From Lingula anatina (Eukaryota > Animalia > Brachiopoda): 64,000 bases of DNA. The translations under genes were made by a program, and so were the position numbers. Numbering within the stretch: position 1 is the first letter of the stretch; each line of letters opens with the position of its first letter. The stretch lies in NCBI GenBank assembly GCA_051362555.1, contig CM120641.1, positions 496,001 to 560,000 on the forward strand. The letters are read 5' to 3'. Under the pieces are notes generated by a model that was given only the letters and a program-made list of their open reading frames with translations, was not told the origin of the DNA and searched no databases. Below, one piece after another: positions 1-64,000 of the stretch.

Positions 1-1317
1 TATGTCAACCTCATTTCACGCTGATAGAATTATAGTTGAAGCATATACAACAATTTCTTCATCTATATTCATTGATGTGACATTAAGATGTTTGCACGTT
101 GCTGAAACCAATGAGCTGGGCCGCCTAACGAAAAGCCAATAAGCCGACATGTAAAACGGAATATGCAATAATACCACAAATAGGCCAACTACACTGAACC
201 CACCCGACTGTTTTAGATAGATAGGTCTACTTCATTTAAATCTCCTGATCAATAGATAATCAGCAGCGATTTGGAACCTTATCGGTTGTCTATTTAGCAT
301 TAGAAACTATAACGCCAGGGGCCTCTTTGGTAACATTTATGTCAATAACGGCAAGAGGATGGATATTCCCTGACACTTTGCCCTAATTTGTAGTTCAGTC
401 AAATTGAAACGTCCCACGCAATTACCACCAGAGTGTACTTTGTCCGAATTATTGTAAATCAGCTCACATCGTCTGACAGGTTTTTCTAAGAATAGAGTAT
501 AATCAGGGCTCTCTGTCATATCAGGTCAGTGGGTAGAGGGAAAAGCTACTATTTTTACGCGCTGATTAATAATTACAATTCTGAAGAGTACCCAACGCAC
601 CGTGCATTCAAACCATCTGGGGCGTTTAGAAGGAGCACGTTAAATGACCTGTGATGTATATGGCAAGTTTTAACTTAAAAGTCTTCCGTTTCAACTTGCC
701 TCCAGGGAATAGTTTCAGGGACCAGTGTAGTTATGTCTTTAATTGAAAAAATTGATTTTAGTAATAATTGATGGTTATTTAATCTTATTTGTTTCGGATT
801 TGGATTTCTGATGATGTTGCCTGTTCTCTTGTAGCGACATTTGTGCATAAGATACTTTTTATGAGGGAAGAATAGGGATTTGATGAGTTTTATCGTTTTC
901 CATTACACAGTATATGATTTTGTATAAACTATTTAAATAATACATTTCAGAGATGGGCGTTCCTCTTAACACTGGTTGAACTACTTGAGTAAATCGTATT
1001 TCCATTTTGTACATTTCATTCGGTTTTCTCTCTTGACGCTTTGACCACATAGCGGTAATGCCTAAATCCGATACTGCAGGTTACTTATGGTAAGGTAAAT
1101 GGCAAGCCTCTCTCTCTGTGTATACCTTACGTTACCTGTGGCAATGTAAACAGCAAGCTGTTCTCTCTGTATCTTACCTTATCGTGTTGATTCAGGTGGT
1201 TGCCATGAACTAGATTAAACTAGATGTGTATGGGGTGAACGCAGGGCTCTGAACAGGGGCATCCCAGTATGCTGTCAAATACCAAACCTAGGCGGCGGCC
1301 TGGTTATGTTGCCCTTC

Positions 1318-1484
1318 CAGTGGCGGATCCAGGATTACTTGTAATGGGGAGGGGGGGGGGATTTTGGATTTTTAGAGGGTGAAAGGTGCCATTTGGTACG
1401 GTTTAGAACTATGATTCAACTTGTCAAAATTCTAATTCTTTTTTTTTTTCAGAAATCGAAGGGTGGTCAGGGGGTCCGCCACTG
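1318..1484. mobile_element. Short non-autonomous TIR element (CAGTGGCGGA...TCCGCCACTG family)
   Basis: Termini cagtggcggatcc / ggtccgccactg are inverted repeats; ccttc lies on both sides (possible 5-bp TSD); internal sequence is shared with copies at ~22.9, 27.7 and 30.3 kb. Confidence 0.75.
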
Positions 1485-1830
1485 CCTTCTATGTGCAACC
1501 TATGTGCAACCTTCATACACCTCTCAACATACATGATCCAAATTGGAAAATATTGAATAAGTGTGTGTGGAAAACAACACATCTGACAGTTTTCCAGGCA
1601 AAACTGCAAAACGCTTAATTTCGGTGCTGTGTTTATTTTTGGGGGATCATTTTTGAACTTTGGTTATTTTACAGTGACGCTTACGAATCTTTTGAGTAAC
1701 AGCTTTCATGTGTGGGATACCACAGAACGTGATGATGCAAGTATTAAAGATGCACAGTGTAAGACTTCCCCTTGAAAATCTTTCACTGAGATAATCGGTT
1801 GTTTCTTTGGCTACCAACCTTTCTTATGTA

Positions 1831-2100
1831 CGGAAGCGTGTAAGGGTCACAACAACACCACACACTACTTACAACACCACACACAACACTTACAACACCA
1901 CACACAACACTTACAACACCACACACGAAACTCACAACACCACACACACTACTTACAACACCACACACAACACTTACAACACCACACACAACACTTACAA
2001 CACCACACACGAAACTCACAACACTAAACGAGCTCACAACACCAGTTTTGGGCGTGTTGTTGTGACGTTCGTGTGCTGCTGTGACCCTAACACGCTTCCG
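1831..2100. mobile_element. MITE with internal 21-bp tandem repeat
   Basis: TIRs cggaagcgtgtaagggtcac / gtgaccctaacacgcttccg flanked by TA on both sides; interior is a tandem array of ~21-bp units (acttacaacaccacacacaac). Confidence 0.8.
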
Positions 2101-2809
2101 TACTTTTGTATACACTCGGCATAGCTCTGTAACAATCTGTGGCAGTTTCAAATCCCGCCATCCCTTCGAGCTCAGTCAGTGTCCAGATTGGTTGATGAGC
2201 GAGGTTCGTCAGGGTCTGGTAAATCTGATTATTTTTTATATTTTAATAATCATGAGATTTCTCTGTTTTACAAAATTACCAAAAAGTAATATTTGTCCGT
2301 ATAAAGGTTAACAATAAACAATAATAAGTCTATTATATATACTAACACACTGTGAAAGTACGCTAATTTAACGCAAAAACTTTGAGTGCTTTTGGCATCT
2401 AATGGCCCTGTCACACCTTCACGATTTAGTCAGCGAACGGCAACGTATGAAAAATTTGGCCAATACGCTGGCGTGCGTCGAATAAGTTATGGGTAAGTTT
2501 TGTATATGTTAAGAGCACGCTGAAGCACGCCGGCATACGTCGTAGTACGTCCACGTAGTCCAAAAATTTTGTGCATGCACAAAACTTTTCGACGTATGTC
2601 AACGTATGATTCATACGTCCCGCATACGCGGGCAATCAGTTATGCGATCGTTGACACCCGTTCACACACGTTATGTATAAGTTACTCACAAGTCGTAATA
2701 CGTCAAGATAATATCAAGCGTACCCAAGACGTTTGTTCAACCTATGATTAACGTGCTTTGAACCTATGTGTAACTTATATCGAACTTATCTCTAACGCAC
2801 ATTGACATA

Positions 2810-4199
2810 CACACACTGGACAAAAGAAGTGTCACCCCCTAACTCAGAGTAATAAAAGTAGGCAGATCTTGGGTACTTATAATGCCTGTACTGGTCTACT
2901 TATAATGTGACTAATGAGTATAAAACCGCTATACCATTGAATTGTATTGTTGGTCTTGTACATGTATAGCAAATGTTATTCCTGTCTTCCTCCAATATGG
3001 CAAGATACAGGCAATTATCTAACGGTTATAGGTGCAAGTTATTAACCTGAAGAGGCGGAATATAAGCAATGTCAGAATATCGATACAATTGAATTCTTCA
3101 GTCAGAACCGTGCATAGGGTCTGGTCTCGGTATAGAAACACTGGATCAAGAGACAAATTGCCTCTGATGGGTCGTCCAAGAAAAACTACTGGCCGTGAAG
3201 ACCGACGACTGATTTTGATGTCCAGGTTGTCAAAGTTCGACACTGCTTGTCAGTTGACAACACAGTGGAACAATTTCACACATAAGAATGTGTCCGTGAA
3301 AATTGCTAGGCGTCGGTTACATGCTCAGAGAGTGAACAGCAGGGTAGCAAGACTGAAACCTCTTATATCGTTACAAAACAGGCAACGTAGAGTAAACTAG
3401 GGTCAACAGGATCTGGAACTGGACAGTTCATGACAATTGGTCCTATATATTTTTCTGATGAGTGTCGCTTTGGTCTGACCTCTGATGACAGACGGGTACT
3501 ATGCTGGCAAACTGCTGGTAAAGCATTTGAACCACATGCACTGAATTTTCGAACCCGGAGCAGCATATTCATCATGGTGTGGGGCTGCATCAGCATCCAT
3601 GGCTTGGGCGAATTGATAGTGGTTAATGGAAACATGAATCACTAGAAATATATCGATGTTTTGGAGTCAGGCTTGCTACCAACTATAACTAACATGTTTG
3701 GTGACAGGAATTATCCATTTGTTCACCAGGATGACAATGCTCCATGTCACAGGCCCAGAGCAGTTGATCATTGGTTTGACCAACAGGACATTCGCAGGGT
3801 GATGTGGCCTGCCCAGAGTCCGGATGCAAACATTATAGAAATTGTGTGGAATGATATGTCAAAACTTTTTACAAATGCCCGTCTAACCAGCAGAGAAACT
3901 CTGTTATATTCAGTTTTTCATGCTTGGGCCAGCATAAGCCCTGAACGCATCAGACAATTATATGAAACCTTACTTCGTAGACTGGCACCTATTATTAGGT
4001 CACGTGGCTATGTCACTAAGTACTAATTTTGGACTTGAAACTGCATATTTTGGTAGAATGTATATTTTGTTCTCATTTTGTGATTTTTTGTGAAATTTGA
4101 TGTTAATGAAATGATACCAGGAGCATATCATTCCACAGTCATTTACCTCCCCCATAGTATTGGCTCAGTAGGGGTGACACTTCTTTTGTCCAGTGTGTG
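2810..4199 (+). mobile_element. Tc1-family DNA transposon
   Basis: Perfect 29-bp TIRs cacacactggacaaaagaagtgtcacccc, TA TSD at 2808-2809 and 4200-4201, internal transposase remnants. Confidence 0.95.
2997..4026 (+). pseudogene. Tc1 transposase pseudogene (DD34E)
   Basis: ORF pieces 3032-3400, 3430-3645 and 3661-4026 carry GRPRK, FSDE, MVWGC, QDDNAPCH and WPAQSPDANIIE, with 34 residues between the second D and E; in-frame TAG stops at 3398-3400 and 3643-3645 plus frameshifts. Confidence 0.93.
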
Positions 4200-5577
4200 T
4201 AGTTAGACGTATTTGATGTTGGTACCTAACCGTTCACCCCGCGCCTGTTGGTACCTTACCATGAAGCCCGGGATGACAGGGATATCAAATACGTTCTATA
4301 AAGATTCACTGAAGTCTGCACGATAGGCCGGAGCGTTTCGAACAACCCCAGAACTTACTGAACGTGCTGCTAACGTTGAGCTACCGTATGATGGCGTGTT
4401 GGCAGCGTTTAGTGGAATTGGGGTATAAAATTGGGGTTCGCAGGAGGAACCCGTCAGTACTCCTGAAGAATCCATGGTGAGCAGATGTGCATGTCACCCG
4501 AGAGATGGAGAATCCGAGAAGGCTGAGACAAGAATACGTGGTCGTCGGCCGTACGCTGCGGTGCGGTATGCATAAGTTAGACTGGCGTTGGGCATAAGTT
4601 GTGAACGCCGGTAACACGCTACGCATTCGTTGGTATAAAGTGTCTATAAGTAATAGAAACGTTCTACATAAGTTACTAATACGTCATGTATACGCTGAAC
4701 TCGTTATGAATACGGTATGTATACGCCAAAAATTGAAAAAAAAACGTCGTCAATTCAACGTATGATATCAAAATGATCACGTCGGGCATACGCTGGCGAA
4801 ATCGTCAAGGTGTGACAGGGCCATAATCAGTGAATTGCGTTTATATGCCATTGTAGGTGGACAATCAAAATATCGTACCCCTTTCGGACCTCTTCCCCTT
4901 GATGGAGGCCTGTGTTATAGCCTGAAGACTGGTCTAAACTTTAAGACCGATATTTAAGTCAACTCGAAAACAAGATTAAGTAGTAAGTATACCTGGCGCC
5001 TGTTTTATAAGTGGATAGAGACTGATCTTGAAGTGAAGAGGGTCGTCTTTTTTTGGAGCAAGTTAAGGGCTATCACCGTTTTGTGACAGCAGACCATCTC
5101 TCAGTGATTACTTGTGGTTCAACAGAATACATCGGTTATATTAGAGACCTAATTATTTTTTCTGATAAGGGTGATGTGAACTCCTTGAATTCACCTAACG
5201 AGGACAGCTTAGACGAAAATTAAAAAGAATGACCAGATTTCTGTCGTTGGAGCGAAGATTATCCGATACGTGTATCTTACAGATCTTTTCAGAGAGTCTT
5301 ATTGGCAACCTAATTTATCACTGCAATCATCTTATCACTTCCTACCGTTTTATAGTGTCAGATAATTGAAGCGGGAATTAAGGCATGGATTTAGTAACTC
5401 TATTAATATTTGCGGGAAGTCGGGCTATCTAACACGAATTTAGACACTTTAACGAAAAAAAAAACACATTTCATCCCAAAATAAAACATTCAGATTATTT
5501 ATAAATACAATAACCAGGTCAATCTCTTCTGAGGACATGTCCATCTATTGGAAGTTAAGAGATGGGGTATGTTAAAG

Positions 5578-5619
5578 CATGGACCTAATTAGAGAAGGCC
5601 TTCTCTAGTTAGGTCCATG
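5578..5619. repeat. 42-bp near-perfect palindrome
   Basis: catggacctaattagagaagg|ccttctctagttaggtccatg with one mismatch; TTAA within 1-2 nt on each side. Confidence 0.85.
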
Positions 5620-6600
5620 GTTAAAGGTTATATTAGGTTATAATAGGTGTAAAGTTACTGGAACACAGTTAAACGTTTCAATCAAGTAAATACGCGTAAA
5701 ATACAAAATGAATAACAAAAGGAGACATTCCCTGATTTTTGTAATCAGTCATTTCTCGTTCTAGGATTATTACCCCAATCTTTAGAGATAACTTTTTTAA
5801 ATAAAATATCTGGATGAAGGCACCAAGAATGGCTACATAACGTACAGGTACTATATGCATTTTATTTAATCAATACAATAAAAACTGATTTAATCACTTT
5901 GTTTGGCAAGCGGAGTTGTTTGTCGTATACTTAAGAGATCATATACCGCCGATAATCTCATTCTCAACAATTGCTTTGCTCCCCGGGGAATTCATCGTGT
6001 CTCCTGTATTTCAGTTGACACTCATCAGTCACTGCATAATTTATCTTGGATTGCGTGCTCGAATCAAATTAATAAAAACGGTAATGGTAGGTATAAGAAA
6101 AGCGATTGACGACAAGCGTATTACTTACCATTGTACATGCATTAGATGAAATACTTTACAACAGAGTCTGACTCTTTTGTTATCTTTTTTAATCTGTATT
6201 GATGCGTTTCAAATATTTACACACAGCGTTGCCTGGGCCTCTTTGAACTGTATTTTGTTTTCGTTCAGAAGAACGACTCACGCTATAATCTTCTGTAAAA
6301 GAAGTAACCTAGGCTTACCTTATAGCGTGTGCATCATAAATTCCTTTAGAGATCATGTGGCTTTGTGGTTTTCTTTTCACCTTGTGTCATTGTGAAACAG
6401 GGGAAACGTAAGACGCCATTGTGTTATTATCACGTTTTACTTAGCGCCTGGTCCGCAAATGTCAATTTAGACTATTCACTGGCATAACTTTTGTGTAAAG
6501 TAACACATTTTTAGTTTGAACAAGGAGTTTTTAAGACTCTTTTGATTGTACACCGAGCTTACCACCGTCTGGAGAACGAACTGGTGGCATGAAAGCTGAA

Positions 6601-6627
6601 TGTATGTATGTATGTATGTATGAATGA

Positions 6628-6671
<44 letters not shown>

Positions 6672-6943
6672 GTGACAGTGTGTGTGTGTATGTGTGTGTG
6701 TATGTGTGACAGTATGTGTGTGTGTGTGTGTATGTGTGACAGTGTGTGTGTGTATGTATGTTTGTGTGACAGTGTGTGTATGTGTGAGTGTGTGTGTGTA
6801 TGTATGTGTGAGTGTGTGTGTGTGTGTGTATGTGTGAGTGTGTGTGTGTGTGTATGTGTGTGTGTGTATGTATGTTTGTGTGACAGTATGTGTGTGTATA
6901 TGTGTGTGTATATGTGTGTGTGTGTATGTATGTTTGTGTGACA

Positions 6944-6988
<45 letters not shown>
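6601..6988. repeat. Compound (TG)n/(TATG)n microsatellite with recurring GACA interruptions
   Basis: Directly visible; produces the spurious HT/VC-rich ORFs. Confidence 0.97.
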
Positions 6989-6989
<1 letters not shown>

Positions 6990-8622
6990 AATTAGCCATT
7001 ACGACCTGCCATCACTTCCGGCTCCCAGCTCCCTCAAAACTTCTTAAGGTACAATTATGCAACTCCAGGGTAATGCTGTCAGCAATAACTATGATTGATT
7101 AATGTTTATGCCCCTCGTGTATCAGTGAAAACACAATTTCTTGTGGTCTGGTATCTTTTGCAAAATTTGCTTTCCGTGTCGTTTTTTGTAGATCACATAT
7201 TTAACTGGTGATTGTTATCGTTCTCGACAAGGATGCTGTTGAGACGTAAATGGATATGTTGTTTTGATAACATTTCTTTGTATTATTTTGCATCAATTAC
7301 ACAGCAAAAAGATACATGTAGTAAGCTTTTAAAACCAGAAATCATCAATATCGTTTTTTTTTTTTGTCATCCAGTGTGCGTTGGATCCTCATCTAGAAAA
7401 CAATCCACAGTATTTACTTTCTGCCATCATCACCAAGGAACAGTATAACCTCTCCAACATTGTTGAAATAATTACGATCGACGATTTCGTTTCCTAGTCT
7501 TAGGCCTAAATGTTTCGACTCGTGCCTCAATCCCCATTACACGAGTAAAAATAGGTTTAATAGGTTAATAGGTTTCCTTAGCCTGATCTCTATAGCCTAA
7601 AAAATAAAACTCCACTATAAATGCACATGTGCACACAATAATATCCTATAACCCCCTTAAGCATCAACAGAAATGTGTCTCAAATTCTTGCTATGAGTTT
7701 AATTTCCAAAGATACCCCAATTTATATAATTATCACTTCAGAGGTACCCTTAACAGGACTGAAACACTCGTGAACGGAGCTGGTATTAAGAAATAACAGA
7801 CACATGCCTTCAGACAAATCTTAGGTCTAACGAATAAATGCAATCTTTCATGGGGTGGAGGTTCTAATTAGTTTTGACACCGGTCCAAATCTTTCTCCGA
7901 GAAAACCTATCAAGTGTTATATCTCCTCATAAACCATTACATAATAAAATAAGGATGTGAAATGAAAAGCTGTTGAAATAAGCTTTTTATTGATATGCAA
8001 CATATTGCTGTCTCTTGGTCGATCAAGAATGGCCACGTTCTAGGCAACCCCTGTCCTTGTCTGTATATAGTTAAGGGAACCAACCACCTCACCAATAAAT
8101 AAATGAATAAATAAATAAATTGAATCAACAAAAACAATAAAGACGTTTTCATATACTTCGAAATGCCCCATATTTCACGTCTCCAAGATGATCGATTTAA
8201 TGCCCTATATCCCCCACCGTTCTCCTGGACTACCAACAATAAGAAACGTTACTATATAAACAGGGGAATTAAGGTTCATTTTGCAGAATTGACTTGAAAT
8301 TGGATTCTAAGCGTGGGTGATCCATTCCGTAGATAGACATTTGGTTTGAGGATATCGCGAGGTATACTTGCTCGTGTTTGGTGGGGGGAGGGGGGGAGTC
8401 GGGGTCAGGAGTGTGAATGAATCAGAATGTATCAAGATTCATGCCATCACTTAGAAAGCACCTTTTTTGTCAGAAAAAGACCCCCTCCCATTCTGCTGGC
8501 TACAGATCTGGCATTATTTCCAATATCTGCCACGCTCTTGTTTTCAAGTTTTAACACATGAAGCAAGCCATTACTTAAATTATAATGATTCTTCTCTGAA
8601 AAGCAGCAGAGCAAAAGTGATA

Positions 8623-8737
8623 GGCCTATCGTGCAGACTTCAGTGAATCTTTATAGAACGTATTTGATATCCCTGTCATCCCGGGCTTCATGGTAAGGTA
8701 CCATTAGGCGCGGGGTGAATGGTTAGGTACCAACATC
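8623..8737 (-). repeat. Inverted copy of a 115-bp internal segment of the Harbinger-like element
   Basis: Reverse complement of 4215-4329 with only a few mismatches. Confidence 0.9.
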
Positions 8738-10289
8738 TAACCCAGAACTTCCTAGGAACTCTTTCCGCGTTTTTCATTTATCCTCGTAGACTTACGACCG
8801 CGACACATACCAATACTTACTCAGTCCCAATGCTCAGGCTCAAAGTAGATTACAATAAAACCTTTCTCAATGCTGCAATTTATTTGGGATTGAAGGTGAA
8901 AATAATTTCCCCTTATATCCCAAAGCAGGAGAAGCTGACTCACCGAATATTGATACTAATATTAGCTCTTACTGGTTTAATACGCATTTATTATAGATTG
9001 TTGATATCAATATACGGCCTTCTGAAAAATAATCATATTTGGTTCTGATTTATACACTATACTTTTTTCAGTTCCCCGACGAGATTTACAAAGTGTATGT
9101 TTTTGTATATTTGTGTGATTTGCCAAAGATACAAGATACCCATGGGTAATGTACAGGTGAGGACCATTGTGAAAGGAACTAATGCAATTGGGTTTTTTAA
9201 ATCTAAAATCTGAGACGTGTATTTCGTCGTGTATCTAACATAAATACTGAATTTCTATTGGATTTAGTATCATTTCACAGAGTAATCCATCAAATAGATA
9301 CCACACAGCGAAATGTGATAAGTATTGGCAGTAAATTAGCATTCACTACCAGATTCAGTGCTAAAATTCATTTTCGATTTGTTGGTAAATTAAACATGAT
9401 CGGATATCGTTAAGAGCTTTCCGTTAAGTCAGTTAGTGATAGCCTACTGCGAAGAGCGTCAAATATAAGATGGTGGCACAATATGCCAAAATGTTGCGAA
9501 TTCTGTGCAGGTCAGATTTTGCGGTAATTAACGCTGAAGTTGTGTTTTTCCGACTTGTACAGACGCTTCACAAAAAATCTATAGTTTTTATGGGTGGACG
9601 ATACTAAGTTTTTTGTTTGATTGGCGGGAAAATGACAACATATTTCTCTAGGGTCCCTCATTACTATCAATCAATAGTTATAATTTGGTCAAAGCGGTCA
9701 ACTAAATGAAAGCCGGTCAAAGTAACTTATTTTCTGTACAAATATCCGTCAGTTTGGACGGCATACTACGAAGGGCGCATTTATGTCTCAGCCAACAGCA
9801 AATTCCGTTCCTGAAAATTATTACACAAAATAAAATAAGGAAGAAATTATATTGGAACTCTTTAGAATTCCATCGACCTGCCATAAAAGGCACAAGGTCC
9901 CGCTGGATGTCTTCAGATCTTTAACAATGTGACAAATTCTGTTGGCGTCTCATAAATATTCCACTTGTCTGATCTCGGCCTCTTTCCAGATTGCTCGTGT
10001 GATTAGAACGCTTTTCATCGCTGACTCGGCGATGATTTGAACGCTAATTGATCTGATGTCGACAACAGTTAAGGATATGTAAAGCGATGTGCCTGAGCAG
10101 ATGATGACGGATGAGTTGAAGTTAATTGGGTTTGAAGCCCCGCACTGAGGAGAGAGGTCCTTCTTCGACGAGAAAAAAGTGGAGGTGTAAAATGTGAAAA
10201 ATACTACAGTAAATGTTAGTAAGCGTTTTGTAACTTTATTAAAATATGCAAATATGTAAGGCAAATTCGTAAATGAGGTTGAATACTAA

Positions 10290-11770
10290 GTTTGCAATTA
10301 CGCAGATATTTCTCTGATACTTCGCGATGAGGAAGTGTCACTAAATGAACAATTCGACAAACTTTTTGCCGAATGCTCGTGCCTGAGGGTCAGTTTTGAG
10401 AAGACCGAAGCAATTTGGATTGGATCTAAGAGGGGTAGTAATGAAAAATTAAAAGCAAACATAAAAATTTCATAGGAATAATAGAGGTCAACTTAAACTT
10501 TTGGGAATCAAGTATGATTTATCTAAAATCGATTTCTAAGAAGAAAATTTCAAAGAAAAACTTGAAAAGTTAAATATTGAACTTTCTTTAATGGGCAAGA
10601 TGACAGTCATCACATCCCTGGCGCCCCCATCCTTGTCCGGGTATTTACAGAGTTACCCAAACCAGGAAAATGTTTTTTAAAGAAATCGATAACATTACGT
10701 TCTTGATGTTATGGGAAGCCCAGTTGACAGATTAAAAGAGGCAGAATGAGGAAAGACTCTTTACATGATGGACTACGAGTACCTGACTTTAAATTCTTTT
10801 CAAGAGCACTGAAACATGCTTAGGTACAAAAAATAATTGACGAAAAAAAAACAGCGAAAGTGGAAAATATTATTTATGGAAAAATTTTGAAAACATTGGG
10901 TGGCAATGAATTTTGATTTCTCACAAGAAATTGTTTATATGTGAAAAAGAATATATTAAATTCGTTTTGACAAGGTGTTATAAATGCGAGGGCGAGTTCA
11001 CATGTCAATCCTAATGTCCGCCTGAAATGTTATCAAAAAAGGTTTACTTTATCTCTAATACTGTGAATGCTAGAGGGGAATTTTACACATAAGAAGAATT
11101 GAAGTTAAAACAGCGGTAACTTAAGTTTTCTCTAACGTTTGGTTCTAAAGAATCGTTTCAAGGAAACTTGCGCTCTGTTACAGGAGATTATGGAGAAAAT
11201 ATTGATAAAAGTTTGAATGATAACATCAGCAATCAATTCAATAGATAAGGTTACAAATTTTTCTTATATCATGCATTTAAAAAGCAGTCTGGGAGACAAG
11301 AAAACTCAGGATGCGAGCATAAACCATGATGTTTACTTAACTGATTAACGGTTAGAGAAAATCATGGAAACATAACAGTAATACTTCCATGAGTGAATGA
11401 AGCTTAGTGAGTCACGAATACGTTCATTTTGCCACATTGAGACACAAACTTTAGTACAATCATTTTTGGGATGTGCGTTCATGTCCAGAACATATGTGCA
11501 TGTCCTCTACAGTGTGTACATAAAATTATGAATTCGAGCTTGAGAGAAAAATAGAATTGTTGTGTAAGGTGCCATTGATTACGGTTCCCAGCGGACTACC
11601 ATTTTTCAGACCGGGCCTTCATATTCCTATATTGCTTATTTTAAAAGAAATATCTATATGCAGAGCTAGGGCCGAAATACCTAATTGGACTAATGTCTGT
11701 TCATATATTAAGATTTATCGCAAAATAGACTTGTACTCTGTCTTCTTGCAGGTGGATATTGATACAATAA
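10290..11770 (+). mobile_element. Decayed L1/Tx1-like non-LTR retrotransposon ORF2 (3' part)
   Basis: Motifs in the expected order despite stops and frameshifts: YAD (~10299), FAECSCLRVSFEKTEAIWIGS (~10365), LKLLGIKY, LSLMGKMTVITSLA (~10582), GLRVPDF, and a zinc-knuckle remnant SFCHIETQTLVQSFLGC (~11425); followed by a (TATG)n tail. Confidence 0.75.
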
Positions 11771-11778
11771 GCTTAAGT

Positions 11779-11810
<32 letters not shown>

Positions 11811-13198
11811 TGCACATGTGTATGTGTGTGTTTGTGGGTTTATGTGATAATACATATCTAAAAGAACATGTAAAAGTCGGGTGAAATTGCTGAACTTAGA
11901 TCAGGATTAAACATTAAATACTGAACCTCCGTGGCGTTATAAATCTCGCTATCTTTTCATGTATTTCAGTAATTGTAAATAAATATCTTCCATCTTAAAC
12001 AGGACAAAAGTCTGTCATCTCGCTTGGCAGTGACATACAAAAACATTTTGTGAAATATCTACGTTTTAATTCCAAGCATATAAGAACAAGCATTTGAACG
12101 TTTAAAGAATTGTTGGTTTCCATCAAGAGACTGTCCAGCAGTTGCCGTCCTTAAACAATTCAAATTACTTTAAATTAAGACATGATATTACGCTCTTCAA
12201 AACAACAACAACAACAACAACAAAATAATAATAATAATAATAATAAAAATAATAATAAATAAACGGCGTTCATACAAGTTCTTATATCGTCCAGAATTAT
12301 GCAGTAGTTACCTGCCAAATTCTCTTCTTACCACAGTGCCAAAATGCGTTTGTTAATTTCAGACCATGATTACTATTATGATTGATGACTGCCAGTACAC
12401 ATTGTCCAATCAGTTATTTCGACGAAAGATTGGTTATTTTATTGTAACATTTTTCATGATTATCAATTAAATACATATGATACAGATAATAACTTTGGTT
12501 TTGCTTGCCAGAAGCTCCAGTGTTCCACGAGGCTGCGTCGTCACGCTTTCTTAGCATTCATGGTGCCTCATACTCTCTGACCACATGGGTCGCCGGAAAA
12601 AGAATTCTTCTTCAATATTGTAATAGGCTATACTACAAACACAAGTAAATATCAGAGGGCAAGTGTCTCACTTGTCACCAGACACAGAACGAACTTTGTG
12701 GCTCTGTCGTCTCGTTTGAAGCAAATCGCAAACAGTTACCAATATGCATCACAAAAACATATTGTCGCCTCTTCCTTTTAAAGTTAGTTCGGACCTCTTC
12801 CCTACATCAAAATATGAAAGGAAAAATGGCACAAGAGTCTGTAGAAGCACATTTGGTTTGCTCCGTCTGTACATCAGTTGTTCAGATATTTCTTTCTCAG
12901 CGAGTGGAAAGGTCCCTCATTGACACCGGGTATCTACTACCCTCTACAAGGGCGACAGATTGATTTTCCACAGATATTCACAGATATGTCTAAAGATAAA
13001 TAGACAGTTATTTTGGCTCTCGCCTCAGCAAAAATGTCAACAATAATAACTGCGGCCCTGGTAGAGGGTAGAGGGTAAATATGTAACACTGATTGCGTTT
13101 ATGTACATGTAGAAGCACAGGATCCGCACTGGGGGGTTTACATGACATTTCAGAAATAAGATCTTTTTGTTCTCAATTAATATCAAAAACTAGGTTCT

Positions 13199-14290
13199 TT
13201 AGGTGTCTTTTAAAAGAATGGACTCCGTATAACGATCAGAAGAACGATGAAAGCTGCTTCTTCCCTTTCTCCTGGAATGGCGGCCACAAAACGTCTCTCT
13301 GAGTAACTCTCGGAAACGCTTCCCGAACGCACAATAGATCAGAAAATTAACTGCCGAGTTGCATGTCACCATAAGATTACTTAACTCTCCCAAATATTTG
13401 TATCCAGTCTGTTCTGGATCCACAGCATACCATATCTGAGTTACAAGTGCCGGCAGCTGGCAAACAATGAACACGCACACCACTAAAATTAACATGAAGG
13501 TAATATTGGTTTCCGATGATGCCTGGTTTCTACTAGCAGCTCTTAGGGACTGTACGCTCATGATCCGTCGATCGGTGTTTGCCCTGTGAACAACCAGTAT
13601 TAAGTTGATGTTAAGAAAAATTAAAGTGGCTAGGGGGATCACAAAATTCACCAGGCAGTATAGGGCGAAGGTATAGACGTAATGGTAGTCCTGGTCTTCC
13701 TGCAGAGCAGTTGGAACTGATACCGGTTTCAGGGTAGTGGTAGTGGTATTGTCAACACACGTCAAGTCATACGATATATAAAATTCGAAAAATCGTGGCA
13801 AGTTGAAGAGAACGGAGATCAAAGAGACGGTCGCCGTGGCTATTTTGGCCTTGGAAATTGTTGACAAACTTCGGACGCGGTGAGGCATCTTAACAGCAAT
13901 GTATCGATCAACAGTTACAACAACTACCAGCCAAACGGCCGCTGTCTGGAAGGTCATTCCAAGCGGCCATATCCACGTGTCCATGATATAGCCTATCTCG
14001 CTGAAACATTTCAAAAGCCCAGTATTAGGATGAACAGTTGGTAACACCAACAGCAGGGCAATAATAAGAACAAGGTTGTCCATCACCGCCATGGCACGAA
14101 GCAGAAAAAATGTCACCGATCTTTTGGTATCCCGCATTAGAGTAAAAAAGGCTAACGTATTTCCAAGTAACCCCAGCAGACATAGGGGGGCCGTGATGTA
14201 GGCGTTCACCACGAACTGATAGAGGAGAAAATCTGGGTCTTCTCCAGCGATCTGGCTTAAGTTAGAACCCGTGCAATTAAGGGCGTCCAT
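13199..14290 (-). CDS. Rhodopsin-class neuropeptide GPCR, FMRFamide/sex-peptide-receptor-like (363 aa)
   Basis: Seven hydrophobic segments, GN in TM1, VDRYIAV, FNLPRFFE, VFIVCQLP, NSAVNFLIYC, N-terminal sequons NCT/NLS. CDS is uninterrupted; a splice acceptor at ~14363 (tcttttatttcag on minus) implies upstream non-coding exon(s). Confidence 0.93.
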   Translation of the reverse strand: MDALNCTGSNLSQIAGEDPDFLLYQFVVNAYITAPLCLLGLLGNTLAFFTLMRDTKRSVTFFLLRAMAVMDNLVLIIALLLVLPTVHPNTGLLKCFSEIGYIMDTWIWPLGMTFQTAAVWLVVVVTVDRYIAVKMPHRVRSLSTISKAKIATATVSLISVLFNLPRFFEFYISYDLTCVDNTTTTTLKPVSVPTALQEDQDYHYVYTFALYCLVNFVIPLATLIFLNINLILVVHRANTDRRIMSVQSLRAASRNQASSETNITFMLILVVCVFIVCQLPALVTQIWYAVDPEQTGYKYLGELSNLMVTCNSAVNFLIYCAFGKRFRELLRETFCGRHSRRKGRSSFHRSSDRYTESILLKDT

Positions 14291-14885
14291 TCTCTCGTGC
14301 GTCTTTAGTAAAACTTGTTCGGCAGGTGGTTAACGAGATGAGGATCCATACATTGATAGACTCTGAAATAAAAAGACATTTAATGATTTGTACATTTGTA
14401 ACTATCAAATTGCATGTGAACTCGTTACGAGCATGAATGATTCAACGCTTGGGTTATGAGTTATGCATGGAAAGATGATTATGAAACGGCGTAACAATAG
14501 GATTGATTACCAAGCATATAATACTATAGTAATCAGGTAAATTATGCATACTAATGACTTGCATTCGACTTTGTTGTCCGACTCCAACTTGTTTGTTTTC
14601 TAGATGCATTTCAAGTGAACTCATGTACCTTAACACATTTACATAACATAATACAAAAAAACAAAAACACACACGGCAAGCCACGCATAAACTCCATAAA
14701 GTTATTAAGTTACTCTTTATGTTTGTCACAGAAAAAAACGACGAAAGTGATCGCATTTTAACATGAGGAATGGTGTGGATTTGTATAACAACCGGCGCAG
14801 CATTCACTGAAAGGTGCATGTCCACCAATAAGTAAATATTTTACCCTTCAATAAAACAAAGACTGGCCTACCATGAGAATGGCAT

Positions 14886-14919
<34 letters not shown>

Positions 14920-17900
14920 GTGGGGGAAGCACAATTGAGTGTTCGTTGGTAAAATAAGACATTTGTTTTCTAGAAATAGTACTTTTAAGCTTAAAAGCAA
15001 CACCTCAAAGAGCTCCTCAGCCACGCTAGAATTCCACAGTGTCCGCTCATTCATTACATAGTAACTGACAAGTGTATGGGAAAGACAACGGTAATGATGC
15101 TTCCACTGTCAATAGGCAACAAGCACATCTTGAAAAAAAGAACGCTGGTTTGGGCGGTGTGGGAAAATGATTTATCACTTGGAAAAAAAACGAAAAGAAA
15201 TCTCTTTTGAGTCCTGTCGCCCCATATTTGATTCTTACGGACGTCTGCACTTTTAGAGCAAAAAGGAATACGAAACGTCGCCTTTTATGGTTTACTTGTC
15301 TAAAAAATAACAATCACATAAATATAGTTCTTGCCAAGCGTTGAACCTCGAGGAAAGCGCTTTTGTCAGCTTCATATGAAGTGTCATCCATGGCGAGTCG
15401 ACCGACTTTTTTTCAAGAACTTTCATTTTAAAATTGAGTATACGGTTGTACGCGACTACAAGTGTACCGTTAGTATTTAAATATTTTTTTAAAAATTCAA
15501 AGTGTGGCATTAAAATATCGCTCGAACCACCTTGACTAGGTCTTGCATGCATAATTTGATCCGTTCTTTTACTTAAAGAATGTATTATGATGATGGCAAC
15601 CGATGGACTAAACAAGGAAGGTTAAGAGTTGACATTGTCACTATAATGACAATTATAGTAAAAACGTAACCTGTAATCAAGAAAAAAATAAAATGTACCT
15701 AAAAAATAAACAAACCTGGTAATATAGTCTATACATTACATTTCCAAATATCAAACGCCATGGTTTTTCTACATTACAGGTATAACCCCCTCGAAGTCAA
15801 ATGGCGGCCTTCTTTATCTCTCTCTGCCACCCCTAGAACCCTCCGATACTGGAAGGATGCTTCTCGGATGCCATCTGGCCCCTTTGTAATGGCACACTTT
15901 GGTTACCCCCCTCTCCATCCCCCTCTCCCCCCCCACCCCAGGCCTCAAAACGTGTCACCCGGAACAAGATCATGAGGAGAAGAATGTCGTCACACTTCAG
16001 CAACCACCTGGCTGTTACCTTGCAGACACACCTCGTGGTCTAGAGACAGTGTAACTTCTTGGGCGTTATAGTATTTATTTCGGTATCTTTTAACGTTACC
16101 AACAGCACGTAAAGTACATATAGAAACGTGCTGCATGTTTTACTAATAAACGTGTGGTTTACACGTATAGTTCATTCTGCCAGCCCTCACGTTCTGTGGC
16201 AATAAAAACGATTTACTCTCGCCCACAAAGATGCATTTTCTTGTGTAGGATATCAATGTTTTAGCCTATTTGAACCTTCGATAATTAAGAAAATCTTATA
16301 TATAAACGCTTACCTGTACGTTGATACATATATCAAGAATAGATCCCAGTCACAATCTCTCCTATTGAATATCTTTATTTACGGATACATTAAACATTAG
16401 GTTTCCTGTGCTTTGTGATCTCTAAGGACACTTTTGAGCTACGCTTACCTTTGCTTTATTTTGTTTCCAACGCGTTTTTAGGCACTTCAACGGTTTCAGC
16501 GGTGGCGAAAGTTGTGACGTGAATGCATTTCTAGGAAGGCAAACACCATGCTCCAAAACTTCACACAGTTAGTCAGACCATGCGTATGGGAATGTTTGAA
16601 AAATTAGAACATACCTTGCGATATCCGCAGTTACCTGAAAGGCACGTCCCGAGACAAAAAGCACCCCATTTTTTACGTGACATAGATTCTTTCATTCCAT
16701 GCTCTCATCTCACCTTTTTCATCTGTGTACTCTGCTGTTTGTTCGGAACGATCAACGAAAATATATACTGCAGCTGAATGGGAATGTCGATATGGTGATG
16801 CATGATTATCTTTTCTTCCTGTATCCAATTGTTACCAAAAACTCAGAACGCAGTCTATCCCACTACTCATCTATCATCTGTCAACTTTCACCTGCCCTCA
16901 TCAATTTTCCAGTTGTGTTAAAAATTGCTCTTTTTGGATTTAGAAAATGTCAATGTCCTCGAAGTACCGTCCGATATACTGACACAAAACGATCTTCCTG
17001 GTTTGACTGAAGTTGCATGTACATCCCCATTAGAAGCCAGTCGTGTAACTTGTGTAACCAGAAACGAATGTCATTAATTTCCCTTCAACTCCCTCTATCG
17101 GAAGATTCTCAAGTTATAGTACAGGGAATCGAGGCAGCTCGAAACGCAAACATTGTTACGTTTTGTTTAATGCTACACTGAAAAAATAGTGACAAAAAGT
17201 AATGAGGGGTGTATCTGTTTTGCGGTCTTTCTGGGGATATTGAGAACTGTAATAGCAACAGTTACAAAGATGGATATCGTTACGTTATAGCCAAGGCCGG
17301 TAGGAGATTTCCATTTAGATGCCGCTCATGAAGTAATAGTGCATGGCACTAATGTGATCAATTCTGGGAAACAGAAGCACGAAATCGAATATGTAGCCAA
17401 TGTTTTGGCAGGCTAGACGCACAGAAGTGTTCAAATAAAAATGTTTAACCGATTTTGCCCTATCTGCCATGCCATTTGTGCACATACATGTAATGGGTTT
17501 ATTATGGGCCGAGAGCGGCGCTTTGACCAGTGATCTAAATACTCGGTTGATAACCCCAGCGTCTCTCGTTAACCCTTGAAGTGATCAAAATGCAAAGAAA
17601 ATGGCTTGAGATGTCTGGGAATGATCATTGTCTTCACTTTCGGCCCATAGAAAGTGACCGTCTTCTTTATATTTTTAAAAGTCATTCAGCCATTGGAACC
17701 GCTCCAGCGGAACCACATGCTACAGCTGAGAGAAGAGGTGATTCTCTAATAGATTCCGACACCAAGTGTGGATAAAACAGCAACTGCTACTTTTTTCAGG
17801 TTCCAGGGGTTTTAGTGAAAAGGGATTCGACTATGTAGGGTCTCCTCAAGCCAAAAATAATAATGCCTAAGTGAGTCTGTGCCCTGAAGTTCATAATTAA

Positions 17901-19567
17901 CTGGGAACCTGCCCCCCATAACGTCAGCATGCCCCTGCCAGAACCGACACAGCCCTGCTGATGACTTTAAGGTGGTTTTCACTGAATTGCGAAAGTGGCC
18001 GAAACCCAAGGTCATTAGATATAAGGGTTATGAAAATCTTGATACTTGACACAGAATCAGTCTAGTTGTTATGAAGACGTTTAGACTTGTACTGCATGCT
18101 GTTTATACATGTATCAGAGAGTATGACATGAAAACTTAGTGAATACTTCAAAGGCATTCAGATAGACAAGTGTCTCAGCAAAGAAAAATATTAACTTATG
18201 ACTTATCAGTAATTAATGTATCATCACCAAAACCTAATCACTTTTAAGTTAACCCTGTTCTGAACTATACTTAAAATTTCGTCAAAATACACCTTTTTTA
18301 AGCTAAGTTATTGGCGAACAACCAGAGGTGAAAACATTCTTGCCAGCGGTAGATGTGCGTATTTTCTTATCTTGGGCTACCGTTTTGTAATATAATGTTC
18401 TGCGCGACTTTTTATGCAGAATAAAAATGAATTAATTGATACCGATATCGACGAATTCATACAAAACGTAATTATACACAGCACTCATTTGTGATGGAAA
18501 TATTTACCATTTACCATTTTGATGTATAGACGTGAACCAAACAAAAATTAGAATCATCAATTTTTCAATGTTAACAATGATGTCTTATGGATTCATGTCA
18601 GTCACACGGTGTCAAACCATCATGTTAACTACCTGGTTTTGTGACAGGTAGGTACAGCATGCCAAGAGTTTGTTCATGACAGATACCTGTTGTCAGGTGT
18701 TTATAACGACTCCAAACAAATTTGAAGAAAATTGCAATTTGTTCTGAATGTAGTTCGTTGCCAATTTATCTCAAAATCTACATGATATAGCTGATAAACC
18801 ACTCAAGCACCAAAAGTTTCTCGGTTTGTGTTAAGATATTTTCAGATCCCATAAGTAGACATTAAGATACCTAGTGCGTCACCAGTCTTGGCGACATTGA
18901 GTAAGGTCGTGTTTTGATTAATTTGACACCAAAACACTGGTTTTGAATATATTCAAGTTCCCAATCTTTATTGAAATCAGAAGGGGGCTGGGGAGGGAGG
19001 GGGGGGGTGCCCAAAATGAATCTAACTCACACATCCCACGTCAGTTTCTAAGGGTACTTGCATCTCCTAATCAGTAAAACATTTCTAACAGCGGTATTAA
19101 TCATGTCAACCATAATTACTATTCACTTTGTCTCAGGTTTCGCTCAATTTGTGTGATTCACTCTCATGCTTCTTAGAACGTCACGGTGAGGAGACCGACA
19201 TTTTTGTCTTCAATGTAATTATTCTTGATAAGATTCATTTGTGTAAGATAAAAAATGCTGCCAGAACGATCACTTAAAATTGCAGCAGCGAGCAAATGTA
19301 ATTTTTTCCCAAGAATAAGAAATACTGCCCATCTTTCCTAACATTTGGACAAAATGTTTTCTCATTTCAAACTAGAATGTGTCACATAATATTGACGTGG
19401 ATTTCTCTGGTATCAAAAAGCATTAATTTTGATTATCAACAAAGAAGGAATGCATATTTTTGCCACAAGCAAGTAATTTCTTTCTGACAAAAACTATTAA
19501 CTCGCTTCGTTTTGAAATGAAATGCACACAGAACCCAGGAAAATGTCAACGAAATCTTACATAGGCC

Positions 19568-19845
19568 TTTATTACCTCCGCCAAGGAGGTAATGTTTTCA
19601 CCGCTGTTTGTTTGTTTGACTGTCATCAACATAACTCAGAATGTTATGGACCGATTTTGATGAAATTTTCAGAAACTGTCAGAAGTGAGCCAAGGAACAG
19701 ATGGTTAGTTTTTGGTGGTGATCCGTATCAATAATCAATCAATAATCAATAATAAAAAATATTGAAAATTTAGGGGTGAAAAGGCATTGGATGGAGACTT
19801 TGCTGCCTCGGCGGAGGTCTGCGCTCTCTGAGTGCTTTTCTAGTT
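19568..19845 (+). mobile_element. Short Helentron/DINE-like non-autonomous element
   Basis: 5' ttacctccgccaaggagg hairpin/subTIR, (GTTT)n tract, 3' subTIR cctcggcggagg, stem-loop, ctag end, T-rich flanks. Confidence 0.75.
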
Positions 19846-20339
19846 TTGTTTCTACAATAGCACACGCTCTGGTGATTTCAGCAAGTTTGACGGCCATTTG
19901 TGAGCCAAATTGATGTTTCTCTTTCGTTTTTACTGCCTTATTTACAAAATATCTCACCTGTGCAGGTAAATGCCGTCCCTACCTAGCGGAGCACTTCCGC
20001 AGATTCACAATTTTCCAAATTTCTTCTCCACATACTTTTGGCTCGTGATAATAACGGTGCTTTTTTATCATTTCAAAATCGGAATATTTACACAGTATCG
20101 TACTAAGCAATTACGAGAAAATAATTTTTCTGACAGATATTGGATTTCTTATTTCCCTAAAGACATCCGTTATACAGTGTTGCATCTTTGTTGCAAAAAA
20201 TGATTAAAACTCCCTGGGTAACAGAACAGGAAGCTACCACTGCTGTAAATTTGGATTAAACTCATGATTTCCTAGTGGAACCATACAAACACACATTGAC
20301 TTTATCAGAAGAAAATAGCTTAATTTGACCCCCATCTAC

Positions 20340-20379
<40 letters not shown>

Positions 20380-22882
20380 CACACACAAACACACACTATC
20401 AAGATGCCTAGATTACCAAAGTAACTTTGTCCCCAAGAAACAGCTGTATGATCATATTTACGAAGCAACTGATACTTACATTTATAAATTAACTGATATG
20501 TTGTAAAACATTGTGACTGCAAGGACAACTCTTTTGCGTTTTACAAAACGCATCAAAACCAAAATCAACGCAGGTTAACTTGACAAAAATATCTTATATG
20601 GTTGTTGGGTAGTGTTGAGGAGATTTGGGAAGGGGAAAAAAAGGGGGGATTTGCCATTACCTTTGCGTGAATACTTTTCCTTATTAAAACAATTGATCGC
20701 TAACCAAATGACCACACTTTGCACGCTCTCGGTTTAAGCACACATAGAGAAGGTTAGCCAGTCACTGATAATTGAGCAAAATTCCCTCAGACAAGTCATT
20801 ATCTTTTACACTCCATCTTCTTGACTAGTCTGTCCAATTGATTAGTCCAAACTCCCCGATGACCTGAAACTGAAGTTCTTCTAAATTGTATAAATGAGCA
20901 TGTAATAAACATCAGCGCAAAACCCCGCAAGACTTTAATGGCAATGGTCAACTTCCTCATTATCTATTGTATATAACATCTTCTCAAGGAGGAAGTAATA
21001 AGAAGGAACTGGATTGCCTTAACAACCATTTGCCACTAATATGCGAATACTAAAATTTGTCTCCAGAGGATCGCTTCCAATAATTGCGATTCACCCCAAG
21101 ATACATTCAAACCTAGTTTCTTAAACAATGCCGCCAACTTTGTTACATGGTATTTATAAGAAGAGGGGGGCCGCCCAAATCCCTGCCCGCCTTCTTGAAA
21201 ATAATTAATAAATAAAAATGATTGGAGAAAAAACAGTGGACACACTTGCTTCATATTCTTCGAGATCCTCTAAATTACTCAAAACTTAAAAATACATAAC
21301 AGTAAAATGGAAACAATGAAGGCCTAACTTACACTTTGCTGTTTTCCATATCATGCTTTTCTTAATAATTTGACACAATGGGTATAGAATTTAATAGATC
21401 CTTCGTTTTTATCTTACAATATTTATTTGGCATTCTCCAACAGGCAAGAATAATCTAACATGACTGCCCGCTCTTCATTCCCGGAACTGGTTTTCTTCTC
21501 TGCTCCGATCTCTATCAATAATGGGACGTTTTTATCTAGAAATTTCCCAACTAGGGATAATAAAGAAATAGCATCAATGTACGAATAACCCCCAAATCTC
21601 TTTATGTGGACCACATATCTGGTGGAAAAATGCATTAGTCCAGTGAATACGTCTGTTGGTTTGTTAAATTGATCTTTCATATGCATTTGCAGGCTAATCA
21701 CGTGGATGTTGGCGGCTACAAAATGAACAAACATCTCTAGAAATTTTGACGTGTTTATTTTCATTACAATCGCATGACCAGTAGATATCTTCTTAAACTG
21801 AATTGAACCTTGCGGAAGCACAAAGTAATTAAGATGTATACTTGTCATTGTAGAATGCAATTAACACTGGCCAAGCTGGTGCGTAAATCGGTAGAAAGTA
21901 ACTGTTTTCCAGTCCTCTTGAATATTATTGCAAATGTCGTTATGCACATGCAGCGAATGCGTATGTGTGTTTTACAGATGGTTGCATTTGGTAGCAATAG
22001 TGAATGTCGGACACAGGATAGGCCCTATATGCTAAAATTGTTTTGGGTATTTTGCAGTATTAGTTTGTGAAATACATTTAGCGTGTATTTTTTCTCTCCT
22101 GTTAGATTTAGTATTGAGCCTTAATCTTCCATTTTGTTTGGAGGTGAGGGGGGGGATAAATAAGTTTTAGCTACGAAAGTAATAGTCTCTTGTTTTATGT
22201 CTATTCCTTAAATGAATCTGTAATTGGAATTCTATCTCTGCGCTAATATACAAAGCTATCATATGACCATTACCTACATACTGACTTAAATATTGATACC
22301 AGGGAAGACTGACAATTTACTCTTTGATATTTCTAATAAGTAATGAAAAAAATGCAAAAGAAGAAGGTAACAGACATCGGTCTAGGCTTGATTTATATTA
22401 AATCACAGAAGACTTAGTCCCTCATTCCAGAGAAAATTACATTTTAATACCAGGGGTAATCCCGTTCTGATTGGTTACTAGCGAGCCCAGTTTGCGGGGT
22501 CATGTGCAGATGAGGATTGAATTAAGTCAGCGATGACATGCGACTTGAAATTGGACTTGCTTGTATTGAATGGGCGGTCCCTTCGAGTTCAATGTGATAT
22601 GGGATTTGAATAAGAAAAATTACACTTACAAATTTCCTGAGGTAAACAAACCAAGCCAATGTGTTGATTTACATGTACAAACCAGCAAAAGAAGCAAACT
22701 ACGCTTTTTGTTTCGCTTCTTTTAAGTCTTTAAAAAATTAATTTTGTCGTCAGTCACTGACAACATCAACATTAGCCTTTCCAAACATAGCGGGACATTT
22801 GCTAATGTAAGTGTAACCCCCAATTAAGGATGCAAAATGATGACTATACATGTATAGTCCCGTGTCAAGTACAAGATCCATG

Positions 22883-23119
22883 CAGTGGCGAATTTAGAGG
22901 GGGGGGGGTCAGGGGTGTCGGGGTGTGTGTGTGTCCTGACCCCTCTTTCGATTTCTGGTCCCCTCTTGAAATTAGTATTTTTACTAGCTGAATCATAGTT
23001 CTTAACCGTACTAAAAATATTCAGGGCCCGCTGAAGGGCCCCGAACCCCACGCCAAGGGGGGGGGGGGTCGGCTTTGGATCCGCGGACCCCCCTTCAAAT
23101 AATCTTGAATCCGCCCCTG
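22883..23119. mobile_element. CAGTGGCG-family MITE copy
   Basis: Termini cagtggcgaattt / gaatccgcccctg; flanks gatccatg / ggtccatg (8-bp, hAT-like TSD with 1 mismatch). Confidence 0.75.
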
Positions 23120-25624
23120 GGTCCATGGGTGTGAGTGGATCATTTTTATAAAACCATCGTTACATATATCCCATCATGATATCAATTAGAAGTATCAATC
23201 AGCGACGTACTTGCATGTAGGTTTCAAGGAAAGATCAAAACGCTATCATTTTGGACTGCTTAATTTTTAAATCTCATCTCGGACTCACCTACGTTAACGC
23301 TAGGACCTCGTGTGTTTGTACGCCACCCTTTACTAAAACCACATGTACAGATTGGTTGTTACTACATATTCACAGATATGTATCTGGATAATTCTGTACA
23401 ATATTCTGTAGAAGGCAAAGGAATCCATTTGTATAGTACATGTATTAAAATACAACATTAGTATTGTTGCATTCTCATAACTATTTCTTTCAGATCTACA
23501 ATGACGTCTGTTACAATTATTTTTTCGTTGCATCTAGCTAAGATTACAAAAACACTTGTCCAAAGTTAGATAATTATCTGGTGTCTGGTCTTACCTGGGA
23601 TCTGAAGGAATAGAAGACTCTCGGGTGTCGGTTACCTGGGGAAATCACGGTAATTAGCAAGAATAAGAATGATGGGTCTAAGCATGGACAAATGACTTAT
23701 ACTGTTTTCTACAGTGTCTGAGTATGATCCCTGGAAAATGGCGGAAAATTGATGATAATACGTTTGACAAGTACATAAATAATTTAAGAGAAATATAAGG
23801 TTAAAGATAGTCTGTCAGAAGTTTCAAGCCAAATCTAATTTCTTCCAGAAATACGCAATTTTCCCTACCCGGGAATTAAGGCTCAAGCCGTCCCTTGACT
23901 TGAATGGGATGTTTTGAGCCACTTTTCGTTAAATTATTAATTCTAAATAACTCCACAGTCATTTATACCGCTATGTTTCCCTAACATTTAAGAAGGAAGT
24001 ATGGACATCAGGTGGTGTTATTTGAGATTCCGCAATCTATATACCATCTTTAAATCATTAGGAAAATTCGATTTTGGTTGTAACTGAATTAGCATCACTT
24101 AGGTTCAGACCCGTAAAACACTTCAAGAGTCGTTTCTATTTATACACAGTGCCAATTGCAGGAGAAATTTAAAAGCACAGCTTTGTCTCTGGCTGTCAGA
24201 AATGCAGGGCAGTCGTAGCGTGTAAGGTGTATTGTTTACCGTATTATGAAGAATGCAATAAGAGATAAAAACAAAAACAGTTTAAATAAAAAAGTCGTTG
24301 AAAAAAGTTAATGTTTAACTTTGGGAACCCTCCTTGTTTTCTGAGCCTTAGGTCCTACGCACGCCAACTTCTTAATTGCCTACATGTAGATCTGGCATCC
24401 TCCTTCACGCACCGTTACTACCCTACATAAGTTAACGATGTGGTGATCGAAGTAACGGTTTGGGGGAGAAACGATCCCATGATAAAATTATCTCTACTGG
24501 GGGTGGACGGGAGAAGGTGGGGGGGGGGTGTTGGATATGGACACATAGAAAAAATGACTTTGAGGATTTTTCAGACGCGTTCCTGATACTTTTTACAGAT
24601 CTGTCAAACATTATTTTTGTGATCGGCGCGGTAAACTTCAAATAAATTAGATGCGACATGTATAGAAATTTACAAACGAAAAGCTGAGCGGTCGCGGTTC
24701 AGGCTAACAGAATAAAGTTACTCGTAAAATTATGATATTATATCAGAACCAGTAGACCTATAACCAGTATTTTACATACGCTATGCTGTGCACATGAAAT
24801 TTACAGATGAAACGAAGAGTCCAAGCTAAGTATTTCCAGCACGTTTACCTTAACGTTGAGCCAATCAATGTTGTATAAATAAATATGACATATCTAGTTT
24901 GCTAAAATCGACCAAATTACCATAGGAGATAATTATTTTGAATAATTTTGATTCTCCAATTTACTACTTCCAAGCAGGGATCACTCAAGACAGTCAAAAG
25001 ATAGTCAAGCGAAATAACGACAGTCTAGCGACGGCACAACGAAGAAGAATTGATTTTTTTAAAATAAAAAATCCTTATCAATTTTTCTGGTGTTTTTTTT
25101 CCTAGAGGGACAACGCTTTTTATTTGAAAGTACATAAACAACTTACCTGAACATGAAAACTAATAATTTTTGATAATTTTTAACAGATAAGGTCCATAGA
25201 TAAATTTTGCCAAAATAATCCAAATTAACAGCTCTGGATTAACCCCGCCCCTGTCAGACATCTTTTTGAATCGCGCGCGTAACCTTTGCTTCTTCACTTT
25301 CGGCCTTACATCCGGGTACTTACCGCAAGTAAGGCTAATACTCTGTGTTACGTACTCACGAGGCTATATAAGGTTTATATATCCATGTTCTGGAAAACTG
25401 TGTCTTCCGTCGCACCTTCTACAATATACAATGTAATTAGCATTTTTCAAGTTTTTTTTTTTAATCAGTTCACTCACCAGTTTGATAACCTTTTATATCT
25501 TTTTGGATGAAATAACGCCAGGCATTCGTGCATCCTCAGTCAGTGCTTCCATTTACGCGCTAATTGTAAAAAGTCACGAAGGTAAGTGTAACACAGGGTG
25601 TGTTGGGACCTTATCGGCGTATTT

Positions 25625-25675
25625 CACGTGCAGGTACCGAAAACTGAGGCAAGCGGAATCCGGAAGTCAGTATTC
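25625..25675 (+). promoter_or_regulatory. Putative promoter of the DSL/Gla/EGF gene
   Basis: Locally CpG-rich; E-box CACGTG (25625-25630), ETS site CCGGAAGT (25660-25667) overlapping an Inr-like TCAGT; strong donor gtaagt at 25861 would close a non-coding exon 1. Confidence 0.5.
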
Positions 25676-27709
25676 GACCTCCTTGACGGCCTTTTTAATT
25701 TCCCCAGATTTGTTAGTCAGTAAAGAGGGATTTAAAGTTGATTATTCTGAGATAAATATCAAGGATAATTCCCACTGAAGTGCTGCAGATCGTATGAAAT
25801 AATCTTAACTGACTTACCATAGTTTATTCTTATTATTCAACTCCTAACTTTCAGATTTACGTAAGTATCCAGGCAATTTATGACCGTTATAAACCTCGTT
25901 ATAATCATTAGATGTTTCATGGGATTTACACATATTCTGGGGAGAACAAATTTCAAAATCTCATAAATTGCAACATGAATTTACTAAATCAGCAAAATGC
26001 ATGTTATTCACTGTAAGCCTGCGTAATTATAGGGATACTAAATATGATTTAGGTTTGACTTGATCGGTGTTCATTTTTGTCTCGGATGAATTCTAATAAA
26101 ACTGATTAAATAAAATGTTTTCATAAATATCTGGAAAATTAACTGACTACCAACTCCCTTTAGGCCATGTGTGTCCAAGCTTGTGGAACTTGCATTTCGT
26201 CTATTTTAACGTACAATATATCCAACTGAGGGAAAGAACATTTGTATTTGCAGGATATGTTACAATAACAATTCTATAATCATTTACAAAAAATGGTATT
26301 GGCCAACTTATCATAGATCAATGTTGAAGTCCTTGAAATTAATTACAAGCATACAAATGTCCAGTGCTAGTAGCTCACTAAATCCACCATGAATGTAATT
26401 CATACATTAAAGTTAAAGTTGTTTTAGAGAAAAAAAAATTGATACTGAATGTGCATCCAATACGTACCTGTCCAAGTATATCTGTACACCTGTCCATGCA
26501 TTTAGCAAGGAGGCAGAAATTAAGGTAAGATCTGGGAACAGGAGGATAGTTATAAAATATTACAATGGACAGCTCCTACCTGGTCTTGGTTGCACTACAT
26601 GTGTAGCTACATGTATCACTTGCTTTGATGTTATCCTTGTCGTAAAGCAGGTTTTTATTACCAAGCTGCATGTCAGAAACAAAGTTAGTGGATTAATATT
26701 GGCATTGTTTCCTTGTTTTTTCATAACTCCTTATAATCTGCTGGTCTGCTCTCCCAGGTCCATCAATTATCAAACATGCCTGCTTGTAGTATGTGTATTC
26801 ACATTTATTGTTTGCCCCCCAGTGACCAAGCTGTACATGTTCTAGTTGTTCAATGCATCAGTAGATGTCTGTGATATGAATACATATATATACTCACCAT
26901 GAGCTGAGGGAACTGTGCTTTCTTGCTTGGTTAACACTGTACACAGCACTGGCTCAATACACTGTTTTTATAGACCTTGGGTTTAAATAGTAATGTCTAA
27001 AAAAAAAGAAAAAAAAAAGCAGATTTAGTCATTTCTTACTATACTGTTCATGTTGTAAATGATTGATGATATCTGAAATGGTTTTGATGTACACAGTACA
27101 TGTATATGCAAGGAAGTTACTGTTAAGAAAAAACACTTGTTTTTAAAGGGACTAATTATGTGATTGTCAATTTCTTAAAAGATACTAATTTTCTCTTCAG
27201 TGAGCCTAATTACACTTGTTGTCATAGGGTGCATTGCATCCAGAAGTAACAACATTACAACCCTGCTCAAAATTTGAATAGTGTCTACTTGGTAACACTT
27301 CACTTTGCTTAAGCCATCCAAGGAACAATTATGCATGCCACTTAAGAAGGAACTTAAGGCATTTTAGAGTTCTGAAATAAATGGCATGGTGGTTGGAAAT
27401 AATGATTACTTAAATATTATTGTAGAAGCCAGAAAACTATATTTCTAAATTGTACATTTTGCACACAAGAACCCTGTAAAGTGTCTCTTTAACACCACAT
27501 ATAATATGATGGTTCTTTGTAGGAAGCAATGCATGCGTCATGGGCAATATTTAAAAGGGTGCTATATCCTCTTACTGCGGGGGAGTGGGGTTTGGGGAAT
27601 TACACACACATTTTATATATTTATTAAAGGGCCGTGTAGGCCAGTCTAAGTTCAATTGGAGTGAAAGTGAAAAAACGTCATCTGATATTTCATATCCTGT
27701 TCAGCCATG

Positions 27710-27983
27710 CAGTGGCGGATCAAGGGGGGGACAGGGGGGGTCCTGACCCCCCCCCCCCTTTTAATTTCTGAAAACTAATAATCCCCTCTTGAAATTAGAA
27801 TTTGACCAGCTGAATCATAGTTCTAAACTATATATACCAAAGGCACCATTCACCTTCTAAAATACCAACATTTTTTCTGGCCCCTCAGCAGGTCTGTACC
27901 CCACACGAGGGGGGGGGGGGGGGGAGCTTCGCATCCGCATTCCCCCCCCCCCCCCCCCTGAAATAATTCTGGATCCACCCCTG
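27710..27983. mobile_element. CAGTGGCG-family MITE copy
   Basis: Termini cagtggcggatc / ggatccacccctg; interior similar to the 22883 copy (cccctcttgaaattag...agctgaatcatagttct). Confidence 0.75.
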
Positions 27984-28453
27984 TCATATATATATATCAA
28001 GGACAATGTCCACATTGGGGGATGTGGTCTGAATGCCCTGTATATGAACTGAAACTCAGGAATACAGTTGGATGAAATTTTTAAAGTTAAAGATAACACC
28101 ATCTTTATACCAATAATATCAAGACTCCTGTGTGCAAATATCTGAGCTAGTTCCAAAACTTTTATCCTCATCAGAAATCTCATTAGGACTGCTGGATGAT
28201 TTTAGGTGAGAACAGCTCACTTAATTAGTACTGTGTGTGATAAATTTGTTTTTTAAAACAATTAAAATTGTTGATGAACATGCAATTGTCTGCAAGTCTT
28301 AAATGTTGTGAAATGCCATTTATTGAGTATTCATTTCATGGATAAAACATTTAAAATTGCAAATTCATCTTGTTTATTTAACATGCATAATTTTGGACAT
28401 GTAGGCATCTGCAATATAGGTTTGAAAGTGAAGCCTAATATTGGGTCGATTTT

Positions 28454-28693
28454 GAGTAGAAGTGGAAGAACAACTGAATTACCAATGCGGATATAGAAAA
28501 TCTAATTGCCTAATGACGTATGCCATTCTCATTTATCTTTTTTAAGTAAGATTTTGTCATTGTTTTGCAGCTAATTGAGTCAGTTTTGAGTATGAGTGGA
28601 AGAACAACAGAAATACCAATGCGGATGTAGAAAATCTAATTGCTTAATGGCATATGCCATTCTCATTTATCTTTTTTTATTAAGATTTTGTCA
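28454..28693. repeat. Two-copy tandem duplication, period ~134 bp
   Basis: agtggaagaacaac...taccaatgcggat.tagaaaatctaattgc...gccattctcatttatcttttt occurs twice. Confidence 0.85.
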
Positions 28694-29410
28694 GTTTTTT
28701 GCTTGAGGAGTAAGTGCTGTGTAGTAAACCCATAAAGCTTGAAATTGTAATTCAATAATAAAAAAATTACCACCCACTTGTAGATGATTGCATATATAGG
28801 AAACTGGATGGTAACTGAATTTGTAAGAGAGCGCATGTGTTGGAGTTGTCTGGGTGTTGATGAAGTGTATGTCCTTGGTGGAGGACAGAAGCACTCAAGG
28901 CCAGATGCCCTCCTTGCTAGGCAGTTTTTTAGGGGTTGCATTTATTGTTTAGGACAGGTTCTGGATAACAGTACATCCTGGGAGAGGGGCCATCTCAAAA
29001 TTGTAGGGAGGCGTGTTCTCTCAGTATGTTTACACTTCATTCTTCAGCAGTTACCTCTTAGCTTGGACCTAAATAGGTCCAAGCTCTTAGTGAGTCAACA
29101 CCCCCTCTCTCTGTAATTAAGCTTTCTGTAACTTACACAAGTGTTAACATAGGAGTTATGTTTTAGGTAGAAATGCTACTACATGTAGAACATGAACTAT
29201 CAAGATAACGAAACAATGCAGTATTTCTGTCTACTAGTATATTATTGAAACCTAACCCTTTGAAAGGAGTATTTAGTTAACGGAACTCTGTACAAAACTG
29301 GTGATATGGTCCCTTAATTAAATTAATTCAAGTGAAAATCACATGACAGACTGTCACTTGAGGTCCTATTGTTTGTCTTGACAGTTTTGATCATTTCAAC
29401 CTGGAGTATC

Positions 29411-29467
29411 ATGGGGGACAGAGCCTGCTGCAGGAACTTAGTCTTTGGCATTATTTTGCTAACATTG
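29411..29467 (+). CDS. Start/signal-peptide exon ([19 protein letters not shown])
   Basis: Acceptor tcttgacag at 29384, ATG at 29411, hydrophobic core, donor gtaggt at 29468 (phase 0). Confidence 0.7.
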
Positions 29468-32400
29468 GTAGGTACATCGCTAATTTTTTTTTTATCAGTA
29501 TTGTAATAAAAATATACATAAAGGACATCTTATTTAATGCAAGTGAGGTAAGGGTTTCAGAGGGAAAGTTTTATATTTTTGTTTTGATTGGTCAGCAATT
29601 TCAGACAAATATTTGCTTCATTTGGTATTTACTGCAGAAAATGAAATCAGTGGTTTAATTTCAATTTTGTTTTCAAAAGATATGATTAATATCCTTACTA
29701 GTTGTTAAGTATGTATATATCTGATAATTTAAGGTATGGCTATGAAACTTTGAAATCTAACTAAAAAAATAAATAAAAATAAATAAAAAAGAAAAGAAAA
29801 AAACATTTGGATTTGAATGTGTGATGTAATCAGTTTGACCAGAGCATTCAAGTTGGTTTTGTCGTGTTATAATAATACATGTAGGTTACTATAATAGGAT
29901 TATTCCACAGTATTTTTCTTCACTAACATATTTTTCTTTATTCATAATTATTTTTGTCACTTCTTTGACAGTCAGTGCACCACATTACTTATTTTAATTT
30001 GTCAACATAATGGCTTGGTTATTACATAACAGAGTTACACTGAATTCTAAATCTGCCCCTGGTATTCCACTCGGTGTGAATTAAGAGGGTATGTCTGGTG
30101 TGTGACAGCCTATGTCATCATTAGCCCACAGCCTCGCTTTGAACACTTTGGTATTTCGCTGTCATGCTTGTCTGTATTTTAATATGTTTTGGTGTATTCC
30201 AAGCACCATAACAAAATACAAGTGCAGTCATCTTATTGTGAGAAGCACCCCCCCCCCCCTTCAGTGGGCCCCAAAATATTTTGGTATTTGAGAAGGCAAA
30301 CAGTACCATTTGGTACAGTTTAGAACTATGATGCAGTTTGACATAATACTAATTTCAAGAGGGGACCATTGGTGTGATTTTTTTCAGAAATCAAAGGAGG
30401 GGGGGTGGGAGGCCAGGACCTCCTGATCCACCCTAAACCCGGCACTGAGATTTATATGTAGATGTGGTACATATTCACTATCACTGGAACAGTTTGACGC
30501 ATACCACTCCTGATTGATACATGTAAATGCCAATTATTTTATCTTTTTACTTGATATTCATTGGGAGGTTTTAATTGATGAAAATGCTAGTCATGTTTGG
30601 AAAATCAGCATGACTGGATTATTTTTCAAACGGCTTATCATACTTCTTGTGGTATTTTTCACATAGCTCTGTTGTTACATGTACTTATAACCATTCCAGA
30701 CTTTTTTCCTTTAAAAGTGATGAATCATGCTAACTAACCTGTTATTTTGGTAAACATCTATAAGAAAACAATTTCTTGTTCTCCCTGTTTTACATCAACC
30801 ACCAGGAATTGCTCTGAGAACATTGACGGAGAATGTCCGTTTGAACATAACAACCCTCATGTGACTTCACTTCAGGATACAATAACACGTGGACTGGATA
30901 ATATACATTGGACCATTTGAAAATTACAGGACAAACACACAGAAGATTTGTACTTTAAATGGGGCCACAATCCTGGTTTTAATTTATTAAGCCAAACATC
31001 TGGTTTTAAGAGTAAACGCTTAGTTAACTTGTGCCCTGGAGGTCCTTCCTCATAGTTTGGATTGTGGAGAAATTGAGAACAATTTTATTTGAAAAATATC
31101 AAAGAGTCTCTATAAATTTGATTAAGTTAAAGTTCAAAATTATTAAATCATAAATACAAGCTTGTAAATATGGGTGAAGTTGAATTTCTCATAATTTTCA
31201 TTTTCAGGAAAATAATTTTTATTTAGTAGACTCAAATGTAGCAGTATTCCCAACAGTTTTTCATTGTGAAATTGGCTCTTGGTTATACTAGTACAAAATG
31301 TTGCATTGAAATTTATCATTTTTTATACTTGATAATATGTATTTTTTTTTCAGTTTTCATCCAAGTAAACAAGTAAATATTGCCTGGCAGTGAGAACAGG
31401 CTGTATCAGGTACCTCTGTTACAGCTATATGTATATGTAGCAGGGCTGTTGTTGTTGTTGTTGCTGTTGTGTGTGTGTGTATTTGTTTACAGTGAATATC
31501 TGCAGTTATATTTCCAGCCCAACACATTGGAATGTACAGTGTAATATTGTTTGTGTGAGATACTGAAGTCAGTGGCAGTGTCCATGCAGAGCTGAATAGT
31601 GTACTTGTAGAGCATTTCTGAATTTCTGTATCAGCAATTTCCAGCAACTCTGAAACTCGGGGTTGTCACAAGCACCAGTCATGCAAGATTATTTTATTCT
31701 TGTCATTTGATAACTTTCTGTTACAACTCTTTATCTTCTAGCCTGTCTCAGTTGCTGGGTTAGGTTTTGTAGAAATCCTGTCTGTCACGCCTACTGCTGT
31801 CTCCCTGTCAAAGCTCAAAGAACAGCTTCCATGGCAGGTTGCTTTGAAGTCTGGCAGAAACCTGAGGGTTCTTGATTCCTGTCATCTTCACATGAATACA
31901 GTCACTGCGGCAGATGACCAGGATGTCATTATTAAGAATATGGAGAAGTGCAAACTGGACTTTACACATTGGAAGGTATAATCTTCATGAGTTCTGCTAC
32001 ATTGGATGATTTATTGTCGTTCCTCACTCTATAACATATACTTCAAACATATTTATCTTAATTAGCCAAAAGTTATGATAATTATTGGATAATTATGAAA
32101 AATATGTTTATCATTATTATCCAAAAATTGTTCTATGATTTGCTTACATTATAATGATAACTGAAGACCTTAAAAATATTTTTAAAAGTTTTAAAAATAA
32201 GCTGGGGGTGAAGACAGAGTGTAAATTTTTGTGTGTGATCCATGCATGTTGAAGAAAAGGTAGAATGTTGGAACAAGGTATACTGTTGTCTTTTTTTATA
32301 ATTTGTGAGGGATTACTGTGGTACATGTAAGTGGTATTTACAATAAGAACATCAATTTAGTTGTAATTACAGCCTCTTTTCATGCTATTATTAGAGCAGT

Positions 32401-35400
32401 TTGCAAGTTCTATCATATGGGCTAGTTCATGTTGTAAAAAAAAAACTTTCTTTTTTCTTGGATTGAACTCAAAGGAGGATTTTTAGTAAACCATGGTGCA
32501 ACCATTTCACCGACTGTACAAAATTTTGGTTAATTTAAAGTAAACATGAAAACACATTAAAGCTACCTGAACTGGAAGACAGGTGTGTTGATTTAAAGGC
32601 AGCAAACAGTTGTCAAATAAAATAACTTTTAACCTCTTAACAGATACAGGAGCAAAAATTAAGTAAAATAACATTTCTGGCATTTACCTGTACATCTTCT
32701 GTTGAACATGGAGCAAGTGGTTTCTTATGAATACTCGGCAATGTTTGTAGACCAAGGAACGCAGACTAAGATATTTGTAGTTAGGAGTCATATTTATATT
32801 TACGCACCCCACCTTCCAAATTGTATTTGCTCAGTCTTAAGAGGGTTTGACCATTGGATATTATTATTATTATAAAGATTAGCATTGGGTTTCCTCTGTA
32901 TAACATATGACTGTTGCACCCAGTAGAATATGAATGATGACAAAGCTTCATGTTACATAGTAAAAGTTCATGCCCAGAAGTGGTCAAGAATTAATGGACA
33001 TTGATCTGCATTCAAGATGAATTAAAAATGAGGATATGTTTACTTACTTCAGTAAGACAAAAACATTGCCCCCCCCCCTTCCCACACACCCCAGTCACAC
33101 ACCTGTTTATTGTCCTATATCCTGGATATTAGAGTGTAGGTTTTTATAAAACAACTAAATATATTACTACCTGGCTTGGGGGTATTGCAGAAAAACATTG
33201 TACACAGGTAAAAACAATCATGAATTGCACAGTGGTAAAAGCAATATTTTGTATAATAATAATAATAATACAAAATTTAAGACCCTTTTACAGCAGTATG
33301 CTATTATGGTAAAATCTGTACCAAACACTTTGAGAAGTCCTGGCTAACCTATTATTTTTTACTACACTAGCTGTTGTACAATGTATTACTCCTTTTGACA
33401 AGTTCCTCGCAAGCTTCATCCCTGCTGTTTAGTTGATTAACTGAGGTGACTCTTTTTATGTAATAGGCAGGAAAATGAGCGGCTCTCAAAGTATACCAGT
33501 ACAGGCTTTTTTTTTTTTGGGGGGGGGGGGGGGGGAGGCATCCGACATACCAGTGGACATATTAAGATTCTGTTCTTTATATACATGTAACTACATTAGT
33601 TTGAGTATACTCCGCCTTACAGATACAAGTTTTAAGCTTTATAAGTCAGCATGTGGAATTGATTTTGTTAGAATGTGACACTTTGTTTCCTTGGTAATAT
33701 AATTCCATCTTTAATACTGAATCATATCCTGGCTTGTTTATTTAATTCTTGGTAGGTATCAAATGAAACTGAAACTGAAATAAGACAAATTGGTTTATTG
33801 TTTGAAGTACCGGGTACCATTTGAAGATGCTAGCTCAGTTAGCAAGTACTTAATAATGTCAGATTTATGCTTCTAAACCTTCCCAGATATTAACATATAC
33901 TGGAGTTACAAACGGCATAACTTTTAACGAAATATTACATTGAACAAGTATTTTCTAACTACTTCACTGCATGGTGCAGTTTTAAACTTTTTATTTCTGT
34001 TGCCCGAGAGATTAATTTTGGTTGTTTTTTGGCTTGCAGATTTTATTTGCACGGTGTAAAAAATGGGTACCATTAAATTATATTCGTTACAGGACATATT
34101 TAATACCTTCATCACATAGCTATCTTTAAGGAAAGCTCCTCTTACATCATACCTATATAAAGGAAATTTTTTAGATTGCAGTCTTTTTCTTGGCAAGTAA
34201 TTGGTATTTTAATATATAATAAAAATAATGAGTTATTTCAAAATTTTAGTTTAACTATTTTTTTTCATTTCAGGAACCTCTTTATTTGGCATTTTCATCA
34301 GAAACTGATCCTGTAGCATACAACATGACACTGCCACGTCTCCTGGGGTCCTCCACACATATGGTGTGCTCTTCTAAACACTCTCCCTCTGTCCAGGTGT
34401 GTCTACGTGTCCACCTGGCGGTGCAGTGTGGAACATATTACTATGGGGACAACTGTGATGTTTACTGTCGCATACAAGAAGGAGAAGAACGTTACACTTG
34501 CGACCCAAGGACGGGGTTGAAGAAGTGTGCAAATGGCTACAGAGGATACGGCTGCATGATCAAAGGTTGGTGTAAAAATTTTAATGCTGTGCAGGACGGC
34601 TTCTGAGGGATAAAAGTAAAATGCTTTGAACTAAGAACATCTAAAGATGTTTATTTCTTTCCTGCAAATTTTTGTTTTAAGGGAGACGATGGCAGCCAGT
34701 TAATGCATTTTATTGATGGGCTTCTCTTTTTTTTACCTCAAAAGCAAAGAAGTGTCTATAAGTACTTAACTTTAAGGAGCATTATATCTATTTTTTGTCC
34801 AGATTCCTCCATCAAAAGGATCCTGATAACAAAGTTATCTGGGAAAATCAGTGACAGTTGATAAAATATTGGTAATGTGTACATTTTTGAAATATTCTTT
34901 TTTTGTTGAATTGTTTCAGACATTAGCATAAATCACCATACTGGGGCCAGGTTATTCCAGGCTGGGGACCATGAAACAATGGGTCCTTGGGTTCCAAGTT
35001 CTAGTCAAGGTTAATATTCTTAAAGGTCCACCAGTCTGACCTGATCCCTTACTTCAATACCATACATTTTTTCAGGACACTTTTCATTAAACAGTTGAGG
35101 TCAGTGGTAGTCACCATGTAAAAAACAGACTTCTTACATTATAAAGATTGCTGGAGGCATCTTCAGTGGGATATTTTAGTATTTAAAGTAAATTTCAGAT
35201 ATATTCTAGGGACCACATCAATTTTTTTGTATATTGTCCCATATACTCAAATACTCAAAATCAAAATAACCCACTGTACTTGTAAGTGTATATATCTGCT
35301 TGTTCACTTTAAATTTGAAAGTTTTGGGTATTTATTGCTCCTTCAAAACATGTACACCAATTCACCATGTAACTTTGGCCTGTTTGTTTGAAAGAAAACC

Positions 35401-35558
35401 ATGCTGCAACATGCGTTCCTTGTGATATCCATGCAGTTGTCTAATTCCTAGCTCAGACTTGATAGACGACATTTGACTTGACTCAGCAGCAGCTCTGCTA
35501 ATTGTGTGAACAAAATTTAATTTGGGATCTGCCGTGGAATATGTAATCTGTGTGAAAT

Positions 35559-35599
<41 letters not shown>

Positions 35600-38500
35600 T
35601 CAAAGGTTATAGCACCCTTCAAGGGCAGTATATATTCATTGTCAGTTGTTTTTGCAAATCAAGAGATTCAATCAACTTGTATTCACACTGCATGCTGTCT
35701 AAGGACAACTTATGTACATTCATGAGTGGATTTTGCTTTTATTTAAATTAAGCCCTTATTTGGAACTGGTTGTACATATTAATAACTAATAAATCAATGA
35801 AAATTTCTAGTCTTAACACTAGCTGAAATTTGAAGTCATGACCCATAGCATTAAGTGGGCCTTGTCTGGCTTCTGTGACTTTCTCAAAACCTGTACAGAT
35901 TACATTACCTCTATTCTACATAGTTGAAAATTCATTAAAGACATCACTGTCAAAAACAATATATAGGATGATTGATATTTGGGCAGTTAAAGTTGTTTTT
36001 AATTTTGCCAAACTCTGATGAGACTTCATGGCTCCACCTTAACTAATTGACTAGGTGTAATCAAAATAGCCATCTAAATGATTGATCAACTCAGTTGTTA
36101 ACTGCCATGGCCAGGAAGTTATTGTAATCAGTTATGGATAAATGAATTCTTCAAAATTACAGGACATGGTCTTATTGGGGTAAGTTACTGATAGTTTATC
36201 AAAATTTTAGCTAATGAATTTCCTTACTTGTATGTGGATGTAGGGGGGGGGGGGATTTGGTATAATAAATAATAATGCATATTGGGGAGACACAGTGCCA
36301 AAACTGTTATTTATGGCCCCAGTGGATCCAAACTTTTGATATCATTGTGGAATTTTATTATTTTATTTATTATTTTTTAGGGGGGCAGTCACAATGTTGT
36401 AAAAAAGTTTTGCATCCCTGGTTTTGTTCTGCATGGTTTTTCTTTTAAATGAAAAATGAGAACCAAATATCTATGTTCAAAGACAGCTACATGTAACATA
36501 TGCGATATGAATATTAATGATTGATAATTGAATGTCAGACATGCTCCCGTCATGAGATCTCCATATAAATAGAATATTGTTGGGAATTGGCATTTATGTA
36601 TGTCTATGCATTCAGCCTAGAAATCTGAGAATAACCTAGGATTGCAAAAGTAGCCAGGCCCCTCATGTCCAGTTGTGAAGGTCAGTATCAACTTGACCTT
36701 TTAAATTATCCTGCTGTGGTATACAAAGTTGATTGCACATGTACTTTTACTGATATATTATGTAATTGGCAGAGTTTCTGTTCTTTTCATAGAATGTAAA
36801 CTATAACCATTTTTTGTCTATTTTGTATAGTTCAACATCAAAAAGCATCTGATCTGTATTTTAGTTGTACCCATCTGTCAGATCAAAACGCTACTGATGG
36901 ATGATGGGGGGGGGGGGGGGGAGGGGAGGGGGGGGGGCATGGGGGTTTGCCCTACTAGAGTACCTCCAAGCTTCTCACTTAAAGGAAAAAACATGCAGAA
37001 CAAAACCAGGGCTACAATACAATTTTACAACATTGTGATTACTCAAGAAAAAAAAACCAATAGTCTACATTATGTGGAATAAACACATGAATGATTATAT
37101 GACTGTGCACAGCCGTACAAGAACATTGAACAATAATGAATTAAAGAACACAGGAAATTAAGTTGTAGATCAATTGAGGAGAAATGTGACAAGATGTTTT
37201 TACTGCTTTTACCCTGTATGTGCTACCCAGAGCTTTCTACAGCTCACTCCAGATACTGTGACACATCGAGATTGGTGTGACATTTAAAAAAAATCTTTTT
37301 GATATATTTAATTTTGTCAGTTTCATGCATTTAGCTATTTCAAACAGGGCTGGTTGAGGATAAATTATTCAACCTAAAAACTTTTTATTTTGCAGAAATC
37401 TAAAAATTGTAAAAACAATTAAGTATCAATATTTAACATTAGTATTAAAATATTATTGCTGGCATTGTGTGCACATGTCATGTAAACTACACACTGCATG
37501 AAGGAAGTACAATTTGATGGGAGTTATAGTTTCCAACTTTGGTGATAAGTTTGTCCTGGCAGTTTAATCTCTGTGTAAGATCACTGGATGACCAAAGTCA
37601 AATTGTGGATATAAAAGCTTTAAAATATCAATGTTTTTCAGCATTTGATAGTGATACCACCTTAGGGCTTTCTAGTGTTTGGGATAAATATACAAATATT
37701 AGTGACAGATCTGGGCAGAGACACAGAAACCAGCAAAATAGCAACAGATGTAGAAAACATTGAACAATATGAATAAAGAACAATGAAATTAAGTTGGAGA
37801 TCAATTGAGGAAAAATGTGACAAGATGTTTTTACTGCTTTTACCCTGTATATGTAACAAGTGAATCTTCAACTACTTCAGCTGTCACGTTTAGAGATTCC
37901 ACAATTAAATGAAATGTGCATTTAAAGTGGATTTTAGTTGACATCAAAGAGAAACTTGCTGGTTAAAATTATCAATTCATAAGAACTTGCTTGTACATGT
38001 AGTACAATAAATAAATATTAAACAGATATATCAACAAAAGTGGCAAATGGGCTTACCTTCTCCTTGGTGATTTAACTACTCTTTAAGGTCAATACTTTGT
38101 CCAGAAATAAAAATTCTGAGAGCTCACTGTTTACTGAAATAAAGTTGCCCTATTGCACAATTTCATATCTGCCCTGGCATCAAATTATAATAAAATTGAA
38201 TCAAATTTGTTCAAGTATACTTGCCTCTATTGATTGATTCCTCTGTATATTTTCATGCTAAGACTAGCTCTCAAGGAAAAAGGACAGGTGTGAAATTTCA
38301 CATCTCTTCCTCAGGTGCGTGAGTCTGACTGCTGGTTTCTGTAGAGAAGTTCTGGTAATTTGGCCTGCCCTCTGCAGAGAGAGAGATAAGTGCTACCAAT
38401 GATAATGTAATCAGTAATGCTCTTTTCTGCTATGTTGTTTTCAGTGGTAATCTGTCAGCAATGAATATCTTATTATAAATCTGTCGGTCCCCAGCGGAGC

Positions 38501-41500
38501 TCTTGATTAGTTTGCTGATTAGAACTCACATGAGAACACTGCCAGAATACAATAGACATAAGACATCAAGGTGTGAGATATCAGTTAACAAAACATTTAT
38601 TGATTCAAACTATTATTACTGAATAATTAATACATACAATCACGAATTCAATACCAATTATGAGGAACAAAAGTGGTTGAGATTGGCCTAGGGCTCATTC
38701 ACATCCGATCCAACTCCGCAGCCAGACCCTCACTGGATCATACAATCAGGTTAACAGACTAAGATGCTGCCTCCTGGTATTGAGTAGAATATAGAAAATC
38801 TGGTGATAATACCAGAATGTTGGAAACAACAGGGGGCATGCTTACCTGTTAAACTTATTGCATTCAGCAAGAGTCCTCACAGAGTTGGATTGATCTTCGT
38901 AGGTTGATACTTTCATTGGAAATGAGCCCTAATTGTGCTGCTTGGATTTAGAGGGCCTTTGTATAACTGTCGGGACACAGCTTAGAATATCAATATTCTG
39001 AGAGCTTCAACAAAAAATGGATATCAAATTTTTATCAATATTGTTTTCCAGATTCCCAACACATATACAAGTTGTCTTTTTTTTTTTTTTTGCTGTTGAT
39101 TGACACTGTTTATGGCATTATGTGTTTCATTATCCAGTCAAGCATACAGTACCTGATATGATCTACTATTACATGGGAAGCCTTTAAGTATGTAATGTTG
39201 TATACTTATCAAATTTTCAGTATGCTGAATCATTAGGCTAGGCAAAAATACAGGAGGTTCTTGCAGAACTGAAGTCAGCTTTTTATTTTGTGTTGGATGC
39301 ATTTGTTACAGAGTGCGTTCCATGTGGTTGATATTAAGACCAGTTAAATCCACACCTGTGGTGACTGAATGAAAGTAATTTTTCTCCAAGCAATTCATTT
39401 TTTATCCACAACTAAATGTTACGTTATTTTTGGATGTACATGTACGAGAAGTAATCACATTTATTTCCCCTCTAGAAATCACATAAAGGGGAAAAAAGGC
39501 AAATTGTTTATTTTGCCATTTCTTAATTGTACTAGTGGCTTGTCTTGCCTTCAGTGTGGTATTTCAGTCTTCTTTGGAGCTCAGTTTCAACTCGGTAGGT
39601 TCTTGCCATTATATCCTATATCCATCTAGGTAAATGGCAGAGCTCTGGGGGCACATTGCCCAGAGTTAAATACAGAACAGTGAGGCAGTTTGGTACAATT
39701 GTTCTATCAGAAATGTTGTAGTGGCCCCAGTGTGGATATGATATTGTGATGAATGTCTGTTTTGAGGTCTGACTTGATGTAAATGTTTATCATTAATTCT
39801 CTGTAGTGAAGTTAGAGGTGAGTGGCTGCTAAGAACCCCTTTTTATCATGGGTAGGAATATCATTTTATGATTACAGTTCTCCCAACACCAAACCAATTT
39901 GAATTAACAATAAAAGTAAGAAAATGGGAAGATTTAATTAGCAGAAGTGTGTTTACAATGAAAATAATACTTGGATACATGGATATGCATTTATCTAATA
40001 TATGATTTAACTAGTACATGTATATATAGGAGGTATAATTTGCTTAATATCTTTATGCTTTAACGGAAATGTTTTTAAGATAGTTGTCAATTTCTGGTAA
40101 AGCAATATCTATATTCTGGTCTGTAAACTTGCTATTTCATGATTTTATTAGGAGTGGGTGGTAACTGGCTCTTGAATAGTACATATGTTTTATAGCTAAA
40201 TATTGGGCCCATCATACTCATTTAGAATTTCCATCTTAATGGTCAGAATTTAGTACTTTGAAGGGAATATGCTTGGCCTATCGACAGAAACAATATTATT
40301 ATAGTGGAATTCTCAACTAAGCATCCAGCAGTGACCGCGGTTGCCTATATATAAGGTAGAACCAGGATTCCAGGCTCAGTATTTTATAGCCATTCATTCA
40401 CACCATACTTAATTCCCAGCACTACTTGATAGCTCTGGTCTATTTATTGTGTTGATATTTTGATTTATATTTATTGCTTTGGTAGTGCAGTGTATACTCC
40501 TGGTATACTAATTCCTATCACGATTTTAAGACTAGGTTCACATACCTAGATTGATCTAACAGGATCGATCCATCTCCGAAGGGTTTCTCACAAAATTGCA
40601 TTCAGCTGAAGCCGCTTAATTAGATGTCTGGCACACCTTCTGAAGCTGCTAAATGATAATGAATTACCCCTAGTAGCTTCAGTCGGCATGACAGTTATCT
40701 TAGCCCCTTAAGTTGATTGCAATTTAGCAAGAATCCCCTTGGAGATAGATTGATCCACAGTTAGTACGATGGCGTCTGGGAATGGTCCCTATAAGTGTAA
40801 TTGCTGGGTTGTGCAATAATTTAAGCCTTCAGGTTTTTTATGTAACCGTACTCTGGTATACCCTGTATCATATATGTTATAGTTACAAAGATATGCATAG
40901 CCTTTGCATACTTCAGTATACCCACCATGCAGTCTCTGTTCGTTAGATGTAAAATGGATAACTAAATTATACACAGAAACCTACAGGGAAGACAAGTTAT
41001 TTGGCTTTAATCTTAAAACTTCTTTGATCACAAACATGATCAGTTCTAAGGAATCACTGCAATGTACAAGTGGAAATATCACATTATTCCAAGAATGAAT
41101 CTTCTCGCATGTACGGCCTATGTTTAGTGATATGGTCCTCAGGCCAAAACCTGGAATTTTGTTTTATATTTTAGTCTGAGAGTTTGATAATGTTAATATA
41201 TTTGTAGATAGTTCTGCCAATAATGCAAGTAAAATTAGGGCCTTAATAATTAGATTTTATGAATGTTTGTATTATGTATCCATTAATGTTTTAGGGAAAT
41301 TGGTTTTGGCACAGATTTATAATTATTAAGTTTTGCAAATGTGTAAAAGGAATGTAGATTGTTAATGCTTCCAAATATACACACAGTATTGTGTTAAGTT
41401 GTGAAAATAGACTTGTAAAAATAGATAAATCCATATTTAATACTTACATTAATGCAAAAGTAGTAGAAAATTGCAAATGATCTGAAGCACTCTAAGAGAA

Positions 41501-44500
41501 CAAAGAAGTGTACTAATTAAAGTTGGCTCTTTTCTAGAAAAGACAAGCTGTGCAGATGAGTTTTTTCATTTCGTCCAATTACTAAATCATGTAGCAGCGC
41601 TTTGACAATTGTTTTGATTTCAGTTGACCAGCATGAGTTGACTTGCAAATAAGATCCAAAACTAATGCTCCAAGCTTGCTTTTTATGTACAGACACTGTG
41701 AGTGGATTCAGAACAGAGGACTAACTGATCTGCGGATCAAATATGGTGGTCTACCCACTAAAATACTTTCCAATTAGACACTGAATAGATTCCCCATGGG
41801 GATAATTCAACAAGCATTCAAGTGGATTGGCCATATTTGATCCGGGGCCGTAGCGATAGTCCGAAGGTTCAATAGTCCGAAGGTTCATTGCTCCGAATGT
41901 TCACTATAGAACCTTCGGACCAATGAACCCTTGATTAAAAAATCGATAAAAATTTTACCACTTTTCGGACCAATGAACCTTCGGACCAATGAACCTTCGG
42001 ACTATCGAGACGCCCCCTTTGATCCATGGATTCGTTAGGCTGCTGTACATTCTGAATACACTTTGTATGTCTGGACATATAGCCACCACCTGTCTGTGTG
42101 CGCCATTAGCAACAGTGTGCACTTTTCTCACTTTTTTAAAACATGTTTATTAGTTTATGAGAATTATAATTAGTGTTCCTCACTTAATCATAAAAAGGCA
42201 AATTGCATTTTTATCTGGTTAGTTGATTTAGTTGAAAATATACCACAGATTTCTTTTAACTCTATTGTATAGTAAACAAATAGTTTTTGATATACCAGTA
42301 GTTAATACACCCAATTATGTATGATTTCTTATTAGCCAAAGAGTTAAGGCCCTTTTAAATTTTGAGCACTTGAAATGGCATTTTGTAATTAATTTAATAA
42401 ATAATAACTTATTTAAAGTGTTACAGTCTGCATATTCTCACTTGCACCATATATAGTGATGTCTGAGGGTCCTCCCTCTATAGGGTAAATGATGACAATA
42501 TGATAAACCTAGGGCAATCAGAATTATTAACTCTGTTGTACATTATGACATCATATCAGCATGGCATATTACACATGTTAACAGCAAGTATAATTTGAGA
42601 AATGAGAAAGTAAGTGGAAAATGGCATATCAACATGTGTACCATTAGATTTGTTGCAATTATATGGTGATTTTGTGGTAGACGGGGTATGATGAAAAACC
42701 ACTTCTTGACTTCATATTTAACTTGGTTCAAACTCATTTAAAGTTGATTTATATAAATATCATATGAAGAAATTGACATTGACGTGATTTATCTTGACAT
42801 CTTGTACTTGAGGTGAGTGTGTGTGGCTGGGGTGGGGGTGGTGGGGGGGGGGTCTAGGTGTTGTATGAAGAAATTATAACGTTACCATTTCTAGTAACCT
42901 GAGTATATGTACAGCTAGGGTACCTGCTATAAAAGTGGTTACTACTAGTACATGTATTGACCATATACATCTGTAATTATCTTGTCTCTTTCTTTATCAC
43001 AGTTAAAATCAAGTGATTAAATTTGTTTAATAAGGATTTTTGGGGCCTTGCACTCACTGATCCACAGATCAAATATGGCCGACCCACTTGAAAGCTTGCT
43101 GCCAAAACCCCACATAGAATCCATTAGGGGAAACAAGGAATCAGTTATTCCATGGATCAACTTGTTTCTGAACAGGCCCTTAGATCATTTCTTAGACATG
43201 GGATTCTTATTGCAGACAGTAGCTGTAAAAAGTTCTGGCAAATATTCAGTGCAGAAAAACCTTTTCATGACCCATGAAACCCAAATAGTCACTGATAACA
43301 AGAATATTGAAATGTGCAAAAATGGACCAGTTGAAGAGAAACCAACTGTTCATTTTGGCCAGAAAATGGATTTTCCTGGTGTAAGGGACAATTTTCCCAT
43401 CCTTACCAATGGTTAATGAAAACATTCTGACATTCAAAGTTAGTCCTTGGTTTTTTCTAAAAAGTTTTTTTTTTGTAATATTCCCTTAAGAAATGATTAC
43501 AGAGTGTATACCCATCTATGGAGGTTACGTGATGTGATGGCAAGCACAAACTCCAGAATTATTGCATTAACCGCTGTTTTGGTAGTAAAATAGAATTAAT
43601 TATTATATTTCTGTAAGTTGTTTACAATGTATTTATTGTGCACTATGGATATCATAGAAACAGTTGTTATCCCTTTAATTGTACCACCAGCGTTGGTGCT
43701 GGCGGTACACATGGTTTTAGTCTCGTCCGGTCCGTTCCGCCGGCTCCGACGGCTCCGCCACCATGTTACCGTTACCGCTTCTCCTCCTAGACGGTAAGGG
43801 CCTCCATACCCATCTCTTGGATTTAGGTCACATATAATCTCAACTCGTTCCACGTAAAATTTGGGCTTTGTCGGTATTGGGGTCTAGGTGTGGCACTCAT
43901 TGCAATGCACCCTTGTCCAAAAATGGCAAAATTAAATGCTAATTATCTACCCTACAGAAGGAATTATGGGAAAAATTTCTACAGACGGCTTTCCAAAAGT
44001 CATATGTGTAAATTTCAAATATGCCCTTGGATTTGACCTTTGACCTTTATTTCAAGGTCAAACGGGCCAAAATTTTCAAAAAATGAATTTTTTTATGAAA
44101 AAAAAATTATTTGCGCTGTTATTCAGACACCACACAGACTTAACCGATAATATTATTGAAAAGTGTTACCCTTTGGGTCATCTTTCATTTCCGTGAATTT
44201 GGGGTCAATCGGTGCATTTTCACAGGAGTAGCGGCCATAAAATACCGAAACTGAAAACTGTCTCTAATTTGGGAACCGTTAATGCTAGAGACCCATTCTT
44301 TTTTGCATTTTGTAGAGCATGTAGAGCCCAACACTGGAAGTGGTCTCCGTTTTTTTGTATTCCATACGGTTTTCAAGTTACGCTGTATCAAAATGTACAT
44401 ATTGGTGGTGAAAGCAAAATGTGCAGTACGGTAATGGATAATAAATTTTGAACTCCGGAAAAATAAAACAAAAGGCTTGGCGAGGCAGACAACTTGTGGT

Positions 44501-47500
44501 CAAAAATGACATTATTTCATCAAATTTGAACATCTGGAACTTCAGAGCACCTCCCATTTCAAGAATTTTGACCAAAATGACCTTTTCTTTATTTTAATTA
44601 ATTTTTTTCTGTAGGAAATTTATGGCACATTATTGTAACTCCAAAATTATAACATTTAGTCCCTTATATCTCCAAAACTGGCAGAGATAGGTCCATAGTT
44701 ACTATTGAAGTTGAATAGGAAGTCATATACTGGCAATCTAAATGTGACCTTGAAATTGACCTTTGACCTACTTTTCATTATGAATTGAACTTTGCAAATT
44801 TTGGTTCCCTTTTATCTCCAAAACTGGCAGAGATAGGTCTATGGTTACTATTAAACTTGAATAGGAAGTCATATACTGGCAATCTAAATGTGACCTTGAA
44901 ATTGACCTTTGACCTACTTTTCATCATAAACTGAACTTTGCAACTTTTTAATGCTTTTATTTTCAAAACTGGCAGAGATACGCCCATTGTTACTATTGAA
45001 TTTGAATAGAAAGTCATTAGAGGCAATTTACTGTGACCTTGAAATAGACCTTTGACCTACTTTACATCTTAAACTGAACTTTGTTTTTATTTTCAAAACT
45101 GGCAGAGATACGCCCATAGTTACTATTGAATTTGAATAGAAAGTCAGTAGAGGCAATTTACTGTGACCTTAAAATTGACCCTTGACCTACTTTTAACCAT
45201 GAACTGAACTTTGCAAATTTTGGTTCCCTTTTATCTCCAAAACTGGCAGAGATAGGTCCATGGTTACTATTAAACTTGAATAGGAAGTCATATACTGGCA
45301 ATCTAAATGTGACCTTGAAATTGACCTTTGACCTACTTTTCATCATAAATTGAAGTTTACAAATTTTCGTTCCCTTTTATCTCCAAAACTGGCAGAGATA
45401 GGTCCATAGTTACTATTGAACTTGAATAGGAAGTCATATACTGACAAAAAAATGTGACCTTGAAATTGGCCTTTGACCTACTTTTCATCATGAATTAAAC
45501 TTTGCAAAATTTGGTTCCCTTTTATCTCCAAAACTGGCAGAGATAGGTCCATAGTTACTATTGAACTTAAATATGAAGTCATTAAAGGCAATTTACTGTG
45601 ACCTTTAAATTGACCTTTGACCTACTTTTTACCATGAACTTAACTTTGCAAATTTTGGTTCCCTTTTATCTCCAAAACTGGCAAAGATATGTCCATAGTT
45701 ACTATTGAATTTGAATAGGAAGTCATATACTGGCAATCTAAGTGTGACCTTGAAATTGACCTTTGACTTACTTTTTATCATGAATTGAAGTTTACAAATT
45801 TTTGTTCCCCTTTATCTCCAAAACTGGCAGAGATAGGTCCATAGTTGCTATTGAACTTGAATAGGAAGTCATATACTGGAAATTTACTGTGACCTTGAAA
45901 TTGATCTTTGACCTACCTTACTATGAACTGAACTTTGATTGTACCATTTTTAGTTATATATATTTTTTGCATATTTTGAGAATTCTTGTTGATTGCATTT
46001 TTTACAGCTTGTCAAGCACAAGACAGGTGTTGGTGTCCCTTTTTTTTTTGTGTGTGGGGGTCTATATGATCGCGCTTACTCCAGCTGGTGGTACAATATT
46101 CGGAGGCGGTATCGCCTCTCTGATCCTCTAGTTGTAATTGAAGCTGTGAAGCCCTGGGATCAGATGTTGTAGCTGAGATGTTACTCTTGCATTGCCACAG
46201 TCACCTTGGGTGTTAATTGCTGATCCCTTCTAGCTGTTTGCAAAACTGAATTATGAAAATCTTTCCAGTTGTGTTCCAGGAATTTAAAGGTCCTTTGGAT
46301 ACTGAATGTGTACATGTATGATCAGTATATGATTGAAGATGGATTGTGCTTCTTTTTATTTTTTATGTTCTTTTACTTAATGTGGCAACTGTTTCTAGTT
46401 GCAAAAACAAAGTTCTGGAAATAGACACATTTTCTGTCATCCACAATTATTTGTAGATAACCTCCCATTTGTTTTTCAATTGCAAGTATTCCTAGCTGAC
46501 AAAACAGCCCATAGTTTCCTGACGTATGGAGGGCGACGACGTCATAAACGAGCCAATAGCTTTTTTGAGGAGTTCAAAGAAGGCAATTTTGAGAGAGAAT
46601 GTGTCGAGGAGACGTGTAGCTGGGATGAAGCCATGGAGATCTATGAGAATTATGAGAGGGCTGTGAGTTAAAGGGCATGACATATATGCAACCATAAATA
46701 TAGCATTTACTGTATGTATTATATGCCATATATATGCTATTGTTTGCCAGCTCAATCTGCATGTTTTACATATTATGTGCAATGTTTTCCTACATTAAAC
46801 ATATATATGCATGTTAATATATACGTATACAGGTATAATTTCCATTTGTGCCCAGGTGTGAAATACTTATTATATGACATTATATATTTTTATGCCTGTA
46901 TGGAATGTTTGCCTATACATGTGTAGCTATTTACCCTGCATGTTTTGGATATGTGCATTCTTATTTCAATTTCTATAATCTCTATATGTGTGAACTGGCC
47001 CCTATCAGGTGCCAGACATCTATAGCTAGCTGTCACTGTAATTATATACTCCTGCCCTGGTATACCCATGTTACTGACAGGTGGCATGTGTGTCTTTAAT
47101 TTTTTTTAATATGTTTTCTCTTCTAAGTTTCCTTTTTCTTTTACTTTCTGTTAGCAGAACAGGTGTGTTACACCGCCTTATCAGAGGACTGTATTCTTGG
47201 TGTCTTTTTTTTTGGTGTTTTTCTTTTTTCTGAAAATGTGTGTTGGGAAAGCATTTTATAGATTTTTTGTTGCCAAAACTCATTATTTACTTATGAATGA
47301 CATCCTGTAATTGCTTGAAGTTAATGCCACACAGTTGTTTTTTTAACCAACAAAAGTAAAAATGAAAATGTCAGACAGCTAAATGATGCACAGTGGTTAT
47401 GAGGCAAATACAGAAGGTAGCTTGAAACAGACTATTTCACCTGGCACTCCAGGTAACTCCCACTGTGTAACACACTCAGAACAGGTGTCTTGTTAGAATT

Positions 47501-48111
47501 CAGTTGTTGTTGTTTAAAAAGATTGTTCAGGTGAAGGTGTGCATGCACTTATATAACCTGCATGGTTGCCTAAGTACATCAGTAAGCTTGAAAAACTTTT
47601 GTAAAACTATGAAATATATTTGTTTTACAAGGCACTGAACATGCAATTTTCAGCATTTTTCAAGTGGACTCAGTCATTATTAAATAACAAAATCAATTTG
47701 TGTTTGTGTATGAGTGCATGTGTGTGCGTGTGTATGTGTGTGCAGACATGCTGAAAACTTTTCAAAATGGCTGGACATTTGGACAGGCAGTAATGAAAAA
47801 TTTGCCAGACCCAATGGATTTTTGTCGGACCGAAAATCAACCTATTCGTTTGAGACAGATACTACCAGTACGATCAGGGTAGCTTACTTTGTTTGTGAAT
47901 GTGAAAGTTTTGAAATGGAAGGGAAAAAACGCTTTGTTTTTGTAAAATTTTATTAGTAAAGTATGACGAACGATGACTGTAAATTCAAAATTACGGTTCT
48001 TAAAACTCTTGTCAGTCCTTTGGACTGACCAAGTCCAATTTTTTACCAGCCCAGACAAATTTTCCCAGTCATGACCGATCGGACCGACACAGCATGTCTG
48101 GTGTGTATGTA

Positions 48112-48142
<31 letters not shown>

Positions 48143-51099
48143 TGTATTTTGGCATATCACATACTATATTATGCTTTCCAGTATTTCTAGACCAGCATGA
48201 TGCTAGAACTTTCCTGCATGCACATGCGCGTTCTAAGCGTGCGAACACGGGCTGGCTGGGTACGGAGGAGGTGCTGGCAGGGAACCTGGAGCGCGAGTGC
48301 GTAGAGGAAGTGTGTTCTTGGGAGGAAGCAAATGAAGTCTTTGAGAATGGAGAGAGAACCGTAAGGAGAAGCAGAATTGAGCAAGATGTCCTGATGCAGC
48401 TTATTGCATTTATTAAATTACTATACTATGTTATTTATAATTCGTATTATTTTTCAAGTTAATGGACTTTGGCCCTTTTTTTTTTAAATGAATAGAATAT
48501 GCACTTTAAAGTATTTAGATGAAGATATAAATGAATGTTTTTCCTTCTTTGCTTGCTAGTTTTATTGAACCATTTAACCAATAAACTATGAATTAAACCT
48601 CTTGTATGGACCCATGAGTACAATTCTATACCTTCTGTGTGTATTTATATATGATTAATGAACTTCAAACATGACATGTTTAAAACATTATGGCTATATA
48701 CTAGTAATGAATCTCAAAATCTGATATATCTTGGTACTAAAATTAACCCCCAGTGACTTATCTTTTACCCTATAACTATTTGTACATGTACCAGCTTTTA
48801 TGTTCATATCCTGTCACTGTTTCACAGTTGGTGTGATATTTACCATAAATATCTATTTCAGAGAGAGTACTGGGTAAGGAGAAATGGTATGTAATTTGTT
48901 TTAAATTATTCTTTAATTGGAAATATATTTTTATATGTAATGGAAAAATATAATTTAATTTGGCAATTGTCTGACATTTGACTTTGTTCCATGTTGTGAC
49001 ATATATACATTACGAAATCAGCTGTGATAATTTTTTAAAGATTGGTCCATTTTTATGCCAGATCCTAACCAGTGTGATTCCAACCCGTGTGTCTCAGAGG
49101 GGACCAGCAGATGTGAAGATTTATTCCAAAACTATAGATGTCACTGCAGGCAAGGATACACTGGAAGCAATTGTCACATCAGTGAGTCAGAATGTCCACA
49201 TGCAACTCACATCAGCTGTCATATAGCAGTTTCAAGACATTTATGTACTTATATATAAAATTCCACAATATGGGCCTACCCTTAAGAGTTGAGTTGTTGT
49301 TTTTGTTTTATTAGGAGGAGAGAGGGTGGGGGAGATTATGTATATACTGAGTATTGCAGGAACTCACAAACCCAATCTGAAAAACATTTTTATCTGTTCT
49401 CAGATATAGATGACTGTGGGACAAATTGTCTAAATGGAGCTATATGCACTGTAGGTATACAACTGTATGATATCTTTATTAATCAGAGATTTTGACAACC
49501 CATTTAAAAACCTTATTTATGAAATTGCTTTGTTTATTGTATATGCTGCAAATTAAAAGATTGTGTTTAATATTGTCATTAATGGCATACAACTTTATGT
49601 ATGTCTGTATATTAAAAGCATATATATATATACATGTACAAATAAAACTGACTTTAAAAATGAAAAGAATTCTGCTCACAATCTTACTTTCCAGGACCTG
49701 ATCAATGACTATCACTGCACCTGTGCCCCAGGATTCCGAGGCACTAACTGTGAAATTAACATTAATGAGTGCCAGAGCAACCCTTGTCAAAATGGTGCCA
49801 CGTGTCAGGACGGAGCAAACCGTTGGAGCTGCCAGTGTGCTCCAGGATGGACAGGTTAGTGGTCGTTTTGAATTAGCTTTAATTTCAGACTGCTGCTGTT
49901 ATTTGTTTCAAATTGTTTCTAATATAGATTACATTTACCAAAAAGTGAGGGTATTAACTTGAAGACCCAGTTGGAAGCACAGGAAGCAAAGCTCAAGAAC
50001 GTAATTACACGTTATAATATTTCTCAGTCCCAGTTCATACTTATTAAACAAGTATACTTTTCTATCTGACCAACAGATGAATTCACAGTAACAGTTAATG
50101 GGACAGAAGTCTGTTAGCTAGTCAAATATTTGGGTAAATCCTACCTCCTCCTTCCCAAATTGGAGTAGGGTTGGGGAGCCAGCTTGCAGCATATCCTGGC
50201 CATATACTGGACCCTTAGAGAGGAACAAAATTTACCAAATCTTATCTAGATTACTTAATCTTATGATACATCAACATAGATATATTATATGACAGTGCAA
50301 AGGTATCATTTGAGTACCATCAAACTCTGTGCTTCTGATGACTGTATGCTATCTCAATGTAATTACTATGGTAGTGTGGTGAAAATTTAAGAATTTTGCT
50401 GGCTTTGAAAATTTTGTTAGCAGATGATTTTTCTGCTGAAGATTTTTTTTCACTTTGAAAAATTACCCAAAACTAAAAAAAGAGACTTGCTTATCAGCTT
50501 TAAAATTATTTTTATCAGGTGTATCCTGCCAGTTGGACATCAATGAATGTATGTCGGCACCTTGTCTGAATGGCGGAACATGTAACAATCTGCAGAACAT
50601 GTTTACCTGTGATTGTGTCCAGGGATTTGCAGGGAATGGATGTGAAATTAATGTGGATGATTGTTACCTTGATCATTGCCTGAATGGTATGGCAGTGTTT
50701 TTTAAGTATTGTTTGTCATTCAATATTCCTGAGGACGTTGATATTTATATATTTTTCAATCTCAAGATGTGTTATAATATTTTCCTGGATTTTTTTTCTT
50801 GTTTTAACAAACCACAGACCTTTGTTGGTTTATAAGCTTGGCTTTATAATTTTGCAAAAACACATTTCTTTTCAAGAAAAATTTCCTTATAATATAATCA
50901 GACAAATAAGTTCTTTATCATACTTTTTTCACAGGTGGTACTTGCATTGATTTAGTCAATGACTTCAGCTGTATCTGTCCAGCAGGATTCTCTGGTACGT
51001 CATGTGAAGTCAACGTTAATGAGTGTGAGAGTTCTCCCTGCCTGAACCAAGCTACCTGTATTGATGCTGACAATGGCTTCCTGTGTGAATGTTTACCTG
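29411..51099 (+). CDS. Multi-exon secreted or membrane protein: signal peptide, C2/MNNL-like, DSL, Gla (alternative exons), EGF repeats; 3' end outside the window
   Basis: Exons 29411-29467, 31742-31975, 34274-34565, [46487-46662 or 48182-48360], 48862-48886, 49062-49181, 49404-49450, 49695-49854, 50519-50686, 50935-51099 all have GT-AG ends and compatible phases. The join across 34566-46486 is inferred. Confidence 0.65.
30247..30447. mobile_element. Partial CAGTGGCG-family MITE copy
   Basis: Shares ccatttggtac.gtttagaactatgat and ttttcagaaatc with the 1318 copy; ends ccggcactg. Confidence 0.65.
31742..31975 (+). CDS. Exon with end of signal peptide and C2/MNNL-like region
   Basis: tcttctag acceptor, 78 stop-free codons ([15 protein letters not shown]...CKLDFTHWK), gtataa donor, phase 0-0; the G.GFVEI start and F..W end loosely resemble the N-terminal domain of Notch ligands. 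Confidence 0.65.
34274..34565 (+). CDS. DSL-domain exon
   Basis: ttttcag acceptor; [45 protein letters not shown] matches the six-cysteine DSL pattern; donor gttggt, phase 1. Confidence 0.88.
37122..37853. repeat. Dispersed ~100-bp direct repeat (about 37122-37222 and 37756-37853)
   Basis: aacattgaacaat...gatcaattgagga.aaatgtgacaagatgtttttactgcttttaccctgtat occurs twice. Confidence 0.8.
41844..42017. mobile_element. MITE with ~16-bp subterminal repeats (ccgaaggttca / tgaaccttcgg)
   Basis: GGGG...CCCC ends, inverted subterminal arrays, tttgatcc duplicated on both flanks; second copy at 61136-61293. Confidence 0.85.
43676..46133 (+). mobile_element. Helentron/HINE-like non-autonomous element carrying a satellite array
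   Basis: subTIRs attgtaccaccagc (43678) / gctggtggtacaat (46084), 5' hairpin, GTCC-like microsatellite, 3' stem-loop gaggcg-gtat-cgcctc, ctagtt end. Confidence 0.8.
44660..45940. repeat. ~145-bp tandem satellite, about 9 units
   Basis: aaaactggca recurs at 44674, 44820, 44965, 45095, 45239, 45385, 45530, 45674 and 45820; each unit has a tgaccttgaaattgacctttgacct-like core. Confidence 0.95.
46487..46662 (+). CDS. Propeptide + Gla domain exon A
   Basis: [59 protein letters not shown]; phase-1 acceptor (46486 or 46495), gtgagt donor phase 0. Confidence 0.88.
47743..48100. mobile_element. hAT-like MITE between the two Gla exons
   Basis: 11-bp TIRs cagacatgctg / cagcatgtctg, inserted in a (TG)n tract. 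Confidence 0.6.
48182..48360 (+). CDS. Propeptide + Gla domain exon B
   Basis: [60 protein letters not shown]; tttccag acceptor phase 1, gtaagg donor phase 0. Confidence 0.92.
48862..48886 (+). CDS. 25-nt aromatic-stack microexon (REYWVRRN)
   Basis: tatttcag acceptor, gtatgt donor, phase 0-1; links either Gla exon in frame to the first EGF exon. Confidence 0.85.
49062..49181 (+). CDS. EGF exon 1
   Basis: [40 protein letters not shown]; AG/GT, phase 1-1. Confidence 0.92.
49404..49450 (+). CDS. EGF2 first half
   Basis: [16 protein letters not shown]; ttctcag acceptor, gtaggt donor. Confidence 0.88.
49695..49854 (+). CDS. EGF2 second half and EGF3
   Basis: [53 protein letters not shown]; AG/GT. 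Confidence 0.93.
50519..50686 (+). CDS. EGF3 end, EGF4, EGF5 start
   Basis: [56 protein letters not shown]; AG/GT. Confidence 0.93.
50935..51099 (+). CDS. EGF5 end and incomplete EGF6
   Basis: [55 protein letters not shown]; tttcacag acceptor, gtaggt donor; sixth Cys missing, so the gene continues. Not in the ORF track. Confidence 0.92.
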
Positions 51100-52386
51100 G
51101 TAGGTGACTCTGGTTGGTGTGTGGTCTGAATGGGAATGGATCAGAAAACCATTTTTTACGGCTGTTTTTGTTGTTATCAGATCTATTGGCATGGATGCCA
51201 ACAATGGAGCACTGAAGTTAATGTCTAATGTCTAGTTTCCAGTTTTGCTTTTTAAAAATGAACCTGGCAACTACGTAGGAACTAGTTTCATTTTTATATA
51301 CAGACACTGTAATATATATAAGTGTACCAGTACTCCCTCATGCTATTCTAGCTTCCCTACAATACTAACAGTCAAGGTCACAAGAAAGTAGTCAATTTGG
51401 CTGTGCCTATTTGCTGGCCAACTCACCACATTGATAGGAAAAAAGACATTTTGGGCCATGATCGGCGGCCACCTTATTCTCAGTGCACGGCGAGGAGAGA
51501 CCATAACAATAATAACACACTGCCTGGCTTCCAGGGTGAAGGTTACCAGCTGGTCACAGTTAACCCTAATCTCTGACTGCCCCTTCCTCCATCCACTCCT
51601 GTATCCATCCACTAAAATTATTCTAGTTTCTCAGCATCAGAACTTTAGATTTTGTATAACGACACTATACATGTAGTTTCTGGTTGCCAGAATTGTTTTT
51701 GAAAAACGAAGCTAGCGTCTGGTTGCCAAGTTATTTATTTATTTATTTTATTTATTTATTTATTTATTTTTTTGGAAAAGTGACACTGGGTTTTGATTGA
51801 TTTAATCATACTGACATAGATCTGTGGTCTTTTTCGGCCTCTGAGTGTGGCTTCTGCGGTGAAGGCTACCTGTGCACTGCAGACACTGATCAGAAGTTGT
51901 CTTGGTCTCGGTCTCAGCACATGGCTAGGAGAAACTGTTACACACTGTACAGCTTAAGTGGTGAAAGCTGCCTGTGTGCCAAAGACATTGATGGAGGATT
52001 GACTCTTCTTTTGTCCACTTCTTTTTCTCTCCGCAAAAACAATATGGGTGTTATTCCTATATTGAGAGAAACACATATCAAACAGGAGGATTTGTTTTAT
52101 TCCACATATAATATACACTAGCAGTTGCAAAGAGTAAAAACAATAATAAAAACTAATAATGAAAATACCTTTCTATCCTTACCGAGACACAATTTGAGGA
52201 ATTAACATAGAAAACAAGTTGGTGTGTGATATTTTGTGAAATTTGTCTTTGTAAGGAATCACCATTGTACATGTATAACATGGTAGCCAATCAAAAGCAC
52301 CACATGACTAAAATGCAGTCAGATGGGAAGAAGAAACAGCAAAGCAGCAATCAGTAACATGCTACCTTTAGTCATTGCCAACATCA

Positions 52387-53456
52387 TTAGTCACGGCTGC
52401 CTAAAATGATATCAGTGGTGCTGAACTTTTGATGGTACCAATAGAGGTCCCATGCACTCACAAATTCCTCTGCATCAAGTAAGCCATTTGCATTCTGATC
52501 AATAGCATCAAAAATTGGTTGAATCTTGGCTGTGTTGCGAAAAACAAAAAGGAATTTGGAATACTCATCTATTGTCAACTTGCCATTGCAGTCAATATCA
52601 AACGTGCCAAACATATTTGATGAGATTTCAGCGACCTTCTCTGTTGAAATAGGAATATCTATCTCAGACTCTTGAAGAAATTCTTCCAGTGTAATGTTTG
52701 TTTTATAGTTTGTGTATTTGTTTGACCAAAAGACCCGAAAGGCATTGGAAAAAATACCATTCACTGCCATAGCTCTCCAAGATGGCAGAACTTTTTGAGC
52801 TCGTTTTGTTGTTAAACCAACATGTTCCTCTTCAGTAACGATGCCATCTTCATCAACGTCGATGATGTCAAAGAATGCTTTGTACTTGGTAGCCCAGTAG
52901 GAACTAAACTTTCGGTTGGTGTTCTAAAATATGAAGAAGAAATTATCCGTCTTTCATATTAGGAGTTGATCTCTGGCTATGATTTATATATCATATTTTG
53001 CAGGTGTATTAATTGTTTTAGATATAACATTTTCTTGCATGTATTTTGCTTAAATATTTGAAAAATATTTTTGAATAGGGTTTAAAATGGACATACAGTA
53101 TGAGATGCTGTAATTGTTTTTAACTGGTGTATTATTTTTCTTAGAAATGACATTGATTATGCCAAATAAATATTGGCTTTATGAAAAATTGGTTTCTTGA
53201 TGTTGAGTCACCATCCAAGAAAAAAAAATTCTCTAATTCAATAAAGTGAAACACACTAAAAGGTTACAGACTAGCAGAAATTTCCACCCCAACTCCCTGT
53301 ACTTAAGAACCATATACTGCCTGCCTGACAATACTGTCTTAGCTTGTTTAACTAAACCAGTGAACACTTTTCTGGACCTACCTTTAAAATACTTGAAGAA
53401 TCAACAGCAAGAACAGCAACCAGTAGGAGCAGACTTATCAGCTTAATGGATGACAT
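52387..53456 (-). CDS. Secreted SCP/calexcitin-like EF-hand protein, copy 1 (203 aa; coding exons 53456-53382 and 52923-52387)
   Basis: Exon MSSIKLISLLLLVAVLAVDSSSILK|gtaggt joins in phase 0 to ttttag|NTNRKFSSYWATKYKAFF...; EF loops DVDEDGIVTEEE, DIDCNGKLTIDE, DQNANGLLDAEE; second EF hand degenerate. Confidence 0.88.
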
Positions 53457-53945
53457 TATTTTAATGTCTGACTTGCCAAGATTTCTAAAACAAGGGAATC
53501 AACAGAAACAAAAATTAAACAATCAGTATGAATTATAAACTATAATTAAGTCCATTTTTAAAAGAAATAATCATGGTTCTCTTTTACACCTAATTATATA
53601 CCTACCAAAAATATTAAACACATTTATAAGTAATAATAATAGTAATGCACGATCAGAAGAAAAATACACTTATTATAACTCAAATCACTTGAGTTGTACA
53701 TTTAAAAGCGGAGAATTCCTAGCTGATATGAAATATTTATGCCTGGTCTTTATGGATCCCTTCAGTCCAGAATCGTTCTTATCTCAGTAGGGAAAATACA
53801 AAGCAACATGGCTCTATAAAGATATTACACATGTATTAATAGCACTACTACATGTAGCGAGAAGAGACAAAGCTAGGGTGTCATTTTCATAATAGATATA
53901 ATGATAAAATATCCCCCGAATGTTATTGAAGAGTCCATGCCTTAC

Positions 53946-54027
53946 CAGTTTTCTGTCTTACAGTTCTTAGGAGATTTGTGCCTTGACTGATGTGTGGCGT
54001 TTCTCGGAGGGTGGTGTATTTAAATAC
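53946..54027 (-). promoter_or_regulatory. Putative core promoter and non-coding exon 1 of EF-hand copy 1
   Basis: On minus: TATTTAAATA (54026-54017), Inr-like TCAGTC (53990-53985), donor gtaagg after 53946; conserved in copy 2 near 57.13-57.22 kb. Confidence 0.55.
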
Positions 54028-54399
54028 AATCACATTAAAATGTATTGCAGATAAAGTTTCTTTGTCACATACTCTTGTCCCCTATTCCTCATGTTATCAA
54101 TCCTATTTTACCTGCAGGTTTCAAAGCCCACCTTTATCTAAGAAAATGTAAGTGCCAAACTACTGGTACATGTTTATGTGTGCTGAGGCTGAGTGTGCTG
54201 AGACCGAGACTGCCAATTGATGTGTAGCTTCGGTGCACAGTTAACCTTCACTGTAGAATTGGTGCTCCATATTGCCGTTTCTTCACTCTGAGCAGGTAGG
54301 TAAAAAAAAGGCAGATCAGTGTCTATGGTGCACAGGTAGCACTCACTGTGGAAACTGTGCTGACTATTACAGTCTCCCTACAGCGTGAGGGGAGACCAA

Positions 54400-54544
54400 C
54401 AGGCCCGTAGCCAGGGGGGGTTCAGGAGGTTCGAAAGTTCTGCCCCTTTTGTCAGGAAAAGGTCCATTCTGGGTAAAATTTTATCTAGGTACACATAAGT
54501 TTCATTGTAAAACCCCCCTTTTGAATTTGCTGGCTACAGGCCTG
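54400..54544. mobile_element. MITE with 5-bp TSD
   Basis: TIRs caggcccgtagccag / ctggctacaggcctg, accaa duplicated; the paralogous site near 57591 is empty. Confidence 0.88.
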
Positions 54545-54583
54545 ACCAATATGGTTGCCAATCATTGTTTGCAATTTAATAGC

Positions 54584-54769
54584 CTAGGCTGGGGGAGAGA
54601 TTTAAGACCCCAGGGTGTCTCACTAGGCTGGGGGAGAGATTTAAGACTCCTGGGTGTCTCACTAGGCTGGGGGAGAGATTTAAGACCCCAGGGTGTCTCA
54701 CTAGGCTGGGGGAGAGATTTAAGACCCCAGGCTGTCTCACTAGGTTTGGAGAGAGATTTAAGACCCCAG
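54584..54769. repeat. 39-bp minisatellite, ~4.8 units
   Basis: ctaggctgggggagagatttaagaccccagggtgtctca repeated; single unit in the paralog at ~57630-57668. Confidence 0.95.
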
Positions 54770-55572
54770 ACACCCCCGGCAAGACATATAGGCAGCCCCC
54801 CCCCCCTGACACCCCCCTAAATCTGCCTCTGTAGCATCAGAACTGATTTTGTAAAATGACACTAGTTTCTGGTTGCCAGAATTGTTTTTTTTTAAACGAA
54901 GGTATAGTTTCTGTTTGCCAAGTTTGTTTTTGTGAAAAAGGACACTGGTTATTGGTTGATTTAATCATAGAGACTGGTCTGTAGTCTCTTCTGCCTCTGT
55001 GTGTGGTGGAGAGAGGCCGTAATATTGAGCATGGCCTATAGACTGAAGGCTACAATTTAATGCAGACACTGATCAGAGGTTGTCTCAGTCTCAGCCTCAG
55101 CGCATGGCAAGATAAAACTGTTACACACTGCACAGCTTCAGAGGTGAAAGCTGCCTTTGTGCCGTAGACATTGATGGACAATTGACCCTTTTTCTGTCCT
55201 CTCCTTTTTCGCTACACAAAAACAATTTGGGTTTTATTCCTATATTGAGAGAAACACATATCAAACACTAGGATATGTTTTATTCCACATATGATATACA
55301 CATCTGTAAAGAGTAAAGACAATTATGATAAAAAACTAACACTGAATACTGCCCTCATTACCGATCCTTACCATATGACACAATTTGAGGAAAAACATGG
55401 AAAACAAGTTAGTTTGTGATATTTTGTGAAATTTGTCTTTGTAAGGAATCACCATTGTGTAACATGGTAGCCAATCTCAAGCACCACATTTCTAAAATGC
55501 AGTCAGATGGGAAGAAGAAACAGTAAAGCAGCAATCAGTAACATGCTACCATATTAGGCATTGCCAACATCA

Positions 55573-56638
55573 TTAGGCACGGCTACCAAAAATGATATCA
55601 GTGGTACTGAAATTTTGATGGTACCAATAGAGGTCCCATGCACTAATAAATTCCTCTGCATCAAGGAAGCCATTTGCATTTTGATCAATTGCATCAAATA
55701 TTGGTTGAATCTCAGCTGTGTTGCGAAAAACAAAAAGGAATTTGGAATACTCATCTACTGTCCACTTGCCATCGCAGTCAATATAAAACGTGCCAAACAA
55801 ATCTGATGTGAGTTCAGCAACCTCCTTGATTGTAATAGGAATGTCTATCTCAGACTCTTGAAGAAATTCTTCCAACGTAATGTTTGTTTTATAGTTTGTG
55901 TGTTTGTTTGACCAAAAGACCCGAAAGGCATTGGAATACATACCATTCATTGCCAAAGCTCTCCAAGATGGCAGAACTTTTTGAGCTCGTTTTGTTGTTA
56001 AACCAACATATTCCTCTTCAGTAACGATGCCATCTTCATCAACGTCAATGATATCAAAGAATGCTTTGTACTTGGTAATCCAGTAGGAACTAAAGTTTCG
56101 GTTGGTGTTCTAAAATATGAAGAAATTATCCGTCTTTCATATTAGGAGTTGATCTCTGGCTGGGATATATATTTAATATTTTGCAGGTTTATTATTTGTT
56201 TTAGATATGACATTTTCTTACATGTATTTTGTTTGAATATTTGAAAATTATTTTTGAATAGGGTTTAAAATGGACATACAGTATGAGATGCTGTAATTGT
56301 TTTGAACAGGTGAATTATTTTTCTTAGAAATGACATTGATTATGCCAAATAAAAATTGGCTTTATGAAAAATTGGTTTCTTGATGTTGAGTCACCATCCA
56401 AGAAATAAAATCCTCTAATTCAATGAAGTGAAACACACTGAAAGGTTACAGACCAGCAGAAAATTCCACCCCAACTCCCTGTACTTAAGAACCATATACT
56501 GCCTGCCTGACAATGTTGTCTTAGCTTGTTTAACTAAACCAGTGAACACTTTTCTGGACCTACCTTCAAAACACTTGAAGAATCAACAACAAGAACAGCA
56601 ACCAGTAGGAGCAGACTTATCAGCTTAATGGATACCAT
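55573..56638 (-). CDS. Secreted SCP/calexcitin-like EF-hand protein, copy 2 (203 aa; coding exons 56638-56564 and 56109-55573)
   Basis: Same structure as copy 1 (MVSIKLISLLLLVAVLVVDSSSVLK|NTNRNFSSYWITKY...); EF3 loop starts with Y instead of D. Confidence 0.87.
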
Positions 56639-56774
56639 TATTTTAAAGTCTGACTTGCCAAGATTTCTAAAACAAGGGAATGAACAGAAACAAAAAGTAA
56701 ACAACCAGTATTAGATATAAACCAATAAGGTCCATTTTTAAAGAGATAATCAGGGTTATAAGGGTTATTTATAA

Positions 56775-56814
<40 letters not shown>

Positions 56815-58189
56815 TAAGAAGAAGAAGAATACATTTATTATAACACAAATCACTTGAGTTGTACATTTAAAAGTGGGGAATTCCTAGCTGATATTGAACA
56901 TTTATGCCTGGTCTTTATGGATCTCTTCAGTCCTGTATCAGTCTTATCTCAGCAGGGCAAATACAAAGCAATGTGGCTCTACAAAGCTGTTACACATGTA
57001 GCTCTCGGTCTTATAGACTACAGTCAAAGTACTACTACATGTAGCGAGAAGACACAAAGCTAGGGTGCCATTTTCATAATAGATATAATGATAAAATATC
57101 CCCCAAATGTTATTGAACAGTCCATGCCTTACCAGTTTTCTGTCCTACAGTTCTTAGGAGATTTAATTGTGCCTTGACTGATGTGTGGAGTTTCAAGGAG
57201 GGTGGTTTATTTAAATACACAATCACATTTCAGTGTATTCCAGATAAAGTTGCTTCGTCACGTACGCGTGTCCCCTATTCCTCATGTTATCAATCCTATT
57301 TTACCAGCAGGTTTCAAAGCCCACCTTTATGTAATAAAATGTAAGCACCAAACTACATGTTCATATGGGCCGAGACCGAGTGTGCTGAGACCGAGATGTC
57401 CGCCAGTTGATTTGTAGCTTCGGTGCACAGTATAAGCCTTCACTTCAGAATTGGTGCTCCATATTGCGGTCTGTCCCCTCTAAGCGGTGAGGCAAAAAAA
57501 AAAAAAAAGGCAGATTATTGTCTATGGCGCACAGGTAGCACTTGCTGTGGAAACCATGTTGACTATATTACAATCTCAGTGTGCGAGGAGGCCAATATGG
57601 TTGCCAATCATTGTTTGCAATTTAATATTCTAGGATGGGGAACAGATTTAAGACATCAAGGTGTCTCACCTTGCTGTAGGATGGACAGAGTTTGAATTTA
57701 TTTTATTTAAAAAAAAAAAGAAAGGAAAAAAAAAACGATTCTGGCAACTAGCAATGTAGTGTTGTGTTTTAAACATGAACCTGGCAACTAAAAACTATAG
57801 GGTCTTTTTTCAAATACGATTCTGATGCTGAGGATCGTTTAATCATTTTTGTTGGGGGGAAAAAGGGGTGGATGGAGGAAAGAGCAACTGCCAATTGATG
57901 TCTACCACAACCAGGTCACTTTCACCATGGAAGCCAGGCTGTGAATTATGGTCTCTTGATGGGAGGCCAAAATGACCAACGATTGATGTCAACAGTCCAC
58001 AGGTAGCCTTCACCACGCAAGCTGGGCAGGGTGTTGCTGTCTCTCTGCCCCATACACTGTCACCTAGACAATTGCCTATTGATGTCCCCTGCCTTGAGGG
58101 AAGCTAGAGTGTCTCTTTGTTGTTTGGAATATAATTTTTTATTTAACTGAATTTTAAAAAATGATTCTGGTCCCCGAAACCAGTGTTTT

Positions 58190-58870
58190 TTTGTGTACAG
58201 ACACAGATGTGTCTGTACATATAGCCGTCACCTGCGTCTGTCGTCGCCGTTGCCGGTGCCGTTGGCGTGCACTTTTACCGTAAACACGATAAGTGGAAAA
58301 CGGTTTTACGTTTTGGCTTGAAACTTACAGAACTGATGAATATTCATAATATTCAGCTCAAGTTCGAAAATCAGTATGATCGGGCCATTTTTAGTGAAGT
58401 TATGCTGTTTTTTCACTTTTTTCAGCATATATGCATTGCCGTAAACACGATAAATGGAAAACGGGTTTACCTTTTGGTTTGAAACTTACAGAACTGATGA
58501 ATATTCATAATACGCAGGTCAAGTTTGAAAATCAGCATGATTGGGTCATTTTTAGGGAAGTTATGTATTTTTTTCACTTTTTTCAATGTATATGCAACAC
58601 CGTAAACATGATAAGTGAGAAACCGTTTTACCTTTTGACTTGAAACTTACAGAACTGATGAATATTCATAATATGCAGGTCAAGTTCAAAAATTGGCTTG
58701 ATTGGACTATTTTTACAAAAGTTATGCTGTTTTTTCCTTTATTCAGCATACATGCAACACTGATAACGCATTTTAAGGAAAACTAATCAGCCTTTTGTCT
58801 TGCAACTCAAAGGAGTGATCAATCTGACCAGTATACAGATCAAGTTTGAAAATAAGCTTGATCAGTTAAG
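58190..58870 (+). mobile_element. Helentron/HINE-like 5' end with ~161-bp tandem repeats
   Basis: Hairpin tgtacagacacagatgtgtctgtaca, (gtc/gccgtt)-type microsatellite, gaaacttacagaactgatgaatattcataat at 58320, 58481 and 58642, degenerate unit near 58800; 3' end not identified. Confidence 0.7.
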
Positions 58871-61135
58871 ATTTGATGAAGTTATTAGACTTTTGGTATA
58901 TAAGTGGTTTTTCTTCAGATTTAATTCTTAGGCATGTTAACAGTCTCATTATGGAAATAATTAGATATGTAAAAGTGTTATTTTGACATTTTCTGCTTCT
59001 TAACAATATTGTTAGTTGATTATATAAAAATGATGGTAAACCTATTATCGTGCATTGTGTAATATCAAAAATGGAAAGGAACTCATCATTGCAGTTCGTC
59101 AGATTCAATCATTCACTATGTTCAGAATCTCCGAATGGAGCAAATTGGACATTTAAAATTGTTCTACTGATATTTTTCCTATGTCAACAATTTTCCTAGT
59201 TGATCATTTAAAAATGACAGTAAATTGATTATTTTGTTTTATGTAAAAAAGGTGTTGAAAATGGAAAGAAAATCATTTCAGTACAGTTATCTCTTGTTTA
59301 CATTTTGGCATTTTGAAAGTTTGACTCTGAACTTCCATGGCCTTGGAGAACTTTCCATATCACATTTTCTGAATATCCATGATACTTTTATTTTTTTTAT
59401 AAAAAATTGATGCTCATTATGCTGTTAAGTATTATGTTATATTGCATGAAAGTTGAAGAAAACCCTATTTTGGACACTGCTGCCAGGATAGCGATTAAGG
59501 GAAAACCATATGTTACTTAATATACTCAAACTTACTGAAAAGTTTCATAAGACAGTAGTGCAGCTTGTGTTGGAAAACCAGTGTGATTGTCTTCTGTTTT
59601 GGAAGCAATGCAGTTCTATAGAGTGCTATATGGTGCAATAAATGTATATGGATAGCAGGCAGTATGCTAATTCAGGGTTATTAATTAATTTTCAAGTTAT
59701 TTCAGGGTTATAAAGTAATTTGCTTAATTAATTTTCAAGTGGCCATTAAATGAGATTACATAAAACACACATTGAGATTTCATTGTAAAGTCCCATAGGT
59801 TTAGCTCTTTTAACTGTGTCACATAATTAGGAATCGATGATTATTATGCAGGTAAATGTTATTTAATATTGAAAATAATTTTACAAAAGAAAAATTTGTG
59901 TAACGCTTACATTAATGCTAAAGAGGAATAACAGTGCATTACTATTCTCAAACTCAATAGGGTTATTCATATCATGTTAGTAATTATACAGCTAGATTAA
60001 AAGTTTGAATAGCAGCTTTATTGGAATTTTTTGTTATGATTTATTTTACATTTTCTTTTAATTATTTTTCAAACACTAGCATCTTCAAGATGTCACTTTC
60101 AACTCCCATCCACCAGAAGCGCTGTGCATTTTCTGTTTTTCCACATTAGCAGTTGTGTTGGTTTTTATGTCTTTAAACATTGTGTAATATTATTTTATGC
60201 ACTGTCATCATTTTTCACATCTTGGGATTTTCATTATGTGAATTTGAACTCTCACATATGGTCCTGAAACTGTTATCTTATTGACCATGTTATTCTGTTT
60301 TGTATATTTTTTTGAAATTTTTATCTTTCACTTACTGGCATTTTCAGTGTGGGACTTATAACTCCCAAGGGCAAGTAACAGTTCACTTTTATTGATACTT
60401 CCTGTTGTGCAATATTTGCAACTTGACTCTGCAGTTAAAGGGATAATAACTGTTCTTTTTGGCAAATAATCCAAACCTTTTTTTTTTTAAATTTATTATT
60501 ATTTTTATTTTATTTTATTTTATTTTATTTTAGCTTTCAGCTTTTTCCTTTCACAGGTGTCGAGCAAAGAGTAAACAATACATCAATTATAAGAGGTGCA
60601 ATCACTGAGCTAAAAATGTAGCAAAAATGTTGCTAAAACATGCCAAACAGTTGCTGTAAATAGAACTACTTTGTTGTGTATATACATATTCCTATAACCC
60701 TAGCGCACACTACAACCTTATCACTCTACGTAGTGATATCTTGAATAAAGTTAGTTTGGCAAGCACATGGTGTCTTGAGTTGATAACACTCATAAACAGT
60801 TGCAAGTGTTGCACAGGGTAAACAATGTATCAGTGTAAGAGATTCAATTACTTTGTTAGAAATGTAGCAAGCATGTTGGTAAAATCATGCCAACGAGTTG
60901 CACTCTTTGCCTAGCCAGGTCAGCCCCAATCTTTGCTAAACTTTTTCACAAACAACAAAAAGCACACTCCCTCACCCTCCCTATTACCTCCCCATTCCCA
61001 TCCCTTCCCCTACACACAAAAAAACAATTCTTGCAACTAAGTGTCAGAAATGTTTATTTCTTAATACAACATTAGTTTTTTGTTGCCAGAATTGTTTTTT
61101 AAATAAAATGAATTCCGCCTACAGCAAGGCAAGAC

Positions 61136-61293
61136 GGGGCCATAGCAACAGTCTGAAGGTTCATTGGTTGGAATGTTCACTATAGAACCTTCGGACCAAT
61201 GAACCCTTGATTAAAAAACTGATGAAAACTCTACCATTTTTCTGACCAATGAACCTTCGGACTAATGAACCTTTGGTATATTGAGATGCCCCC
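61136..61293. mobile_element. Second copy of the 41844-42017 MITE
   Basis: Colinear similarity; flanks ggcaagac / agcaagac. Confidence 0.82.
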
Positions 61294-61932
61294 AGCAAGA
61301 CATGGGCAGGACCCCTCTGACACACCCCCTATATATGCCTCTGTAGCGTCACAACTGATTTTGTAAAATGACATTAGTTTCTGGTTCCCAGAATTGTTTT
61401 TTTTTAACAAAGCTAGTTTCTGGTTGCTAAGTTTGTTTTCGAAAAAGGACACTGGTTTTTGGTTGATTTAATCATAGACACTGATCAACAGTCTTTTCGG
61501 CCTCTGCGTGTGGCGGCAAGAGGCCGTAATATTGGAAGGCTACCTGTATGCAGATGCTGATCAGAGGTTGTCTCAGCCTCAGTGCATGGCAAGGAGATAC
61601 TCTAACATCCAGCATGTACAGCTTAAGCTGGGAAAGCTGCCTGTGTGCCGTACACACTGATCACCTGTCACCCCTTCTTCTGTCCACTCCTTTTTCTTCC
61701 ACAAAAACAATTTGGGTGTTATTCTTATTTTGAATGAAAAAAAATACCAAACAGGAGGATTTGTTTTATTTCAAATATGATATAGGCTAGCAGCTGCAAA
61801 GAGTAAAGACAATAATAAAAAACAAACAATGAATACCGATATCTTTACCATGACACTATTTCGAGGAAAACTGAAAAACATCGAAAACAAGTTAGTGTCT
61901 GATATTTTGTGAAATTTGTCTTTGTACATTGT

Positions 61933-62563
61933 AGAAGGTAGGGAATACCTTTTGCATTACGTATGATTGGCCTTATTTTTTTAGTGTGATGCGTTATTTG
62001 AGCCCAATATTCTGCGTGAAATGTAATTCAGGTACTTCTTTGTTCTGGGTTACTGGTATAAATGTATCAACTTGATTCGCGATTTACCCTTCCAAATCTA
62101 CAGGATTCGTGAAAACGTTTAATAAGGATAACAGGAATTTGTTCTAGAACGTTGCGAACTTTGCATCATGATTGTAAGGCGATCACTCACTAGAGATAAA
62201 TACAACAAACTTTTCAAACAAGGAAGGTAGAAAAGTGGAAATGTGACTAGTTTACGGTTCAATTCGTATAATGTATATATTATCACCTTAGTCTCTGTCA
62301 CGGGAATCCTGACCAATGAGAATGGCTGAATATCTCTAAGCAGACACTTCCTGTCATTTAACACAAAAAATAAATTATTCTGGTAATGTTATAAGTTCTT
62401 TGCATTTCTGCAAGTACGGCAATTTTCTATCTTGATGAATGGTGATAGCTTTCTATTCCTTGTGATTGGTGATTGACCTGAATATTTCTTCGTGATTGGT
62501 GATTGACCTATTTTAATTCTTCATAATTGGTGATTAAGGGGGGGGGGGTATTCCCTACCCTCT
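61933..62563. mobile_element. ~630-bp TIR element inserted downstream of EF-hand copy 3
   Basis: TIRs agaaggtagggaatacc / ggtattccctaccctct, ttgt on both flanks; absent at the paralogous sites (~52250, ~55440). Confidence 0.8.
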
Positions 62564-62626
62564 TTGTAAGGAATCGCCATTTTGTAACATGGTAGCCAAT
62601 GGGTATCTCAAGCACCACATGACTAA

Positions 62627-62835
62627 GACCCCATTTCCACATTTTTCTACTTTAGATGGACCTAACTCCCTGGGGGTTCATGCTAAATAGCTGTCAGATG
62701 AGCGGACGCCAAAGTTAATTACCCCCTTACAGCTTGTAGTAGGCAGGACGGACATTTAAGCTGGATTATCTGACAGTAATCTAGTGAGACTCCCTGCGGG
62801 GATAGATCGATCTAAAAGCTCTGGGAATACAGCCT
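62627..62835. mobile_element. ~210-bp Harbinger-like MITE inserted just downstream of the EF-hand copy 3 stop
   Basis: Interrupts gactaa|aatgcagtc of copy 1; TAA on both sides; imperfect TIRs. Confidence 0.65.
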
Positions 62836-62912
62836 TAAATGCAGTCAGATGGGAAGAAGAAACAGTAAAGCAGCAATCAGTAACATGCTACCTTTAGTCA
62901 TTTCCAACATCA

Positions 62913-63976
62913 TTAGGCACGGCTACCAAAAATGATATCAGTGGTACTGAAATTTTGATGGTACCAATAGCGGTCGCATGCACTAACAAATTCCTCTGCA
63001 TCAAGGAAGCCATTTGCATTCTGATCAATAGCATCAAAAATTGGTTGAATCTTAGCTGTGTTTCGATAAACAAAAAGGAATTTGGAATACTCATCTACTG
63101 TCAACTTGCCATCGCAGTCAATATCAAATATGCCAAACACATTTGATGAGATTTCAGCGACCTCCTCTGTTGAAATAGGAATGTCTATCTCAGATTCTTG
63201 AAGAAAGTCTCCCAACGTAATGTTTGTTTTATAGTTTGTGTATTTGTTTGACCACCAGACCCGAAAGCCATTGGAAAACATACCATTCACCGACATAGCT
63301 CTCCAAGATGGCAGAACTTTTTGAGCTCGTTTTGTTGTTAAACCAACAAGTTCCTCTTCAGTAACGATGCCATCTTCATCTACGTCAATGATGTCAAAGA
63401 ATGCTTTGTAATTAGTAACCCAGTAGGAACTTAGTTTCGGTTGGTGTTCTAAAATATGAAGAAATGATCCGTCTTTCATATTAGGAGTTGATCTCTGGCT
63501 GGGATATATATTTTATATTTTGCAGGTTTATTATTTGTTTTAGATATGACATTTTCTTGCATGTATTTTGTTTGAATATTTGAAAACTATTTTTGAATAG
63601 GGTTTAAAATGGACATACAGTATGAGATGCTGTAATTGTTTTGAACAGGTGAATTATTTTTCTTAGAAATGACATTGATTATGCCAAATAAAAATTGGCT
63701 TTATGAAAAATTGGTTTCTTGATGTTGAGTCACCATCCAAGAAAAAAATCCTCTAGTTCAATGAAGTGAAACAGACTGAAAGGTCCCAGACCAGCAGAAA
63801 ATTCCACCCCAACTCCCTGTATTTAAGAACCATATACTGCCTGCCTGACAATACTGTCTTAGCTTGTTTAACTAAACCAATGGATGCTTTTCTAGACCTA
63901 CCTTCAAAATACTTGAAGAATCAACAGCAAGAACAGCAACCAGTAGGAACAGACTTATCAGCTTAATGGATGCCAT
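62913..63976 (-). pseudogene. EF-hand gene copy 3, frameshifted in the spliced form; alternative 188-aa signal-less ORF 63479-62913
   Basis: Signal exon 63976-63902 intact, but the main exon is 536 nt versus 537 in copies 1 and 2, so the splice reads NTNRN-stop (TAA at 63433-63431); the rest of the frame is open. Confidence 0.7.
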
Positions 63977-64000
63977 TATTTTAAAGACTGACTTGCCAAG

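Follow-up and report, generated by a model that had tools for sequence, protein, structure and literature searches.

Two diverged Gla exons inside a Delta-like DSL-EGF gene of Lingula anatina and their probable use as alternatives

We found that a Gla cassette, made of a propeptide, a furin-type cleavage site and a Gla domain, lies in Lingula not at the N-terminus of a protein but internally, within a Delta-like DSL-EGF protein. The gene carries this cassette twice, as two diverged exons that we call exon A and exon B. The two exons are probably spliced in a mutually exclusive manner, each mRNA taking one or the other, and the exclusion is likely enforced by a frameshift followed by mRNA decay. 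Both are contained in a 64-kb window, by which we mean the whole stretch of 64,000 nucleotides analysed here. The first-pass annotation of this DNA had described the Gla exons, which are real, and had missed that the cassette sits inside a DSL-EGF gene, a setting that changes what a splice switch would do.

Exon A (46487–46662, + strand, 176 nt) and exon B (48182–48360, + strand, 179 nt) both run from phase 1 to phase 0; A is flanked by an AAG acceptor and a GTGAGT donor, and B by a CAG acceptor and a GTAAGG donor. Exon A encodes a propeptide, an RHKR site and a Gla domain with a factor X-like N-terminal segment of 13 residues, and exon B a propeptide, an RSKR site and a Gla domain with an N-terminal segment of 16 residues. 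In each of them 11 Glu follow the dibasic site and both Cys are present. The YW pair is supplied by a separate aromatic-stack exon (48862–48886, + strand, 25 nt, phase 0 to 1), which reads REYWVRRN and fits either A or B. Gla domains are described as having 9–13 Glu and a conserved aromatic stack (PMC9669250). Pfam Gla (PF00594) matched exon A with 48.2 bits and exon B with 52.8 bits (cut-off 27), and the two encoded proteins are 56% identical. When the six frames of the window were scanned with an HMM built from 119 Gla stretches, exactly two Gla copies were recovered. The architecture given by the first-pass annotation was re-derived in full, including coordinates, phases, open frames, propeptides, RxKR sites and 11 Glu per exon; its statement that there is one stack exon, downstream of B, also held, as a search that scored short exons for resemblance to the stack recovered it there and yielded no other in the A–B intron. 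On a rough score, the acceptor of exon B ranked at the 96th percentile among AGs, and that of exon A, a weak AAG, at the 73rd.

The divergence of the N-terminal loops, pointed out earlier, was seen again: the loop of A has 13 residues, 4 of them aromatic, whereas that of B has 16 residues and one aromatic (Trp). The alignment of exon A with factor X starts at residue 1, and 13 residues precede the EREC motif. The 16-residue segment of B includes a Glu pair at positions 9–10. Where the site is clear, the vertebrate rows have 13–14 residues in the corresponding segment, and P0138, the relative from Tubulanus presented below, has 14; two PRRG rows give 16–17 residues, which we took as the pattern choosing an earlier site. 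From these sequences, it is plausible that the A and B Gla domains bind membranes differently. In the propeptides, the spacing of Phe, Ala and Leu is preserved, these residues being found at −21/−15/−11 in A and at −19/−13/−9 in B. The consensus places Phe at −16, Ala at −10 and Leu at −6 ahead of the dibasic site (PMC5578492); compared with vertebrates, the register is further from the cut by 5 residues in A and by 3 in B.

The DSL exon (34274–34565, + strand, phase 0 to 1) lies 12 kb upstream of the Gla exons and encodes the end of a C2-like region followed by a DSL domain. It was matched by Pfam DSL with 25.9 bits (cut-off 24.2), by hhalign with 98.5% against a profile of 16 DSL proteins and by P0138 in tblastn with an E value of 9e-11. 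Downstream of the stack exon, the first EGF exon (49062–49181, + strand, phase 1 to 1) has a Pfam EGF match, RNA reads and 50% identity to the EGF of P0138. It is followed by four further EGF exons (49404–49450, 49695–49854, 50519–50686 and 50935–51099, all + strand), and the five together encode at least six EGF repeats, the last one incomplete. The gene runs on past 51099, where a donor is present, but no further exon of it was identified in the window, and no transmembrane segment was found for it there.

Upstream of the DSL exon, two candidate exons can be proposed. One (29385–29467, + strand) was picked by eye; it has AG/GT flanks, an ATG at 29411 and a signal-peptide-like reading, and ends in phase 0. 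Its similarity to the relative is not significant, as 759 of 1000 shuffles scored as high. The other (31742–31975, + strand, phase 0 to 0, 78 aa) has AG/GT flanks, an open frame and a fitting length, and lies where the first half of the C2-like domain would be expected; its similarity to the relative and to the C2-DSL profile is likewise not significant. Joined to the downstream exons, both candidates form an open chain from the ATG. An HMM of 27 C2-like N-termini gave no significant exon upstream.

Splicing exon A to exon B at the canonical sites reads Y-F-stop, which reproduces, for these sites, the immediate stop claimed by the first-pass annotation. By contrast with the chains DSL-A-stack-EGF and DSL-B-stack-EGF, which are open for 384 aa and 385 aa, respectively, DSL-A-B-stack meets a stop after 158 aa and DSL-stack, with neither Gla exon, after 105 aa. 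Either A or B alone reads on in frame through the stack into the EGF exons; A+B does not. We favour the A-or-B reading because A alone and B alone are the Gla-containing combinations that keep the frame. The stops of the off-frame mRNAs are located 490–690 nt before the last known junction. It should be noted that joining 34565 to 49062, which leaves out the stack exon together with A and B, also keeps a DSL-EGF frame open and produces an ordinary Delta-like N-terminus; this skip form is absent from the few RNA reads. Near A and B, 21 short pairs of inverted repeats were detected in this one sequence, none convincing as a docking/selector pairing.

Comparison of the two exons gave a pS of 0.80 and a pN of 0.33 overall, and of 0.95 and 0.22, respectively, in the Gla core. 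The GTGAGT donor of exon A sits at the position homologous to the B donor, and the frequency of GTRAGT in the neighbouring intron is 0.0007 per site. Given that synonymous sites are saturated, yet the Gla consensus and the consensus donor are retained, both exons appear to have been under selection for a long time. Through most of the history of the pair, exon A seems to have been selected together with B, a recent death of A being possible. The intron flanks of A and B have no detectable remaining similarity, and an assembly or haplotype duplicate was therefore ruled out as the origin of the pair. In a 63-column Gla tree A was not paired with B, and B was placed beside a fish protein Z row (96/83); the tree is mostly unresolved (19 of 27 branches open) and leaves the duplication undated.

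RNA evidence came from nine runs selected by species label, four of which were mapped over 48150–49480, with 6–25% of each run read. This region extends from exon B to the second EGF exon; exon A and the DSL exon lie outside it. At an identity of at least 95%, 12 reads were obtained (X1, 0; X4, 5; X7, 1; X2, 6). Their junctions were reconstructed from bin depths, none reaching the joint-calling threshold, and splice models reproduced the bin depths exactly for the X2, X4 and X7 reads. In X2, a single pair occurs three times; its mates span B (47 nt)-stack-EGF1 and EGF1-EGF2. A read pair in X4 passes into B through its acceptor, coming from an upstream exon that ends in AG, and two letters beyond the exon border still match; the end of the DSL exon shares 2 of these letters and the end of exon A shares 0, and any exon with a like ending fits. 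The remaining three reads of X4 have loose ends that link 49450 with the 49695–49854 exon, and the single X7 read continues unspliced across the B acceptor. Exon B is spliced at both ends, with one fragment per junction. Of the two junctions that the first-pass annotation had named as diagnostic, 48360 to 48862 was found (one fragment, X2), and 46662 to 48862 was seen in none of the 12 reads, among which a single fragment crosses into the stack exon, from B. The X2 reads also carry a silent G>A change at 49099 (6/6 reads, two start places).

Three other readings of the locus have to be weighed against the mutually exclusive use of A and B. It could be that only B is used now, with A either silenced not long ago or employed very rarely, and that a working switch does not exist. 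Every Gla-exon RNA fragment indeed supports B, and the acceptor of exon A is weak. We simulated neutral decay in 4000 runs, counting exon A as intact when the frame, all 13 Glu/Cys and the KR were retained: a dead exon still looked intact in 43% of the runs at 0.02 substitutions per site, a proportion that fell to 11.5% at 0.05, 1.4% at 0.1 and 0% at 0.2. However, the saturated synonymous divergence implies that A was retained through most of the period that followed the duplication, and exon A encodes a more canonical Gla domain than exon B does. Moreover, the RNA sample amounts to one junction fragment, in a mapped region that does not include exon A. Altogether, we regard the sole use of B as unlikely. 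It is far less credible that exon A serves as an alternative last exon, so that polyadenylated transcripts ending with A would encode a short, secreted C2-DSL-Gla protein and those with B the long one. Read-through of the A donor does end in A-V-S-stop, three codons on, and an ATTAAA occurs at 46794, but the neighbouring intron has 2.3 such hexamers per kb and the consensus donor of A is retained at the homologous site; the product would also be devoid of the aromatic stack, a conserved part of Gla domains according to the account given in PMC9669250.

The least probable of these readings, in our estimation, is that non-canonical splice sites or a spacer exon bring A and B together in one frame, yielding a tandem double-Gla precursor with two furin cuts. 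The frame barrier applies only to canonical sites, and A and B come into frame if splicing uses the acceptor at 48196 or, alternatively, a donor shifted by +4 (46666). On a rough consensus, however, the +4 donor scores −8.3 compared with 1.9 for the canonical donor of exon A, and the acceptor at 48196 would remove the propeptide Phe of exon B. The first-pass annotation had also raised the possibility of a missed microexon in the A–B intron (46663–48181). This intron contains 117 stop-free phase 0-to-1 AG..GT candidates, of which none (0/117) starts with the aromatic-stack motif, and the scored search mentioned above agrees with this. One of these candidates, 47081–47162, is T-rich, with good-looking splice sites and a hydrophobic reading; it may have arisen by chance, or may serve as a spacer exon or as an exon giving B a signal peptide. 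The sole RNA pair entering B fits an upstream exon sharing two letters, rather than exon A (0 letters) or 47081–47162 (3 letters; a depth of 0.71 expected vs. 0.67 seen), which leaves the latter candidate without support from this pair. As for mutually exclusive splicing itself, the points that speak against it are the RNA junctions involving B only, the weak acceptor of A, the shifted propeptide register and the lack of pairing between A and B in the tree.

If mutually exclusive splicing holds, each mRNA would take A or B between the DSL exon and the single stack exon, and the off-frame mRNAs (A+B, or neither with the stack kept) would be removed by nonsense-mediated decay, which has been described as an enforcer of exclusion in two-exon clusters (PMC6071210). 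Gamma-glutamyl carboxylase would bind the internal propeptide and carboxylate the Glu residues; in vertebrates, the propeptide to which the carboxylase binds is cleaved off afterwards, and contact with phospholipid is made by the omega loop (PMC5578492). Cleavage at RxKR by a furin-type protease would then free the N-terminus of the Gla domain and part the C2-DSL module from the Gla-EGF chain. The choice of exon would set the omega loop at the tip of this chain, either canonical and factor X-like (A) or three residues longer and bearing a Trp (B). A third in-frame form is possible, in which both Gla exons and the stack exon are skipped and the DSL exon is joined straight to EGF. The C2 domains of Jagged1, Dll1 and Serrate are described as binding phospholipid with calcium (PMC3888931). 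Taken as a whole, the gene might encode a vitamin K-dependent relative of Notch ligands, in which splicing picks or drops the Gla cassette and furin sheds C2-DSL and exposes the chosen tip, so that a DSL signal would be coupled to gamma-carboxylation and to the state of the membrane lipids; we put forward this complete scheme tentatively and with considerable doubt.

Homologues of the gene were sought starting from the DSL exon. Phmmer returned 92 matches, only one of which has a Gla domain, namely P0138 (Tubulanus polymorphus XP_074663134.1, uncharacterized protein LOC141915481, 292 aa). Tubulanus polymorphus is a nemertean. In P0138 a signal-like start is followed by a C2-like region, DSL, a propeptide, KR, one Gla domain, the stack and one EGF. 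In the window, the significant tblastn matches of P0138 correspond to the DSL, Gla and EGF parts, and its Gla domain resembles A (51%) and B (47%) to a similar degree. Judged from this sequence, the DSL-Gla-EGF architecture is common to at least one other animal, where it is known from one protein record. The AlphaFold model of P0138, built from 21 sequences, has a mean pLDDT of 72 and is of low confidence across the Gla part; its best 16 listed matches are C2-DSL chains of Notch ligands (E values from 1e-8 to 3e-6), followed by other C2 domains. The N-terminal part of P0138 is therefore predicted to fold like the C2-DSL of Notch ligands. The Atlas model of P0138 aligns with Delta-like clusters at a TM below 0.5.

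Neither the 92 DSL matches nor 16 metagenome loci revealed another species with two Gla exons, a further point against the mutually exclusive reading. The latter were obtained from 162 pattern matches; a Gla motif was flagged in 14 of the 16, and neither a DSL domain nor a second Gla was present in any (0 of 16 in both cases). Twelve of these loci (L004–L014 and L016) encode signal-propeptide-Gla proteins with EGF or other tails, unlike vertebrate clotting factors. A word-based homologue search with the DSL exon gave 0 of 31 candidates. With the A/B profile, 236 of 322 candidates matched, and the 120 listed are named vertebrate Gla proteins or unnamed records, with no DSL family member among them. 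The P0138 region was found in 0 of 104 longer proteins, and an Atlas search with exon B returned generic Gla clusters only.

Like the Lingula gene, P0138 has an internal propeptide and Gla domain between DSL and EGF, in the same domain order; unlike it, P0138 has one Gla in the protein record and a 14-residue N-terminal segment, and ends after one EGF. With the vertebrate Gla proteins (factors VII, IX and X, protein C, prothrombin, Gas6 and PRRG1-4), the Lingula gene shares the Gla consensus, the Cys pair, the YW stack and the succession of Gla and EGF. In these vertebrate proteins, however, the cassette directly follows the signal peptide, whereas in the Lingula gene and P0138 it is internal and preceded in frame by DSL. 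The factor IX gene has a propeptide/Gla exon of phase 1-0 and a stack exon of 25 nt, a layout that the Lingula gene matches. Vertebrate-type Gla domains are also found in invertebrate proteins that do not act in clotting, such as Ci-Gla1-4 of the tunicate Ciona and Gla-RTK of Halocynthia. Among vertebrate paralogues, the length of the Gla loop is described as varying by one residue (PMC9669250), whereas the Lingula gene holds two loops three residues apart within one gene.

DSL Notch ligands (Jagged1, DLL1, DLL4, and Drosophila Delta and Serrate) combine a DSL domain with EGF repeats, as the Lingula gene does. Their EGF repeats directly follow DSL, whereas in the Gla-containing forms of Lingula the propeptide, the furin-type site and the Gla domain intervene; the Lingula gene is thus built like a Notch ligand without being filed as one. 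Exclusive exons of the FGFR2 IIIb/IIIc type likewise form a homologous pair with a length not divisible by three and give a premature stop when both are included, as described in PMC6071210. In Lingula, by contrast, the swapped unit is an entire propeptide, cleavage site and Gla domain, and exclusivity is predicted here. DSL genes are described as expanded and recombined in lophotrochozoans, and neither Gla nor carboxylation is mentioned in that source (PMC8166818). A whole-word search of the literature, covering neither most subscription journals nor the Ciona Gla study, found no report combining 'Gla domain' and 'DSL', and no work joining mutually exclusive exons with Gla domains was found, PMC12804869 and PMC3141003 being unrelated. 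The parts, i.e., Gla domains, DSL ligands and tandem-duplicated exclusive exons, are known, and their combination in one gene is a new variant.

Gamma-carboxylase is present in invertebrates, where its purpose is considered unclear, and fly knockouts are described as having no apparent defect (PMC5578492). The gene described here is a concrete candidate substrate of this enzyme, with a signalling-type architecture common to a nemertean. If both exons are used, they would constitute a natural pair of Gla domains on an identical body, differing mainly in the membrane loop, and would make the role of this loop testable. If the complete scheme is true, an animal that lacks the clotting cascade of vertebrates has a vitamin K-dependent relative of Notch ligands.

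Other features were observed in the window. Three similar EF-hand open frames (52390–52923, 55576–56109 and 62916–63512, − strand; Pfam EF-hand) lie in duplicated blocks, and resemble sarcoplasmic calcium-binding proteins. Since they are on the opposite strand and after the last identified donor, they are probably nested in an intron of the DSL-Gla-EGF gene. An intronless-looking frame of 376 aa at 13202–14329 (− strand) encodes a rhodopsin-family GPCR (Pfam 7tm_1, Srw), and broken transposase frames with a DDE_3 match occupy 3032–4023 (+ strand). Finally, the window contains two tandem arrays, one at 58277–58760 (161 bp × 3) and the other at 44660–45937 (146 bp × 8.9), the latter ending 550 bp before exon A.
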